NCBI GenBank assembly: GCA_965197905.1
Contig: CBDAOB010000004.1
Coordinates: forward strand, 1,856,001-1,920,000
DNA from: Candidatus Latescibacterota bacterium
GTDB taxonomy: Bacteria; Latescibacterota; UBA2968; UBA8231
Direction of reading: 5' to 3'
Length of the DNA stretch: 64,000 nt
Within the stretch, counting starts at the first letter, position 1. Each line of letters begins with the position of its first letter. Below are positions 1-64,000 of this stretch, piece by piece. The position numbers and the translations under genes were made by a program. The notes under the pieces are model-generated. The model searched no databases. It worked only from the letters and a program-made list of their open reading frames with translations, and was not told where the DNA came from.

Positions 1-1
1 T

Positions 2-604
2 GCCGAACTGGGCGCTCGGAGCCAACCCATCGACCACCTCCACGACCTTGTCGTGGCCACTCAGCACAAAAACGAAACCGAGCAAGGCGCCGAGTACGAA
101 GGCGACGATCTGGTCATGGGTCAGACTGGACACGAACTGGCCGAACGCCAGGAAGAATGCGCCCAGGAAAAGCGCACCTAGATAACTGGCGAGAATCACC
201 CCCATGTCCGGGTCGCCGAGCCAGGCGAGCATCACGACGATGGGAAAACTTCCCAACAACACCAGGGCATAGAAGAAAAAGGAGGCCAGGTATTTTCCCA
301 GCACGATCTGCAAGGGGGTCAGCGGCAAGGTCATCAATAATTCGAAGGTGTTCTGTGCCCGTTCCTCCGCCCAACTGCGCATGGTAATTGCCGGCACCAA
401 AGGAATGAGCAGGAACGGCAGGATTTCGAAGTAAGGACTCATGTCCACGACAGCGTTGAGGAAAAAGGAATTCATGAAGATGGTCGCCGAGAGACCGAGA
501 AAGACGCTGGCGTAGACATAGGCGATGGTGGAATCGAAGTACGCCTCCAGCTCGCGCCTAAACACCGTTCTGACGCCGGACGCGAACCCCTTGAAATCAG
601 CCAC
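2..604 (-). CDS. ABC-2 type transporter permease (GldF-like), runs off the window edge
   Basis: My translation from GTG at 604: MADFKGFASGVRTVFRRELEAYFDSTIAYVY...PAITMRSWAEERAQNTFELLMTLPL...LGKYLA. These are GldF/ABC-2 motifs with multiple TM segments. Overlaps the ATPase stop. Not in the ORF track because it has no stop in the window. Confidence 0.85.
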   Translation of the reverse strand, partial: MADFKGFASGVRTVFRRELEAYFDSTIAYVYASVFLGLSATIFMNSFFLNAVVDMSPYFEILPFLLIPLVPAITMRSWAEERAQNTFELLMTLPLTPLQIVLGKYLASFFFYALVLLGSFPIVVMLAWLGDPDMGVILASYLGALFLGAFFLAFGQFVSSLTHDQIVAFVLGALLGFVFVLSGHDKVVEVVDGLAPSAQFG

Positions 605-1364
605 GGGAGCTTCTCACCTCTTGGGCTGTGCGCACCAGGTGGGCAAAAACCGTTTCCAGAGATGCCGCCCCCGCTACGCCCGCGGTGTCGGCGAGCTCGT
701 CGATACGCCCGTCTCCCAGCAATCGACCAAGGTGAATGATCAAGACGCGATCGCTGATCGCCTCCACATCGCTGACGATATGAGTGCTGAAGAGTATGGC
801 CCTGTTCGCGCTCAACCTTCGAAGCATCTCGCGGAAGGCGATGACCTGAAGTGGATCGAAGCCATGGGTCGGTTCATCGAGGAATAAGACGGGTGGATCG
901 TGAATCAGTGCCGTCGCCAGACCGATGCGCTGACGAAACCCGGTGGAGCACTGGTTGACCCGCTGGAGGAGCACGGATTCGATATCACAGAGCTCGACAA
1001 CACGCTCGAAGCTGTCCCTCAGCTCTCGCTTGCCGAGACCTCGGGCCGCGCCCACGAACATGAGAAACTTGTCGACCCTCATCTCGCGGTACAGTGGCGT
1101 GTCGCCAGCCAGGTATCCGATGCACCGGCGGACTTCGAGAGATTCGCGCACCACGTCATGTCCGTCCACCGTGATACGGCCGGAGGTGGGATAGAGATAG
1201 GTGGACAGCATCTTCAGCATGGTGCTCTTGCCGGCTCCGTTGGGACCGACAAAACCAACGATTTCGCCCCGTTCCACCTGAAAGGTCACGTTGTCCACGG
1301 CGGTGAGCGCCCCGTACTGCTTGCTGACCGAATCGACCGAGATCATGGAAGGGAAACTATGCAT
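597..1364 (-). CDS. ABC transporter ATP-binding protein (GldA-like)
   Basis: Walker A GPNGAGKST, signature CSTGFRQR, Walker B LFLDEPT, H-loop STH. Start may be 1346. Confidence 0.9.
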   Translation of the reverse strand: MHSFPSMISVDSVSKQYGALTAVDNVTFQVERGEIVGFVGPNGAGKSTMLKMLSTYLYPTSGRITVDGHDVVRESLEVRRCIGYLAGDTPLYREMRVDKFLMFVGAARGLGKRELRDSFERVVELCDIESVLLQRVNQCSTGFRQRIGLATALIHDPPVLFLDEPTHGFDPLQVIAFREMLRRLSANRAILFSTHIVSDVEAISDRVLIIHLGRLLGDGRIDELADTAGVAGAASLETVFAHLVRTAQEVRSSRG

Positions 1365-1394
1365 TTGCCCGCAGACGACAATGCGAGGAAGCAG

Positions 1395-3097
1395 TCATTC
1401 GCCCATCGTGCACGACAGCGAACGCAAACGGTTGAAGGCTGCAGCCAGCTCGTGGGGCCGAAACCGCGCCAGATCAGCCAATTCGATACCGCTCAGATGG
1501 TCCAACCCCTGTTCTGCCACCGCGTCGATCTCCTGGACAAGCTTGGCCATGTTCACAGACGGTCCGCAGTTCGTGACGCAATGCTCTAACGCGGCGGCGA
1601 TGGCCCGCGTCTGGCTGGAATCCACCACTTGTTCGGCGGCGCGCAGGTCGATGGCATCTTCGCCAAACAGGATCGTGTAGCGGTCGTTTGGTAGATCGCC
1701 CGGTCGCCCTTGCGCGGATCTAGCAGATCGAGTTGCAGCGACCGATGAGAGACCTCTTTCCATATACCACTTGACTCGCTTCGCCGTGGTGATGCGCATC
1801 GACGGGCTATGGAAGCGGCTTCGCCCGTCGCGTCTCGTGGTCTATAGTTCTCCATGACAATGACCGTGTCCGCGACCTCGAAAAAATCACCATTGCTGCC
1901 GGCCACGAGAATCGTGGAGACCCCAAACTGTTCGTACAGGGTTCTCAAGCGGTCAATCAAGGGAATGATCGGTTCGTTCTCGGGGTCTACAAGCTGCTGC
2001 ATGCGATGGTCCCGGGACATGAAGTTGGAAGCGCAGGTGTCTTCGTCGATCAACAACAGGCGTGCCCCAATCTCGATCGCTTCGACGGTTGCCGCCGCCT
2101 GAGAGGTGGAGCCGGACCCATTGGAGGTGGAGAAATTTCCCGTATTGGATCCATCGGGCAACAATCCGAAAAACGGAGAGATGTCCACCGACGTGATGCT
2201 GCGTCCATCTTCAGCTCGAATCTTGACCGCGGTCTCATCGGTTACAACCCATTCCCTGCCGTCACCAGGCACGTGGTTGTACACCCCGCGTTGCAGCGCC
2301 TGGAGTAAGGTTGATTTTCCGTGAAACCCGCCTCCGACGACAAGCGTTACACCCTGGGGGATTCCCATGCCATCTATCTTGCCGCCGTTGGGCGCGTCGA
2401 GTGAGAGGCGAAGGGACGGCGGCGATTGAAACGGAACCGTTCCATGCTCGGCCAACGGAGTCTGTTCGACGCCGGATCGCCTGGGCAGGACACTGCCATT
2501 GCCGACAAAAGCTACCAGGTGGTGGCGCTGCAGCTGGCGGCGGAGGCAATCGGCGTCTTCGTTCACGGCGGCATAGCGCGTCGCATTGGTTCGGACCGCT
2601 CCAGGGTCGATGAGCGACGACGCCACGATCGCAGGAATATCCTCGAAGATCATGGCCATAGCCTCGTGACCGCGCACGCTGCGGCCGGCGGCCGGCAACC
2701 CGACAAAGAAACGTGCTTCCACAGCGTCGTCGCGCAGCATTACGCAGGTTCGCTCGAGCATCTCCTGTCCGGGGGTATCGATGCCAATGAATCCACTCTT
2801 GCCCGAACCGCGCCGACGGCAAACGACCTGCGCCTGCTCGGAGAACTGCGACGCCAGAAAGCTACAGAAACCAGTGATGCGGCTGCGGTTGGCCCAGAGG
2901 GTTTCGGGGTACCCGCTCCGCTCCAAATCGAGGCGTACGCGGAAGCGGCTGGGAGCTGCAAACGGATCCCCCTGGACGTGATCGATCGACAGCAAATAAT
3001 CGTCAAAGGCGTAGCTGCCGCGGATTTGCTTGTAGGTTTTGTACCCCTGCCCGTCGATCTGGATGAGCAGGTCTTTTAACGTGGCGGGATTCGCCAT
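1395..3097 (-). pseudogene. ABC-class ATPase (ABC_ATPase/MRB1590-like family), frameshifted near the 3' end
   Basis: HVQGDPFAAPS, GGGFHGKSTLL, IRAEDGR, SGSTSQAA and LLIDEDT motifs in the 1586..3160 frame. The family-type C-terminus (ILFGEDAIDLRAAEQVVDSSQTRAIA...ELAAAFNRLRSL) is in the -1 frame (ORF 1395..1799). Likely start ATG 3097. Confidence 0.75.
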
Positions 3098-3116
3098 CTT
3101 GGAAAGCCTTTCGAAG

Positions 3117-3145
3117 TTGACACCTTGGGGCCGTACTCTATTATA
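3117..3145. promoter_or_regulatory. Overlapping divergent sigma70-type promoter elements
   Basis: + strand: TTGACA (3117-3122), 16 nt, TATTAT (3139-3144). - strand: TATAAT (3145-3140) upstream of the ATPase ATG at 3097. Confidence 0.55.
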
Positions 3146-3168
3146 AAAACACAGCAGCATCCCACCCG

Positions 3169-3804
3169 ATGGAGAACTGTGGCAGGAACCTTTTGACGAT
3201 TATTCTCTTGGTGTTGCTGGCGGCAACACCCGGTCTTGCCCTCAAATCTTCGGTAGACCCTCAGAAGACACATCTAGTTATCAGCCCGACGCTGAGCTTT
3301 CCGGTCGGGAACTTCTCCGATATTGCCGGAGTCGGAGGAGGTCTGAGCGTCGACTACCGCCGCCCGCTCGACGCCAGCATCGAATTGACCGCAAGTGTGG
3401 GGGGCCTCCTGTTCGCCAAGAAGAAAGGGTCAGAACAGCTTCTCCCTATCGACGCCGGACTGAATGTTCCCACAAGCCTGGAGCTGGAATCCCGTCTCGG
3501 CACGGCCATTTTTCCGGCTAAGATCGGCGTTCGCTACATCGTCGATAACAATATCTTCCTCAAGCTGGAGTTAGGCGACCTCTACTCGCGGGTCGAACGG
3601 GAAGGCATCATCACGAGAGGCACGGAGAAGGGCGTCACGCTGGGACGAACGGAAACCAACTCCCACGGGTTACTCATCTCGATCGGTTTAGGGCTCGCCA
3701 GAGGAATGCACCGCGGCGGTCTCGAACTCAATTACTCGCTTCGCGGCAGCGGACCGCTCAATGACGGCGATCTGGCCTGGCTCGCCATTTTCTTTGGCAT
3801 TTAG
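3169..3804 (+). CDS. Secreted protein, probable outer-membrane beta-barrel
   Basis: Signal peptide (LLTIILLVLLAATPGLA), amphipathic beta-strand pattern (GGGLSVDY, KIGVRY, LELNY), aromatic C-terminus. Confidence 0.55.
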   Translation: MENCGRNLLTIILLVLLAATPGLALKSSVDPQKTHLVISPTLSFPVGNFSDIAGVGGGLSVDYRRPLDASIELTASVGGLLFAKKKGSEQLLPIDAGLNVPTSLELESRLGTAIFPAKIGVRYIVDNNIFLKLELGDLYSRVEREGIITRGTEKGVTLGRTETNSHGLLISIGLGLARGMHRGGLELNYSLRGSGPLNDGDLAWLAIFFGI

Positions 3805-3810
3805 ACACCC

Positions 3811-6354
3811 ATGAAACAACGCAAAGCTGACCTCGGGTGGCTCATTCCGTGGGTCGTGCTGCTGCTAGGCGCACCCCACTGCGGCGAGCAATCGACCAAG
3901 TCACGTGACCTCATCCCCGACGACTACAGCAGTGAAGACCGAATCGCCTTTACCTCAGATCGGGACGGCGATTTCGATATCTATGCCATGAGCTCCGATG
4001 GCGAAGAGCAGTTTCGATTGACTCGCCACGAAGCGATGGACGGCGAACCCGATTGGTCTCCCGATGGCACGCGGCTGGCGTTTGTCTCCAACCGCGCCTT
4101 CAACAACGAGATCTATACCATGAACAGCGATGGCTCCGACGTGCGCAGGCTGACCGAGCACGACGCCGTTGACGGCAGTCCGGCTTGGTCTCCGGATGCA
4201 TCGCAGATTGCGTTCGTGTCTGACAGAGACCAAAACCTGGAGATCTACGCCGTAGATACGGCTTCCGGCGAAACGGACCGCGTGACCGACCACGAGGCCG
4301 ACGACGTCGAACCGGCGTGGTCCCCCGACGGACGACAGCTCTTGTTCGTCTCCGACAGGTCGGGAAACGCAGAAATCTACAGTGCCGATGCGGACGGCGG
4401 CAATCCGGTCAATCTGTCCCGTCACGACGCAGAGGAAGGATCACCTTCCTGGTCGCCGGACGGCAGCACCATTGCCTATCTATCCGACCGCGACGGGAAC
4501 AGCGACCTCTATCTGATGAACGCACAGTCGCCCGAGATCGAGCCTGTGAATCTGACCTACAACAGCGCATTCGACGGTTTTACGCCAAGCTGGTCACCTG
4601 ACAGCGAACAGCTGACGTTCGTTTCCAGCCGCAGCGGCAATAACGATTTCGAGATCTACTCGATGTTCGCGAAACCGCAACGATTTGTCGAGACACTCAA
4701 TCAGGCGGGTTTCCCCGCTTGGTCTCGCAACGGCAGCCGCCTGGCTGTGGTGGCGCAGGGAGATGTGAATACAGACATCTTCGTAACCGATTCCGACGGC
4801 ATCGAGATCGACAATTTGACCACCGACGCGGCGCACGAGCGGTTCCCGGCGTGGCACCCCGACGGCAGTGCCATCGCCTTTACCTCGGACCGCGATGGCA
4901 ACGATGAGATCTATTGGATGAGCTCCGACGGCATGGTTCCGTTCGAGCTGATAACGGACCCCGCCAAGGACTATGATCCGGTATGGTCGCCGAACGAATC
5001 GACCATCGCGTTCGTTTCCGACAGAGACGGAAACGCAGAGATCTATCTGGTCCGTTCCGGAGCCCAGGATGAGGCTACAAACCTGACCAACCATGCGGCT
5101 GAGGACCGCGATCCCGCCTGGTCACCGGACAGCGACCGGGTCGTCTTTGTGTCTGATCGCGACGGCAACGACGAACTCTACATTTTGACGCTGGCAGATT
5201 CCAGCCTCCTGCGCTTGACCAACAACACCCAGCGGGACGGTGCCCCCACATGGTCGCCGGACGGCAAAGAGATCGCCTTCACGTCCGACCGCGACGGTGT
5301 CGTCGATCTCTACAAGATCCAAGCGGACGCAACCTCCAGCGAGGCGATCAGGCTGACCGAGGATGGCGGGGTCGATGACCCTGTTTGGGCCCCGAAAAGA
5401 GCCGAGATAGCTTTCGTCTCCGATCGCGACGGCAACCTGGAGATCTTTTCCGTCGATGCGGATGGGGGCACGGCGGTCAATCTTTCCGATTCCCCCGGGG
5501 AAGATTACGCTCCAGCCTGGTTTCCCGACGGTTCGCTGTTGGTGTTCGTATCGGATCGCGACGGGCAATTGGATCTGTATCGGATGAAGAAAGACGGTGA
5601 CGAGGTCACGCGACTCACGGAGAACGAGGCCGAAGAGGATGCCCCGTCCTGGTCGCCCAGTGGTCTGCAGCTGGTATATGCTTCCGGCTTCACCGGCAAT
5701 CTCGATATCCATCTGATCGGTTCCCAGGGTTTGGTGCCCGTTCGCGTTACCGATAACCCGGGTGCGGACGTCTGTCCGACCTGGTCGTCGGACGGAACCC
5801 ACATCGCCTACGCGTCGAACCGGGACGGCAATTACGAGATCTATACCTCAAAGCTAGAATCGCTGCAGACAACCAACCTGACCTTGGCTGCGGCGGATGA
5901 CCTCTATCCGGCCTGGTCGCCCAACGGCAGGGAGATCCTCTTCGTTTCGAATCGGGACGGCAACACCGAGATCTACCTCATGAAAGCTGACGGTTCTAAC
6001 GTAGTGCGACTGACCAACAATCCCTCCGAGGACCTGTTTCCCACCTGGTCGCCCGACAACCAGGTGATTTTCGTGTCCGACCGGGACGGCCGCTTCGATC
6101 TGTATGGAATGGATCTCGTGCGCGGCGCGATGGACGACGTAACCGAAATGGATGGCGGTCCCATCGCGAGTCAGCGGCGACTCACCGACTTCGGCGTCAG
6201 CGCCAGTTCCTCCATTTCCTGGTATTCGGTCCGTGACATCGCCTTCGCTTCCGACCGCGACGGTGCCTCGAGAATCTACCTTCGCGACATCACGCCTGAA
6301 CGCCTGACTTCGAGCCGTGGATTCGACTGGAGTCCAACCTGGTCGCCGCGCTAG
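3811..6354 (+). CDS. Secreted TolB-like (PD40/WD40-like) multi-beta-propeller protein
   Basis: 18 repeats of P.WSPDG..IAF.SDRDGN.EIY. N-terminal hydrophobic segment followed by Cys (possible lipoprotein). Confidence 0.85.
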   Translation: MKQRKADLGWLIPWVVLLLGAPHCGEQSTKSRDLIPDDYSSEDRIAFTSDRDGDFDIYAMSSDGEEQFRLTRHEAMDGEPDWSPDGTRLAFVSNRAFNNEIYTMNSDGSDVRRLTEHDAVDGSPAWSPDASQIAFVSDRDQNLEIYAVDTASGETDRVTDHEADDVEPAWSPDGRQLLFVSDRSGNAEIYSADADGGNPVNLSRHDAEEGSPSWSPDGSTIAYLSDRDGNSDLYLMNAQSPEIEPVNLTYNSAFDGFTPSWSPDSEQLTFVSSRSGNNDFEIYSMFAKPQRFVETLNQAGFPAWSRNGSRLAVVAQGDVNTDIFVTDSDGIEIDNLTTDAAHERFPAWHPDGSAIAFTSDRDGNDEIYWMSSDGMVPFELITDPAKDYDPVWSPNESTIAFVSDRDGNAEIYLVRSGAQDEATNLTNHAAEDRDPAWSPDSDRVVFVSDRDGNDELYILTLADSSLLRLTNNTQRDGAPTWSPDGKEIAFTSDRDGVVDLYKIQADATSSEAIRLTEDGGVDDPVWAPKRAEIAFVSDRDGNLEIFSVDADGGTAVNLSDSPGEDYAPAWFPDGSLLVFVSDRDGQLDLYRMKKDGDEVTRLTENEAEEDAPSWSPSGLQLVYASGFTGNLDIHLIGSQGLVPVRVTDNPGADVCPTWSSDGTHIAYASNRDGNYEIYTSKLESLQTTNLTLAAADDLYPAWSPNGREILFVSNRDGNTEIYLMKADGSNVVRLTNNPSEDLFPTWSPDNQVIFVSDRDGRFDLYGMDLVRGAMDDVTEMDGGPIASQRRLTDFGVSASSSISWYSVRDIAFASDRDGASRIYLRDITPERLTSSRGFDWSPTWSPR

Positions 6355-7818
6355 CGGCGATCCTTCGCGGGCGTCAAGTCCCAACGAAGAGGTTCTCGAG
6401 GCCCAGGCCCGGGTCTGCACCGGTCCCCGCCAGGCGAGACCTCTCGGCCACCGTTCCGAAGACCCCGATCCGCACCGAATTCTCCAACTGATCCTGAAAT
6501 CGGCGCAAGGCGAAGCGGACGGTACCGCGGTGTCCCCGGCGCAGATGGGCGCTTTCTTCGCAGCCATGACCCTGCGCCGCACCTTCGCTCCGCCGACCAA
6601 CTGGAACGCGGCGGAGGAAGCGGCGTTTGCGCGATACGGCGACATGCTGCAGGCAGTGTTGCCCCCGGAAATCGGATTCTTGCTGCGCCCCCACAACGAG
6701 TTCAACCCTGCGGATGAGAACACCTGCCACCTCGTTGAGGCCCTGCGCACCATCCTTCGGGGTGACCACCTTTCCTACCTCGAAACCCGGCAGGTGCTGG
6801 AGATCATTCTTCACCAAGAGGTCCCGGCGGCGCTAGCTGTGGCGGTGTTGATAGGTCAGCGCATGAATCTGGAGAGCATCGAGGAAAGCCGGGCGTACCT
6901 GGATGTCCCAGGCGGACCGGAGGCGGCGGTCGCGGTCGAGCTTGAGTCCCTGACTCACTTGGGTGAGCCGTACGACGGTGCGAGGCGCTATTTCCGACCT
7001 TCGGTGTTTGTCGCTGCGGTTCGTGCGGCGTTGGGGCGGCCAACCGTGCTGCACGGTGTGGACGGCATGCCACCCCCAAATGGGGCGTGACCGACGAGCA
7101 GGTAGTACGTGCCCTGGGGGCCCGCACCGACCTCAACCTGGAGGATGCGAAAACGTTGCTTGAGGACCCCGAAGTGGGTTGGGTCTACATCAGCCAGCGC
7201 GAGTATGCCCCCGGTCTTTACCGGTTGCGGCAGCTGCGAGAACACATCAAGAAGAGGCCTCCGTGGGCGGCGACCGAGAAGGTGTGCCAACTGTTCAGGT
7301 GCGGCGCCAACGACTGCATGGTCGCCGGCATCTACCACCACGGCTACGACGACTCACTGCTGCAGCTGATGTGGGAGCGGGGTTTGAGTTCCGGGTTGGT
7401 AATGAAGGGAGAGGAGGGAAGCAGCTTCTACTCCCTGCGCCGGGGAAACCCATCTGCCCGCAGCACCATGGCGATGAATTACACCCGAGGATTCCGGCGT
7501 AGAGGGAGTCAGCGGTTTGATTTCACCCACGACGTCGATCCGCGTCAGTACGGTTTCGAATACGAGCTGAATCCACGGTTGACCGCGGTCACCGCAGCAG
7601 CGGTCGCCGCCACCGGTTCGGCGGCGTAAAATGGGGTCGAGGGGCACGGGTTCGATCGCATCGCCCTGAACGCAGGCCTGTTGGACTACTTTCTAGGATT
7701 CTCCGGCGATCCCCAGGGGTCGATTCAGGAAGCCCGCACCGCGATGGTGAATGGGCAGGCCGCGGCACGGCTGCAGGCGTATGTAGTGCGTGCGCCGGCC
7801 CGTGCGGCATCCGGCTAG
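6317..7818 (+). pseudogene. Anthranilate phosphoribosyltransferase-like (TrpD2/YbiB-related) protein with a frameshift and an in-frame stop
   Basis: AQMGAFFAAMTLR, EPYDG and VLHGVDGMPP in the first frame. A -1 shift at the C run 7073-7077 gives KWGVTDEQ...LREHIKKRPPWAATEK...KGEEG. After TAA at 7627-7629 the same frame continues NGVEGHGFDRIALNAG...ARTAMVNGQAAARL to TAG 7816-7818, a TrpD-like C-terminus. Confidence 0.75.
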
Positions 7819-7836
7819 GGTTAGCTGGATGGCGGC

Positions 7837-8661
7837 TCAGACAGGCTCAGAAAGTGCCACGGCGTAGGCCAATTGTAGAGCGAAGGCGATGGCGGTCGCG
7901 ACCCCGCAAACCCCCGCGCCAAGGTAGGCACCCAGGCCTTCCCGGCCGGGAAACCGCACGAAGATCGACGCTACCCCGTACCCCCCGGCGAACCCTCCCA
8001 AGTGAGCCCAATTGTCGATGCCGGGGAACACCAAGCCGAAAACGAAGAGGATACCTGCCCACTGCAGAAACTGCCGGGTGAACAACGAGCTTCCCGATCT
8101 CCGGCCGTATACGATCGCCGTTGCCAGCAGGCCGAAGATCGAACCCGAAGCACCCAAGGTGGCGTTGTGGCCCATCGTGGCCGACAGCCAGAAGCCCGCA
8201 ATCCCCGCCACCGTGAAGATGGTGAACAGGCGGAACGGTCCGAACAGTTCCTCGACCAAGGGACCCAGCTGCCGGACCCACATCATGTTGAAAAAGATGT
8301 GAAGCAATCCCCCGTGTAGATAAATGGCGGTGATGAGGGTCCACCAATGCCCGTACTGGTAGACCAACCCGCCGCCGGTCATACCAAACATCAGGTTCGC
8401 TTCGAAGCTGGGAGCGAGAATGCCCAGCATACCCCGAGATTGAAAAATCGCCGATGGGTCGCTAAGCAGCGCCAGCAGATATAGACCAACACATACGACG
8501 AGGATCAGATGGGGGAAATCGAGGCGCAAGCCGACCTTGCGCATAGCTGTGGTGAATCCCCACAACCCGGGTTTGGGTTGGCCACAATGCGGGCAGCTGG
8601 CGGCGTCATTACTGACGAGCTTGTGGCAACGAGGACAAAGGATGGCTGGCATAGTGAACAA
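7837..8661 (-). CDS. Rhomboid-family intramembrane serine protease with N-terminal zinc ribbon
   Basis: CPRC/CPHC, HGGLLHIFFNM, catalytic GASG and WAHLGG. Confidence 0.9.
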   Translation of the reverse strand: MFTMPAILCPRCHKLVSNDAASCPHCGQPKPGLWGFTTAMRKVGLRLDFPHLILVVCVGLYLLALLSDPSAIFQSRGMLGILAPSFEANLMFGMTGGGLVYQYGHWWTLITAIYLHGGLLHIFFNMMWVRQLGPLVEELFGPFRLFTIFTVAGIAGFWLSATMGHNATLGASGSIFGLLATAIVYGRRSGSSLFTRQFLQWAGILFVFGLVFPGIDNWAHLGGFAGGYGVASIFVRFPGREGLGAYLGAGVCGVATAIAFALQLAYAVALSEPV

Positions 8662-8815
8662 TCTTCATTGCGAGATTCGACTCGCGCGAACAATCTCGAT
8701 CCGGATTTCCCGGTTGGATCGAATATAGAGGCAGACCGCAGCCGGTTCCACACCGCCAGGTCATTGCGTCCCCATGGGGGCCGCCGTATTATGATCCGGT
8801 CCAACGAGGAGGGGG

Positions 8816-9607
8816 ATGCGACCTATCATCATCGGTGCCGGCAGGGGCCGCCGGTTGAACGCATTGACTGAGCGACAGCCGAAATGTTACGCCGAGGTCG
8901 GCGGCAAACGGATACTCGACTGGCTGCTGGAAGCGCTGCAGGATGCCGGCCTCGAGTCACCCGTTTTCGTAGGCGGTTATCAGATCGATCTGATACGGGA
9001 AGATTATCCGCATCTACAATTCTGCCACAACGAAGCTTGGCCCAACAACAACATCCTCGCGTCCCTGTTTTACGCTGAAGACCACATGCACGATGGGTTC
9101 GTCTGTTCCTACGCGGACATCCTCTTTCGGGGCAGCGTCGTGCGCCGGGCGCTGGAGCACCCAGGGGACATGGTCTTGTGCGTCGACAGCGGCTGGCGCA
9201 AACGCTATAGCGACAGAAGCCAGCATCCCGAGGAAGACGCCGAGAAGGTGATCGCCGACGGCGACAAGCTGCTGCGCATCGACCGAGCTATCCCAGCCGC
9301 GGAGGCCACCGGCGAATACATTGGTGTCGCCAAGTTCAGTTCCACCGCGGTATCATGGCTTCGCGGCCACCACGATCGGGTCAATATGATGTTCTCGGGG
9401 CGCGTCTGGAGAGACGGCGCGCCGTTCGAAAAATCCTACCTGATCCATCTTTTCCAGGAGATGATTGAACAGGGCCTGGAGTTTCATATGGTGACTACCA
9501 ACGGCGAGTACATGGAGATAGATACCGAGGAAGATTATGCGCTGGCCAACGCCGGTTGGCCCACCCGGTTTGTGCGACCCGAAGGCACTTCTTATGTCGA
9601 CGGTTGA
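8816..9607 (+). CDS. Phosphocholine/phosphonate cytidylyltransferase-family NTP transferase (LicC-like)
   Basis: IIGAGRGRRL...PKC, NNILASL, YADILF, GEYIGVAKFS, YMEIDTEED. Confidence 0.8.
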   Translation: MRPIIIGAGRGRRLNALTERQPKCYAEVGGKRILDWLLEALQDAGLESPVFVGGYQIDLIREDYPHLQFCHNEAWPNNNILASLFYAEDHMHDGFVCSYADILFRGSVVRRALEHPGDMVLCVDSGWRKRYSDRSQHPEEDAEKVIADGDKLLRIDRAIPAAEATGEYIGVAKFSSTAVSWLRGHHDRVNMMFSGRVWRDGAPFEKSYLIHLFQEMIEQGLEFHMVTTNGEYMEIDTEEDYALANAGWPTRFVRPEGTSYVDG

Positions 9608-10673
9608 CAATTACGGAGTTCTCTTTCCCACCAGCGTGGTCGGGTCCATGCCGCGCCCCGACTTTGTGCGCGAGTTGCTGGCCCCTGGATCTGCAGCGTC
9701 GAATGCCCAGGCGCATCGCGCCATGAACACCGCTGTTGCCCATGTCGTGACCATGCAAGAAGTGGCCGGCCTCGACGTAGTCACCGACGGAGAGTGGCGC
9801 CGCGCTTCCTATATCGGTGTGATCGCCGAACTGGCGCATGGGTTTCAGGTCGGCACAAACCCGACAGACGGCAGGCCGTGGACGACCGTGGTAGAGAAGT
9901 TGGAGCCCAAGGCGCCAGGTTTCATTGCCGCAGAAGCCCGTTTCCTCAAAGGGGCAACCCGTAAACAGACAAAGATTACGCTGCCGGCGCCGGCTCTGCT
10001 GGGAGAACGGATGTGGGACCCTGAGCGGTCGCGTCAGGCCTACCCATCACGTCAGTCGTTCGTCGAGGCGTGTGTGCCGATCCTGCGGCGGGAGCTGGAG
10101 CTGGTGTGCGCGGAAGGGGTGGACGTGATCCAGATCGACGATCCCCACCTGTGCCTGTTTGTGGACCCCGAGGTCAGAAGCCGTTGCGAGGATGCCGAAG
10201 CCGAAGCCGATTTTTCGGTGGCCGCCAACAACGCGCTGATGGAAGGAATAGGGAGCGTCACGCGGGCGGTGCACCTCTGTCGCCGCGCTGGGGCTCGGGT
10301 ACGGGGCGAGGCTTTTTTTTCCGGCGGCTACGAGGCCATCAAGTCCCAAATCAATCGGTTGGAGGCAGACCACCTGACCATGGAGTTTGCCAGCCCTGCG
10401 GCGGGGACGCTCGAGGCACTGGCTGATTTGCGAGAGGATCTGGAGATCGGATTGGGGTGTGTTAGCGTCGAGCCCGGTGTGGTGGACACCAAAGAGACGA
10501 TCGTTTCCCGGGTTGAAGGCGCATTGGAGGTGTTGTCTCCGGAGCGGGTGGTTCTGAATCCGGATTGTGGGTTCGCTCCCGGATCGGCCGCGGTCGTCGA
10601 TGTCGAGGAGGTGTATCGAAAATTGAAACAGATGGTAGCAGCAGCCGAGATTCTGCGCGACCGATACGGTTAG
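9594..10673 (+). CDS. Cobalamin-independent methionine synthase II family protein (MetE C-terminal domain only)
   Basis: TSVVGSMPRP, VVTDGEWRR, VIQIDDP, Zn ligands HLC and NPDCGF. Probable start ATG 9594. Confidence 0.85.
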   Translation: MSTVDNYGVLFPTSVVGSMPRPDFVRELLAPGSAASNAQAHRAMNTAVAHVVTMQEVAGLDVVTDGEWRRASYIGVIAELAHGFQVGTNPTDGRPWTTVVEKLEPKAPGFIAAEARFLKGATRKQTKITLPAPALLGERMWDPERSRQAYPSRQSFVEACVPILRRELELVCAEGVDVIQIDDPHLCLFVDPEVRSRCEDAEAEADFSVAANNALMEGIGSVTRAVHLCRRAGARVRGEAFFSGGYEAIKSQINRLEADHLTMEFASPAAGTLEALADLREDLEIGLGCVSVEPGVVDTKETIVSRVEGALEVLSPERVVLNPDCGFAPGSAAVVDVEEVYRKLKQMVAAAEILRDRYG

Positions 10674-10721
10674 AGCCACAGCTCCTTCTCCGCCGCGGGC
10701 GGTCGCGACGGCTCGTGTATC

Positions 10722-12023
10722 CTAAAGACGACCGCCACTGTTGGCCCGGCGAATCCAAACCCGCACCCGTTTCATAGAAAGATCCAGCGAAGGTTCGACG
10801 TGCCGCAAACGCTCGATCACCTCACGCGCGGTTAACGACCGCAGGGCCGCGACGGAGGCGATGCCGGCCTGCACCAGGTGGTTCCCATAACGAACCCCGA
10901 TGCCTTCGTGAAGGTAGAGTTGTGTTATGGTGCGAAGATGCTGCAGACGAGCGGGATCGAGATCGCTTGCCAGCGCCTGCCAGAGAGCCGTTGCCCCGTG
11001 CCCTCCAAGCTCGGTGAGGTAGTCGACCCGGTGCGCTGCCAGGGCGGCGCGCGTGGCCTGATCCAACGGTACTACCTGCTCAACCCTGGGCGTCACTGAG
11101 GTGATCGTCCAACGGTCCATATAGCGGTACACCGCGAAGGAAAAAAACACGGCCAGGAGCACCACAGCCACCTGCAGGCTGGTCGAGGCGGGCGCCTGCT
11201 TGCGATCGACGAAATGTCCAAATGATGGCGCCAGGCGGTGCCATACCAGGAAGCGATACAGCACCGCGCACTCGAGTGCAAAGGGAGGGAATCCCAAAAA
11301 CCCCGCCACCGGCATCTCGAACAGTTTGAGCTCGTCGAAGAAAGGAACGGTGTAGATCCATTTGGCGCGGGCCCAGTAATTGAAGAATTCCCAAAACAGC
11401 CCGGCGAACAGGCCTGCCAGTAACATGCGCACCGTCGGTCCGTACACCCCCGACTCCAGCTGGCGCAGCAAACTGTCGCCGCCCCTTCGGTAATTCATGG
11501 GTGCAACGATGAGGATCGGACCGACCCAGATCAGCGGAAAGAAATACCGTGGGTAGAGAAGGGACATCGCCAGAAGGACAAGCCCCAAAAGCTGAAACAC
11601 CGTCAGCCGGACCGGGGTGATACGCACGGCCACCGATCTTACCTGCCTTGCGACCCCCAGTTGCGCCAGGTAATGATCGATCCAGAATATTCCGGGGAAC
11701 ACCGTAGCGAACGAAACGAAGGACCCCACCAGGCGCAGAAGGTCGTGGTCGGTGACGAAGATATAGTACCAGTTCTGCAACCGAAGGTTGAGCAGCTCGA
11801 AGAAGAACCAGCAGGTCGTGGACCACAGAAGAAGCAGGAAGAAACCGGCTCCGCAGCGTTTAACCAGCGACGATCCTTCGGTGCGGCGGATCAGCATATC
11901 CACCGTGTAGATCAAACCGACCCAGGCAAACAGATAGAACTCGGTGGCGAACGGTTCAATTCGGAGAAACATGAGCGCAAAACTCGCGCCCAACCACACG
12001 ATCCCAACCACGATACTGACCAC
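10722..12023 (-). CDS. Multi-pass membrane protein with C-terminal DUF4332-like helix-hairpin-helix domain
   Basis: FELLNLRLQNWYY, WEFFNYWARAKWIY, LFEMPVAGFLGFPPF, and C-terminal GIGVRYGNHLVQAGI. AGGAGG precedes GTG at 12023, so the ORF-track extension to 12320 is unlikely. Confidence 0.7.
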   Translation of the reverse strand: MVSIVVGIVWLGASFALMFLRIEPFATEFYLFAWVGLIYTVDMLIRRTEGSSLVKRCGAGFFLLLLWSTTCWFFFELLNLRLQNWYYIFVTDHDLLRLVGSFVSFATVFPGIFWIDHYLAQLGVARQVRSVAVRITPVRLTVFQLLGLVLLAMSLLYPRYFFPLIWVGPILIVAPMNYRRGGDSLLRQLESGVYGPTVRMLLAGLFAGLFWEFFNYWARAKWIYTVPFFDELKLFEMPVAGFLGFPPFALECAVLYRFLVWHRLAPSFGHFVDRKQAPASTSLQVAVVLLAVFFSFAVYRYMDRWTITSVTPRVEQVVPLDQATRAALAAHRVDYLTELGGHGATALWQALASDLDPARLQHLRTITQLYLHEGIGVRYGNHLVQAGIASVAALRSLTAREVIERLRHVEPSLDLSMKRVRVWIRRANSGGRL

Positions 12024-12171
12024 GTGAAAACCTTTCCTCCTGAATAGCGTACCAAAAAGAGGGCGTTTCGCTGCAGACGGTACGCCTTGAGAAGCTTCGG
12101 AGCAATCGGCTCGGCCCCGGAGTCTTGACGTTCGCCGTCCGCTCCCTATAGGTTGTGAATCCCGAGGCCCC

Positions 12172-14619
12172 GTGTTGACCACTTCGCTCATCGTTTCCGC
12201 GCTTCTTCTGGGCGCCCTGCTGCGCGTGTGGGCGCTGAATTTCGGATTGCCCTCCTGGCTGCACCCCGACGAATTCAGCTTCGTGTTTTTTCCGCTCAAT
12301 TTCTGGAGCGGCGACCTCAACCCGCACTTCTTTACCTATCCCACGCTGCAGTACTACCTGCTCAGTCTGGCCTACCTCTGTTATTTTGGGGTCCAGTACG
12401 TGGCGGGGAGTGGCTTGTCCGCGGATCAGTTCGTCGCGTTTCACTACTTCTGGGACCGCACCGAGCTGTTGTCGATTGCGCGATCCCTTAGCGCGTTGAT
12501 GGGCATCGCAACCGTCGGGTGCACGGCGCTGGTCGCGCGTGCGGCATACGGCCCGAGGGCGGGAGTCGTCGCCGCGTTTTTGATGGCGGTTTGCCCGCTT
12601 CACGTTCGTCAGTCGCACCTGGCCGGGGTGGACGCGGCGCTAACCTTATGGTTCACCGGGGCAGCGTGGGCGTCGTTGCGTCTGCTGCGGAAAAACAGTG
12701 CTCGCGACTACCTACTGGCAGGTCTGCTGGTGGGATTGGCCGGAGCCACGAAATATCCAGGTGCGATGGCGGGCACCGTCGTGCTGGGTGCACATCTGTT
12801 GGCGGGTCGGGGAGGAGGCGATCTGCGCCTCTACGGGGCAGGTGGCGCGGCGCTAGCCACTTTCTTTTTGTGCTCGCCCTATGTGCTGCTCGATTTCGAG
12901 GCGTTCCGCGCCTACTTCGAGCAGCAGGCGGCGCACCTCGGAGGGATGGGCGTCGGTGCTGCCGAGCTTGGTTGGTGGTATCACCTGCACGTCACGCTCG
13001 CCGACGGCGTCGGGTGGCCGCTCTTGATCCTCGGGACGGTCGCAGGATTCTGGCTAGCCCGTCAGCGCGGGCTCGAAACCGCCGTCGTCCTCGTCGGTTT
13101 TCTGGGATTATTTCTCGTCGTCGGATCTGGACACCGGCTGTTCATGCGCTACGCCCTCCCACTGGCACCGCTGCTCATCGTTCTTGCCGCCGGGTTGCTC
13201 GTCCGGATTCGCGGCAAAGCGTTAGCGGTGGCCGTTGTTTTGGTGGCGCTGCAGCCATTTTGGAGCTCGTTGCAGCAGGTGAGTTTGCTCGCGGGCACCG
13301 ATACCCGAGTTGAAGCGCGCCGGTGGATGGAGGCGAACATTCCAGCGGGGACTCCCATCGCCAATTTCGGTGGTTGGGCCGGAGACGTCGGTGTGCGCTC
13401 CTTCGAACAGCTATGGTGGGAGGCGTCCCTGTTCGAACGAAGGTTCGGACGCGAACGCCTGCTGCAGGCTCTTGATTATCTGGAAGGACTGGCGCCAGGC
13501 CCCCCGTACTTCAGCTACGGCATCCAGCGAACCAATCAGGAATCGGCAGCGGGCAGCTTTCCCGAGATCGAACGGCTGGATACGCCGTTTGTAGTGGTGC
13601 ACCGGCATCCGCTGAACGCCTCGAGCATAGATTCCGCTTTCGCGCTCGAGCTGACCCTACGGGGGCGTCGGGTTTTTGAGGCAAAAGTCGAAGGGCTGTG
13701 GTCTGGTGCGGTGGTGTTCGATCCCTTCGACGCCTTCTACGTGCCGGTATCAGGGGCCGGCAAGCTGGAGCGGCCGGGGCCGGAGATCGAGATCTGGCAA
13801 ATTCCAGGCGCTCCCGTACCCGAGCCGAATGCGCATACGGTTCGGGAGCTTTTCTCCCGCGCCTACACCCGCGGAATCACCGAGACCCTGCAACGCCGCG
13901 GTTTGCAGGAAGCTAATGATCTGCTCCAACGGGCGAGCCGGCTGGACCCGGAAAACCCAGAGGTCTACTTCATCACCGGTTATTTCGCCCAACGTGCCAA
14001 TAGTACGACGAAGGCGATCGAGAATTATGGCAGGTATCTGGAGCTGCAGCCCGCCAGTGTCGCCGCATACAATAACCTGGCCACTCTATATGAGGGCATG
14101 GGCGAAACGGATCGAGCCGAAGCCAGGCTGCTCGACCAGCTGCACCTGGCGTCCTGGAAACGATCGGCGCTTCTGGCGCTGGCAGGATTCTATCGGCGAC
14201 AGGGCGAGTTCGCCAAAGCGGCCCAGTTCTACACCGTGTTGACGACCCGTTTCTCCGCTTATGCGGAAGATCACGAACGCCTCGGGCTCACCTATGAGGA
14301 GCTGGCCCAGCCGACGGCGGCGGAATCTGCCTATCTGCGTGCGCTAAAGATCGACCGCAGGCGGGCTCGGGCGCACCTTTTGCTGGCGCGTCTTTTCCGT
14401 TCGCAAGGGCGTATCGCGGAGATGATAAAGGTGTGCCAGGCGTTAATCGGTTCCGATTCGAATCACCCCGAAGCACACCAACATCTGGCCTACGGCTTTC
14501 GGCACATGGGACAACGAAAACTGGCGGCGCACCACGCCCGTAGGGCAATCGCCTTGGCGCCGGAGGATTCCAACTTGGCGCCGCTGCGGCACTGGCTCCA
14601 GGCCGGCGGCGATCGCTAA
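12172..14619 (+). CDS. GT-C (ArnT/PMT, GT39-like) glycosyltransferase with C-terminal TPR repeats
   Basis: FGLP..LHPDE, LNPHFFTYPTL, GLAGATKY, RYALP, TDTR and many TM helices. TPR-like repeats (AYNNLATLY, AHQHLAY) at the C-terminus. Confidence 0.8.
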   Translation: MLTTSLIVSALLLGALLRVWALNFGLPSWLHPDEFSFVFFPLNFWSGDLNPHFFTYPTLQYYLLSLAYLCYFGVQYVAGSGLSADQFVAFHYFWDRTELLSIARSLSALMGIATVGCTALVARAAYGPRAGVVAAFLMAVCPLHVRQSHLAGVDAALTLWFTGAAWASLRLLRKNSARDYLLAGLLVGLAGATKYPGAMAGTVVLGAHLLAGRGGGDLRLYGAGGAALATFFLCSPYVLLDFEAFRAYFEQQAAHLGGMGVGAAELGWWYHLHVTLADGVGWPLLILGTVAGFWLARQRGLETAVVLVGFLGLFLVVGSGHRLFMRYALPLAPLLIVLAAGLLVRIRGKALAVAVVLVALQPFWSSLQQVSLLAGTDTRVEARRWMEANIPAGTPIANFGGWAGDVGVRSFEQLWWEASLFERRFGRERLLQALDYLEGLAPGPPYFSYGIQRTNQESAAGSFPEIERLDTPFVVVHRHPLNASSIDSAFALELTLRGRRVFEAKVEGLWSGAVVFDPFDAFYVPVSGAGKLERPGPEIEIWQIPGAPVPEPNAHTVRELFSRAYTRGITETLQRRGLQEANDLLQRASRLDPENPEVYFITGYFAQRANSTTKAIENYGRYLELQPASVAAYNNLATLYEGMGETDRAEARLLDQLHLASWKRSALLALAGFYRRQGEFAKAAQFYTVLTTRFSAYAEDHERLGLTYEELAQPTAAESAYLRALKIDRRRARAHLLLARLFRSQGRIAEMIKVCQALIGSDSNHPEAHQHLAYGFRHMGQRKLAAHHARRAIALAPEDSNLAPLRHWLQAGGDR

Positions 14620-14741
14620 ACACTCTTCGAGCGGCAAACGACGCGGCCGGCGCTCCCTCCGAGCGCAGATTTTCTTATCGTATATTCCCGGGGTATCCCA
14701 CCCAGGTTCCTTTTCGCGACGGTGAAGAAGGTTCAACCAAC

Positions 14742-15515
14742 ATGCAAACCATAGAATCAGAAACCAATCCTTTCGGCGGCGTACTTCCCAAGCCGGAGGC
14801 GTTGCACAGCGATCCCGGCGCTTTCGCCGCCCAACTGTCCCACTCTGTCGAATCGTGGCGCAGGGACGGACATCGCCTGGTCTGGTTAGAGGTACCCATC
14901 CACAAATCTCAGCTGATTCCGATCGCCGTGGAGGCTGAATTCCAGTTCCACCACAGCACCCACAACTATTTAATGTTGACCCACCGCCTTGAGGAGGGCG
15001 CCTTCATTCCCGCTCACGCTTCGCACTACATCGGCGCCGGCGGGGTCGTGCTAGATGCGCGGGACCGGCTTCTGGTGGTGAGCGAACTTTATCACCGGGC
15101 CGACAACCAGCCACCGCGATATAAACTGCCGGGGGGCGCGCTTCACGAGGGGGAGCACCTGGCCGAGGCGGTGGTGCGCGAGGTTCGAGAGGAAACCGGT
15201 GTGGAGACCCGCTTCGACGCGCTGGTCTGTTTTCGGCACTGGCACGGATACCGCTACGGCAAGTCCGACATCTATTTCGTCTGTCGCTTACACCCGCTGA
15301 GTGCAGAGATCTTCATCCAAGAAGAGGAGATTGCCGAGTGTATCTGGATGCCGGTGGATGATTATCTGCAGGCGGAACAGGTGAGTGCGTTCAACAAAGA
15401 GATTGTGCGGACCGCAAGGAACAGCCCGGGCGTGGTGCTCCGGGAGATGGAAGGATACGCGGATCCATCGCGCTACGAATTATTTATGCCGGCCGAGCTC
15501 CGGCGAGCGCGTTAG
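14742..15515 (+). CDS. NUDIX hydrolase (NUDT6-like, with pre-Nudix domain)
   Basis: Nudix box GGALHEGEHLAEAVVREVREETG, plus FQFHH and GKSDIYFVC. Confidence 0.9.
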   Translation: MQTIESETNPFGGVLPKPEALHSDPGAFAAQLSHSVESWRRDGHRLVWLEVPIHKSQLIPIAVEAEFQFHHSTHNYLMLTHRLEEGAFIPAHASHYIGAGGVVLDARDRLLVVSELYHRADNQPPRYKLPGGALHEGEHLAEAVVREVREETGVETRFDALVCFRHWHGYRYGKSDIYFVCRLHPLSAEIFIQEEEIAECIWMPVDDYLQAEQVSAFNKEIVRTARNSPGVVLREMEGYADPSRYELFMPAELRRAR

Positions 15516-16491
15516 GTAGCACCTCCGGATTAATCACGTGTTGGGGCGTCCGACCGGAGAAGAGGTCCACCACCGACTGGCCAGCCATGTGGGCCATCTT
15601 GCGACGCGCGCTCAGGGTCAGGGATCCCACATGGGAGGTGGCGACGACGTTGGGTAGCGCGACCAACTCCCGGGACCGCCCCACCGGTGGCTCAGTGACC
15701 TGGCAGTCGAGACCGGCCCCCTTCAGGTGACCGTCCTTGAGAGCGGTTATCAACGCCGCTTCGTCCACCAATCCGCCTCGCGCCGTATTGATCAAATACG
15801 ATCCCGGTTTCATGGCGCCCAGGAAACGCGCATCTACCAGCCCCCTGTTGTCGTCGGTCAACGGCAGATGCAGACTCACCACGTCTGCTTGCTGCAAGAG
15901 TTCCTCGAGGGACAATACTTCGCAGCCCAGGGCGCGGATGAACTCGGCGTCCGCCCAGGGATCGTGGACTACGGCGGTCATGCCAAATCCGGCGGCACGT
16001 TGCACCACCTTGGTTCCGATCAGACCGCAGCCAACAATTCCCAGGGTCAAACTCTCCAGGTCCTCGCCGATAGGCGGCACCCATTCGCCACCGGATTTTA
16101 GATGAGCATCGTTGGCGGAGATGTGACGCACCAGTGCCAATAGCAATCCGAAGGTCAGGTCAGCTACCGTGGGCGCCATGGCGCCCGGCGTATTGGTAAC
16201 CACGACCCCGGCTCGGGTGCAGTGGTCGACGTCGACGCGATCGTACCCCACGCCGTACCGCGCCACGATGCGCAGACGGCCGGCTCTCGCCATGGTGTCG
16301 GCGTTGAAACGTTCGTTTCCGGCCACGATCCCATCGACATCCGCCAGCTTTTCGCGCGTGTCGTCGTCGGCCCAGTCGGGACCGCCATATTCATCGCTCG
16401 GCTCGAAGCCGGCCTCGCGCAGCACAGTTAGCACCGGGTTGTCGCCACCAAACTCCGTCCGCACACTAATGAGAATTCGTTTCTTGTCCAC
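15484..16491 (-). CDS. D-isomer-specific 2-hydroxyacid dehydrogenase (phosphoglycerate dehydrogenase family)
   Basis: ARYGVGYD, GIVGCGLIG, LINTARGGLVDE, GAGLD, EPP, TSHVG. Confidence 0.9.
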   Translation of the reverse strand: MDKKRILISVRTEFGGDNPVLTVLREAGFEPSDEYGGPDWADDDTREKLADVDGIVAGNERFNADTMARAGRLRIVARYGVGYDRVDVDHCTRAGVVVTNTPGAMAPTVADLTFGLLLALVRHISANDAHLKSGGEWVPPIGEDLESLTLGIVGCGLIGTKVVQRAAGFGMTAVVHDPWADAEFIRALGCEVLSLEELLQQADVVSLHLPLTDDNRGLVDARFLGAMKPGSYLINTARGGLVDEAALITALKDGHLKGAGLDCQVTEPPVGRSRELVALPNVVATSHVGSLTLSARRKMAHMAGQSVVDLFSGRTPQHVINPEVLPNALAGARPA

Positions 16492-16635
16492 AGTTGAATC
16501 GTTGACCGAACGGTCTTAGAATAGACACAAGCTCGTCGTGTAATCCGCGAGAGCGCCCAAGTATAGAGCGTTTCATTCAGGAGTCAAGCAAGGTCGATGC
16601 TGCTGCATATCGTCTCCAGATCCTGCTGTAAATCG

Positions 16636-17166
16636 ATGCGAATCCTCATCGGTGGGCTGGTCGTATCCGCGTTGGTCGCCTGTTCTCCCTCCGGAATCTT
16701 CCGGCGCGAACTGGTGTTCACGAGCGAGGATCTTCAGGCGAAACTGACACAGAAATTTCCGCGCAAAGAGAAACACCCGCTCATGGCCGTCACCTTCAGC
16801 AATCCGGAGATCCTGTTGGAACCCGGCGCCGATGCCATGGGGATTCGTCTCGAAATCAAGATGGCGCCTCGGTTGGGCAAGCAGCGCAAGGGCAAGGTAG
16901 TGGCAGAAGGCGGCATCGAGTACCGTCCGCAGCGTGGCGAGTTCTTCATCGTCAGGCCCAAGGTCATATCGATCGAGCTCGACGATCTAAAAGGGAAGTA
17001 CGAGAAGAGCGTACGGTCGGTCGCCGACCGAATCGTCGAACAATATCTGTCCGAGGTTGCGGTGTATCGGCTGGATCAAAAGGATTTCAAACAGAAAGTG
17101 GCCAAGCTGGTGCTCAAATCGGTCGACATAAGAGACGGCAAGCTCGTGGTCGTCGTGGGATTGTAG
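16636..17166 (+). CDS. DUF1439 (YceB-like) lipoprotein
   Basis: MRILIGGLVVSALVAC lipobox. DLQAKLTQKFP, VYRLD and terminal DIRDGKLVV pattern. Confidence 0.7.
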   Translation: MRILIGGLVVSALVACSPSGIFRRELVFTSEDLQAKLTQKFPRKEKHPLMAVTFSNPEILLEPGADAMGIRLEIKMAPRLGKQRKGKVVAEGGIEYRPQRGEFFIVRPKVISIELDDLKGKYEKSVRSVADRIVEQYLSEVAVYRLDQKDFKQKVAKLVLKSVDIRDGKLVVVVGL

Positions 17167-17172
17167 GGCATA

Positions 17173-18231
17173 ATGTTCAAGGTTACAGACGATCTGAGAA
17201 TCGCCGACTTGCGCCCCCTGATACCACCGGCAATTCTCATGGAGCAGTTCCCGATCAGTGAAACCGCCTCCAACACGGTCACCGCCGCTCGCGAGCAGGC
17301 AGCCTGCATTATCGACGGCGGCGATGACCGATTGCTAGTGGTGGTGGGTCCCTGTTCCATCCACGACCCAAAAGCTGCGCTCGAGTACGGGAGCCGGCTC
17401 AAAGAGAAGGCGCTGCGGCTACGGAGCGAACTGTGCATTCTCATGCGGGTGTATTTCGAGAAACCTCGCACGACCGTCGGATGGAAAGGGTTGATCAACG
17501 ATCCGCGGTTGGATGGCAGTTTTGCCATCAATGAGGGTCTGCAACTAGCCCGGAGCTTATTGCTGGAACTCGGCAATATGGGTTTGGCAGTGGGCTCCGA
17601 GTTCCTCGATACCATCACGCCACAGTTCATCGCCGACCTGATTTCCTGGGGAGCGATCGGGGCCCGCACTACCGAGAGTCAGATTCACCGGGAGCTCGCC
17701 TCAGGTCTTTCCATGCCGGTAGGGTTCAAGAATGGCACCGACGGCAACGTACAGATCGTCGTGGATGCCATCGGAGCCGCGCGCAACCCACACCACTTCT
17801 TGTCGGTCACCAAGCAGGGCATCTCGGCTATCGTTGCCACCGAAGGAAACGACAGCTGCCATCCCATTCTGCGGGGTTCAACGGTCGGTCCAAACTACGA
17901 CGAGATGGACATTCAGCGGCTGGGGGCGACGTTGGAAAAAGCCGGTTTGGGCAACCGGATCATGATCGACTGCAGCCATGGCAACAGCGAGAAGGACCAC
18001 ACGCGGCAACCGCTGGTCGCCGAAAGAGTGGCCGGGATGGTTGCTTCAGGGAATGAGAGGATCTGTGGCGCTATGCTTGAAAGCCATTTAATAGGTGGGA
18101 GGCAGGACAACAAACCCGGCGCCGAACTGGCCTACGGCCAAAGCATTACCGACGCGTGCATCAGCTGGGAGGAGACGGTCCCGGTTCTCGAGGTGTTTGC
18201 CGAGGCGGTGCGCCAACGGCGCGGGTCTTGA
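17173..18231 (+). CDS. aroG: 3-deoxy-7-phosphoheptulonate (DAHP) synthase, class I alpha
   Basis: VVGPCSIHD, MRVYFEKPRTTVGWKG, IGARTTESQ, GFKNGTDG, DCSHGN, YGQSITDAC. The isoenzyme (aroF/G/H) cannot be determined. Confidence 0.93.
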   Translation: MFKVTDDLRIADLRPLIPPAILMEQFPISETASNTVTAAREQAACIIDGGDDRLLVVVGPCSIHDPKAALEYGSRLKEKALRLRSELCILMRVYFEKPRTTVGWKGLINDPRLDGSFAINEGLQLARSLLLELGNMGLAVGSEFLDTITPQFIADLISWGAIGARTTESQIHRELASGLSMPVGFKNGTDGNVQIVVDAIGAARNPHHFLSVTKQGISAIVATEGNDSCHPILRGSTVGPNYDEMDIQRLGATLEKAGLGNRIMIDCSHGNSEKDHTRQPLVAERVAGMVASGNERICGAMLESHLIGGRQDNKPGAELAYGQSITDACISWEETVPVLEVFAEAVRQRRGS

Positions 18232-18250
18232 GACGGGCGCCTCAAGACCC
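18223..18250. terminator. Perfect 10-bp hairpin between convergent genes
   Basis: GGGTCTTGAG, 8-nt loop, CTCAAGACCC, overlapping the DAHP synthase stop. No U-tract. Confidence 0.5.
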
Positions 18251-18263
18251 CGGTCAGACCATC

Positions 18264-18785
18264 CTACCCGACAATATCTCCGCTGGGTCGTTCAATCTCT
18301 TTGCTCATCTGCTCTTTTGCCTGATCGAGCGAGGTGAAATGCCAGTCCTCGTAGTAGTCCCAACTGACCACCGCGTTTAGTGCTTCCAGCTCTCGCGTCT
18401 TTTCGTGCAGGTTGGCCCGAATGACATCGCCGATGGAGAGCAGCCCGATAAAATCCCCGTTCTTCTCGACCGGCAAATGGCGAACGCGCAGGCCGAGGAA
18501 CTTATCCATTAGATTGTAAAGGGTGTCTGTATGTGGAGCGGAATGCAACTCCGTAACCATGAACTCGGCGACGGTGGTTGTTTTCGGATCGAAACCCTCT
18601 TCGAGGGTGTTGCGCAGCAAATCCCGCTCCGTCCACACACCCACAATCTCTTCGTTTTCCCGAACCAGAATGGCGCCCACTTTGTTGGCGACCATGATCC
18701 GCACCGCTTCGTAGATCAAGGTGTCGCGGGTGACGCTGAGCGTTTCCCTGTTCTTTTCCCTGATGATATCCTCGGCGGTTTTCAT
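18264..18785 (-). CDS. CBS domain-containing protein
   Basis: Tandem CBS pair: VGAILV...VGVWTERD and VRHLPV...GLLSIGDV. Confidence 0.9.
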   Translation of the reverse strand: MKTAEDIIREKNRETLSVTRDTLIYEAVRIMVANKVGAILVRENEEIVGVWTERDLLRNTLEEGFDPKTTTVAEFMVTELHSAPHTDTLYNLMDKFLGLRVRHLPVEKNGDFIGLLSIGDVIRANLHEKTRELEALNAVVSWDYYEDWHFTSLDQAKEQMSKEIERPSGDIVG

Positions 18786-18815
18786 GGTATCCTCCGATGT
18801 GTTATAGAAAAGGCG

Positions 18816-19505
18816 TTACTGCGATAGTTTCGAGGCGTACTGAACCGTTAGATCGACTGCATCCTCGATGGCGACCTTCGAGGTATTGATGGTCAGGTGG
18901 TACAACAGCGGGTTGTCCCAATTCGAATTGTGGTAGTTGTGGAGGTACAGTTTGCGCCACTTGTCATGTTGCTCGACCAGTTGTTTGGCGCTATCAAAGT
19001 CCATCTCCCTCGATTCCATGATCCGCTCGCACCGCTCCTTGAAGGGCGCTACAATCTTTATGTGCACCGCCCGCGGGTGTTCCGCCAGAATCACCTGGCT
19101 CGCTCTTCCCACGATAACCGCTTTGTCCGCCTCCCCGAAATCCTGCACCAGGGTGGTGATGAGTAAGAGGTACGCGCCCCGATCGAGGTAGGTAGCTTCG
19201 TTGCTGGAGCCACTCTCACTGATATAGGGGAACTCCAGCCCGAATTCGGGGAAGTACGCCGCCGATGCCAGCGGAAAGCCGCCCTGGCCCATCTCAGGTA
19301 CCAAGAGGCGGCGCAGGAAAAACTTGACCCGCCCTTCGCCCTTCTCATCCAGCTGCTCAACCTCTTCCGCCGTCGTATCGGTAATGGAAGCGATCTCCTC
19401 GACCAGCCTGCGGTCGACCAGCTCGCACTCGAGGCGCTCGGACAATTTCTGGGCGACCACGTCTCCGCCACTGCCGATCTGTCTGGCCACGCTGATTATA
19501 GCCAT
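18816..19505 (-). CDS. Cytidylate kinase-like family protein
   Basis: IISVARQIGSGG, VIVGRASQ, WDNPLLYHLTINTS. Confidence 0.85.
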   Translation of the reverse strand: MAIISVARQIGSGGDVVAQKLSERLECELVDRRLVEEIASITDTTAEEVEQLDEKGEGRVKFFLRRLLVPEMGQGGFPLASAAYFPEFGLEFPYISESGSSNEATYLDRGAYLLLITTLVQDFGEADKAVIVGRASQVILAEHPRAVHIKIVAPFKERCERIMESREMDFDSAKQLVEQHDKWRKLYLHNYHNSNWDNPLLYHLTINTSKVAIEDAVDLTVQYASKLSQ

Positions 19506-19678
19506 CAGGATGTCCTCAACGACAAGCCTACACTACCTTGTTAGAAACCGAATTCATTCGGCAGTTCCACGCCCACCCAAGTCCTCAGGTACCATAAAAA
19601 CAAAAAAAGGTACGATTCTCAAGTTCTAAGATTTCACCGTTTTCCGGGGGAAATGACCGCCCATGAGACACGAGGGCT

Positions 19679-20509
19679 TCAGTCGGTGGGGATGAGTTCG
19701 AGATTGCGCGTCAGGCGTCCCATGACGACCCTGGCGCCGTGGGCGAAGATCAGCAGCCACTCCTCTTCTACCGCGCGTTTTAACATCACTTCTTTGTTGC
19801 GCATGGTGTCCCGGGGGAAAAGGTCGAATCCCATGACGTAGTGGGTTTTCAGGTGTGAGGGCGTGGGAACCAGGTCTCCGAGGAAGCAGGCGATTTTGTC
19901 GCCCGAGCGGATTATCACCGACTTATGGTGCGCGGTATGCCCTGGCGTGGGGACGACCTCGACCCCATCGGCGATCTCCTCCGTTGCTGCGGTCAGCTTC
20001 AACTGCCCGGAGGTTTGGACCGATTCCCACGTCCACGGCAGGTAGCTCGAGCGGCTGCGCGGATCGGGTGCCTGCGCGTAAGCGAACTCGTTGCGGTCCG
20101 CGAAGTACTGCGCACCGGGAAAAGCCGGCACCAGATCTCCATTCTTGTCGTGAATACAGTTGCCACCGCAGTGATCGAAATGGAGGTGGGTCAGCACCAC
20201 CTTGGTTACGTCGGCGCGATCCAGACCGCGACCGGCCAATCCTCGATGCAGATCGGTCTCGTTCTTATCGACGGCGTAGAGGTAGGCGAATTTCTCATCG
20301 TAGTTGGAGCCCAGTCCGGTCTCGATGAGAATGGAATCGTCGGGGGTGCGCACCAGAAGGGTGTTCAGGCCGAGCAGAATGCGGTTGCGGTCGTCCGCGG
20401 GATCGGTTTTCTCCCAAAGCGGTTTTGGGATGCTGCCAAACATGGCACCGCCGTCGAGCCGAAAGGTGCCGTCGCTGATGACGGTCAGCTCGAATCTGTC
20501 CAGTTCCAT
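19679..20509 (-). CDS. MBL-fold metallo-hydrolase (YtnP-like)
   Basis: FRLDGGAMFG, THLHFDHCGG, TPGHT, MGFDLFP. Confidence 0.9.
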   Translation of the reverse strand: MELDRFELTVISDGTFRLDGGAMFGSIPKPLWEKTDPADDRNRILLGLNTLLVRTPDDSILIETGLGSNYDEKFAYLYAVDKNETDLHRGLAGRGLDRADVTKVVLTHLHFDHCGGNCIHDKNGDLVPAFPGAQYFADRNEFAYAQAPDPRSRSSYLPWTWESVQTSGQLKLTAATEEIADGVEVVPTPGHTAHHKSVIIRSGDKIACFLGDLVPTPSHLKTHYVMGFDLFPRDTMRNKEVMLKRAVEEEWLLIFAHGARVVMGRLTRNLELIPTD

Positions 20510-20525
20510 GGGCGGTCGTCTGGGG

Positions 20526-21641
20526 TCAGAACCAGCGAATTACCACATCGCCCACGACGAATCCGACGATGGCGATACCCATGCCCACGGCAAACATCTC
20601 CATGCCGCTGCGAATCATGCTGCGGCCGGTGAAAATGCTGCGTGCGGCACCGACGGCGAAATGCGACAGCATCGCCACGACAAAAGCGCACCAAATCGCC
20701 AGGTAGCCATCCAGGAATAGAAACGGGGCCACCGGGATCATGGCTCCCAAAGCAGTAGCGAATCCGGTCAACCATCCTTCCTTGACCGGCGTGACGTGCG
20801 CTCCGCTGATGTGCAGCTCGTCCCGAACCTGTTCTTCGAGGGCGCGCTCAGGATCGCGCATCAGGGCGCGGGCCATCTCGTTCGACCGGTCTCGATCGAT
20901 GCCTTTGAGCTCGTACATCAACGCCAGCTCTTTCTCTTCGAGCTCGGGCATCAGCTCGATTTCGGCCTTCTCCATTTCTATCTCGTTTAAGTACACCTCC
21001 TGTTCTGATTTCGCTGCCAGGTAACTCGACGATCCCATGGAAAGCGCGTCCGCGATCACCCCCGCCAAACCGGTTACCAACAGGATCGGGGTGGCGACGG
21101 AGGCACCGATAACACCTGCCACCAGGCCGAAGTTGGCCGTCAGCCCATCGTTAAATCCGTATACCACGTTGCCCAGATAACCGCCCGACTTGAACTTGTG
21201 CCACGGTTCGGAATCACTGACGCCAACCATCGAACCAAGGGTTTCCGCATGTTTTGCGGACTCGGTGGCCAAGGTGCGCGCCGCATCCTTGGCAGAGCCC
21301 GGGGCGCTGTCGCGGTGAAGCTCGAGATATGCCCGTACTTCGTGACCCTCCTCCCGCAACAGGACGGGTAGCAATAGACCTGGTCCCCAGCGGCCGGCGA
21401 TCCAAGCCAGTAACCGCGCGCGCAAGGAAGGCCGTGGTGTGTCCGTACGGTGTTCGTGCTCGGACAGCACGCGGCTCCACATTCCGGTGTGGCGATCTTC
21501 AACTTGGGCAAGCTTGGTGAACACATCCCGCCGTTTGGGGTCGGTTTCCACGTCTGCCAGGGCGCGGTACAGGAAGGCGGCGTCCGCTTCGTCCTGGAAG
21601 TGATCACGCCAGGCGGCAATGTCGTTGGGAAGGGAGGACAT
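20526..21641 (-). CDS. VIT1/CCC1 iron exporter with N-terminal rubrerythrin/ferritin-like domain
   Basis: DEADAAFLY, EDRH, ESAKH, then VYGFNDGL..NFGLVAGV and ALSMGSSSYL. Confidence 0.85.
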   Translation of the reverse strand: MSSLPNDIAAWRDHFQDEADAAFLYRALADVETDPKRRDVFTKLAQVEDRHTGMWSRVLSEHEHRTDTPRPSLRARLLAWIAGRWGPGLLLPVLLREEGHEVRAYLELHRDSAPGSAKDAARTLATESAKHAETLGSMVGVSDSEPWHKFKSGGYLGNVVYGFNDGLTANFGLVAGVIGASVATPILLVTGLAGVIADALSMGSSSYLAAKSEQEVYLNEIEMEKAEIELMPELEEKELALMYELKGIDRDRSNEMARALMRDPERALEEQVRDELHISGAHVTPVKEGWLTGFATALGAMIPVAPFLFLDGYLAIWCAFVVAMLSHFAVGAARSIFTGRSMIRSGMEMFAVGMGIAIVGFVVGDVVIRWF

Positions 21642-21679
21642 AGTGGGGAGAACCTATCCGGTCGGTTCGAGGGTGTCAA

Positions 21680-24028
21680 TCAAATCCGTTTCCAGAAATC
21701 GTCTACCCGCGACTTAATCTGATCGGCACTGTTTACCCTGTTGCCGTCGCGCCAATGAGAGGGGAAGAGGTGTTGATATCGCGCTTGATTAAAACGACGA
21801 TCTATCAACAAAACGATGCCGCGATCATCCCCCGAGCGAATGACGCGGCCCACCGCCTGCATCACCCGGTTCATGCCGGGGTAGGTGTAGGCGAACTCGA
21901 ATCCAGGGCGTTCTGCGTCGTCGTAGTACTGGCGCACCAGATCGCGCTCGAGGCAGATCCGCGGCAACCCAACACCGACGATGACGGCGCCCACGAGACG
22001 CTCGCCCACCAGGTCGATGCCCTCCCCGAAGATTCCTCCCATCACCGCGAACCCAACCAGAGTATGCTGGCTGGTCTCGTTGAACAGGTTCAAGAAGGCG
22101 GCGCGTTCCGCTTCTGACATGCGAGGTCGCTGCACCTCGATACGGGTGGCAGGGTGGGCCGCCACAAATCGCTCCACAACGGCATCCATGTACTTAAAGG
22201 AGGGGAAGTAGATCATGTAGTTGCCCACAGCCCGATCAGTCACGGCGGCGATCGCTTCCATAACCTCACCGTAGGTCGTCGCCCGCTTGCTGAACGTCGT
22301 TTCGATCCCGTCGGCTACCAGAACCCCTAGATTCTCCGCGGGGAAGGGGCTTTCCAGGTCGAGCACCCGATCCTCGAGGTCGCCTCCCAGTACCTGGCGA
22401 AAGTATTCAAGTGGAGTGAGGGTCGCCGAAAAGAAGACGGCAACCATGCCGCGTTTCAGAGCTTCCGCTATTCGCGTGGACGGGTCGCGGCAGAACAGTC
22501 TCAGAGACACGTCACGGCCCCGCTTTTCGGCATAGGTCACGTAGTGTTCGTCGTAGAGTTCGGCCACCCCCGTGAAGGTGCGGGTCTCGAAATACCGTTC
22601 GAAGAGCAGATCCCGGTAGGAGGCGGGTACTCGGGAGAGACCGGGCTCCACCGTATCGAGAAAACTCTGCAGCATCGGCAACAGCTCCAATGGCGCTTCG
22701 CTGTCCACCAGGAAACCCTTCTCCTCGGCAAGTGCCCTCTTCTCGAGCTCCACAAGGCATTCGTCGATGTCGGCGAGTTTGGCGGCCAAGTGCGTGTCTC
22801 GATCGTCGAGGGCCCGCTGGAGGGTGCGGAAGTCCTTCCTGCTGAGCTGCGCGGAATAGATATCTCGCGCGCGATCGAGCAGATTGTGGGCTTCGTCGAT
22901 GAGAAACAGGTAGTTCCCAGACCCTTCGAGAAAGAAACGCTTCAAATAAGCCCGAGGGTCGAAGAGGTGGTTGTAGTCACAGATTATCACGTCGGCCCAT
23001 AGAGATAGATCGAGCGAAAGCTCGAAGGGACAAACGGTATGTCGGCGAGCGGTGTCCTCGATCGCGGCAGGAGTGAAGGCGTCGAGCTGGAACAGTTCTT
23101 CGATCGCGCCACCAACGCGGTCGAAGTAGCCGATGGCAAACTCACAGCGCTCCGGATCGCAGCTTTTCTGCCCTGGCTCGACGAAACAGATCTTGTCGCG
23201 GGCGGTGAGCGTGATGCTTTTCACGGAAAGCCCGGCCCCGCGCATGTCGTCGAGCGCTTTCTCAGCCACGGCGCGTCCAGAGGTCTTGGCGGTGAGGTAA
23301 AACACCTTCTCCACCTTCCCCTGCCCCACTCCTTTAATGGCCGGAAAAAGCACCGAAATCGTCTTGCCGATACCGGTCGGCGCCTGGGCGAAAAGGTTCT
23401 CCCGGGCATCGATCGACTGATAGGTGGCCAGCATCAGCTCCCGCTGCCCCTTGCGAAGAGACTGGAAGGGAAAGGGGAGTTGGGCGATGGACCGGTCCCG
23501 CTGTGCGCACCACTTGCGGTAGGTGCTGACCCACTGCAGGTATTTCCGCAACAGGTCGTGGAAGATGTCGGCAAGCTCATCTCGCCCGTAGCTGCGCAGG
23601 TGCTCCACCGTCTGCCAGGTGTCCAGGTTTACGTAGGTGAGCTGAATCCCCACCTCTTCTACGTCCTTTTGGACTGCAACGATGTAGCCGTAAACCTGGG
23701 CTTGGGCCCAGTGTTGGGGAGCTTGGGCGTGTTCCCCGTCAACGTTGCCTCGCGTGGTTTTGATCTCTTCGATGCGGTAACTGTCGCCGGCAGCGATGAG
23801 GCCGTCGATGCGACCGCTGACCTCCACCGCGAATTCGCCGTAGTGCTCCACGTGGATTACCGGCACTTCGGTCAGGTACCCGTCGGGGCGCATCTGCTGC
23901 ACCTTCTGGTGTGCTCGCGTGCCTTCGGCGCCGCGACCGGGGTTGATGAAACCACTGGCCAGGTTGCCCGACTGGAGAGCAAATCCGACAAGGCTGCGTA
24001 CGGAGATCTCGATAGGTATTCGCTGCAT
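21680..24028 (-). CDS. DinG/XPD (Rad3)-family Fe-S DNA helicase with N-terminal PD-(D/E)XK nuclease-like domain
   Basis: SGRIDG..EEIKT, then QAPTGIGKT, four Fe-S Cys (KIC, SCDPERC, VCPF), DEAH, SATL, QAVGRVIR. Confidence 0.9.
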   Translation of the reverse strand: MQRIPIEISVRSLVGFALQSGNLASGFINPGRGAEGTRAHQKVQQMRPDGYLTEVPVIHVEHYGEFAVEVSGRIDGLIAAGDSYRIEEIKTTRGNVDGEHAQAPQHWAQAQVYGYIVAVQKDVEEVGIQLTYVNLDTWQTVEHLRSYGRDELADIFHDLLRKYLQWVSTYRKWCAQRDRSIAQLPFPFQSLRKGQRELMLATYQSIDARENLFAQAPTGIGKTISVLFPAIKGVGQGKVEKVFYLTAKTSGRAVAEKALDDMRGAGLSVKSITLTARDKICFVEPGQKSCDPERCEFAIGYFDRVGGAIEELFQLDAFTPAAIEDTARRHTVCPFELSLDLSLWADVIICDYNHLFDPRAYLKRFFLEGSGNYLFLIDEAHNLLDRARDIYSAQLSRKDFRTLQRALDDRDTHLAAKLADIDECLVELEKRALAEEKGFLVDSEAPLELLPMLQSFLDTVEPGLSRVPASYRDLLFERYFETRTFTGVAELYDEHYVTYAEKRGRDVSLRLFCRDPSTRIAEALKRGMVAVFFSATLTPLEYFRQVLGGDLEDRVLDLESPFPAENLGVLVADGIETTFSKRATTYGEVMEAIAAVTDRAVGNYMIYFPSFKYMDAVVERFVAAHPATRIEVQRPRMSEAERAAFLNLFNETSQHTLVGFAVMGGIFGEGIDLVGERLVGAVIVGVGLPRICLERDLVRQYYDDAERPGFEFAYTYPGMNRVMQAVGRVIRSGDDRGIVLLIDRRFNQARYQHLFPSHWRDGNRVNSADQIKSRVDDFWKRI

Positions 24029-24098
24029 GAGAGTAGACCGGTAAAATAGGCCGCTTTACCTTACTCTGCATAGATCCAACTCGGTCAAGGAGGAAAGG

Positions 24099-24986
24099 AT
24101 GTCAAAAGCGGCAGTGCCGGCGTGTCTGGGTGTCATTGGAGGTTCGGGGGTGTACGCCATGCACGGGGTGGAGGTGGTCGGCGAACACGAGGTTTCCACC
24201 CCATTCGGGGCGCCGTCCGACCTGGTCGTAGAGACGCGGATCGGCGGCAGAGCGGTGATGTTTCTACCGCGACACGGTCGTGGTCACACCCTCTTGCCGT
24301 CGGAGGTGAACTCTCGGGCCAACGTCTTCGCCTTGAAAAAGTTGGGGGCAACCCACCTTCTCGCGGTCAGTGCCGTGGGCATCATGCAAGAGCAGATACA
24401 CCCGGGCGACATGGTGGTTCCAGAGCAGATCTTCGATCGCACTCGGGGTGCCCGTGCCGGTACCTTCTTCGGCGACGGCATCGTCGGCCACGTGAGCTTC
24501 GCGGATCCATTCTGCGACGAGCTGCGCAAGATCGCAATCCAGGCAGCGGCCGCCGCTGGTGCCAACGTGCACGCCGGCGGGGTCTACGTCTGCATGGAGG
24601 GGCCTCAGTTTTCTACTCGTAGCGAATCGAACTATTACCGCGAAGCGCTCGACGCAACCGTCATCGGCATGACCGCCCTCCCCGAAGCCAAATTGGCGCG
24701 GGAAGCGGAACTCTGCTACGCCCTGCTGGCCATGGGTACCGACTACGATTGCTGGCATGAAGAAGAAGAGGATGTCTCCATCGAGGCGGTGATCAGCGTA
24801 CTCAAGGCCAACGCGGAGATGGCGAACGGGATTGTGCAGATAGCCGCAGGCATGCTGCCGGAGAAATCCGACTGTGCCTGTATGCACGCCGCCGAATACG
24901 CGATCATTACCGCTCCCGAGCACATATCGGGGGCGATCAAGAAAAGACTGTCCGTGCTCTACGGGCGGTATTTCGACGGCAGCTAG
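24099..24986 (+). CDS. mtnP: S-methyl-5'-thioadenosine phosphorylase
   Basis: GVIGGSG, TPFGAPSD, PRHGRGH, MEGPQFST, IGMT, TDYDCWH. AGGAGG RBS. Confidence 0.92.
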   Translation: MSKAAVPACLGVIGGSGVYAMHGVEVVGEHEVSTPFGAPSDLVVETRIGGRAVMFLPRHGRGHTLLPSEVNSRANVFALKKLGATHLLAVSAVGIMQEQIHPGDMVVPEQIFDRTRGARAGTFFGDGIVGHVSFADPFCDELRKIAIQAAAAAGANVHAGGVYVCMEGPQFSTRSESNYYREALDATVIGMTALPEAKLAREAELCYALLAMGTDYDCWHEEEEDVSIEAVISVLKANAEMANGIVQIAAGMLPEKSDCACMHAAEYAIITAPEHISGAIKKRLSVLYGRYFDGS

Positions 24987-25012
24987 GCCGCCAATACTGG
25001 CTGCACGCGACC

Positions 25013-27217
25013 ATGGACATTCGGTCTTTCGCAGAGCGCGTCCTTTTCGGAACCACTTGGGAAGACAAGCTAGTCAGGCTGAACGGTTTCGAGGACCCAC
25101 ATCCGGGACCGGCGCTCGCAACCCCTTCCTACCCGGGGCGACCGGACGGCTTGCGCCTTGATTCGTGGCATGACCGCGAGCAGCTGCGGTTCACCGACGT
25201 GAGACGTTTGAACACCGAACGAGACCGGGGTCTCGTGCTCCACTTCTTCGCCAATCACGAGCTCCTGGCGCTGGAGCTGATGGCGCTGGCATTGCTGAAA
25301 TTCCCCGACGCGCCGGCCAAGTTCCGCCGCGGGTTGGTGCAGACTCTTGTGGATGAGCAGGAGCACGTGCGTCTCTACCGCGGGCGCATGGAGCAGGTAG
25401 GGGTCGAATTCGGCGAGATTCCAGTGAGCGATTTCTTCTGGACGGCGATCGCGCCAATGGAACGCCCGATGGACTTCGTCGCCCGATTGAGTCTCACCCT
25501 CGAGCAGGCCAATCTTGACTATTCGGTCCACTACGCCCGCGCCTACCGCCGCCTGGGGGACGATGCGACGGCAGCTATCCTGCAACGGATCTACCAAGAC
25601 GAGATTGGTCACGTAAAACACGGTCTGTCCTGGTTCAACCGCTGGCGCGATCCCGAGCTCTCCGAATGGGAGGCGTACAAACGTGTCTTGAGCATGCCCT
25701 TGTCGCCGGCGCGCGCCAAGGGCATCGGTTTCAACCGCGAGGGTCGCAGCAAAGCGGGTCTTTCCGCCGTGTATATTGATGAGCTGGAGCTGTTCAATCA
25801 GTCGCGGGGACGCTGTCCCACCGTGTTCTGGTTCGACCCGAACTGCGAGGCCCGCGCGGCTTACGAGGGCACCGCATTCACACCTGCCAAACAGCTAAAA
25901 CAGCTGATGACGGATTTCGCCGAACTCCCGATGCTGCTGTGTGCGGCGGATGATGTGGTACTTGTGGTGCAACGACCGTCGACCGCTTTCTTGCGTGACA
26001 TGCATCGGGCGGGTTTCGCGATTCCGGAATTCGTGGAATACGGCGCTGACGGCCTGCAATCCTTGGGGCTTGCGGCGCGCAAGATACGCCGACTGACCCC
26101 CTGGGGGTGGAGTCGCGAGAGTGCGCGGTTTCTGGCGCCCCTGATGCCGAACCTGACCGCCGACAAAATCAAGAGGCCGCAGGATTTCTGGAACAGGGAG
26201 ATCAGGGAGCTCTATTCCAAATCGTTCAGCGCTGCTTTGCTGCGACGGGTGCTGCCCCAGCTGCGAGATGGGCGAGATTGGCTGTGTCGTGGGTGGGAGG
26301 TTGGCAAGACCTTCTCCGACAGGGACCAGCTCACGAGTCAGATCGAAGCGTGGGCGAAACAGGGGTGTCACGAGGTCGTGGTAAAAGCAGCCTTTGGCGC
26401 GGCCGGCCGCGAGCAGGTCTTCGTCTCCGCCGGACGGTTGCGCGACGAGCAGATCGGCTGGGTGACGAATACGCTGGCGCAGCAGGGCACCGTGGTGGCG
26501 GAACCGCGCCTGTCCAAGCGCTTCGACCTCTCTGTCCATCTGGATGTTGGGGAAGACGGTATGGTGATCCTGATCGGGTGGACCCGATTTATTACCGACG
26601 GTCGCGGTCAGTTTATCGGCGCCTTTGCGACCCGGATCTGGTCCGGTTTGTCGGATGAGGAGAAACGTTTCGTTTACGGTGACGGCCGCATGCCGCAGCG
26701 GTTACCCGATCTGTTCGGCGCGCTGGCAGACCTCGTGGGGGACGCGCTTTTCGCGCAGGGATACGCGGGGCCGGTGGGCATCGATGCGCTGGTGTACGAA
26801 GACGGGCCGACTCTGCGTCTCAAGCCGATCGTGGAGATCAACCCGCGACTGACCATGGGTCGAGTAGCACTCAACCTCGGTCGCCGCGTAAACGCGGCAC
26901 GCACCTCCGTCTGGGTGACCATTACGCGCCGTGAGATCGAAGCTGCCGGGTTTGCCGGCATGGGCGACTACCATGCGTTTGTTCTTGAACGACACCCAGT
27001 GGAAATGCAGGACGGACTTATCTCTCGCGGTCTGCTGCTGACCACAGACCCGTCCAAAGGGGAGATGTTTTGCAGCGGGTTGGTGGTGGGAGAGTCGATG
27101 GAACAATGCAGCGAATATTTGGGTCCTCTGTCCAAAAAGCTCCAACCCGCGTTCGTTCGACCAGCTGCGCAGCGGCCCGCTGGTGAAGTTCGGCGAAGTC
27201 CATTCCGATGTTCTTAA
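25013..27217 (+). CDS. DUF455 ferritin-like di-iron domain fused to an ATP-grasp-like domain
   Basis: HFFANHELLALE, DEQEH, LEQANLD and DEIGH carboxylate/His motifs. C-terminal PWGWS, VVKAAFGAAGR, EP, GPVGIDALVY, VEINPRLTMG. Confidence 0.75.
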   Translation: MDIRSFAERVLFGTTWEDKLVRLNGFEDPHPGPALATPSYPGRPDGLRLDSWHDREQLRFTDVRRLNTERDRGLVLHFFANHELLALELMALALLKFPDAPAKFRRGLVQTLVDEQEHVRLYRGRMEQVGVEFGEIPVSDFFWTAIAPMERPMDFVARLSLTLEQANLDYSVHYARAYRRLGDDATAAILQRIYQDEIGHVKHGLSWFNRWRDPELSEWEAYKRVLSMPLSPARAKGIGFNREGRSKAGLSAVYIDELELFNQSRGRCPTVFWFDPNCEARAAYEGTAFTPAKQLKQLMTDFAELPMLLCAADDVVLVVQRPSTAFLRDMHRAGFAIPEFVEYGADGLQSLGLAARKIRRLTPWGWSRESARFLAPLMPNLTADKIKRPQDFWNREIRELYSKSFSAALLRRVLPQLRDGRDWLCRGWEVGKTFSDRDQLTSQIEAWAKQGCHEVVVKAAFGAAGREQVFVSAGRLRDEQIGWVTNTLAQQGTVVAEPRLSKRFDLSVHLDVGEDGMVILIGWTRFITDGRGQFIGAFATRIWSGLSDEEKRFVYGDGRMPQRLPDLFGALADLVGDALFAQGYAGPVGIDALVYEDGPTLRLKPIVEINPRLTMGRVALNLGRRVNAARTSVWVTITRREIEAAGFAGMGDYHAFVLERHPVEMQDGLISRGLLLTTDPSKGEMFCSGLVVGESMEQCSEYLGPLSKKLQPAFVRPAAQRPAGEVRRSPFRCS

Positions 27218-27394
27218 GGAACCTATCCCTTTGTGTTCCAGATAGTTCACATAAAACGATGCCCCGCAAATCGCACTCAGCAAGGTAGTTCAAACTGCAA
27301 CTGAAAGCGGTGCTTCGGCACGGCAGTCTCCCTGTTTGTAGCTGTTTTGAAACGTGCATATCTTGAAACAACGAACGTGAAACTACCCTAAACT

Positions 27395-28741
27395 ATGCAA
27401 GGTCGAGCCTCTAATCCGCCGCCGTTGGTCCTGGCTATCCTCTTTGTTTTTGCCGTTGGCTCGCCGGCGGCCGCGGTCAACGGGGATCTCGATCGGGACG
27501 GAGACGTCGACTTCGACGACTTTTTCATCTTCGCTGACAACTTCGGTCTCACCGGTAGTCCGGATGATGCCGACACCGTCGTCGTCACCGTCCGCGACAC
27601 CATTACCGTCGCCCTGCGCGACACGATTACGGTCCGTGACACGGTTTTCGTCACGAGCGATACCACGACCACGGGTGGCACCCCCCTCTTCTTCGGCGAT
27701 CCCAACCTGGAGTCGGCGGTGCGCGATGCGCTTTCCAAGACCACCGGAAACCTGCTCAGCACCGAAGGCGAATCGCTTACGTTTTTGAATGCTTCGAACC
27801 GGAACATCGTGGTGCTCACCGGCATCGAAAACCTGAGCAATCTGGTGAGCTTGACCTTGAGCGACAACCAGATCATCGACATCAGTCCCCTCGAGCCGTT
27901 AACGGCGTTGCGCAGTCTCACCCTGGCCAACAACCAGATCCGCGATATCTCGCCACTGGTGTCCAACAGCGGCATCAGTACCGGCGCGACCGTAGTGCTC
28001 ACCGGCAACCCGCTGATCAACCTCGCTACCTCACAACAGATTCCGGCGCTGACTGCTCGCGGTGCCACGGTGAGCTCCGATCCGACCGTGGTAACCTTCA
28101 CCGATTCGAGTCTGGAAGCAGCGGTGCGCTCCGCCCTGGTACAACCCACCGGCGATCTGCTTTCCATCGATCTAGGCTTTGTTTCCACCCTCGACGCCAG
28201 CAACAAGGGAATCACCAGTCTGTCGGGGATCGAGAACATGACATCGTTGACCGAGCTCCTGCTGGACGACAATTCGATCTCGGACCTTGCGCCATTGGGC
28301 AACCTAACCGGCTTGACGAAGCTGCACCTGGCGCGCAATCAGATCGTGAACATCGATTCCCTCGCCCGCCTGACAAACCTGTTGGATCTTGACCTGCAGG
28401 GAAACCAGGTGAGCGCCTTACAGCCTTTGGCTTCTCTCACCTCCTTGAATCAGCTGGTCATGAGTCAGAATCAGGTAGCCGATCTGGCCCCCTTGAGTTC
28501 ACTGTCGTCGTTGACGATTCTCACCCTGGATATCAACCAGATCGTCGACCTTGCACCGCTGGCCAGCTTGACTCAGCTCCTGCAGCTCAACCTGATCGAC
28601 AACCAGGTCAGAGAGGTGGAGTCCCTCGTATCTCTGTCCGCACTGGCGGATCTATGGCTCAACGGCAACCCTTTGAGCAACACCGCCATCACCCTCCACA
28701 TCCCGCAAATCGAGGCCAACGGAACGTTTGTCCGCCGCTGA
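27395..28741 (+). CDS. Secreted internalin-like leucine-rich-repeat protein with N-terminal dockerin/EF-hand-like motif
   Basis: Signal peptide, GDLDRDGDVDFDDFFIFADNFG, and two capped LRR arrays (L..L.L..NQI.DI.PL). Confidence 0.85.
   Translation: MQGRASNPPPLVLAILFVFAVGSPAAAVNGDLDRDGDVDFDDFFIFADNFGLTGSPDDADTVVVTVRDTITVALRDTITVRDTVFVTSDTTTTGGTPLFFGDPNLESAVRDALSKTTGNLLSTEGESLTFLNASNRNIVVLTGIENLSNLVSLTLSDNQIIDISPLEPLTALRSLTLANNQIRDISPLVSNSGISTGATVVLTGNPLINLATSQQIPALTARGATVSSDPTVVTFTDSSLEAAVRSALVQPTGDLLSIDLGFVSTLDASNKGITSLSGIENMTSLTELLLDDNSISDLAPLGNLTGLTKLHLARNQIVNIDSLARLTNLLDLDLQGNQVSALQPLASLTSLNQLVMSQNQVADLAPLSSLSSLTILTLDINQIVDLAPLASLTQLLQLNLIDNQVREVESLVSLSALADLWLNGNPLSNTAITLHIPQIEANGTFVRR
27571..27672 (+). 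repeat. Imperfect tandem repeat encoding (R)DT(I/V)xV units
   Basis: GACACCGTC, CGCGACACCATTACCGTC, CGCGACACGATTACGGTC, CGTGACACGGTT; peptide DTVVVTVRDTITVALRDTITVRDTVFVTSDTTT. Confidence 0.7.
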
Positions 28742-31670
28742 ATCGACCGATCCGCTCAACCTCGCGCGCAACGGCACCTGGCGGAATTACGACGGCACCA
28801 ACGGTCTGCCCGGCCCCGCCCTTGCCGTGGGCCAGGACCGGGAAGGTTTCATCTGGGTTGGAACCTACGGAACCGGCGTCAGCCGCTACGACGGCGAGGT
28901 CTTTCACACTTTCAGCGCCGCGGACGGACTCCAGGTGAAGCACGTCTGGAATATGATCGCCGACGACCAGGGACGGATGTGGTTCGCCGCGTAGGAAGGA
29001 GTCAGCTGCTGGGACGGCGGACGTTTCCTCAACTACTCCACCGCCGACGGGTTGCCCCACAACGACGTGCACGTGGTGACCCAGGGACCCGATGGCGACA
29101 TCGGGATGGGCACCGAGGTGGGTCTCAGCCTTTTTAACGGGCACTCCTTCAAGAGTGTGGCCGAGGGGCTTCCCCATCCTTCCATCACCGCGTTGACCTT
29201 CGACCGGTCGGGGGCACTCTGGGTCGGCACCGACAAAGGGGTCAGCCGTTACGACGGCAAAAGCTTCGAGAATTTCTCCCTCGCCGACGGCTTAGCTTCC
29301 GAAAAAATCTGCGATATCCTCGAAGACGGCAGCGGGCGCCTTTGGATCGCCACCGAAGAGGGAGTCAACTGCCTGCAGAATGGCAAATTTCGGACGCTCA
29401 CGACCGCCGACGGTCTGGCCAACAATCACGTTCGCACGCTCATGGAAGACCGGGAAGGCCGACTCTGGTTCGGGACCCAGGGTGGTGTCAGCTTCGGGGA
29501 CGGCCGGCGGTTCGCCAGCCTCACCACGGCGGACGGACTAGTCAACGATCAGGTGTGGTCGGTGCATCAGGACCACGCCGGGGATTACTGGTTCGGGGGG
29601 TTCATCGGGCTGAGCCAATACAGCCAGAGTTTTTTCAGTTATACCACCGCCGATGGTCTGGCGCACAACGATCTACGCGCCATCCTGCGGCGCCAAGACG
29701 GAGATCTCTGGTTCGGCTCCTTGGGCGGGTTGAGTTGCTTCGACGGAGAGCGGTTCACCAACTATACCGAGGACGAAGGTCTGGCACGAAACCGGGTGTT
29801 CGCGCTGCTTGAGGAAGAGGATGGCACCCTTTGGATCGGCACGGAACGCGGGTTGAACCGTTTCAATGGGATCGAGTTCGAGACGTTTACCGAAGATGAC
29901 GGTCTGGTCCACAACCGGGTTTACACTTTGCTCAAGGGATCCGACGGACGCCTGTGGTTGGGAACGGAGGGGGGGTTGGGTTGGTACGACGGTGAACGTT
30001 TCGTCGCCTTAACCACCGCCGATGGGCTAATCGACGATGATATCAACGAGATTCTGGAAGATGAGAACGGAACGCTGTGGATCGGCACCGAGGGGGGTAT
30101 CAGCAAGTACGACGGCGAGACCTTTACCAACTTCGGCGTCGCCGACGGAATGCCGGACCCGCATGTCAACGGCATGGCCCTGGACCGCGACGGCCGGCTC
30201 TGGGCGGGCACGCTGGCGGGTGTCACCTGCTTCGACGGGTCGAGGTTCTCTACCCTGACGACAGCTGATGGTCTGGCCAGCGATGCCGTCTTACGGGTCT
30301 TTCAGGACAGCAACGGCTACATGTGGTTTGCTACCTGGGGCGGTCTTAACCGCTACGACGGGGAGGTGTTCCAAATCCTTACGCAAGAGGACGGTTTGGC
30401 GAGCAGCTCGGTTATGAAATTCTTTGAGGAGGAGGACGGGCGACTCTGGTTCGCAACCGGAAGCGGAGCGACCTGCTGCCGCTTGCCGGTGCCCTCACCA
30501 CCCCCGGTATATATTCGTGCGGTGGTGGCCGATCGGCGCTACACCTCGCTGGACGCCGTCTCCATCCCCTCCAGCGCAGGTTTGACTGCCGTGGAGTTTC
30601 ACGGCATCAACTTCAAGACGCGCCCCGGCGCCATGATCTACCGCTACCGGCTCAAGGCTCACAGCGAAGACTGGAAAACCACCCGTGCGCGCCGGGTCGA
30701 ATATCAGGACCTGGAACCCGGGTCCTATCTGTTTCAGGTGGTCGCCGTCGATCGCGATCTGAACTACTCGATGCCGGTTGAGGTAAAGATCACCGTGACC
30801 CATGATGTCCGGGATGAGCGCATCGACGAGCTGGAGTCGAGGGTGAGAGAGCGGACGCAGGAACTGCTGTCCAAGAACAAAGAGCTGGAGCAGACCCTCG
30901 TACAGCTGCGCGATGCCCAGAACCAACTGGTGGTCCAGGAAAAGATGGCCACGTTGGGCAACCTGGTTGCCGGCATCTCCCACGAGCTGAACAGCCCGTT
31001 GGGGGCAGTGAAGAGCGCCGGCGACGTACTGACCAAAGGCTTGGAGCGGATTCGCAACGCCGTGGTGGGCAGTGATACCATAGATAAGGTAAAAGCAGAC
31101 GGACATTTTCAGCGCGTTCTGGGTTTGTTGGAGGACAGCATCGGCACCTCGGGTCAGGCAATTGAGCGGATAAGTCACATACTCGGCAGCCTCAGGAGCT
31201 TTGCACGGTTGGACGAAGCCGAGTACCAGTTGGTCGATCTGCACGAAGGGCTGGAGAGCACGTTGATCCTCTTGGAACATCAGCTGAAAGAACGCATAAC
31301 GGTAGAAAAAGAGTACGGCGAGCTTCCCGAGATCTACTGTTATCCCGGGGAGCTGAACCAGGTTTTCATGAATGTGATCGTGAATGCCGTGCAGGCGATC
31401 GAGTGCCGCGGCACCGTGCGCCTACAATCGGAATTGGACCAGGATCACGTCATCGTGCGCATCGCCGACAACGGTCGGGGGATCTCCAAAGACCGCCTCG
31501 AGACCATCTTCGACCCCGCCTTCTCCAACAAGGATGCCCGGGTAGGCATGGGGTTGGGTTTGGCCATGAGCTACAACATCGTTCGCAAACACCAGGGTCG
31601 CATCGACCTGGAAAGCACTCCCGATGAAGGCACGATAGTCACCATCTGTCTTCCCGTTCGACCCGCCTGA
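28728..31670 (+). pseudogene. Beta-propeller (Reg_prop/Y_Y_Y) sensor histidine kinase interrupted by one in-frame TAG
   Basis: ORFs 28728..28994 and 29052..31670 share a frame, and the repeat reads MWFAA*EGVSCWDG across TAG 28992-28994. Repeated T.ADGL...LWIGT motifs, YRYRL, H-box SHELNSP, NQVFMN, DNGRGI, GMGLGL. Confidence 0.8.
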
Positions 31671-31721
31671 AACATCGCTTCCCCGAACCCTATCTGTTAC
31701 TCATCTCGGCGAATATTCACC

Positions 31722-31749
31722 TTGCCCCCGGTGCCTGAGGTGTTATAGT
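31722..31749 (+). promoter_or_regulatory. Sigma70-type extended -10 promoter
   Basis: TTGCCC (31722-27), 16 nt, TATAGT (31744-49), with TG at 31741-42. Confidence 0.5.
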
Positions 31750-31812
31750 TCTGGACTCTGAAACGGAACGACGGGGCTTCTGCCTCCCACATCCCGCGAA
31801 AGGAGCTCGATA

Positions 31813-32913
31813 ATGGATTTCTCAAGCGTTCTAGGTAATGGGCGGAAGGTGCTCTTCGTGGCGCTCTTCCTACTGCCAGCCAGCGCTCCGCTCTACGCGC
31901 AGGAAAGCCACGCACCGCCCAGCGGCGACTCATCGATTATTTCACCGGACGCACGGCTGGAACTGCTGTTCACCAGCAAATTGCTCACCGAAGGTCCGGC
32001 AGTGGCGCTGGATGGTTCGGTCTACTTCAGCGAGATCACCTTTACGGCCGCGTCCGACATGGCCGCTGGATATATCTGGCGCTACGACCCGAAAACCAAG
32101 AAGACCGCCATCTACCGTTCCCCCAGCGGCATGTCCAACGGTCTGAAGTTCGATGCCAAGGGGCGTCTCATTGCCGCCGAAGGAGCAGATTACGGTGGCC
32201 GCCGCGTGACGCGGACGGACCTCTCCACCGGCAAGACGGAGATCATCGCCGGGCTCTACGACGGCAAGCCGTTCAACGCTCCCAACGATATCACCCTCGA
32301 CGAAATGGGCCGGATCTACTTCAGTGATCCCCGGTATTTGGGTCACGAACCGGTGGAGCAGCCTACCTTCGGGGTCTATCGCATCGACCCAGACCGCAGC
32401 GTCCACCTGATCATCACCGATGCCGGCAAGCCGAACGGGGTCGCCGTCTCCCCTGACCAGAAGAGTCTCTACGTCGTGAGCAACGACAACGGCTCCACCG
32501 GCCTGTTCCGGCTGCCGGAAGGGTTGACGAAGACCCATAAAGGCCGCATGGCGCTGCTGGCCTACGATCTACACGAGGACGGCACCGCCACCTTCCGCGA
32601 GGAGCTGGTGGATTATTCCCCCGAGGACGGTCCGGACGGTTTGGTATGCGACACGGACGGCAATCTCTGGGTGGCGGTACGCGACGTAACGCGGCCCGGG
32701 ATCAATGTCTACTCGCCCAAGGGGAAGGAGCTGGCGCGGATTCCGATGCCGATGCGCGGGGAAGAGGGTTGGCTGGGCGGCAAGGGGTTCAGTATTCCCA
32801 CTAACGTTGCCTTCGGTCGCGGCAAGGAGAGCAAAACCCTCTACGTCACCGCTGACGCGGACCTCTATCGGATCAAGGTGAAGAAAGACGGCTACCACCT
32901 GCCCGAGAAGTAG
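31813..32913 (+). CDS. Secreted SMP-30/gluconolactonase/LRE family protein
   Basis: Signal peptide, TEGP, SNGL, FNAPND, YFSDP, KPNGV, GPDG, TNVAFG. AGGAG RBS. Confidence 0.9.
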   Translation: MDFSSVLGNGRKVLFVALFLLPASAPLYAQESHAPPSGDSSIISPDARLELLFTSKLLTEGPAVALDGSVYFSEITFTAASDMAAGYIWRYDPKTKKTAIYRSPSGMSNGLKFDAKGRLIAAEGADYGGRRVTRTDLSTGKTEIIAGLYDGKPFNAPNDITLDEMGRIYFSDPRYLGHEPVEQPTFGVYRIDPDRSVHLIITDAGKPNGVAVSPDQKSLYVVSNDNGSTGLFRLPEGLTKTHKGRMALLAYDLHEDGTATFREELVDYSPEDGPDGLVCDTDGNLWVAVRDVTRPGINVYSPKGKELARIPMPMRGEEGWLGGKGFSIPTNVAFGRGKESKTLYVTADADLYRIKVKKDGYHLPEK

Positions 32914-32967
32914 ACGTCAGCGATCCGGCGTAAAGCTGCCTAAACGGGGGCTCGGACGGGCCGCTCG

Positions 32968-34158
32968 TTACATATACGGGGTCAAATCGAACCGCGCGCC
33001 GGTCTCTGCTGCGACGTACGCCCCATAACAAACGGCAACGATGTCGCGAGCGATTTCGATCGTTCCTTTGGGATCGCGGCCATAGGCGATCGATTCGCAG
33101 AAGTCCTGCAGCTCATCCGGAAAACCGTTCATCCAGTCTTCGTTCGGGTTGGTGAGCTGCCACCCCGCCCGCGTCTCCACCTTTTCGCGAATGTAGGCGT
33201 CACCAAGGACCGCTTCATCGGGCACGTAAGTCATCATGCCGGTGTTGGGGTTGATGTTGCAGTGCACCACGGCTTTGCTGGAGTAAACGCTCAGTAGATT
33301 CTGGATCCCCCCCAACGTGATGTCCGCGGCCGTCAGCTGTGCTACCGACTTATCGGCGAAGGTGAGGAGCATGGAGCCCCAGTCCTCGCAATCGTGCCAC
33401 CCGGTTTGCACCCACTTTTCTTCTTCCCCCACGAAGGAAGCGACCTCGGTTATGTTGCCGACCTCGGCCACCACCGACTTCGGTTTGATTGGCTTCCCAT
33501 TCCGCCGAATCCCTTCCTCGTATTTCAGATAAAGTGCCCCCGCCACCGGATGACAGCCCTTGTTGAACAGACTGCCGCCACCGCAGTGCCGCCAAATCTT
33601 GGCGTATTCGGAGTGGGTGCCGCTATGGGATTCCTCGGCCACGATCCTCAGGATGGTGTTGTCGCTCTTGCTCAGTACCTCGTTGGCTTTCTGAACACTG
33701 GGAGCGTAGATCCAGTTTTCGGCGTAACAAAGCTGCACGCCGTGGCGAGTGACGGCGTCGGCCATGGCATCGGCCGATGCCAGCGCGGTCTGGAACATGT
33801 CGCGCCGTGCGACCTCCTTGCCGACCGACTCCTGTTTGCCGTCGCCGAAAAAGCCGGTTAGCGGTTTCTCGCAAATGATGTCTTTGCCGGCCGCGGCCGC
33901 CTGGATCACCAGGGGGTGATGTTGGGAATTTGGAGTGCACAGGTCGACCACGTTGATCTCCGGATCCGCGAGCAACTCCTCCACGGATGCGTACGCACGC
34001 TCCAGTCCATGAGCTTCCACAAACGCCTTGGCGCCGTCCGCTGTCCGCGAGGCCGCACCTTTGATCCGGATGTCCAGGCCGTAGACTTTGCGGTAGTTCT
34101 CTAGATGAAAGGAAGCGGCAAACCCGTTTCCGACAACGCCGATTACCAGCGGTTTCAT
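32968..34158 (-). CDS. Gfo/Idh/MocA family oxidoreductase
   Basis: GVVGNGFAA, ICEKPL, GGGSLFNKGCHP. Confidence 0.9.
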   Translation of the reverse strand: MKPLVIGVVGNGFAASFHLENYRKVYGLDIRIKGAASRTADGAKAFVEAHGLERAYASVEELLADPEINVVDLCTPNSQHHPLVIQAAAAGKDIICEKPLTGFFGDGKQESVGKEVARRDMFQTALASADAMADAVTRHGVQLCYAENWIYAPSVQKANEVLSKSDNTILRIVAEESHSGTHSEYAKIWRHCGGGSLFNKGCHPVAGALYLKYEEGIRRNGKPIKPKSVVAEVGNITEVASFVGEEEKWVQTGWHDCEDWGSMLLTFADKSVAQLTAADITLGGIQNLLSVYSSKAVVHCNINPNTGMMTYVPDEAVLGDAYIREKVETRAGWQLTNPNEDWMNGFPDELQDFCESIAYGRDPKGTIEIARDIVAVCYGAYVAAETGARFDLTPYM

Positions 34159-34206
34159 AAGAATCCTTGAGGGTTGGTGACGCTGACCGTCGCACTACGA
34201 GCTGGA

Positions 34207-34235
34207 ATTGTACGCGAGGAGTTCGATGTGCTCAA
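34207..34235 (-). promoter_or_regulatory. Sigma70-type promoter of the oxidoreductase gene
   Basis: - strand TTGAGC, 17 nt, TACAAT. Confidence 0.55.
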
Positions 34236-34324
34236 GCGGCAAACGCACCTCGAATGCCTTGCGCCCGACTTCACATTTTTGCATATCCTCAGGGAGCGCA
34301 GCGTTAAATCTGGAGGAGCATCCC

Positions 34325-35170
34325 ATGGCCGAGAACCAATCTAATCAGAAGCCCGATTCAAAGGACGCAAACATCGGCGACGTCCGTCCGCACAAAAGGA
34401 AGAAGCTCAGTGCCGATGCATACGAAAAGAAACTGGAGAAAAAACTGCAGGAGCTGGTCAAGATGCAATATTGGATCAAGAAGTCGGGAATGCGGGTCGT
34501 ACTCATCTTCGAAGGGCGTGATGCCGCGGGCAAGGGCGGGACCATTAAAAGAGTGGTGGAGCCCCTGAATCCGAGAGGCTGTCGCGTGGTTGCTCTGGGC
34601 ACGCCTTCCGACCGCGAACGGACCCAGTGGTATTTTCAGCGTTATGTCTCCCATCTCCCGGCCGCGGGCGAGATGGTCGTGTTCGATCGCAGCTGGTACA
34701 ACCGGGCGGGGGTCGAACGGGTAATGGAGTTTTGTACCGACGAGGAATACCTGGAATTCCTGCGGTCCTGTCCGGAGTTCGAACGCATGCTCGTCCGTTC
34801 CGGAATCGTACTGCTGAAATACTGGTTTTCGGTAAGCGAGGAAGAACAAGACCGCAGATTTCGCGGGCGTGCGAAGGATCCTATGCGCAGATGGAAGCTC
34901 AGTCCCATGGATCTGGAGGGTCGCGACCGATGGGTGGAGTACTCCAAAGCGAAGGACGAGATGTTCTTCTACACTGACATCGAGGAGGCACGGTGGTACA
35001 CCGTCGAATCAGACGACAAACGACGGGCGCGACTGAACTGTATCGCCCACATATTAAACACGATACCGTATGACGACGTGACCCCCGATCCGATCAAGCT
35101 GAAGAAGCGGAAAGAGTACGAGCCGTACAAGCGCCCCCCCAAACATCTCGCCGTCCCCGATAAATTCTGA
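34325..35170 (+). CDS. ppk2: Polyphosphate kinase 2
   Basis: FEGRDAAGKGG, WYFQRY, FDRSWYNR, WKLSPMD. GGAGGAG RBS before ATG 34325. Confidence 0.93.
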   Translation: MAENQSNQKPDSKDANIGDVRPHKRKKLSADAYEKKLEKKLQELVKMQYWIKKSGMRVVLIFEGRDAAGKGGTIKRVVEPLNPRGCRVVALGTPSDRERTQWYFQRYVSHLPAAGEMVVFDRSWYNRAGVERVMEFCTDEEYLEFLRSCPEFERMLVRSGIVLLKYWFSVSEEEQDRRFRGRAKDPMRRWKLSPMDLEGRDRWVEYSKAKDEMFFYTDIEEARWYTVESDDKRRARLNCIAHILNTIPYDDVTPDPIKLKKRKEYEPYKRPPKHLAVPDKF

Positions 35171-35221
35171 GCGCGGAGTTACATACCTGCGACTTCAGGC
35201 GGGGGTGATGCATCAAACGCA

Positions 35222-35836
35222 ATGACGGAGGTTGACGAGCTCGAGCTGGTCCAACAGGCGCGCCACGGCGACGTCGGTGCGTTCGAAACGCTGCTGGACC
35301 GCTACCAGCCGCGTGTTCTTCGGATCGTGCTGCCGATCGTGAAGAATTCGATGGATGCCGAGGAGGTGGTCCAGGACGTTTTTCTCTCGGTGTTCCAAAA
35401 GATCGACCGCTTTCGCGGTGACTCGAGTCTTTCGACCTGGATTCACCGCATCGCCGTAAATACAGCGCTCATGCGGCGACGACGCCACAAACCGGGTGTC
35501 GACGTGCCGTTGGACGACGTGCTCCCAGCGTTCGAGGAAAACGGCCATATCGCCGCCGACGTCGCTGATTGGTCCAGAGAGGCGACCGATCCGGCGTTGC
35601 TTGAAGAGGCCAGCGCGGTCATATCTGCCGCCGTAGACCACCTGGACGATAAGTATCTCAGCGTTTTCATGTTGCGCGACGTGGAGGGACTCTCCACCGC
35701 AGAAACGGCCGGCATTCTCGAGCTTGGCATATCGGCCGTAAAGTCGAGGTTGCATCGAGCTCGCCTTTATCTTCGCCAGGAGCTAGCCGAGTACTTCGAC
35801 CGACGAACCCGCCGGGAGGAAGATGTCAACGTGTAA
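35222..35836 (+). CDS. ECF RNA polymerase sigma factor
   Basis: DAEEVVQDVF, STWIHRIAVN, HTH GLSTAETA...AVKSRLHRAR. Confidence 0.92.
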   Translation: MTEVDELELVQQARHGDVGAFETLLDRYQPRVLRIVLPIVKNSMDAEEVVQDVFLSVFQKIDRFRGDSSLSTWIHRIAVNTALMRRRRHKPGVDVPLDDVLPAFEENGHIAADVADWSREATDPALLEEASAVISAAVDHLDDKYLSVFMLRDVEGLSTAETAGILELGISAVKSRLHRARLYLRQELAEYFDRRTRREEDVNV

Positions 35837-36065
35837 GGAAGTGATTCAGGTGCTCACCGAATACCTCGAAGACGATCTGAGCACGGAAGAGAAGGCGCGC
35901 TTCGAGCAACACATGTCAGAGTGCAGCCCGTGTATGGCGTTTCTGCGCACCTACGAGAAGTCCAGCGAGCTGGCCACGAACGCTCTGCGTGCGGAAGAGA
36001 TCCCAGACGAGTTGCAGCAGCGGATTCGCGGATTCCTCAAAGAGAAGCTCGGACTGCGAGGGTGA
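35823..36065 (+). CDS. Soluble zinc-binding anti-sigma factor (zf-HC2/ZAS)
   Basis: C...YLEDDL...FEQHMSECSPC (HxxxCxxC). Overlaps the sigma stop, GGAGG RBS, no TM segment. Confidence 0.88.
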   Translation: MSTCKEVIQVLTEYLEDDLSTEEKARFEQHMSECSPCMAFLRTYEKSSELATNALRAEEIPDELQQRIRGFLKEKLGLRG

Positions 36066-36086
36066 GGGTCTCGCCCTCGGTCCTCT

Positions 36087-37703
36087 ATGAAGAAATCCCG
36101 TCGCAAGAACCCACCTAAACCTGAAAGCCAATCATCCTCGCCGTCCACCACGGCGGCGTATTTCGAATGCCTGCGAGAGTCCGCCGAGTCCCCTAAGGGG
36201 GTGCGCCGCGTAGCCCTGGGATTGGCCGTCGTTACCTTCCTGCTGGGCGCCTGGACGTTTGATGCGAAACTCTCTCTCAGTGGCGACAACACCGAGTTCA
36301 TCACCCTTGCCCGCAGCCTTGCTCAAGGTACCGGGCTGACCCACATCAATACCGCGGTGCCGGCCCCGGCGACCAAATACCCACCCGGATTCCCCCTGCT
36401 TCTGGCCCCTATGGAGCTCTGGGCTCCGGGGTCCTGGACGCCGATGAAATGGGTTGTCCTGGTGATGTTTACGGCTTCGGTGCCGCTCTTCTTCTACCTC
36501 ATGCGCACCAGCCTCGGCACCCTGCCATCTCTGTGCGCCGCGGTGATCTGTCTCACTATTCCCCTTCTGCAAGACTACGCTCACCAGGTCATGTCGGAGG
36601 TTCCGTACCTGGCATTTTCCGTGGCGGCGTTATTTCTCCTGCAGCGTTCAGGTGAAAACCCGTCGGTGCGGGGGAACCGCTGGTTGCTTGCCGCTTTTGT
36701 GTGCACCATGGCGGCGTATTACATCCGCACGGTGGGCATCGTGCTCATTGCCGCCGCAGTTCTCCATTTCTTGGTGCGCGGCGAGCGAAAGAAGGGGCTG
36801 ATGTTCTTCGGGGGGGCGCTGTTGGCCTGGTTGCCCTGGACCCTGCGCAATCGCGCCGTCGGCGCGGGGGGTGTCTATCTGCAGCAGCTCATCCAGGTGA
36901 ACCCGTACTTTCCCGACCAGGGTCTTTTGGGCTTTGCCGGATTTGCCGACCGCGTCCTGCAGAACACGGCGATCTACTACCTGCAGATCCTGCCGTCCAT
37001 CGGAAGCTACCCCGAACTGTACCACGGAGCAGCGGTCCTGTTCCCTCCCCTGTCAGCCGTCATCGCCATCTCGATGATCTATGCCGGCGTTCAGGCCTAC
37101 CGTTCGCGCCGCGACCTCTTGCTGCTTATCTACACCGTTCTTTTCCTCGGCACGGTGGTGCTGTGGTACTGGAGCGGTGATCGTTTCCTGGTCCCGATCC
37201 TTCCCCTGTTGCTCTATTTCACCGTGCGCGCAGGGTCGGACCTGTTGAGCTTCGCTGCGCGTCGCGGGTTGCGTACCCCGATTCCACTGGTGGTCGTGAC
37301 GGTGCTGATCCTGGCGGCTCTTTCCAACAACACGAGCGGTCTGCAAAAGCTAGCAGAGCGCGCCCGGGGCGATTATTACCCGAACTGGGGCAACTACTAT
37401 CGCGCCGGGATGTGGCTGCGCGAGAACACCCCGGAACCCTCCATCGTGGCCTGTCGCAAGGGGTACTGGATGTACGTGGTATCCGGTCGTCCTTGTGTGC
37501 TCTACGCCTTCGACGATCCGGAACAGGTCATTGTGGGGTTGGAGCAGAATGGGGTAGACTTCGTTGTTGTCGATCAGCTCGGCTTTCGACATACGGGCGA
37601 CTATCTCGTGCCCGCCATCCAGCAGTACGAGGAGCGCTTCGAGGTCGTATGGCATGCCGCCAATCCGGATACCTGGGTACTGAGGTTTTTGGCGCCCAAG
37701 TAA
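36087..37703 (+). CDS. GT-C (ArnT/GT39-like) membrane glycosyltransferase
   Basis: GDNTEFITLARSLA, KYPPGFPLLL, VMSEVPY, IRTVG, RFLVPILP and many TM helices. Confidence 0.75.
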   Translation: MKKSRRKNPPKPESQSSSPSTTAAYFECLRESAESPKGVRRVALGLAVVTFLLGAWTFDAKLSLSGDNTEFITLARSLAQGTGLTHINTAVPAPATKYPPGFPLLLAPMELWAPGSWTPMKWVVLVMFTASVPLFFYLMRTSLGTLPSLCAAVICLTIPLLQDYAHQVMSEVPYLAFSVAALFLLQRSGENPSVRGNRWLLAAFVCTMAAYYIRTVGIVLIAAAVLHFLVRGERKKGLMFFGGALLAWLPWTLRNRAVGAGGVYLQQLIQVNPYFPDQGLLGFAGFADRVLQNTAIYYLQILPSIGSYPELYHGAAVLFPPLSAVIAISMIYAGVQAYRSRRDLLLLIYTVLFLGTVVLWYWSGDRFLVPILPLLLYFTVRAGSDLLSFAARRGLRTPIPLVVVTVLILAALSNNTSGLQKLAERARGDYYPNWGNYYRAGMWLRENTPEPSIVACRKGYWMYVVSGRPCVLYAFDDPEQVIVGLEQNGVDFVVVDQLGFRHTGDYLVPAIQQYEERFEVVWHAANPDTWVLRFLAPK

Positions 37704-37709
37704 CGCTGT

Positions 37710-37739
37710 TTGACACCCGTTTGAGTCGCTTCCTACATT
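37710..37739 (+). promoter_or_regulatory. Possible sigma70 promoter
   Basis: TTGACA (37710-15), 18 nt, TACATT (37734-39). Confidence 0.45.
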
Positions 37740-37746
37740 GAGCAGC

Positions 37747-39699
37747 GTGATTCACAGTAGTTTGCCAGGAGCGGTGATCCAGCGTTTGATCGGTTGGGGC
37801 CGTGTCTGGTCGATTCCTTCCTTCGCGTCCTACCTGCTTTGTAGTCTCGTCTTCACCTACCCGCTAGTCCTCCAGCTAGGTACCCATGTGCCCGGCACGG
37901 TTGCCGGCGACGTACCGGTCTATATCTGGAACCTGTGGTGGACCAGGTTCGCGCTCCTGGCCGGCGCAAGCCCTCTCTTCTCCGACTACATCTTCGCGCC
38001 CAACGGCGTTTCGCTGGTCTTCCACGCATTTGTTTTCTTCAAGTCGCTGCTGGCCATCCCCATGCAGGCGCTGTTCAGCACGTGGACCAGCTACAACCTG
38101 CTCATCCTCGAAACCTTCACCGTGTCGGGGTACTTTATGTACCTCCTGGCACGGCACCTCACCGAAAGTCGAGCCGCCGCCTGGGTGGCGGGGTTGATCT
38201 ACGGCTTCAGTCCGTACATGCTGACGCGAGGTACCGGCCACCTGAACTACCTCAGCGGTGAGTTTATTCCGCTCTATGCACTGTGCCTTGTGCGTTTGAT
38301 CGAAGAAGGTCGAGCCAGATGGGCCGTGGGTGGGGGGGTTTGTCTGCTGTTCACCGCCTATTGTGAGTATTACTACCTGATATATCTGAGCATCTTCACC
38401 CTGGCCTTTCTCGCTTATCGTATCCGTCGCGATCCCACCTCCGCGCTGCGCCCGGACCTGGTCAAACAGCTTGGTTTGATGGGCGCCATCGTATTGGTGG
38501 GATTCTCTCCCATTCTAATGGCCCTTCTTACCGCGACGGAAAGCGGGTTTATCTACGGTGGGTGGAGTGGCTCGGCTAAGATGGGGGCAGACCTGCTGGC
38601 GTTCGTGGTGCCCCCGCCAGGCAGCCTGCTGTACGGCGATGTCGGCCGCAGTCTCTACGCCGTTTTCACCGGCGGCAACGCCATCGAAGGCACGGTTTTC
38701 GTTGGTTTCACGGCGCTGGCGCTGGCCGTATGGAGCTCGCTTCGCCTGCGCCGCGATTTACAGGTGCGGCCATGGTTATGGATCACACTGCTGTTCTGGT
38801 TGTTGTCGCTGGGCCCGCTCCTGCACATCGGCGGGGATTTTGTTTTTGGATTCGGACCCGTTCGGTTCTCGATTCCACTGCCATACTTCCTAGTGCACTA
38901 CATCCCGTTGATCAAGGGTGCCCGCGTTCCCGCGCGTTTCGACATCATGGTCAATCTCGGCATCGCGGTTCTTTGCGCTTTCACGCTGCGGCACCTGTTG
39001 CAGCTGACCACCAAAGCATGGCCTGCGGCGTTTGGAGTTTCGCTGTTGATCGCCCTGGAGTACCTGAGGTTACCCTACCCGACGGCGGAGGTAAAAATCC
39101 CCGAGTTTTACCGCGAGATCGCCGCCGACCCACGCGAGGTATCGGTCATGGAGGTACCCCTGGGTTGGCGCACCGGCTGGGGCAGCACCGGACGCAGTCA
39201 CGACTGGCAGCAGCTCTACCAGATCGTGCACGGCAAACGCATTATCGGTGGATTCGCCTCCCGCGTTCCGGAAAGCCAACTGCAGGCGATGACGGATCTG
39301 CCGGCCATTGCTCCATTGCTGCGCCTGCAGGAATCCGTGCCCACCGAACCCTCGGCCACCGGTGCCCGTCGGGAAGCCATTTGCGCCCAGGTTCGCGAAC
39401 TGATTGACCATCTACCCGAATTCGCGGCGCAGCAGTTGGAAGCCAATGCCGCGTTGCAACGATTCCTGCAGCTGGCGCCGAGCCGCACATCGGTGTCCGA
39501 CGAACCCTCTACCTGGAGCCGATCCAGCGGTGCCAGGCTGGTCGAGGCGACGCAGCTGGGGTACATCGTGGTCCATCCGCCGTACAGCGACCTTGCGCCG
39601 CTCACAAGTTATCTCGAACGTGTATGGTCCTTGCGCAGGCTCTACGAGCGCGACGGAATCATCGCATACGCGGTAGTCCCCGACACCTCCACCAGATAA
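37747..39699 (+). CDS. YfhO-like/GT-C fold membrane protein
   Basis: IWNLWW, IFAPNG, GLIYGFSPY, GHLN, ADLLAF, RVPARF, YQIVHGK. Start uncertain (37738-37786). Confidence 0.7.
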   Translation: MIHSSLPGAVIQRLIGWGRVWSIPSFASYLLCSLVFTYPLVLQLGTHVPGTVAGDVPVYIWNLWWTRFALLAGASPLFSDYIFAPNGVSLVFHAFVFFKSLLAIPMQALFSTWTSYNLLILETFTVSGYFMYLLARHLTESRAAAWVAGLIYGFSPYMLTRGTGHLNYLSGEFIPLYALCLVRLIEEGRARWAVGGGVCLLFTAYCEYYYLIYLSIFTLAFLAYRIRRDPTSALRPDLVKQLGLMGAIVLVGFSPILMALLTATESGFIYGGWSGSAKMGADLLAFVVPPPGSLLYGDVGRSLYAVFTGGNAIEGTVFVGFTALALAVWSSLRLRRDLQVRPWLWITLLFWLLSLGPLLHIGGDFVFGFGPVRFSIPLPYFLVHYIPLIKGARVPARFDIMVNLGIAVLCAFTLRHLLQLTTKAWPAAFGVSLLIALEYLRLPYPTAEVKIPEFYREIAADPREVSVMEVPLGWRTGWGSTGRSHDWQQLYQIVHGKRIIGGFASRVPESQLQAMTDLPAIAPLLRLQESVPTEPSATGARREAICAQVRELIDHLPEFAAQQLEANAALQRFLQLAPSRTSVSDEPSTWSRSSGARLVEATQLGYIVVHPPYSDLAPLTSYLERVWSLRRLYERDGIIAYAVVPDTSTR

Positions 39700-39721
39700 C
39701 CAGACGGCAAGGCGGAGCCCG

Positions 39722-40444
39722 TTGGCAGAGCCCGAACGACCGACGCTTTACATCGTCATACCTGCCCTCAATGAGGAGGAGATCATCCTCACCACCTTGA
39801 GGCGGATCGAGAACGAGTTGGATCTGGACTACCAGGTCATCGTCGTCAACGATCACTCCACCGATCGCACCGAAGAAGTGGTGCGCGAGTTCGCCATCGA
39901 AAACCACCACGTACAGCTGGTGAACAACGAAGGCGGCCGCGGGTTTACCAATGCCCTGCGGGTGGGATACGATGCGGCGGGAGAGGGTGTGATCGTGACT
40001 ATGATGGCGGATCTCTGCGATGATCCACAAACCTTGCCGAGGATGTATGAGAAAATCGTCGAAGGGTACGACGTGGTCTGCGGTTCCCGCTACATGCCCG
40101 GGGGTGGAAAGGAAGCGGAAGACAGCGAGGTGAAAGGGGCTCTTTCGAGGTTTGTGGGTCTCTCGCTGCGCTGGCTCGTAGGGCTGCCGACCCACGACGT
40201 TACCAACGCTTTCAAGATGTACCGCAGCGAAATACTGAAGTCGATCACCATCGAAGAGGCAGGTTTCGCCAGCTCACTGGAGATAACGGTCAAGGCGTAT
40301 CTTAAGGGGTGTCGCATCACCGAGGTTCCCACGGTGTGGCGTGGGCGCACGGCGGGCAAATCGAAATTCAGCATGTTGAAGGGGGGAAAGGACTACCTGC
40401 GCTGGTACGTGTGGGCGGTTCTTCTGCGGAAACACAAGTTCTAG
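39722..40444 (+). CDS. GT2 glycosyltransferase (polyprenol-phosphate sugar synthase-like)
   Basis: IVIPALNEE, VNDHSTDRT, MMADLCD, VCGSRY, HDVTNAFK. Confidence 0.88.
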   Translation: MAEPERPTLYIVIPALNEEEIILTTLRRIENELDLDYQVIVVNDHSTDRTEEVVREFAIENHHVQLVNNEGGRGFTNALRVGYDAAGEGVIVTMMADLCDDPQTLPRMYEKIVEGYDVVCGSRYMPGGGKEAEDSEVKGALSRFVGLSLRWLVGLPTHDVTNAFKMYRSEILKSITIEEAGFASSLEITVKAYLKGCRITEVPTVWRGRTAGKSKFSMLKGGKDYLRWYVWAVLLRKHKF

Positions 40445-40465
40445 TCGACGCTGGCGGTCCTTACA

Positions 40466-41530
40466 TTACGAACCGCGCTCCAGGGTTGCCTCGACGATCT
40501 CACCAATGATCCGTTCCATGTCGTACTGATACGACCACTCGGGGTAATGCTGTTGGAATCGGCGCACGTCGCTGATCCACCAGATATGGTCGCCCGACCG
40601 CGCATCCTCTCCCAAGGTGTAGTCCAGCTTCTTGCCCGAAGATTTCTCCGTCATGGCGATCGCCTCCAGCATGGAGCAGTTGCTGTGCCGGCTGCCCCCC
40701 ATGTTATACACCTCGCCCATCCGGGGATCGCGGAAAAACTCCCAGAATGCGGCCACGAGGTCGCGGCTGTGGATGTTGTCCCGCACCTGTTTTCCCTTGT
40801 AACCGAAGATGGTGTACGGCCGGCCGGTCACGGCGCATTTGACCAGGTAGGCGAGAAACCCGTGAAGCTCAGCGCCCGAATGAGCGGGCCCCGTCAGACA
40901 GCCGCCGCGAAACGAAACGGTCTTCAGGTCGAAGTAACGGCCGTACTCCTGGGTCATCACATCCGCAGCCACCTTGGATGCGCCGAACACGCTGTGCTTC
41001 GACTGATCGATGGTCATGCTCTCGTCGATGCCGTATTCACAGTACGGATGTGACGAGTCGACCTCCCAACGGGACTCTCGTTCGACCAGCGGCAAGCGGT
41101 TCGGTGTGTCTCCGTAGACCTTGTTGGTGCTACAGAAGATGAACGCCGCCTGCGGACAATGCCTGCGCGTTGCCTCCAACAGGTTCAGGGTACCGTTGGC
41201 GTTTACACTGAAATCTGTAAGCGGCTCCTTCGCCGCCCAGTCGTGAGAAGGCTGGGCGGCGGTGTGAACGATCAGTTCGATCTCCGTACCATATTGCGCG
41301 AACAAGCGGTTCAGGTCCTCCGTGTCGCGCACGTCAATGTCGTGGTGGCGGTAATTCCCCAGGGTCTTCTCTAGGGCCTGTCGATTCCATTCCGTTGAGC
41401 CATCGGACCCGAAGAAGTACTGTCGCATATTGTTGTCGACACCGGCGACATCCATCCCCTGGGCGTGCAAGAATCTCGCCGATTCGCTGCCGATCAGTCC
41501 GGCGGAGCCTGTGACCAGTGCAACACTCAC
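40466..41530 (-). CDS. NAD-dependent epimerase, CDP-paratose 2-epimerase-like
   Basis: [36 protein letters not shown]. Confidence 0.85.
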
Positions 41531-41538
41531 CCGCTACC

Positions 41539-42606
41539 TCAGCTGAAGATGGGGCGGACCGTATCCTCTTCCGCCTTGAGCCACTCGAAAACGTCGGTCG
41601 CGATCTCTCTTATCCCCGTCTTGGGACGCCACCCCGTGCTCGATGTTACCTTGCTGTTGTCGGTCACATAGTACGGTACGTCCACCTTGCCGGTCTCCGG
41701 GTCTGCGCTTATCTCCACCTCCCTCCCGGTTACCTCGCGACACAGCTTCGTGTACTGTCTCAGGGAGGTCGAACCTTGCAGACCACCGCCCACATTGAAG
41801 ACCTCGCCGGCATACTCCTGCATCCGCTCCGACTGCAGGTCGATGAGCGCAAACAGATCGTCGGGATGGAGCAGATCTCGCACCTGTTTTCCGGTGCCGC
41901 CAAAGCCGATATAACGCAACGGTTTCTCGAAGTAGTGCCGCGCAACCCACATGGTGTACACGCCTTGATCCGCCTTGCCCCACTGCCCGCTGCCGGCGAT
42001 GACGCCGCACCGATTGACCACCGCGTGCAAGTCGAAGAGCTCGCTGTACTCCTGGATGATGAGTTCCGAAGCGAGTTTCGTCGCGCCGTACAAGGATCTG
42101 TACCGCGCTGTTTCGAAGGTCTCGGAAATGCCGTCAACAGAGCAACCAAGCGGAAGGGTTTCGCACTCGTCCAGGTCGAGGCGTTCGTCTCCAGCGGTCA
42201 AGGGCAAAGCCTTCAAAGCCGGGATGGAGTAGACCCGGGAGGTGGACAGAAAGATTACAGCGTCGCAACGCTTGCGGGCGAACTCCAGACAGTTCAGCGT
42301 TCCCGTTAGGTTGGTATGCAGCAGGTAGGAAGGCTCTGAGTTGAGGCCGGCGAGGACCGAAGCTTCGGCCGACGCCTCGATAAGCCGATCGAACGATCCT
42401 TCTACCGCCGCCAGATCGTCGGGGTTGCGAATATCGCCATGGACAAACTCGATACCTCGACGCTTGAAATCGGAGAGGTTCAACTCGGAGCCCCGTCGCT
42501 TTAAGTTGTCCACGACAACTACGCGGCGATCGGGATAACGATCTTTTAGTCGCCGCGCGATGCTGGCGCCCACGAAACCAGCACCTCCCGTAATCAGTAC
42601 GCTCAA
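41539..42606 (-). CDS. NAD-dependent epimerase, second CDP-paratose 2-epimerase-like paralogue
   Basis: TGGAGFVG, DNLKRRGSE, STSRVY, YGATK, QWGKADQG, GKQVRD. Confidence 0.85.
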   Translation of the reverse strand: MSVLITGGAGFVGASIARRLKDRYPDRRVVVVDNLKRRGSELNLSDFKRRGIEFVHGDIRNPDDLAAVEGSFDRLIEASAEASVLAGLNSEPSYLLHTNLTGTLNCLEFARKRCDAVIFLSTSRVYSIPALKALPLTAGDERLDLDECETLPLGCSVDGISETFETARYRSLYGATKLASELIIQEYSELFDLHAVVNRCGVIAGSGQWGKADQGVYTMWVARHYFEKPLRYIGFGGTGKQVRDLLHPDDLFALIDLQSERMQEYAGEVFNVGGGLQGSTSLRQYTKLCREVTGREVEISADPETGKVDVPYYVTDNSKVTSSTGWRPKTGIREIATDVFEWLKAEEDTVRPIFS

Positions 42607-42647
42607 CCTGTGTGATCCGCTGGTATCGGGTGAAGTATCTGCACGCT

Positions 42648-43637
42648 CTAGGAAGGGACCGGGCTGTCCGGGTGGATCAGGTTTTCGGCTTTGATCTCAG
42701 CCCAAAAATCAGCCGGGATCTCTTCCTCGAGGATCTCGTAATTCTCGTTGACCCGGTCCGGCTGCCGGGTACCGGGGATAATGGTCGTGATGGCCGGATG
42801 AGCCAGGGCGAACTGGGAGGCAGCGGCTTTGAGTGACACCTTGTGGCGCGCAGCCACTTCCTCAAGACCTTTCGCTTTCTCCAGGATTTCCGGCGGTGCA
42901 TCGGAGTAGTTGTATTTTGCTCCCGGGGTCGAGCCCTTGGCCAAGATGCCGCTGTTGAAGGTGCCGCCGGCCATGATGCCGATATGCTTCTCCTCACACA
43001 AAGGCAGGAGCTGGTCGAGGGAGCTTTGGTCCAACAGGCTGTAGCGACCAGCAAGCAAAAAACAATCGAAGTCTCCCTCGCGGGCGAAGCGCGCCAGCAT
43101 CTCCCACTGGTTCATGCCGGCGCTCACCGCCTGGACGGTGCCTTCGCTCCGCAGCTTGTCCAGCGCCGGATACGCGCCTTCCATCGCTTCCTCAAAGTGT
43201 CGGTCGGGATCGTGGATATGCAGAATGTCGACCCGATCCAAACCCAGCCGCTCCAGGCTGTCCTCCAGCGATCGCATAACCCCGTCATAGCTGAAATTAA
43301 ACACCGGATCGAACGGCGGCGCGTTTTCGAAGATCGACTGTCCGGCCGGCGCGCCCTCGCTGGGCACGAGCACGCGGCCGACCTTGGTGGCCAAGTAGTA
43401 GGAGTCCCGCGGGATTCCCTTCAGCGCTTCACCGACCCGCGTCTCACTCTTTCCGGAACCGTAAAGGGGGGCCGTGTCAATCAGATTCAGCCCAAGATCC
43501 AAGGCTCGATGGACCACCGCCGTGGCCTGCTCGTCCGGGATATCTCCGAACAACCCGCCCAGGGATGCACACCCCAGACCAAGCTGGGTCACTTCGAGCC
43601 CACTGCTGCCAAGCGTCTGTCTTTGCAGGGGATTCAT
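42648..43637 (-). CDS. Aldo/keto reductase (D-threo-aldose 1-dehydrogenase-like)
   Basis: DTAPLYG, ATKVGR, HIHDPD, LAGRYSLLDQ, FNSGILA. Confidence 0.9.
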   Translation of the reverse strand: MNPLQRQTLGSSGLEVTQLGLGCASLGGLFGDIPDEQATAVVHRALDLGLNLIDTAPLYGSGKSETRVGEALKGIPRDSYYLATKVGRVLVPSEGAPAGQSIFENAPPFDPVFNFSYDGVMRSLEDSLERLGLDRVDILHIHDPDRHFEEAMEGAYPALDKLRSEGTVQAVSAGMNQWEMLARFAREGDFDCFLLAGRYSLLDQSSLDQLLPLCEEKHIGIMAGGTFNSGILAKGSTPGAKYNYSDAPPEILEKAKGLEEVAARHKVSLKAAASQFALAHPAITTIIPGTRQPDRVNENYEILEEEIPADFWAEIKAENLIHPDSPVPS

Positions 43638-43747
43638 GGGGTTCCTTTCTCAACCTTTCCGGTGTGTTTCTGGCGACGAAGCCCGCAAATATAAGCAATA
43701 TCGCGCCGATGACACCGAAAGCGACCAACATTCACTCCGCGATTCGC

Positions 43748-43776
43748 TTGACGACTTCTGGGCACGGCGTTAGATT
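43748..43776 (+). promoter_or_regulatory. Sigma70-type promoter of the 43.8-50.4 kb gene run
   Basis: TTGACG, 17 nt, TAGATT. Confidence 0.6.
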
Positions 43777-43805
43777 TTCGCCGCGGCACAACTGGCCAGA
43801 ACCTA

Positions 43806-45266
43806 TTGTATATAAATCAGATACAAAGAATCGAACGGCGGCTGGGCGGGCTCTTGCGAACGGTATTTTCTGCAGGTGTTCTAGTCGTTTCAGAATGCAC
43901 GGCGGAACGCGGGGAGGAGTCGGCGGCCCACCCGGAAGAACCCCTAATACGGGATTCGAGTGTTGCGGCCGCTCCGGTATGGCTGCCTTGGTCTGAAGAG
44001 CTGTTTCCGCATGCAGCCGAGCTGGGTCGCCCGGTCCTGCTCTATTTCTCCGTACCTGGATGGGATGAGATGCGGCTACGCCAACGACCATCGCTGCAAT
44101 CGATAGTGCAGCAGAGGTATGTGGCGACCCGGGTGAATCCGCTCTATCGTCCCGATGTAGCGGCCCGTTTTTCCACCGCCGGATGGCCCGCTTTCGTGCT
44201 GTTGCTGCCCGATGGACGACCCTTTGCCGCGGCCGTGGATATCCCCCACGACAACCTGGAGCTGTATCTGCTGCGCCAAGCCCGGAACTTTGCCGAGAAG
44301 CGGGGGGTCATCGAATCCAAACTGAAGCCGATAGTAGCCCCCAAGCAGGCGCAACCCGCTTCGGCCGAGCAGGTGTTTGACATCCTTGCCGCGCGGTTCG
44401 ATTCGGCTCACGGAGGGTTTGGCGCCGACGGTCCGAAATATCTCAATCCCAGGGTCCTGCGCTTTCTGGCCCGCTACGGAACCGACGAGGCGGCAGCGAT
44501 GGTCCAACCTACCCTTGAAACCATGCTCGGCTCAGCCATGCACGGTGCGGACGGAGGCATCTTCTCGTTTTCATACACCCGCGACTGGCGTACTCCCGGA
44601 GCGGAGCAGGACCTGGCAGACCAGGCGGTGCTGTTAGGGGTTATGCTTGCAGACCAGCCGGGTCCCAACCCCCGTGCGGTCGCCGCGGAGCAGCTGTTTG
44701 AGGAAATCACTGCCGCCTTCTTCGACCGGGAACGAGGGGTGTTTCACGGTCGTCGCATGCTAGACGAAAACGGCGTCTGGAGCGTCGATCCGGCGATCTA
44801 TACCGGCCGCAACGCCGTAGCAATTCGCGCCTGCGTTCTGGCATCTAGTCAGCTGGCTGACGATCGGGCGTGGGACATGGCCCAGAAAGCCGCGAAGTAC
44901 CTGTTGCAGAACAACCTTGGCGACGACGGATTATTCTACCATCATTCCGGAGTCCCCGAAGGCGCAAAGTTGGTGCTGAAGGAAGACCAGGCGCTGGCCG
45001 CACTCGCCATGCTGGATCTGGCTGGGTTGGATCCGGAGGCGCTGTGGATGGATCGAGCGTGGCGCATCTCGGTGGAGCTGAAGGAGGGCAATGGGAGGTG
45101 GTCTCCCGGCGCGGTTTCCCCCGCCGCCGTCGAGCTTCTTTGGCGACTGGACGAGCGCCACGCCGCTCGCTCGCTGATGCGCCAGGTAACCGACTGGAAC
45201 CGCTCGCTCGATGCTACCGCCGACTACGGTAGGGCGTTGTTGACCGTTGGGTTGAAACACGAATGA
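43806..45266 (+). CDS. Degenerate DUF255/YyaL (SPATA20-like) thioredoxin + alpha/alpha-barrel protein
   Basis: WLPWSEE, RPVLL, RPDV, GWP..V.L.PDGRPF, FDSAHGGFG, PK, YTGRNA, EDQA. Start uncertain. Confidence 0.65.
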   Translation: MYINQIQRIERRLGGLLRTVFSAGVLVVSECTAERGEESAAHPEEPLIRDSSVAAAPVWLPWSEELFPHAAELGRPVLLYFSVPGWDEMRLRQRPSLQSIVQQRYVATRVNPLYRPDVAARFSTAGWPAFVLLLPDGRPFAAAVDIPHDNLELYLLRQARNFAEKRGVIESKLKPIVAPKQAQPASAEQVFDILAARFDSAHGGFGADGPKYLNPRVLRFLARYGTDEAAAMVQPTLETMLGSAMHGADGGIFSFSYTRDWRTPGAEQDLADQAVLLGVMLADQPGPNPRAVAAEQLFEEITAAFFDRERGVFHGRRMLDENGVWSVDPAIYTGRNAVAIRACVLASSQLADDRAWDMAQKAAKYLLQNNLGDDGLFYHHSGVPEGAKLVLKEDQALAALAMLDLAGLDPEALWMDRAWRISVELKEGNGRWSPGAVSPAAVELLWRLDERHAARSLMRQVTDWNRSLDATADYGRALLTVGLKHE

Positions 45267-46171
45267 AGGTCCTGGTAACCGGGGCCACCGGGTTTTTGGG
45301 GCGCAGCTTGATGCGCCAAGCGCATGCTGCCGATCGCATAGGTTGCGGTCGGCACGCATCCACTGATTTCGGCCTCAACTATCTACAGATCGATCTGACC
45401 GACGGCACCTCATTGCGCCGTGCGTTCGACTCCGTGCGCCCCGATTGGGTCGTACACACAGCGGCGCTCACCGCGGTAGACCGATGCGAGACGGAACGGG
45501 GGGAAGCGCAGCGCATCAACCTCGACATCGTGTCCCACGTCCTGGATGCGTGTGCGACCGTCGGCGCCGGCATGGTTCACCTTTCGACCGACTACGTTTT
45601 CGACGGCCGAAACGGTCCGTACGACGAGTCTGATCCGACAAACCCGTTGTCGTATTACGGCCAAATCAAGCTTGAAAGCGAACGCCTCGTCATGAACGCC
45701 GGCGTGCCTGGTATCGTGTTGCGAACACTATGGCTCTACGGGTATATTCCGCACACCCGGCCGAACCTGGTCACCTGGCCGTTGGTGTCACTACAGCAGG
45801 GCCAGGCGCTGAAGATCGTGGACGACCAGTGGGGAAACCCCACGTTGGTCGATGACCTGGCGATGGCCATTCTCGACCTGTGTTGCCAGGATCAGCGCGG
45901 CATCTTCCACATGGGTGGCGACACCTACCTGACCCGGTTCGAGCTGGTGGTCGAGCTGGCGCGATACTTCGGGTTCCGAGAGGAGCTGGTGCAGCCGATC
46001 TCGACAGACGATGCAGGCCAACGGGCACGGCGGCCGCTGAAATCAGGTTTGAAAACCGAACGTCTGGCCGCTGTGCTCGGGCGGTCACCCCTCGGTTTTC
46101 TCGAAGGCGTCGAGCGGCTTGCACGCCATAGCGCGTTCAAACGGGACTTCCCCAATTTGCGGAGCCATTGA
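45263..46171 (+). CDS. rmlD: dTDP-4-dehydrorhamnose reductase-family SDR
   Basis: TGATGFLG, AALTAVDRCE, STDYVFDG, YYGQIKL, DDQWGNPT. Confidence 0.8.
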   Translation: MKVLVTGATGFLGRSLMRQAHAADRIGCGRHASTDFGLNYLQIDLTDGTSLRRAFDSVRPDWVVHTAALTAVDRCETERGEAQRINLDIVSHVLDACATVGAGMVHLSTDYVFDGRNGPYDESDPTNPLSYYGQIKLESERLVMNAGVPGIVLRTLWLYGYIPHTRPNLVTWPLVSLQQGQALKIVDDQWGNPTLVDDLAMAILDLCCQDQRGIFHMGGDTYLTRFELVVELARYFGFREELVQPISTDDAGQRARRPLKSGLKTERLAAVLGRSPLGFLEGVERLARHSAFKRDFPNLRSH

Positions 46172-46866
46172 CTATTCGCGTCTCGCTGATCACACCGACC
46201 TACAATGAGAAGGAGAACGTCGAGCCTCTGGCCGCCGAAATATTCGAGACCCTTGCGGACCATCCCCACATCGACCTGGAGCTCATCATCGTCGACGACA
46301 ACTCGCCCGACGGCACCGGGCAAGTGGCGGAAGCGATGAAGGGCCAGTATCCGGTTCAGGTCATACACCGACCCGGAAAGCTCGGCTTGGGATCGGCGGT
46401 AATGGAGGGATTCGCGCGCTCGGAGCGGCCCTATCTGGGTGTCATCGACGCCGACTTGAGCCACGATCCGGTGATTTTGCCCCAGTTGATCAACGGCCTC
46501 AAAGAGTACGATATAACCATAGGCAGCCGCTTTGGCGTTTCCAGCCACGTTGAAGACTGGGCACTGCATCGCAAGCTTATCTCCGTGATCGGCGTCGGCT
46601 GTGCGCGGCTGATTACGGGGGTCGAGGATCCTCTGTCGGGGTATTTCTTTTTACAACGTTCCGTACTTGATTCGGTCAACCTTACCTCTTCCGGCTACAA
46701 AATTCTTTTGGAGATTTTGGTCAAAGGCTGCTACCGGACACATCATTCCATCCCGTTTATTTTTCGCAATCGCCAGTTCAGCCGCAGCAAGCTCAACATG
46801 CGAGAGCATCTCCTGTTCTCGAAGCAGATTCTGTATTTCTCTCTCCGCAGGTTGTTCAAGCGCTAG
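46168..46866 (+). CDS. Polyprenol monophosphomannose synthase-like GT2
   Basis: PTYNEKEN, VDDNSPDGT, KLGLGSA, DADLSH, DPLSG. Confidence 0.88.
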   Translation: MTIRVSLITPTYNEKENVEPLAAEIFETLADHPHIDLELIIVDDNSPDGTGQVAEAMKGQYPVQVIHRPGKLGLGSAVMEGFARSERPYLGVIDADLSHDPVILPQLINGLKEYDITIGSRFGVSSHVEDWALHRKLISVIGVGCARLITGVEDPLSGYFFLQRSVLDSVNLTSSGYKILLEILVKGCYRTHHSIPFIFRNRQFSRSKLNMREHLLFSKQILYFSLRRLFKR

Positions 46867-46875
46867 TCCGGTGGC

Positions 46876-48543
46876 ATGGACCTCAGCGTCATCATTCTGA
46901 GTTACAACACCAAGGATCTGCTCGAGCAGGCTTTGCACACGGTTGCGGAAGCGGCAGCCGGCATGGCGGCGGAGGTGTTTGTCGTGGACAATGCTTCTCG
47001 CGACGGCAGCGCGGATATGGTGGCCCAGAATTTTCCCAAGGTTAGGCTGATACGGAACCAGAAAAATCTTGGATTCGCTGCCGGCAACAACGTGGCGCTG
47101 CGACGGGTGGTAGGACGTTACATCCTGTTGCTAAACTCCGATACCATCGTACGCCAGGATACGCTGCGGTGCCTGGTGTCGTTCCTGGAGGGGCATCCGG
47201 AAGCTGGCGCCGCCGGTTGCAAGATCTTGAATCCTGACGGCTCGTTGCAGCTGTCCTGCAGGCGCGGCTTCCCCACCCCCACAGCGGCGCTATCCAAGCT
47301 TTTCGGGTTGAGCTGGATCTTTCCCAACAGCGCGATATTCGCCCGCTACAATCTGACCTATCTCGATCCGGACGACACCAACGAGGTCGATGCGTTGTCC
47401 GGTTCCTGCATGATGGTTCGCAAGGAGGCGATGGACCAGGCAGGTTTGCTGGACGAGGATTATTTCTTCTTCGGGGAGGATCTCGACTGGTGCTTCTGTA
47501 TTCGCGAAGCGGGGTGGAAGATCTTCTACGTTCCGGAAACCGAGATCATTCACTTCAAAGGGGAAAGCAGTCGCGAAGAGGAGATGCGTGTCCTGTACCG
47601 TTTCTACGAGGCCATGTCGATCTTCGCCAAGAAACACATGCAGCGACGTTATAGATTTTTCCCCATGTGGCTGCTGCACGTCGGCATCGTGCTCCACGGT
47701 ATGTTCTCGTTTGGCGCGCGGGTTGGACGGCGACTGGCGCTTCCGCTCATCGACGGCGCGCTGGTACTGGCAGGCATCAAATTCGGGCTCGCCTTGCGTT
47801 ACCATTCGTCAACAACGCCGCTGATCCATGCCGTCGAACGGGCGGCTACCCATTTGGGATTGGACGCAAACCCCACGCGTTGGTTGACGCCCCCTGCCTA
47901 CACCGACCTGCAGTGGTTTTTCGTATACGCCGTGTCCACCGCCATATGGCTGGTCGCGTTCCAACTGCTGGGCCTATACGATCGTCGCAAATTATCCGCG
48001 TTGTGGGCGACGATAGCGGTGGCTTTCGGATTTGCTGGGATCGTCACCACCGTGTTTTTCTTCAAAGCGTACAACTTCTCGCGTCTGGCCGCGGGCACGG
48101 CCTGGTTCTTCAATACCATCTTTATTGCCGGCTGGCGTCTGGTTGCTGCGCGCCTTGCAGCCAGGGCCGGCAGCCTGGGCCGGCAGCGCATCCTTGTGGT
48201 TGGTCCTGAACCGTCGGCGCGGGATTTTCTGGAGCAACTTGCGACCGGGGGTGAGCGCGACTACGACGTGGTAGGTGTGGTGGGCGAGGTGCCCGAATCT
48301 CGCGGCCGGGTGGTGGCGGGGAAACCCACGATCGGGTTGGTGCAAGACCTCCAGCGACTGGTGAGGGAGTACAACATCGCCGGTTTGGTGTTCTTGCCCG
48401 GGGCGACCCCGTCGCTGCAGGAGATGGGGAAGCGATGGGGTCGCAAACACCTCCGCATCTATATGATCGTCGGCGACATCGGCACGGGTGGTTCTCCGGC
48501 GCCGACAGAGCTTCCTTTGATCGAGATCCTGCCCAAGCGCTGA
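46876..48543 (+). CDS. GT2 (rhamnosyltransferase-like) fused to TM segments and a CoA-binding-like domain
   Basis: VDNASRDGS, NLGFAAGNN, LNSDT, SGSCM, GEDLD, HFKGES, then TM helices and RILVVG. Confidence 0.85.
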   Translation: MDLSVIILSYNTKDLLEQALHTVAEAAAGMAAEVFVVDNASRDGSADMVAQNFPKVRLIRNQKNLGFAAGNNVALRRVVGRYILLLNSDTIVRQDTLRCLVSFLEGHPEAGAAGCKILNPDGSLQLSCRRGFPTPTAALSKLFGLSWIFPNSAIFARYNLTYLDPDDTNEVDALSGSCMMVRKEAMDQAGLLDEDYFFFGEDLDWCFCIREAGWKIFYVPETEIIHFKGESSREEEMRVLYRFYEAMSIFAKKHMQRRYRFFPMWLLHVGIVLHGMFSFGARVGRRLALPLIDGALVLAGIKFGLALRYHSSTTPLIHAVERAATHLGLDANPTRWLTPPAYTDLQWFFVYAVSTAIWLVAFQLLGLYDRRKLSALWATIAVAFGFAGIVTTVFFFKAYNFSRLAAGTAWFFNTIFIAGWRLVAARLAARAGSLGRQRILVVGPEPSARDFLEQLATGGERDYDVVGVVGEVPESRGRVVAGKPTIGLVQDLQRLVREYNIAGLVFLPGATPSLQEMGKRWGRKHLRIYMIVGDIGTGGSPAPTELPLIEILPKR

Positions 48544-48550
48544 TTCCAAT

Positions 48551-50362
48551 TTGAGCGCTTCATCAACCGCGACGTCGACTCCAACGGCAAAGGCTCTGCT
48601 TTGTAGTTTCATCGGCGCGCTCCTGTTGGCGTTGAGCCTGACTGCTCCAACAGAGGCGCGTCAGCGACTGACCACCAAATCGGCGTTAAGACTGGTGGCG
48701 GAGATCCACGATAGAATCCATCGGTACTACGTGGAGGAGGTGGACAGCACCCTCATTGTCGAGGGTGCTGTGCGGGGATTGAGTCGAAGATTGGCGGCGC
48801 TCGGCGCGGATGCTGCTGAGACGGTGGGGCAACCCCTGATGTCGATGGCGCCGGCGTGGAAGCGCGGGGAGATCGCGGCCGACGACCTTCCTAAGAGCGG
48901 CCGCACCGCGTTGAAAGAGTTTGAACGCACCTTCCGTCAGGCCCGGTTGAACTACATGTCCCAGCTCCCGGTAGATTCATTGGCGCGCAGCGCCATCGAT
49001 GGCATGCTGTCCACCCTCGATCCCCACTCCACCTATCTAGAACCGATGGAGAACGAATCGATGCAGGAGCGATTCCGCGGCGACTTCGAAGGCATAGGGA
49101 TCTATTTCGAGTTTCGGCAGGGCCGGCTCCTAGTCATTTCGCCCATCGTCGGCTCTCCCTCCTACGGCAAGCTGCGGGCGGGCGACGAAATCGCCCGGAT
49201 TGAAAATCGCTCCACCGAGGGTATTACCGCCGACCAGGTCATGGAACGGTTGCGCGGACCCAAAGGCTCACGAGTGCGCGTCACAGTGCAGCGACCGGGG
49301 CTTGAAGAGCTGTTGCACTTGACCATTCAGCGAGACCGGATTCAGCTGAGCAGCGTGCCTTACGTATTCACGCTGGGCGCCGGGGTTGGCTACATTCGTA
49401 TCATCCAATTCACCGAGTCCACCGGGTCCGAAGTAGAGTCCGCCCTCGAACTGCTCAGAAATGACAGCATGAAAGCCCTGATCCTGGACCTTAGGGGCAA
49501 CGGCGGGGGTCTGTTGTCACAAGCGGTGGAGGTGGCCGCTTATTTTGTCGATTACGGCGATCTCATCGTCTACACCATGGGTAGGGACGCGCACTCTCGT
49601 CGCGACTATCGCGCCCGTCGCCCGCGCGCCGGAAAGCCGCTGCCGCTGGTGGTCCTGATCGACGAAGGCAGCGCCAGCGCCGCAGAGATTCTCGCCGGTG
49701 CGATCCAGGACCTGGATCTCGGCTTGGTGGCCGGTCAGACCAGTTTTGGTAAGGGTTTGGTGCAGGAGCAATTTCCTCTCAGCGGCAACGGCGGCCTCCT
49801 GCTGTTGACCGTCGCCCGTTATTATTCGCCGCTTGGCCGGCTTATTCAACGTCCATTTTCCGCCGATTTCGAGGCGTACTATCGGAGCAGCGGAGCAGCA
49901 AATACGGGTGCCATACGCACGGAATTCCGCACTGAGCTTGGACGTGCGGTGTTCGGGGGGGGTGGAATCACCCCCGACGTCCTGCTTTCCGATACGCCTT
50001 TCACCGACCTCGAACAGGCGATATTGCGCTCTGGCGCCCTGTTCGATTTCGGCAGCCAGTGGGTTTCGGGGCAGGACGACTGGCCGCCGCGTTTCGACCG
50101 CTATCTGGCATCTTACGACGTGTCGGAGGAGGCGCTTGCCGGATTGCTGGAACTCCTGGAGCAGCGCGAGTTGAACCTGACCGACCAGGAGAGAGAGCGG
50201 GTCGAACCCTGGCTTAAGCAGCAGATGAGAAGCGAGTTCGCGCGGGTCCTTTGGGGAGACGAGGAGCACTATCGGATCAGCGTCGAAAGCGACCGACAAA
50301 TACTGCAGTCGCTGGATCTCGTCGTCGCCGCCGAACGCCTGGCTCAACGACGTTGGCAGTAG
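48551..50362 (+). CDS. S41 carboxyl-terminal processing protease
   Basis: LDPHS, PDZ FEGIGI, DLRGNGGG, catalytic SASAAE and GKGLVQ. Confidence 0.92.
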   Translation: MSASSTATSTPTAKALLCSFIGALLLALSLTAPTEARQRLTTKSALRLVAEIHDRIHRYYVEEVDSTLIVEGAVRGLSRRLAALGADAAETVGQPLMSMAPAWKRGEIAADDLPKSGRTALKEFERTFRQARLNYMSQLPVDSLARSAIDGMLSTLDPHSTYLEPMENESMQERFRGDFEGIGIYFEFRQGRLLVISPIVGSPSYGKLRAGDEIARIENRSTEGITADQVMERLRGPKGSRVRVTVQRPGLEELLHLTIQRDRIQLSSVPYVFTLGAGVGYIRIIQFTESTGSEVESALELLRNDSMKALILDLRGNGGGLLSQAVEVAAYFVDYGDLIVYTMGRDAHSRRDYRARRPRAGKPLPLVVLIDEGSASAAEILAGAIQDLDLGLVAGQTSFGKGLVQEQFPLSGNGGLLLLTVARYYSPLGRLIQRPFSADFEAYYRSSGAANTGAIRTEFRTELGRAVFGGGGITPDVLLSDTPFTDLEQAILRSGALFDFGSQWVSGQDDWPPRFDRYLASYDVSEEALAGLLELLEQRELNLTDQERERVEPWLKQQMRSEFARVLWGDEEHYRISVESDRQILQSLDLVVAAERLAQRRWQ

Positions 50363-50373
50363 CTCGGGCGGTA

Positions 50374-50402
50374 GTGACATTGCAACAATATTGTATTACA
50401 TT
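50374..50402 (+). promoter_or_regulatory. Promoter with a palindromic operator-like site
   Basis: GTGACA, 17 nt, TACATT. Perfect palindrome ACAATATTGT (50385-50394) in the spacer. Confidence 0.5.
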
Positions 50403-50438
50403 CGGACCTCTTCTACGCAACTATCCGGAGGTCGTTTC

Positions 50439-51128
50439 ATGTCCCAGCAGTCGCAGGTCGCAGGTGGAAGAGAGATCGTACTGCCGCTGAGCAAGGCAGT
50501 GGAGATCAGCCTGCGGAGCCTGAAGATTCGTTTCGGTCGATCTCTGATCACCACCAGTGGCGTTATCCTCGCTATCGCGTTTTTGATGTCGGTTCAAAGC
50601 AACAATCAGATCGTCGATTCGCTGCGCGCCGTTGGGAACAGCGAAATCGATCTTCGGCTGCAGCAAAACGGCGTCGAAACCGGTGCCGGTGGGGGAGAAA
50701 TCTCCGAGCGCATGCAGGAAGAGAAATCCAAACAGCTGTGGCTCATCACCCTATCGTTGCTGGTCTGCGTGGTGGGAATAGCCAACGCGATGCTGATGGC
50801 GGTTACTGAGCGCTTTCGCGAGATCGGAACGATGAAGTGTTTGGGTGCCTTGGACTCATTTATCGTGAAGCTGTTCTTGCTGGAGTCCACCTTCCAAGGT
50901 ATAGCTGGAACCACGGTCGGGATACTGATTGGTTCGGGACTGACCCTGTTGTTGGCGTTGATGGACTACGGTCAGTTTGTCATCACCTATTTCCCGAGTG
51001 CTGGCATCTTGAAGGCGGCACTTATCGCCCTGGTCGCGGGCACGGTACTATCTCTGATCGGAGCCATGCTGCCCGCCTACAGAGCCGCCAAAATGGAACC
51101 TGTAGAAGCGATGCGCAGCGACAACTAG
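50439..51128 (+). CDS. Short FtsX/MacB-like ABC permease
   Basis: GIANAMLMAVTERFREIGTMKCLGA, PAYRAAKMEPVEAMR. GGAGG RBS before ATG 50439. Confidence 0.88.
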   Translation: MSQQSQVAGGREIVLPLSKAVEISLRSLKIRFGRSLITTSGVILAIAFLMSVQSNNQIVDSLRAVGNSEIDLRLQQNGVETGAGGGEISERMQEEKSKQLWLITLSLLVCVVGIANAMLMAVTERFREIGTMKCLGALDSFIVKLFLLESTFQGIAGTTVGILIGSGLTLLLALMDYGQFVITYFPSAGILKAALIALVAGTVLSLIGAMLPAYRAAKMEPVEAMRSDN

Positions 51129-51160
51129 CGTTAGCTACTCGGCGACCAGGAGTTCAACGG

Positions 51161-51922
51161 ATGAGCGAAACAGAAAACCAGCAGGCAGACGCCCAGAAAC
51201 GCACCGTCGTCCGCACCCAGGAGGTCAAGAAGGTCTACAACATGGGCCAGATCCAGGTCCATGCCCTGCGCGGGGTCAACCTCGAGGTGTACGCCGGCGA
51301 ATATATGTCGATTATGGGTCCGTCAGGATCGGGCAAGAGCACCCTCTTCAACATGGTGGGGGGACTGGACAAGCCGAGCGAAGGCAAGGTGTATATCGAC
51401 GAGGTGGACGTTGCCCAACTGGACGCCTACGAGCTGGCCTGGCTCAGGTGTCGAAAGATCGGCTACATCTTTCAGTCATTTAATCTGATTCCGGTCATGA
51501 CCGCGCTGGAAAACGTCACCTTGCCCATGGTATTTGCCGGTCTCGGCGGCGATGAGGCGCGGGACAAGGGTCTGAGTCTATTGGACAAGGTGGGTCTGGG
51601 AGATCGCCGCTCCCACAAGCCGAACGAACTCTCCGGCGGGCAGCAACAGCGCGTCGCAGTGGCCCGCGCGCTGGCCAACGACCCGGCTGTGGTGCTGGCT
51701 GACGAGCCGACTGGAAACCTCGATCTGCGCACCGGAACAGAGATCATCGAACTGCTGCGGGAGATGAATGCCGACTCGGGTGTCACCGTCATCTCCGCAA
51801 CCCACGACCACAAGATGTTAAGCGTGTCCGACCGGGTCGTCTGGGTTTCAGACGGCGCCGTAGACCACGTCGCCAACCGCGAAGACCTAGAGATCGAGAT
51901 TACTCAAGTCGAGGGTGAGTAG
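51161..51922 (+). CDS. ABC transporter ATP-binding protein (LolD/MacB-like)
   Basis: GPSGSGKST, LSGGQQQR, LADEPTGNLD. AGGAG RBS before ATG 51161. Confidence 0.92.
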   Translation: MSETENQQADAQKRTVVRTQEVKKVYNMGQIQVHALRGVNLEVYAGEYMSIMGPSGSGKSTLFNMVGGLDKPSEGKVYIDEVDVAQLDAYELAWLRCRKIGYIFQSFNLIPVMTALENVTLPMVFAGLGGDEARDKGLSLLDKVGLGDRRSHKPNELSGGQQQRVAVARALANDPAVVLADEPTGNLDLRTGTEIIELLREMNADSGVTVISATHDHKMLSVSDRVVWVSDGAVDHVANREDLEIEITQVEGE

Positions 51923-52718
51923 CCCCTCCTTGTGGACGCTGCCTGAATACCCGGCAGAATTCTGGCCATGTGCGGTTGTGGCGGTTGTTATGGTCGGGAT
52001 CGCCAAGGCGGGGTTCGGTGGCGGGGTGGGTATCGTGGCAACGCCTTTGATCGCGCTGGCTGTAACAGTGACCGACGCTGCGGCGCTCATGCTTCCATTG
52101 TTGATGGCATGCGATCTGTTTGCCGTGCGACATTATCGCGACAGCTTCGATCGCCGCAGCATCAAGTTGCTTCTTCCCGGTGCCTTTATCGGCGTGGGAG
52201 TCGGAGCATTTTTTTTTGGGTACTTCGCGCACAATCCCCGGGTCCTGGAGGTGGGGCTTGGTTACCTGGCGCTCCTCTTCGTCCTCTTTCACGCCACCCG
52301 GTCGCTCCTTTTCGCCGCCCTTGAGAAACATCGGCCCGCCGCGTTGGAAGGCATCCTGATGGGGGCGATTTCAGGTTTCACCTCCACCCTCGCCCATGCA
52401 GGTGGTCCACCGGCAACCATGTATCTCTTGCCGCAGAAGTTTTCCCGGCATCTGTTCGTCGGTACAACGGTGATCTTTTTTGCCGCTCTCAACATCATTA
52501 AGCTGGTGCCCTACATAGCCCTCGGCTTTATGAGACCGGGGATTCTGCTCACCACCTTGGTTCTTTCCCCTTTGAGTTACATCGGCGTCAAGCTGGGGAT
52601 CTACTTGAACGGTCGTTTCAGCGAGCTCTGGTTTAACAGATTGGTCTACGGGCTCTTGCTACTAACTGGCTTGCAGCTGGTATTAGATACATCCCTGCTG
52701 AGCACGATCCTCCCTTGA
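51915..52718 (+). CDS. TauE/SafE (TSUP) family membrane protein
   Basis: GIAKAGFGGG, SGFTSTLAHAGGPP, KLVPY. Confidence 0.88.
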   Translation: MSSPSLWTLPEYPAEFWPCAVVAVVMVGIAKAGFGGGVGIVATPLIALAVTVTDAAALMLPLLMACDLFAVRHYRDSFDRRSIKLLLPGAFIGVGVGAFFFGYFAHNPRVLEVGLGYLALLFVLFHATRSLLFAALEKHRPAALEGILMGAISGFTSTLAHAGGPPATMYLLPQKFSRHLFVGTTVIFFAALNIIKLVPYIALGFMRPGILLTTLVLSPLSYIGVKLGIYLNGRFSELWFNRLVYGLLLLTGLQLVLDTSLLSTILP

Positions 52719-52738
52719 ATGCTTGAGGGCAACCCAAC

Positions 52739-52767
52739 TTGACAGGATTCGGTGCGGCCGTTAAGTT
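52739..52767 (+). promoter_or_regulatory. Sigma70 promoter of the aromatic amino-acid operon
   Basis: TTGACA (52739-44), 17 nt, TAAGTT (52762-67). Confidence 0.75.
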
Positions 52768-52806
52768 GATCGCGACTTACACGAAAAAGAGATTGAGACT
52801 AGCTTA

Positions 52807-52881
52807 ATGAACCACACAAGTTACAGATATTGGCGCCGCTTCTGGTATACCAGTGAAATTGGAGGTGCGCCTACCTGCTAG
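52807..52881 (+). CDS. Attenuator leader peptide MNHTSYRYWRRFWYTSEIGGAPTC (24 aa)
   Basis: ATG 52807 to TAG 52879-81. Codons 6-14 are TAC AGA TAT TGG CGC CGC TTC TGG TAT. Lies between the promoter and the terminator upstream of trpE. Confidence 0.85.
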   Translation: MNHTSYRYWRRFWYTSEIGGAPTC

Positions 52882-52923
52882 TCTGAATCAGTTGAGTTGA
52901 TGTTGAGAAACCGCGGGCGCACC
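52831..52923 (+). promoter_or_regulatory. Pause (1:2) and antiterminator (2:3) pairings of a transcription attenuator
   Basis: GGCGC (52832-36) pairs with GCGCC (52867-71) around an inner CTGG-TATA-CCAG hairpin. Alternatively GGTGCGCCT (52864-72) pairs with GGGCGCACC (52915-23) in the terminator 5' arm. Confidence 0.75.
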
Positions 52924-52947
52924 AGTTGCGTCCGCGGTTTTCTTTTT
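52906..52947 (+). terminator. Intrinsic attenuator terminator
   Basis: AAACCGCGGGCGCA, CCAGT loop, TGCGTCCGCGGTTT, followed by TCTTTTT. Confidence 0.9.
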
Positions 52948-52996
52948 GGCCCTATGAAATGAGATATCGAGAAGCAGCGCGACCTGGAGACAAACG

Positions 52997-55150
52997 ATGA
53001 GAGAGCGAAGCAACACAATCGAAACCTATACCACCTGCGGAGGGGTCGAGGTAACCCGCCACACCTTGGAGCTTGCGGTCCCGGACGCTTTGGGCGAGGC
53101 GTTGGAGAAGATCAACACTCGTCGCGGTGCCGTATTCGCCAGCGGCTACGAATATCCAGGGCGCTACAGCCGATGGGATATGGCGTTTGTCGATCCGCCG
53201 CTCGAAATCGTGGCCCGACAACGAGAGTTCAGTATCGGGGCGTTGAACGAAAGAGGCACGCGGATACTGAGAATGTTGCGAGGCGCCCTGGAGGGGCTTG
53301 CCCATCTGGATCACCTCGACGCGGGCGCGCGCCGGCTGGAAGGCAGAATCCGGGAAATGCCCAGCTATTTTCCAGAGGAGGAGCGCAGCAAACAGCCGAC
53401 GGTCTTCAGTGTCATGCGATCCCTTGTGCAAACCATGAAATCGACGGTTGATCCCCACCTGGGGTTTTACGGGGCCATGGGCTACGATCTCGTCTTTCAG
53501 TTCGAGCCGATCGAGCTGCGACATATCCGCGATCGGCACCGACCGGACCTGCACCTTTTCCTCCCCGACGAACTGATCGTGATCGACCACCGGAAAGAGC
53601 AGGCCCACTGCTACCAATACGATTTCGCCCAAGAGGGAATCGACACTGCCGGTGTCGAACGCAGCGGCGAAGCGATGCCGCTGACGAAAGGCTCTACGAC
53701 CCCCATAACGAGCGATCACCGACCCGGGGAGTACGCCGAAAAAGTCAAAGAGATCATCGCCGGAACCGAGCGCGGCGACTTCTTCGAGGTAGTCTTGAGT
53801 CAGGTGCTCAGTGCCGGGTATTCAGGTACCCCCAAGGACCTGTTTGAAAACATCCGCGAGCGCAATCCCAGTCCGTACGAGTTCCTGGTCAATCTCGGCG
53901 ACGAGCAGCTGATCGGGGCGTCCCCGGAGATGTTTGTCCGCGTCGAGGGTTCGAAGGTAGAAACCTGCCCCATATCAGGCACAGTTCGACGAGGCGTCAC
54001 GCCGATGCAAGACGCTCAGCGAATCCTGGAGCTGCTCAATTCCGCAAAAGACGAAGCCGAGCTGACGATGTGCACCGACGTTGATCGCAACGACAAATCC
54101 CGGGTTTGTCAACCAGGGTCGGTCCAGGTTGAAGGCAGGCGGCTTATCGAGATTTACTCCCGCTTGATTCACACCGTGGACTACGTCGTTGGCGAACTGA
54201 AGAAGGACTGCGACGGATTCGACGCCTTGCTCTCGCACATGTGGGCTTGCACTCTGACGGGTGCACCCAAACCGGCGGCCATGCAGCGCGTCGAGGATCT
54301 GGAGAACTCGGCACGAGAATGGTACGGGGGCTGCGTCGGCATGGTGCTCTTCAACGGCGACATCAACACCGGGATCACCATTCGCACCGTACACCTGCGC
54401 CAGGGTATCGCTCGAGTGCGTGCTGGTGCGACCCTGTTGTGCGACTCCGATCCGGAAGAGGAGGAGCAGGAGACCCGGACCAAAGCCGAAGCGTTCATCA
54501 ACGCCGTCGTCGGTCAAGATGCGGCGGTCGTGAACCGCGCCTCGCCCGTAGCCGGCATGGGCAACGGGAAACGAGTACTGTTTGTGGATAACCGGGACTC
54601 CTTCGTGCACACCCTTGCCAATTACGTGCGCCAGACCGGTGCTGAAGTGACTACCGTGCGTGCCGGATTTCCCCTCGAGATCATCGCCGAGGTCGACCCC
54701 GGCCTCGTGTTTATCTCGCCAGGGCCGGGGACCCCAAAACAACTGGGGGTGCCGCAGCTGGTGCGGGAATGCTTCGATAGAGAGCTCCCCATGTTTGGAG
54801 TCTGTTTGGGTCTGCAGGGTCTAGTAGAGGGGTTCGGCGGCGAACTAGATGTGCTGTCTTACCCGATGCACGGCAAGACGTCGACGATTCAGTGCGAACC
54901 TAGCGGCATCTTGCGCGGTTTTCCGCCTGAATTCGGCGCCGGCAGATATCATTCGCTATACGCTCGGCAGGACGCCCTGCCCGACTGCTTCAAGATTCTG
55001 GCCAGCACCGAAGACGGCGTCATCATGGCCATCGAGCACCGCGATTATCCAGCGGCTGCGGTGCAGTTTCATCCGGAGTCGATTCTGACCCTGGAAGAGG
55101 ATCTGGGGCTGCGTCTGATAGGGCAAGTGGTGCATCAATTGGCACGATGA
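52997..55150 (+). CDS. trpE: Fused anthranilate synthase TrpE(G)
   Basis: SGYEYPGRY, NPSPY, GASPEMFV, PISGT, ELTMCTDVDRND, TGAPK, then a GATase domain: DSFVHTL, SPGPG, GVCLG, GRYHSL, QFHPES. Confidence 0.93.
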   Translation: MRERSNTIETYTTCGGVEVTRHTLELAVPDALGEALEKINTRRGAVFASGYEYPGRYSRWDMAFVDPPLEIVARQREFSIGALNERGTRILRMLRGALEGLAHLDHLDAGARRLEGRIREMPSYFPEEERSKQPTVFSVMRSLVQTMKSTVDPHLGFYGAMGYDLVFQFEPIELRHIRDRHRPDLHLFLPDELIVIDHRKEQAHCYQYDFAQEGIDTAGVERSGEAMPLTKGSTTPITSDHRPGEYAEKVKEIIAGTERGDFFEVVLSQVLSAGYSGTPKDLFENIRERNPSPYEFLVNLGDEQLIGASPEMFVRVEGSKVETCPISGTVRRGVTPMQDAQRILELLNSAKDEAELTMCTDVDRNDKSRVCQPGSVQVEGRRLIEIYSRLIHTVDYVVGELKKDCDGFDALLSHMWACTLTGAPKPAAMQRVEDLENSAREWYGGCVGMVLFNGDINTGITIRTVHLRQGIARVRAGATLLCDSDPEEEEQETRTKAEAFINAVVGQDAAVVNRASPVAGMGNGKRVLFVDNRDSFVHTLANYVRQTGAEVTTVRAGFPLEIIAEVDPGLVFISPGPGTPKQLGVPQLVRECFDRELPMFGVCLGLQGLVEGFGGELDVLSYPMHGKTSTIQCEPSGILRGFPPEFGAGRYHSLYARQDALPDCFKILASTEDGVIMAIEHRDYPAAAVQFHPESILTLEEDLGLRLIGQVVHQLAR

Positions 55151-55153
55151 GCC

Positions 55154-55720
55154 ATGCTTCTTCTACTTGATAATTACGATTCGTTTACATACAATTTGGC
55201 CCAATATCTGGGAGAACTGGGTAGTGACGTTCGGGTCGTGCGCAGCGATGCCATCCGCCTCGCGGACGTCGATGAACTGGGTCCCGAAAGAATCGTGATT
55301 TCGCCGGGGCCCCGCACCCCGAACGACGCCGGAATCTCGGTGGATGTTGTTCGGCACGTGGCAGGCAGGATTCCTCTCCTGGGCGTTTGTTTGGGACACC
55401 AGGCCATCGGCCAAGCCTTCGGCGGCGACATTTCCCGAGCGCCCGCCATCATGCATGGGAAGACCTCACTCATCCATCACGATGGCAATACCATCTTCCG
55501 CGGCCTCCAAAATCCGCTTACAGCGACGCGGTACCACTCACTGGTCGTGGAGCGCACCACGTTTCCGGACTGTTTGGAGATCTCGGCCGCAACGAAGGAT
55601 GGGGTGATTATGGGGTTGCGCCACCGCTCGTGTCTGCTGGAGGGGGTGCAGTTCCATCCCGAATCGATTTTGACGACCGAAGGCAAGAACCTGCTGAGGA
55701 ACTTCCTCGAGCTGGCGTGA
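55154..55720 (+). CDS. trpG: Anthranilate/aminodeoxychorismate synthase glutamine amidotransferase subunit
   Basis: [34 protein letters not shown]. Could act as PabA. Confidence 0.9.
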
Positions 55721-55736
55721 TCGACAGGAGAAGCGG

Positions 55737-56747
55737 ATGATTCAGGAAAGTATCAGTCAGCTGATTGGCGGCAACGACATTGGTCGCGACAACGCCCGCG
55801 CCGTCATGAATCAGATCATGAGCGGTGAAGCTACCGACGCCCAGATCGGTGCCTTTCTGGCGGCCCTGCGCTGCAAAGGGGAAACCGTCGAGGAGATCAC
55901 CGGTTGTGCCGAGGTGATGCGCGAGAAAGCCACGCGAATTTCGACGACCCGGGAAAAGGTGGTGGATACCTGCGGCACTGGCGGCGATGGCTCCAGCTCC
56001 TTCAATATTTCCACGGCGGTCGCTTTTGTGGTCGCAGGTGCCGGCCTCTGCGTAGCCAAACACGGAAATCGCGCCATGTCCAGCAAATGCGGTTCCGCCG
56101 ACGTGCTCAGCGCACTCGGGGTCAACATAGAAGCCAGCCCCGAGGTGGTCAGCGCCTGCCTGGAAGAAGCCGGCATCGGGTTTCTGTTTGCGCCGATGCT
56201 CCACGGGGCTATGAAACATGCCATAGGTCCGCGCAAAGAGATCGGCACCCGCACCGTATTTAACGTCTTGGGACCGTTGACGAACCCCGCTGGCGCTCAG
56301 CGCCAACTCATCGGCGTCTTCTCCCCCGACCTGACGCCCACGCTGGCGGGAGTGCTCAGAGATCTCGGTTCGGTGCACGCGTTTGTGGTGCATGGCTCCG
56401 ACGGATTGGATGAGATAACCATCACCGGGCCGAGTCAAGTCAGTGAGCTCAAAGACGCCGAGGTGACAACCTATGAGATCGCGCCAGAAGAATTTGGCAT
56501 GGAACGGGCAGCCGCTGCCAGCCTGAAGGGGGGTGACGCGAACCAAAACGCGCAGATTCTCCTGGATATTCTAGACGGTGGCGACGGGCCGCGTCGCGAC
56601 ATTGTGCTCCTCAACGCGGCGGCTGCCATAACGGCCGGCGATGCCGCCGCCGGCCTCGCTGATGGCGTTGAACGTGCTCGAGAATCGCTCGATTCGGGAA
56701 ACGCGAAGGCAGCGCTGGAAAACCTGAAACGAGTCAGCAATCAGTGA
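55737..56747 (+). CDS. trpD: Anthranilate phosphoribosyltransferase
   Basis: DTCGTGGDG, FNIST, KHGNR, GSAD, FNVLGPLTNP, DGLDE. Confidence 0.96.
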   Translation: MIQESISQLIGGNDIGRDNARAVMNQIMSGEATDAQIGAFLAALRCKGETVEEITGCAEVMREKATRISTTREKVVDTCGTGGDGSSSFNISTAVAFVVAGAGLCVAKHGNRAMSSKCGSADVLSALGVNIEASPEVVSACLEEAGIGFLFAPMLHGAMKHAIGPRKEIGTRTVFNVLGPLTNPAGAQRQLIGVFSPDLTPTLAGVLRDLGSVHAFVVHGSDGLDEITITGPSQVSELKDAEVTTYEIAPEEFGMERAAAASLKGGDANQNAQILLDILDGGDGPRRDIVLLNAAAAITAGDAAAGLADGVERARESLDSGNAKAALENLKRVSNQ

Positions 56748-56756
56748 TCGCAGCCA

Positions 56757-57566
56757 ATGGACCCTAGTCTGCCAACCGCCCCTAGAAACGACATTCTCGC
56801 CGAGATCGCGGCGTACAAACGAGAGTTTGTGCTTCAGCGCAAACGCAATCGCACCTTCGACGACATGCGCCGAGCTGCCGACGACGCGGCGCAACCCGAG
56901 GATTTTCGCGCCGCCGTTGCGGCCGGTGGGGTGGCGTTAATTGCAGAGATCAAAAAGGCATCTCCCTCCAAAGGAGTGATTCGCGAGGATTTTGATCCGC
57001 AGAAGATCGCGGCCGAGTACGCTCAGAACGGCGCGACGGCGCTGTCGGTGCTGACGGACGAAGCCTACTTTCAGGGGTGCGATCGCTACCTCCAGCAAGC
57101 CAGAGAGGTAGCTGAGCTGCCGGTGTTGCGCAAAGACTTCACCGTCGATGAGTATCAGATCTACGAAGCGCGGGTGCTGGGTGCGGACGCCATCTTGATC
57201 ATTGTCGCGTTGATGGATGGCGGCCAACTGGGCGATTTTGCGGGGTTGGCCCGCGAACAGGGTTTGACGGCCTTGGTGGAAGTGCACACCAAGGAGGAGC
57301 TCGACCGAGCGTTGGAACAACCGCTTGAATTGGTCGGCATCAACAATCGCGATCTCTCGACCTTCGAAACGAGCTTGGAGACGACGTTCGAGCTGCAAGC
57401 TCACATCCCCGATGGTGTCACGATCGTCAGCGAAAGCGGGATCAACACTCGTGAAGATATCGACCGACTCGAGGCGGCCGGTATCGATGCCGTTCTCGTA
57501 GGCGAATCGCTCATGCGCGAGCGCGACATCGGCGCCAAGGTGAGAGAGCTGTTTTCAGATCGCTAG
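56757..57566 (+). CDS. trpC: Indole-3-glycerol phosphate synthase
   Basis: IAEIKKASPSKG, LSVLTD, LRKDF, GINNRDL, VSESGI. Confidence 0.96.
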   Translation: MDPSLPTAPRNDILAEIAAYKREFVLQRKRNRTFDDMRRAADDAAQPEDFRAAVAAGGVALIAEIKKASPSKGVIREDFDPQKIAAEYAQNGATALSVLTDEAYFQGCDRYLQQAREVAELPVLRKDFTVDEYQIYEARVLGADAILIIVALMDGGQLGDFAGLAREQGLTALVEVHTKEELDRALEQPLELVGINNRDLSTFETSLETTFELQAHIPDGVTIVSESGINTREDIDRLEAAGIDAVLVGESLMRERDIGAKVRELFSDR

Positions 57567-57587
57567 AGGGGCGACTTTATTTCTGAC

Positions 57588-58571
57588 ATGAAAAAGCGCG
57601 TATTTTCGGGGATTCAACCCTCCGGTAGTCTGCATATTGGAAACTACCTCGGTGCCATTCGCAACTGGGTCAACGACCAGGAAACGTATGACAATATATT
57701 CTGCGTCGTCGACCAGCATGCGATAACGGTTCCGTATGACCCTTCTAGCTTGAAGCGCAATGTGCGCGAGGTTATCGGACTCTACGTGGCTGCGGGCCTC
57801 GATCCGGAGAAATGTACGTTGTTTGTGCAGTCGCATATTCCCGAACACACGGAGCTGGCCTGGCTGCTTACCTGCACGACACCGATGGGTTGGCTCCAAC
57901 GCATGACCCAGTTCAAGGAGAAGTCGGAGGGCCAGCGTGAGAAGGTGAGCGCCGGCCTCTTTACCTATCCTGCCCTGATGGCGGCGGATATCCTTCTCTA
58001 TCAATCCCACGGTGTGCCGGTCGGGGACGACCAGAAGCAACACGTGGAGTTGGCTCGCGATCTCGCCCAGCGTTTCAATAATCTCTACGGGGAGACGTTT
58101 GTGGTGCCCGAGCCGATCATTCCCAAAATCGGGGCTCGGGTAATGGGTCTTGACGACCCCACCAGCAAGATGTCCAAATCGGCGGAGAGCCAATGGCACC
58201 GGGTCGATCTCCTGGATGAATCCAGCAAGATCAGCAAGAAGTTCGGTCGGGCGGTTACCGACTCTCAAAAGGAGATCGTGTTCGACCCGAAACGCCCAGG
58301 GGTATTCAACCTGCTGACGATCTACCAGGCGATTTCTGGAGAGAACGCGGAGAAGCTCGAAGCGCATTTTTCGGGGAAAGGGTACGGCGATTTGAAGCGC
58401 GAGGTGGCCGACTTGGTCATTGCGACACTGGAACCGATTCAGGGCAGATATCGTGAAATCACCGAGGACCCCGCTTACATTCCAAGGTTGTTGCAACAGA
58501 GCGTGAATCGGCTGCGGCCCCTAGTAAACGACACCATGTCCAGCGTCCGCGACGCTATGGGATTCGGCTGA
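57588..58571 (+). CDS. trpS: Tryptophan--tRNA ligase
   Basis: SGIQPSG, HIGN, YPALMAADIL, VPVGDDQKQH, KMSKS. Confidence 0.96.
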   Translation: MKKRVFSGIQPSGSLHIGNYLGAIRNWVNDQETYDNIFCVVDQHAITVPYDPSSLKRNVREVIGLYVAAGLDPEKCTLFVQSHIPEHTELAWLLTCTTPMGWLQRMTQFKEKSEGQREKVSAGLFTYPALMAADILLYQSHGVPVGDDQKQHVELARDLAQRFNNLYGETFVVPEPIIPKIGARVMGLDDPTSKMSKSAESQWHRVDLLDESSKISKKFGRAVTDSQKEIVFDPKRPGVFNLLTIYQAISGENAEKLEAHFSGKGYGDLKREVADLVIATLEPIQGRYREITEDPAYIPRLLQQSVNRLRPLVNDTMSSVRDAMGFG

Positions 58572-58582
58572 AGGAGGACACA

Positions 58583-58840
58583 ATGGACCTGAGTGACTGG
58601 CGGGCGCGCATCGACACCGTCGATCAACTGTTGGTAGATCTTCTCAATCGACGCATGCGCTATGCGCTTGCGATCGGGGATATCAAACGCCAGCAGGGCC
58701 AGCAAATCTTCGATCCCAAGCGAGAGCAGGAAGTCATCGAAGCAATCAAGGAGTACAACGAGGGTCCCATGACCGGCGGCGCCATTGAGGAGATCTTCGC
58801 GCGCATCATGAAGGAAGCCCGCGAACTGGAAGCACAGTAG
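58583..58840 (+). CDS. Monofunctional chorismate mutase (AroQ type)
   Basis: WRARIDTVD..LV.LLNRR, IGDIK, DPKRE. AGGAGG RBS. Confidence 0.9.
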   Translation: MDLSDWRARIDTVDQLLVDLLNRRMRYALAIGDIKRQQGQQIFDPKREQEVIEAIKEYNEGPMTGGAIEEIFARIMKEARELEAQ

Positions 58841-58848
58841 GAGGGTTT

Positions 58849-59946
58849 GTTTTCTTTAACCGAGTTGTCATAGTCGGTGTTGGGCTGATCGGCGGATCGT
58901 TCGCTCTCGGTCTCAAACGCACCGGTTTTACTGGCACCGTCGTCGGTGTCAGTCGTGGAGAAACGATTGACCGCGCCCTGGAGTTGGGAGCCGTCGACGA
59001 GGGGTGGGGATATGATCAGCTGGATCGCGCGTTGGAAAAGGCCGATCTGGTCGTGGTGTCTACGCCGATTAAGCGGATCCTCGAACTCTTGGAAGAGATC
59101 GCCGCTCACACCCCCCCGGGGGTTCTGGTAACGGATGTGGGCAGCACCAAACGCAAGATTATGGAACGAGCGCAGAGCGTCCTGACGGGGGATCGACACT
59201 TCGTGGGTGGCCACCCGATGGCTGGCTCGGAAAAGGCGGGAGTGATGGCCGCGGATCCATTTCTTTTTCAAAATGCCATTTACATCCTGGTGCCGGCGCC
59301 CGGGGTGCCGACGTCCTTGTACGGGGAATTTTCGCGGTTGTTGAGGCGCCTGGGCGCCCGCGTGTTGGAGTTGAGCGCGGAAGTTCATGACCAGGTGGTA
59401 GCGGCGATCAGCCATCTACCGCAAGTAATGGCGACGTCGCTGGTGAACTTGGTGGGGCGATTGAACGAAGAATCAGGACATTTCACTACGTTGGCGGCCG
59501 GTGGGTTTCGCGACCTCACCCGCATCGCTTCCAGTCCGTTTGCTCCAGTGTGGAGCGATATCTTCGGCACTAACGCCGACGAGATCCGCGCCATGGTCGA
59601 CCGCTATGTAGAGATTCTGGTCGATATTCGTGGGCGCCTCGAAGACGCCGGTCTTGAAAAGGAGTTTACTTACGCCAATGACGTCCGCGCTACCATTCCG
59701 CGAGATGCCAAAGGGTTTCTGCACACCCTCGAGGAGCTTCTTGTGGTAGCAGAGGATAAGCCGGGTGTGATCGCCGAAATCGCCAACGCGCTCGCCAACC
59801 AGGACATCAATATAAATGATATCGAGGTGATGAAGGTTCGGGAGGGTGAGGGCGGAACTCTGCGGCTGGGATTCGAGGGCGCGGATGCGGCCGAGCGCGC
59901 CCTGCGGGTTCTGACAGACCTCGATTACGTGGCGCGCAGACCCTGA
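58849..59946 (+). CDS. tyrA: Prephenate/arogenate dehydrogenase with C-terminal ACT domain; start codon anomalous
   Basis: The frame extends 5' of the track ORF (58984) through RVVIVGVGLIGGS. TDVGSTK, GGHPMAGSE, HD, SHLP, RDLTRIA, and ACT motif DKPGVIA. Confidence 0.88.
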   Translation, partial: VFFNRVVIVGVGLIGGSFALGLKRTGFTGTVVGVSRGETIDRALELGAVDEGWGYDQLDRALEKADLVVVSTPIKRILELLEEIAAHTPPGVLVTDVGSTKRKIMERAQSVLTGDRHFVGGHPMAGSEKAGVMAADPFLFQNAIYILVPAPGVPTSLYGEFSRLLRRLGARVLELSAEVHDQVVAAISHLPQVMATSLVNLVGRLNEESGHFTTLAAGGFRDLTRIASSPFAPVWSDIFGTNADEIRAMVDRYVEILVDIRGRLEDAGLEKEFTYANDVRATIPRDAKGFLHTLEELLVVAEDKPGVIAEIANALANQDININDIEVMKVREGEGGTLRLGFEGADAAERALRVLTDLDYVARRP

Positions 59947-59956
59947 CCGGTAATTC

Positions 59957-61234
59957 ATGAGTGTCCAGCTTAAGCCCGCCGATCGATTGCGCGGCGAGAT
60001 CACGGTGCCCGGAGAGGTCGGCACGGCCGCCCGCACCCTCCTGATCGCCAGCTTGTCCCCCGGTGAAAGCCGTGTGGGCAACGTGCCGCCGCAGGTGGCG
60101 TCCCTCTGCGATTGTCTGCGATCGTTGGGGGTTGAGATCCGTCAAAACAACGGCGAAATGCTGGTATCGGGCCGGGAGGTGGGAGGCCTTGAACCCACGT
60201 CTGCAGTCCTGGACCTGACGGGGGTGGGCACTGCGCTGCCGATCGCGTTGGCGATGCTGGCGGGACAGGCATTCACCAGCCGTGTCCGCCTGGGGGACCG
60301 GATGGCGTTGGCCCGAGAGTTCCTCAAGATGCTCATGCCAATGGGGGTCTCATGGCACTCTATCAGCGATGATCTGATCGAGCTGGGTGGCCAGCCGCTC
60401 AACGGGTGTGAACTCTCTGTCTCCGATCTGGGGATGGAGGAGAAGCTGGCCATCATGGTGGCCGCGCTCCACGCCGCCGGAACCAGTTTGTTGCCGGAAA
60501 ACGCGAGTCAGCGGGAGGGAGCCGTTCAGGCGTTGCGGCAGCGCGGCGTAGTGGTAGAGCGGCAAAAACTGGGGAGCGGATCGTCGTATCAGATCCGCGT
60601 CGAAGGGGGGCAGCCGGTGCAGCCGGAGATCGTCGAGCTGGCCGGAGATCTGCAACTGACTTCGGCATTCCTGGCGCTCGCATTGAGCTTGAACAGATCG
60701 GAGATAACTATTCGCAACGTCGAGGTTCGCGCCGGGCGCCGGTCGTTCTTCGATCTCATGCGCCAGCTAGGAGGTCCGGTCGAACTGGTGAACGAGGAAG
60801 ACGGGAACCATCGTTTGGAAGCCCGATCCGGATCGTTGAAAGCGACCCGAATCGCGGGCAAGCGCGTGGAGAAGTTGCTGGACGAGCTGCCGCTGGTGGC
60901 GGTGGTGGCCACGCAGGCGAAAGGCGAGTTTGTCATTCGCGACATCGAACGTCTTCGCCAGGATCCGCCGGATCGCGTCGCCCACCTCGTAGAGCAGCTG
61001 CGAGCCATGGATGCCAAGGTCGGCGAGTTTCCCGAGGGCATCGTTATCCAAGGCGGCTACCCGTTGCGCGGGGCGCGCATCGATTGCGCCAACGATCCGG
61101 CGCTGGCGCAGGCCTTTGCTGCCGCCGGACTACTGGCCGAAGACGAAAGCGAATTGGAAGGGACCAAGGCGTTGGAGAATCTGAATCCCAAGTTTTTCGA
61201 AACCCTCGCGTCAATAACGGAGGAAAAGAAATGA
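59957..61234 (+). CDS. EPSP synthase (AroA)-fold protein with degenerate active site
   Basis: LRGEITVPG, GD, LDELP, DR and P.FF scaffold retained. The canonical KS...R, GNxGT, SSQ/SAQ, KE and DHR motifs are absent. Confidence 0.8.
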   Translation: MSVQLKPADRLRGEITVPGEVGTAARTLLIASLSPGESRVGNVPPQVASLCDCLRSLGVEIRQNNGEMLVSGREVGGLEPTSAVLDLTGVGTALPIALAMLAGQAFTSRVRLGDRMALAREFLKMLMPMGVSWHSISDDLIELGGQPLNGCELSVSDLGMEEKLAIMVAALHAAGTSLLPENASQREGAVQALRQRGVVVERQKLGSGSSYQIRVEGGQPVQPEIVELAGDLQLTSAFLALALSLNRSEITIRNVEVRAGRRSFFDLMRQLGGPVELVNEEDGNHRLEARSGSLKATRIAGKRVEKLLDELPLVAVVATQAKGEFVIRDIERLRQDPPDRVAHLVEQLRAMDAKVGEFPEGIVIQGGYPLRGARIDCANDPALAQAFAAAGLLAEDESELEGTKALENLNPKFFETLASITEEKK

Positions 61235-61371
61235 GAGGTCTACTGCGGTTGTTCGTTCTGCTCGCCGTCATGTTCTGCGGCGGCATCGTACTGATTCGAT
61301 TGCTCTACGACGTTTCGTGGAGTGAGAGTGTGGAAATCGCGGACCAATTCGTCGAGGATCTCTTCGGTTGA
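61231..61371 (+). CDS. Small membrane protein (46 aa)
   Basis: MRGLLRLFVLLAVMFCGGIVLIRLLYDVSWSESVEIADQFVEDLFG. GGAGG RBS, ATGA overlap with the upstream stop and TTGA overlap with the aroE start. Confidence 0.75.
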   Translation: MRGLLRLFVLLAVMFCGGIVLIRLLYDVSWSESVEIADQFVEDLFG

Positions 61372-62225
61372 TATCAGGTCGGACCCGGGTTCTGGGCGTC
61401 ATCGGCGATCCGATAGATCACACCCTGTCGCCGGCTATGCACAACGCCGCGTTACAGGTGCTTGAGTTCGATTGCGTATATCTACCGTTTCACGTCTGCC
61501 CCGCTGGGTTGGGCGAGGCGATCGCCGGCATCCGCGCCCTCGACCTGCTCGGCCTCAACGTCACGGTACCTCACAAACAAGCGGTCATGGACCACCTGGA
61601 CGAGATTGCCGATGAGGCGACCGCCATTGGCGCCGTGAACACCATCGCTCTCACCGACGGTATCCTCACAGGGCACAACACCGACGCTTTTGGCATCCTG
61701 GAGAATCTGCGTTCGGAGGGGGGCCTCGAAACCCTGCCGTCCAGGGTCGTGTTGCTGGGTGCGGGAGGAGCCGGCCGCGCCATCCTCTACGCGTTGCTGC
61801 AGCAAACGGAAGTGCGGGAGATTCTGCTGCTCAACCGAACCGGGGCGAAGGCGGAGTCGCTGGCAAGAGATCTGGATCCGGCTGGGAACCGAGTAAAGGT
61901 GGGATCCCTGGACCAGGATCATGCTGAACAGATCCGCGCTTCCGGATTGCTGATCAACTCCACCGCGGCGGGCATGTTCCCGCAGGCGGAAGTTTCCCCC
62001 CTCGCGGACGGCCGCGGTCTGCACCGCGACATACTGGTTGTGGATATCGTCTACAAACCGCAACGAACCGTGCTTATGGCGCAGGCAGGGAAGGAAGGGG
62101 CGCGCGCCCTCAACGGTCTGGGGATGCTCGCCCATCAGGGAGCACGGTCGTTCTCGATCTGGACCGGTCAGACCCCCCCCGTCGACACCATGATGGAGGC
62201 GGCGCTTGCGTTCATTCAAGGCTGA
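61368..62225 (+). CDS. aroE: Shikimate dehydrogenase
   Basis: GDPIDHTLSPAMHN, NVTVPHK, GAVNT, NTD, GAGGAGRA, DIVYKP, GLGML. Confidence 0.94.
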   Translation: MISGRTRVLGVIGDPIDHTLSPAMHNAALQVLEFDCVYLPFHVCPAGLGEAIAGIRALDLLGLNVTVPHKQAVMDHLDEIADEATAIGAVNTIALTDGILTGHNTDAFGILENLRSEGGLETLPSRVVLLGAGGAGRAILYALLQQTEVREILLLNRTGAKAESLARDLDPAGNRVKVGSLDQDHAEQIRASGLLINSTAAGMFPQAEVSPLADGRGLHRDILVVDIVYKPQRTVLMAQAGKEGARALNGLGMLAHQGARSFSIWTGQTPPVDTMMEAALAFIQG

Positions 62226-63906
62226 GGTCGTCCACAGGCTTCTCGAGCTGGTGGAGCTACCCGAAGAGGAGATAGTTGACCTGGTCGCCGCGCCCCCGAA
62301 GGAAGAGATGGGGGACTTCGCCTTTCCCTGCTTCACCCTCGCCAAGACCCTGCGCAAAAAACCGGTAGAGATCGCTTCCGACCTGGCCGCCAGGCTGCAA
62401 CCGGGGAGCGGCATCGAACGGATCGTATCGATCGGTCCCTACGTGAACTTCTGGCTGGAAAGGACGGCGTTCATCGCGCGCACGCTGCAACAGGTCATGG
62501 ATCAGGGCGAGCGCTTTGGCAGTGAAGACCAGGGTCGCGGCAAGACGGTGGTCATCGACTACTCGTCGCCGAACCTGGCCAAACAGTTCAGCATTGCCCA
62601 TCTGCGTTCCACCGCTATCGGCAACGCCATCTACCGCATCCACGCGTTCCTGGGTTGGCGCTGCGTCGGCGTCAATCACCTCGGTGATTGGGGCGGCAAC
62701 TTTGGACAGTTGCTTGCCGCCTACCGCAAATGGGCCGATCCACAGACTGTCAAAGCAAATCCTCTACCGGAGTTCCAGGCCCTTTATGCCCGCTTCAACC
62801 AGGAGCTGGAAACGAACGCAGACCTCAAGGAGGAAGCGCGTCAATGCGCCCGCGAGCTCGAAGCCAACGACCCGGAGACGGAGTCTCTGTGGAGTTTCTT
62901 CGTGGAGGAGAGCCGCAAAGAAGCGGATCGCATCTACGCCATGCTCGACGTGCGATTCGACGAATCGCTGGGAGAGAGTTTTTTTGCGGCGAAGCTCGAA
63001 GAGGTGGTCGAGATGTTCGAAGCAGCCGGCCTGGCGCGAGAGAGCGAAGGAGCGCTCATCGTCGATCTGGAGGAGTTCGACATGCCTCCTTGTATCCTGC
63101 GCACCAGCAGAGGTACCAGCACCTACCACAGCCGCGACTTGGCGGCGATGCTCCATCGTCGCCGGCAATACGATTTCGATCGCATGGTCTATGTTACCGA
63201 CTCGCGGCAGTCGTTGCATTTTCGCCAGTTGTTCAAAGCGGTTGAGCTTCTCGGCGAAGGCTGGTTCGCTCGCTGCGAGCACGCTCCGTTTGGCTTGCTG
63301 AGTTTCAAGGGTGCCAAGATGTCTACCCGAGCGGGGCACGTCATTTTTCTCGAGCGGGTCCTCGACGAGGCGATCGAGCTGACCTCGTCCATCGTAGCCG
63401 CCAAGAACCCAGACCTGAAATCTCGGGACCAGATCGCCCGGCAGGTGGGCATCAGCGCCATCATCTTCGCCGACCTCGATTCCCGGCGGACCCGCGATAT
63501 CGTTTTCGATTGGGAGGAGGCGTTGAACTTCGACGGCGAAACGGGTCCCTATCTGCAGTACACCCACGCCCGTTTCTGCAGCATACTGAGGCGTTACGGG
63601 AAGGCTGTTGGGTCGCAGACAAATCTCGAGAAGTTGGGTGCCGAGGCGGAGATGAGAGTTGCCCGGCAGCTGGCACAGTTCCCGGATACGGTTGCTCGCG
63701 CCTGCGGTGAGAATGAGCCTTCTCTGGTGGCGACCTTCCTGCTGGAACTGGCTACCGTCTCCAACAAGCTCTACAATGAACTGCCGGTGTTGAACCATGA
63801 GGATCAAGATCTGGTGGCAGCACGGATCATCTTGGTGGATTGCATGCGTACGGTTCTGCGGACCGGGCTGGGACTGCTCGGCATGAGCGCACCGGAAGAG
63901 ATGTAG
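62206..63906 (+). CDS. argS: Arginine--tRNA ligase
   Basis: GDFAFPCF, DYSSPN, HIGH-equivalent SIAHLRS, NHLGDWG, KMSTR, GETGPYLQY.HAR, C-terminal PEEM. Confidence 0.95.
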   Translation: MRSFKAEVVHRLLELVELPEEEIVDLVAAPPKEEMGDFAFPCFTLAKTLRKKPVEIASDLAARLQPGSGIERIVSIGPYVNFWLERTAFIARTLQQVMDQGERFGSEDQGRGKTVVIDYSSPNLAKQFSIAHLRSTAIGNAIYRIHAFLGWRCVGVNHLGDWGGNFGQLLAAYRKWADPQTVKANPLPEFQALYARFNQELETNADLKEEARQCARELEANDPETESLWSFFVEESRKEADRIYAMLDVRFDESLGESFFAAKLEEVVEMFEAAGLARESEGALIVDLEEFDMPPCILRTSRGTSTYHSRDLAAMLHRRRQYDFDRMVYVTDSRQSLHFRQLFKAVELLGEGWFARCEHAPFGLLSFKGAKMSTRAGHVIFLERVLDEAIELTSSIVAAKNPDLKSRDQIARQVGISAIIFADLDSRRTRDIVFDWEEALNFDGETGPYLQYTHARFCSILRRYGKAVGSQTNLEKLGAEAEMRVARQLAQFPDTVARACGENEPSLVATFLLELATVSNKLYNELPVLNHEDQDLVAARIILVDCMRTVLRTGLGLLGMSAPEEM

Positions 63907-64000
63907 GCGGCCGGTGGAACAGCGCGCGTCAGCGGATCATACCTCCAAAGCAAAGAAAATATCCGGGGCGATTGAAGGCCCGATCTTTCTGACCGGTTTT

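What the first reader, a model, noticed from the sequence alone, without database searches (positions are those of the whole stretch)
52739..52996. Unannotated attenuator whose leader peptide could sense Trp, Tyr and Phe together
Seen: a promoter, then a 24-codon uORF with control window Y-R-Y-W-R-R-F-W-Y (3 Tyr, 2 non-adjacent Trp, 1 Phe). A 1:2 hairpin lies over those codons, a 9-bp antiterminator pairs 52864-72 with 52915-23, and a strong U-tailed terminator ends ~50 nt before trpE. The geometry fits classical attenuation: stalling at codons 6-14 frees segment 2, while reaching the stop at 52879 masks it. Known: trp leaders normally use tandem Trp codons, and multivalent leaders are established for ilv and thr operons. 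Inference: a multivalent aromatic attenuator matched to an operon spanning Trp, Phe/Tyr and common shikimate genes. I do not know of a described example.
Basis: partly seen in the sequence, partly recalled or inferred. Interest (0 to 1): 0.88.

Follow-up and report, generated by a model that had tools for sequence, protein, structure and literature searches.

The report
Trp-dominated aromatic attenuator before trpE
A small upstream mini-gene rich in tryptophan codons, flanked by tyrosine codons and followed by a switchable stop signal, very probably lets ribosome speed control a ten-gene tryptophan/tyrosine/shikimate operon: a textbook mechanism in an uncatalogued, mixed-codon form.

Summary
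A 24-codon uORF (52807-52881), a 1:2 hairpin, a 9-bp antiterminator (52864-72 with 52915-23) and a U-tailed terminator (52907-52946) lie before a fused trpE(G) that heads trpG-trpD-trpC-trpS-CM-tyrA-aroA-aroE-argS.

A covariance model built from the element hits 74 of 76 genomes of the family. In the 70 leaders analysed it always sits just upstream of trpE. All three helices are conserved. The leader stop lies 1-21 nt after segment 2 in 69 of 69 leaders.

The "Trp+Tyr+Phe" reading is only partly supported:
- **Trp:** universal, with at least 2 codons in 69 of 70 leaders.
- **Tyr:** enriched (9.4% of control-window codons, against 0.5% elsewhere in the leaders and 2.3% in proteins), frame-specific, and present in 18 of 18 genera.
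- **Phe:** not enriched (3.1% against 4.0%). It is Asp in a same-genus relative, and pheA lies elsewhere.

Sister families carry Tyr/Phe-rich leaders and have tyrS in the operon. This family has trpS instead, and its tyrS has its own Tyr-run leader.

Verdict: a real classical attenuator that senses mainly Trp, probably with a Tyr input and without a Phe input. It is absent from Rfam. This scan has noted similar leaders on other DNA. Everything rests on sequence comparison; nothing was tested experimentally.

The parts
52739..52767 (+). Putative sigma-70-type promoter: -35 TTGACA (52739-44), 17-nt spacer, -10 TAAGTT (52762-67). Predicted transcription start near 52774-52775.
   Evidence: Sequence. 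The consensus scan found none at its threshold. TTGACA at the same place in 16 of 16 orthologous loci.
52807..52881 (+). Leader ORF, 24 codons plus TAG: MNHTSYRYWRRFWYTSEIGGAPTC.
   Evidence: A homologous ORF is present in 70 of the 72 loci examined.
52822..52848 (+). Control codons 6-14: Tyr-Arg-Tyr-Trp-Arg-Arg-Phe-Trp-Tyr. Trp codons at 52831-33 and 52843-45; Tyr at 52822-24, 52828-30 and 52846-48; Phe at 52840-42.
   Evidence: family statistics; stall model.
52832..52846 (+). Segment 1, the 5' arm of the 1:2 anti-antiterminator hairpin. It overlaps Trp9-Arg-Arg-Phe-Trp13.
   Evidence: MFE pairs. The family helix is 85.8% paired on A1 and 94.1% on A4.
52858..52872 (+). Segment 2. 52858-71 pairs with segment 1; 52864-72 pairs with segment 3 as the antiterminator. 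It lies inside the leader ORF (codons 18-22).
   Evidence: The 2:3 helix is 91.2% paired on A1, and its 6-pair core is 99.2% paired on A4 against 30-56% when slid.
52907..52946 (+). Intrinsic terminator (segments 3 and 4): stem 52907-52941, with the T-run ending at 52946. Segment 3, which also forms the antiterminator, is 52915-52923.
   Evidence: Covariation: 5 of 14 pairs change on both sides on A1, and 5 of 13 on A4.
52791..52889 (+). Outer stem enclosing the whole leader ORF: 52791-52803 (just 5' of the ATG) pairs with 52877-52889 (over the stop codon). It is specific to this genus.
   Evidence: MFE. The duplex is stronger than shuffles (mean z below -2) only in genus g1, 1 of 18 genera.
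52997..55150 (+). trpE(G), fused anthranilate synthase, 717 aa. First gene under the attenuator.
   Evidence: Pfam Chorismate_bind plus GATase. NCBIfam PRK13566, 1010 bits, and TrpE-clade3.
55154..57566 (+). trpG (55154-55720), trpD (55737-56747) and trpC (56757-57566).
   Evidence: Pfam.
57588..58571 (+). trpS, tryptophan-tRNA ligase. It is the only copy found in this genome.
   Evidence: TIGR00233, 371 bits against a cut-off of 176.75. One match in the own genome.
58583..63906 (+). Chorismate mutase (58583-58840), prephenate dehydrogenase with ACT domain, tyrA (58984-59946 as called; the Rossmann motif lies upstream of that start), aroA (59957-61234), aroE (61368-62225) and argS (62206-63906).
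   Evidence: Pfam. Synteny kept in 22 of 23 family genomes examined. tyrA N-terminus.

Best explanation
This is a ribosome-mediated (leader-peptide) transcription attenuator. It controls a ten-gene supraoperon: trpE(G)-trpG-trpD-trpC-trpS-CM-tyrA-aroA-aroE-argS.

**How it works (inferred from sequence).** RNA polymerase starts near 52775 and transcribes the leader.
- If the ribosome reads the 24-codon uORF without delay, it runs through segment 2 and stops at 52879. Segment 2 is then covered, the terminator 52907-52946 forms, and transcription ends before trpE(G).
- If charged tRNA-Trp is scarce, the ribosome stalls on the Trp codons. This keeps segment 1 covered and leaves segment 2 free.
- Segment 2 (52864-72) then pairs with segment 3 (52915-23) before segment 4 is made. 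The terminator cannot form and the operon is transcribed.

**What it senses.** Trp is the main signal. The three Tyr codons beside the Trp codons sit in the same stall window and probably add a weaker Tyr input, which fits tyrA and chorismate mutase being in the operon. The single Phe codon is not a conserved input.

**Shown here:** the sequence parts, the conservation of all three alternative helices, the placement of the stop codon, and the codon statistics.

**Inferred only:** that the uORF is translated, that termination occurs at this site, and that read-through responds to any amino acid.
For: **Anatomy.** All parts are present.

**Family-wide conservation.**
- Model R1 hits 74 of 76 family genomes at E <= 0.001, and 70 of them at 43 bits or more.
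- Outside the family there are only hits of 34 bits or less, in 7 of 56 genomes. The one I checked by coordinates (G029) is not at trpE.
- All 70 analysed leaders lie directly upstream of trpE. This holds for both types of trpE: 69 confirmed (51 fused, 18 unfused) and the last one.

**Helices.**
- Terminator: 92.3% of cells paired against 35-50% when slid, and 5 pairs changed on both sides. The same pattern holds on 66 distinct sequences.
- Antiterminator: 91.2% paired against 30-58% when slid. Its core is 99.2% paired against 30-56%.
- One position is constrained three ways. On A1 the segment-3 base pairs with segment 2 as UA 9, UG 4, CG 3, and with segment 4 as AU 9, GC 4, GU 3.
- Helix 1:2: 85.8% paired against 35-61% when slid.

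**Signs that the uORF is read.**
- The in-frame stop lies 1-21 nt (median 6) after the segment-2 core in 69 of 69 leaders. This holds even though segment 2 is read in all three frames relative to the Trp codons (42, 16 and 11 leaders).
- No in-frame stop precedes the end of segment 2 (0 of 69). In the other two frames this happens in 27 of 138 cases.

**Trp.** At least 2 Trp codons in 69 of 70 leaders and tandem Trp-Trp in 59 of 70. Trp makes up 23.8% of control-window codons against 0.8% in proteins.

**Tyr.**
- 9.4% of 840 control-window codons, against 0.5% of 1020 codons elsewhere in the same uORFs and 2.3% in 14 window proteins.
- Present in 61 of 70 leaders and in 18 of 18 genera, with hot spots at -1, +5 and +6 from the first Trp.
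- TAY occurs 23.9 times (genus-weighted) in the leader frame, against 0.2 and 5.4 in the other frames.
- Only 46% of Tyr-codon bases are paired in the fold, against 75% of Trp-codon bases.
- TAT is preferred in leaders (14.6 to 9.3), although the window's genes prefer TAC (80 to 42).

**Stall model.** P(2:3) is 0.00 without a ribosome, 0.35-0.96 with the A site on codons 7-15, and 0.00 from codon 16 on.

**Comparative logic.**
- Sister families carry tyrS in the operon in 6 of 7 genomes examined, and their leaders hold 4-6 Tyr codons.
- This family carries trpS in 22 of 23 genomes and has Trp-dominated leaders.

[quoted passage not shown] Trp and Tyr are the two rarest of the residues tallied here.
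Against: **No experimental evidence.** The only RNA-labelled runs are assembled contigs, which cannot show 3' ends.

**Weak ribosome-binding signal.** A purine-rich 4-mer lies 4-18 nt before the chosen start in only 22 of 70 leaders.

**Limited covariation.**
- Helix 1:2 shows no compensatory change on the independent alignment A1.
- The antiterminator's covariation score is reached by 56 of 500 shuffles on A1.
- So these two helices rest on conservation and on the slid-partner controls, not on covariation.

**The equilibrium stall model is crude.**
- For stalls on codons 5-6 it gives P(2:3) of only 0.01-0.04. On Trp9 it gives only 0.27-0.46.
- For stalls on codons 1-3 it gives 0.97-1.00, which the simple picture does not predict.

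**Against a Tyr input.**
- The Tyr codons are single and non-tandem.
- 9 of 70 leaders have none.
- In the one studied mixed leader (C. glutamicum aroR), Tyr availability had no effect, according to a review passage.
- This family has a separate Tyr-run leader in front of tyrS.
- The Tyr codons could be a leftover from a Tyr-rich ancestor.
Confidence: 0.55

Rival explanations
1. A Trp-only attenuator. The mechanism is the same, but only the Trp codons matter. The Tyr, Phe and Arg codons are passengers: remnants of a Tyr/Phe-rich ancestral leader, or by-products of the G+C-rich segment 1.
For: - Trp is the only residue besides Arg found in 70 of 70 control windows.
- The Arg codon after the Trp codons lies in the 1:2 helix.
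- Nine leaders have no Tyr.
- Sister families have Tyr/Phe-rich leaders sharing W-R-R-F with the window, so the aromatic flanks may be inherited.
- tyrS has its own Tyr-run leader in this family.
- Tyr availability did not affect the aroR-controlled operon in C. glutamicum (review passage).
Against: - The rest of the leader peptide has diverged freely, yet Tyr stays beside the Trp codons in 18 of 18 genera, at varying positions (-1, +5, +6).
- Tyr is 9.4% of control-window codons against 0.5% elsewhere in the same ORFs.
- TAY is strongly frame-specific, and the Tyr codons are mostly outside the conserved helices. A neutral remnant would be expected to decay.
Confidence: 0.3
2. One reading: a trivalent attenuator that senses Trp, Tyr and Phe together, matched to an operon serving all three.
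For: - Phe12 lies in the best-placed part of the stall window: P(2:3) is 0.62 at Phe12, 0.58 at Trp13 and 0.59 at Tyr14.
- Phe recurs at this position, +3 from the first Trp, in about 6 of 18 genera after genus weighting, and is present in members of 12 of 18 genera.
- Sister-family leaders have 2-5 Phe codons.
- Chorismate mutase, aroA and aroE also feed Phe synthesis.
Against: - Phe is not enriched: 3.1% in the control window, 3.0% outside it and 4.0% in proteins. The binomial tail is 0.38.
- Phe is absent from 45 of 70 leaders. It is Asp in the same-genus relative L003/L067.
- The operon has no Phe-specific enzyme.
- The only PDT gene lies about 850 kb away, about 20 nt behind a thyA-like gene, with no leader.
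- A single codon of a common amino acid is expected to be a weak sensor (abstract of PMC1183508).
Confidence: 0.1
3. Not ribosome-mediated. The conserved hairpins respond to a protein, a tRNA or a small ligand (T-box-like, TRAP-like or riboswitch-like), and the uORF is incidental. Alternatively, the released leader RNA or peptide acts mainly in trans, as rnTrpL and peTrpL do in Sinorhizobium.
For: - The Shine-Dalgarno signal is weak (22 of 70).
- Attenuator-derived trans-acting RNA and peptide exist before the alpha-proteobacterial trpE(G) (abstracts of PMC6614838 and PMC7298713, seen in the listing).
Against: - No Rfam family, T-box included, matches at E <= 10.
- The ORF, its Trp codons, and its stop just past segment 2 are kept in all three reading registers. 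An RNA that is not translated would not need this.
- A trans role would be an addition to attenuation, not a replacement for it.
Confidence: 0.04

Closest known systems
Enterobacterial trp operon leader, trpL (Rfam Trp_leader RF00513; Yanofsky model, recalled)
   Same: A short uORF with Trp codons followed by an Arg codon, three alternative helices (1:2, 2:3, 3:4), and an intrinsic terminator before trpE.
   Different: - No similarity to any Rfam model.
- Segment 2 lies inside the uORF and the stop comes after it. In E. coli, as I recall, the stop lies between segments 1 and 2.
- The Trp codons are not adjacent in this genus.
- Conserved Tyr codons flank the Trp codons.
- The operon also holds trpS, CM, tyrA, aroA, aroE and argS, and lacks trpF, trpB and trpA.
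Alpha-proteobacterial trpL before fused trpE(G) (Sinorhizobium rnTrpL/peTrpL; abstracts in the listing)
   Same: A leader-peptide attenuator in front of a fused TrpE-clade3 anthranilate synthase. A MAG labelled Pleomorphomonas, with 50% identical TrpE(G), has the leader MSEFVVLTSSWWWRAS.
   Different: - There the gene stands alone and the leader has three adjacent Trp codons and no Tyr. Here it is a ten-gene operon with a mixed leader.
- In this family the same leader precedes both the fused trpE (11 genera) and the unfused trpE (7 genera). The leader therefore did not simply arrive together with the fused gene.
Corynebacterium glutamicum aroR leader before aroF (Neshat et al. 2014, known to me only through a passage of the review PMC11802643)
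   Same: A leader peptide that mixes aromatic codons (Phe-Tyr-Phe) and controls a shikimate-pathway operon by ribosome stalling.
   Different: - It has no Trp codons and stands before aroF, not trpE.
- It was reported to respond to Phe limitation and not to Tyr.
- No sequence relationship was tested.
Tyr/Phe/Trp-rich leaders before trpE in sister families of the same class
   Same: - The same position, promoter type and architecture, with segment 2 inside the uORF imitating the 3' arm of the terminator.
- The motif W-R-R-F is shared with the window.
- The operons share trpE-G-D-C, CM, tyrA, aroA and aroE.
   Different: - Their leaders hold 4-6 Tyr, 2-5 Phe and 1-2 Trp codons.
- Their operons hold tyrS (6 of 7 genomes), trpF, trpB, trpA and a DAHP synthase.
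- Model R1 does not find them.
Multivalent attenuators of the thr and ilv operons (recalled textbook knowledge)
   Same: One leader carries codons for more than one amino acid made by, or linked to, the operon.
   Different: Those leaders hold runs of many regulatory codons. Here there are 2 Trp and 3 scattered Tyr codons, and no response to a second amino acid has been shown.

Membership tests
Leader-peptide (ribosome-mediated) transcription attenuator | A short uORF whose codons are enriched for the amino acid made by the operon | tested here: met
   24-codon uORF with 2 Trp codons. At least 2 Trp in 69 of 70 family leaders; Trp is 23.8% of control-window codons against 0.8% background.
Leader-peptide (ribosome-mediated) transcription attenuator | An intrinsic terminator between the uORF and the first structural gene | tested here: met
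   Stem 52907-52941 plus T-run. 92.3% paired, with 5 pairs changed on both sides. Confirmed on 66 distinct sequences.
Leader-peptide (ribosome-mediated) transcription attenuator | An antiterminator helix (2:3) that excludes the terminator | tested here: met
   9 bp, 52864-72 with 52915-23. 91.2% paired against 30-58% when slid. The core is 99.2% paired. Covariation alone is not significant: 56 of 500 shuffles reach the score.
Leader-peptide (ribosome-mediated) transcription attenuator | A helix 1:2 that overlaps the regulatory codons and excludes 2:3 | tested here: met
   MFE hairpin 52832-46 with 52858-71. The family helix is 85.8% paired against 35-61% when slid, with no compensatory change on A1. 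It is 94.1% paired on the model-fitted alignment A4.
Leader-peptide (ribosome-mediated) transcription attenuator | The uORF is translated | not testable with these tools
   Indirect evidence only. The stop lies 1-21 nt after segment 2 in 69 of 69 leaders, across three reading registers. The Shine-Dalgarno-like signal is weak (22 of 70).
Leader-peptide (ribosome-mediated) transcription attenuator | Read-through rises when the cognate charged tRNA is scarce | not testable with these tools
   The organism is uncultured and no raw RNA reads were on hand.
Rfam Trp_leader (RF00513) and every other Rfam family | A match to the family's covariance model | tested here: not met
   No match at E <= 10 on the leader.
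   Tyr is 9.4% against 0.5% and 2.3%, and occurs in 18 of 18 genera. It is frame-specific. tyrA and CM are in the operon.
   Phe is 3.1% against 3.0% and 4.0%, and occurs in 25 of 70 leaders. None of the 10 operon proteins has a PDT domain. The only PDT gene lies elsewhere.

The most novel reading that the evidence does not exclude
The leader's codon make-up is tuned to the genes it controls, and it was re-partitioned during evolution.

- An ancestral pan-aromatic leader (Trp, Tyr and Phe codons, as still seen in the sister families) governed a trp-tyrS-aro-tyrA operon.
- In this family trpS took the place of tyrS in the operon.
- The leader then shifted to Trp while keeping Tyr codons for tyrA.
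- The displaced tyrS acquired, or kept, its own Tyr-run attenuator.

On this reading the window's leader is a genuine multi-input sensor: Trp for the trp genes and the cell's only trpS, Tyr for tyrA and CM, and possibly Arg. Arg makes up 23.7% of control-window codons, and argS is the last gene of the operon.
Probability: 0.2. Interest if true: 0.7.

Novelty: new variant of a known kind. Interest (0 to 1): 0.45.

Why it matters
- **A new lineage for a textbook mechanism.** It would extend classical attenuation to an uncultured, apparently sponge- and seawater-associated lineage. The closest public record is titled Candidatus Latescibacterota, but other close MAG titles disagree.
- **An uncatalogued RNA family.** It adds a well-supported RNA family that is absent from Rfam.
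- **An essential gene under the same switch.** The cell's only tryptophanyl-tRNA synthetase gene is placed under the same Trp-sensing switch as Trp synthesis.
- **A natural series for comparison.** Leader codon content changes together with the synthetase gene in the operon: tyrS with Tyr runs, trpS with Trp runs. There is also a second, Tyr-specific leader at the displaced tyrS.
- **Testability.** This series allows a test of how many codons, and in which positions, make an attenuator respond to a second amino acid. So far that question has been treated mainly by modelling (abstract of PMC1183508).
- **Annotation.** Gene callers miss the uORF, so genome annotations omit the regulatory element.

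Tried and rejected
- **Rfam.** A scan at E <= 10 gave nothing on the leader.
- **Promoter scan.** The consensus scan found 0 sites. The promoter therefore rests on conservation only.
- **Public genome contigs.** The search for related loci gave only 10 loci. Their organism titles contradict each other (Latescibacterota, Gemmatimonadaceae, Planctomycetaceae), so I do not rely on a taxon name.
- **Tyr codons against tyrA presence.** I meant to test whether Tyr codons track the presence of tyrA in the operon. This was impossible because tyrA is present in every family locus that reaches that far.
- **RNA evidence.** 23 runs were listed and only one is on record as RNA. All are kept as contigs.
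  - In the RNA run X20, a contig covers only 52703-52779.
  - In X21, whose RNA label is a guess, a 203-nt contig of the sister strain covers 52779-52947 and runs on for 33 nt.
  - Contigs cannot show starts or ends, so none of this counts as evidence.
- **Outer stem.** The stem that pairs the uORF start with its stop is stronger than shuffles in 1 of 18 genera only. It is not part of the conserved mechanism.
- **Shine-Dalgarno search.** Weak: 22 of 70 leaders.
- **Equilibrium stall model.** Informative only in outline.
- **Model R1 in the rest of the class.** Only hits of 34 bits or less, in 7 of 56 genomes.
- **Literature.** Five full-text searches found no description of a Trp+Tyr leader before trpE, nor of this lineage's attenuator. 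Subscription journals are outside that library. Vitreschak 2004 and Neshat 2014 were not read.
- **Leaders dropped before the counts.**
  - G043 (L123): no intact ORF, and the sequence contains N.
  - G046 (L124): the hit is a terminator behind an unrelated ORF.
  - G056: the hit lies at a contig end and was not fetched.
  - G049: 29.8-bit hit, not fetched.
  - G053 and G059: no hit; these genomes are 75% and 87% complete.
Full report
**What is in the window.**

- A TTGACA (52739-44), a 17-nt spacer and TAAGTT (52762-67).
- A 24-codon uORF from ATG 52807 to TAG 52879-81, MNHTSYRYWRRFWYTSEIGGAPTC.
- A hairpin pairing 52832-46 with 52858-71.
- A 9-bp complement between 52864-72 and 52915-23.
- A terminator stem 52907-41 with a T-run to 52946, 51 nt before the next gene.

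The leader folds far better than shuffles (-62.3 kcal/mol, z = -4.0, 0 of 200). The promoter scan reported nothing at its threshold. Rfam has no match on the leader at E <= 10.

**The genes behind it.**

Ten genes follow on the same strand with short gaps:
- fused anthranilate synthase trpE(G), NCBIfam PRK13566 and TrpE-clade3;
- a separate trpG, then trpD and trpC;
- a tryptophan-tRNA ligase, TIGR00233 at 371 bits against a cut-off of 176.75;
- a small chorismate mutase;
- prephenate dehydrogenase with an ACT domain (tyrA);
- aroA, aroE and argS.

The operon has no prephenate dehydratase. The genome's only PDT gene lies about 850 kb away, about 20 nt behind a thyA-like gene, with no leader. 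The trpS in this operon is the only one found in the genome (the genome is 91% complete).

**Conservation of the element.**

Sixteen relatives in the same family have a full-length fused TrpE(G) at 64-100% identity. All 16 have TTGACA at the same place, a Trp-containing uORF and a terminator upstream.

On an ordinary MAFFT alignment of these 16 (A1):
- the terminator is 92.3% paired, against 35-50% when the partner is slid, with 5 of 14 pairs changed on both sides and 0 of 500 shuffles reaching the covariation score;
- the antiterminator is 91.2% paired, against 30-58%;
- helix 1:2 is 85.8% paired, against 35-61%, but shows no compensatory change.

One segment-3 base is constrained by both of its partners. 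With segment 2 it forms UA 9, UG 4, CG 3. With segment 4 it forms AU 9, GC 4, GU 3.

A covariance model (R1) hits 74 of 76 genomes of the family, 70 of them at 43 bits or more. In the 56 other genomes of the class it gives only hits of 34 bits or less, in 7 genomes. The one I checked by coordinates (G029) is not at trpE.

On 66 distinct sequences:
- the terminator again shows 5 pairs changed on both sides, for example CG 40 and AU 25 at one pair;
- helix 1:2 is 94.1% paired on this model-fitted alignment;
- the antiterminator core, which was not part of the model, is 99.2% paired against 30-56% when slid.

All 70 leaders I analysed lie directly upstream of trpE: 69 were confirmed and the last. 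Of the 69, 51 precede the fused type and 18 an ordinary unfused trpE. The leader is therefore older than the gene replacement.

**Signs that the uORF is read.**

The peptide outside the core is free to vary, and segment 2 is read in all three registers relative to the Trp codons (42, 16 and 11 leaders). Even so, the uORF never stops before the end of segment 2 (0 of 69), and it always stops 1-21 nt after it (median 6). The other two frames stop early in 27 of 138 cases, and their median first stop lies 76 nt beyond segment 2.

This is what a mechanism needs if the ribosome must run over segment 2 to allow termination. Against it, a Shine-Dalgarno-like signal is found in only 22 of 70 leaders.

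**Which codons are conserved.**

I defined a 12-codon window from 4 codons before to 7 codons after the first aligned Trp. This definition is independent of Tyr and Phe. I weighted the counts by genus: 70 leaders in 18 genera.

| Residue | Control window | Rest of the uORFs | 14 window proteins | Leaders with at least one |
|---|---|---|---|---|
| Trp | 23.8% | 0.6% | 0.8% | 70 of 70 |
| Arg | 23.7% | 13.5% | 7.5% | 70 of 70 |
| Tyr | 9.4% | 0.5% | 2.3% | 61 of 70 |
| Phe | 3.1% | 3.0% | 4.0% | 25 of 70 |

- **Trp.** At least 2 codons in 69 of 70 leaders, and tandem Trp-Trp in 59 of 70.
- **Tyr.** Present in 18 of 18 genera. With one random representative per genus, about 17 of 18 genera have Tyr, where 24% would be expected by chance. 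The hot spots are at -1, +5 and +6. TAY occurs 23.9 times in the leader frame, against 0.2 and 5.4 in the other frames. Tyr-codon bases are paired less often than Trp-codon bases (46% against 75%). The less-used TAT is preferred.
- **Phe.** It is concentrated at one position (+3) in about a third of the genera. It is Asp in the same-genus relative and Ser, Ala, Thr or Cys elsewhere.

**Comparison with the sister families.**

In three sister families of the same class the operon reads trpE-trpG-trpD-trpC-trpF-tyrS-(HMGL-like)-trpB-trpA-CM-DAHPS-tyrA-aroA-aroE. A tyrosine-tRNA ligase is present in 6 of 7 genomes examined.

Their leaders are Tyr/Phe-rich:
- MNAFATYFWYFWRRFDGRYYYYRRPSKSVVCPAF;
- MSSNRASFFESSRFYYYWRFYGGDCPSR;
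- a GTG-started VTDHGRNGFPWRGYFYRSYRWYYREV...

The one genome without a synthetase gene in the operon has ...FFDYFRAYWW...

In the window's family the operon has trpS instead (22 of 23 genomes; G020 lacks it). It also lacks trpF, trpB, trpA and the DAHP synthase.

The family's tyrS sits elsewhere. In this genome it is preceded by its own small ORF with a Tyr run, MNMTLKSYYYRLEKQYGG, and a terminator whose 5' arm can pair with the end of that ORF. A crude scan found Tyr-rich small ORFs in the 260 nt before tyrS in 13 of 19 family genomes; 12 look convincing, and most are followed by a terminator-like site.

The window's Y-W-R-R-F-W-Y shares W-R-R-F with the sister leaders. The simplest history is a pan-aromatic ancestral leader that became Trp-centred when trpS replaced tyrS. 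This contrast rests on about four lineages. I tested that here on my own loci.

**Mechanism.**

An equilibrium model with a 30-nt ribosome footprint gives the following:
- **No ribosome:** helix 1:2 plus the terminator, and P(2:3) = 0.00.
- **A site on codons 7-11:** P(2:3) = 0.35-0.49.
- **A site on codons 12-14 (Phe, Trp, Tyr):** 0.58-0.62.
- **Codon 15:** 0.96.
- **Codon 16 onward:** 0.00, because segment 2 is covered.

The model is crude. It gives 0.01-0.04 for codons 5-6 and 0.97-1.00 for codons 1-3. The reason for the latter is that masking the genus-specific outer stem (52791-803 with 52877-889) loosens helix 1:2. That stem is not conserved: it is stronger than shuffles in 1 of 18 genera.

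The outline fits classical attenuation. The second Trp codon and its neighbours are the best-placed stall sites.

**Comparison with what is known.**

The mechanism is that of the textbook trp leader. It is not a member of any Rfam family.

Mixed leaders are known for the thr and ilv operons (recalled). For aromatic amino acids there is C. glutamicum aroR (Phe-Tyr-Phe, before aroF). In that case Tyr availability had no effect, according to a review passage (PMC11802643). I did not see the primary paper.

Five literature searches found no description of a Trp+Tyr leader before trpE, or of this lineage's attenuator. This scan has already noted related Tyr-rich leaders on other genomes.

**Verdict.**

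- **The attenuator is real** (about 0.9) and family-wide, and it senses mainly Trp.
- **A secondary Tyr input** is roughly even odds, slightly in favour.
- **A Phe input** is unlikely (about 0.1).
- **Novelty:** a new variant of a known kind, of moderate interest.
- **What is missing:** no experiment or raw RNA data supports termination, translation or any amino-acid response.

Noticed in passing
Own genome G000:C5, just upstream of tyrS (tyrS at 293814-295052, minus strand); locus L140 about 2760-2900, minus strand: tyrS has its own candidate attenuator: a small ORF MNMTLKSYYYRLEKQYGG with a Tyr-Tyr-Tyr run. Its last codons (CGGGGG) imitate the 3' arm of a following CCCCCGA...TCGGGGG-T8 terminator. 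A crude scan found Tyr-rich small ORFs in the 260 nt before tyrS in 13 of 19 family genomes; 12 look convincing, and most have a terminator-like site.
   Followed up: partly
window 52997-55720; loci L132-L139: The same leader precedes a fused TrpE(G) of the 'clade 3' type in 11 genera and an ordinary unfused TrpE in 7 genera. trpE was therefore swapped behind a resident attenuator. The fused forms keep a separate trpG right after them, which is redundant on paper.
   Followed up: partly
window 52825-52839 and 62206-63906: Arg codons make up 23.7% of control-window codons (7.5% in proteins), and argS is the last gene of the conserved cluster. At least the Arg codon after the Trp codons lies in the 1:2 helix, so this may be structural. 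An Arg input is not excluded.
   Followed up: partly
window 52791-52803 with 52877-52889: A 12-bp stem pairs the region just before the uORF start with the region over its stop codon, enclosing the whole uORF. It is found only in this genus, 1 of 18 genera. It might shut off repeated translation of the leader.
   Followed up: yes
window 58841-58990: The NAD-binding motif of tyrA (..VVIVGVGLIGGS..) lies in frame upstream of the first ATG, GTG or TTG that the ORF list used (58984). There is no canonical start between the chorismate mutase stop and that motif, and an AGGAGG lies at the end of the chorismate mutase gene. A non-canonical start, perhaps ATA, seems likely. A relative shows the same layout.
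   Followed up: no
L043 (G020), L045 (G004), L125, L130: The operon is interrupted or altered in some relatives. G020 lacks trpS between trpC and CM. G004 has about 1.8 kb inserted between trpE(G) and trpG. Sister-family operons carry inserted genes with DNA-methylase/HSDR_N, PIN, Uma2 and DUF3226 domains between the biosynthetic genes.
   Followed up: no
L122, L123, L124 (genus g15: G044, G043, G046) and G049: In part of one genus the leader looks decayed or replaced: a single Trp codon in G044, no intact uORF in G043 (the sequence holds N), and only weak or spurious model hits in G046 and G049.
   Followed up: no
L126 7683-8660, L125, L131: An HMGL-like gene (325 aa) sits between tyrS and trpB in the sister-family trp operons. 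Its role there is unexplained.
   Followed up: no
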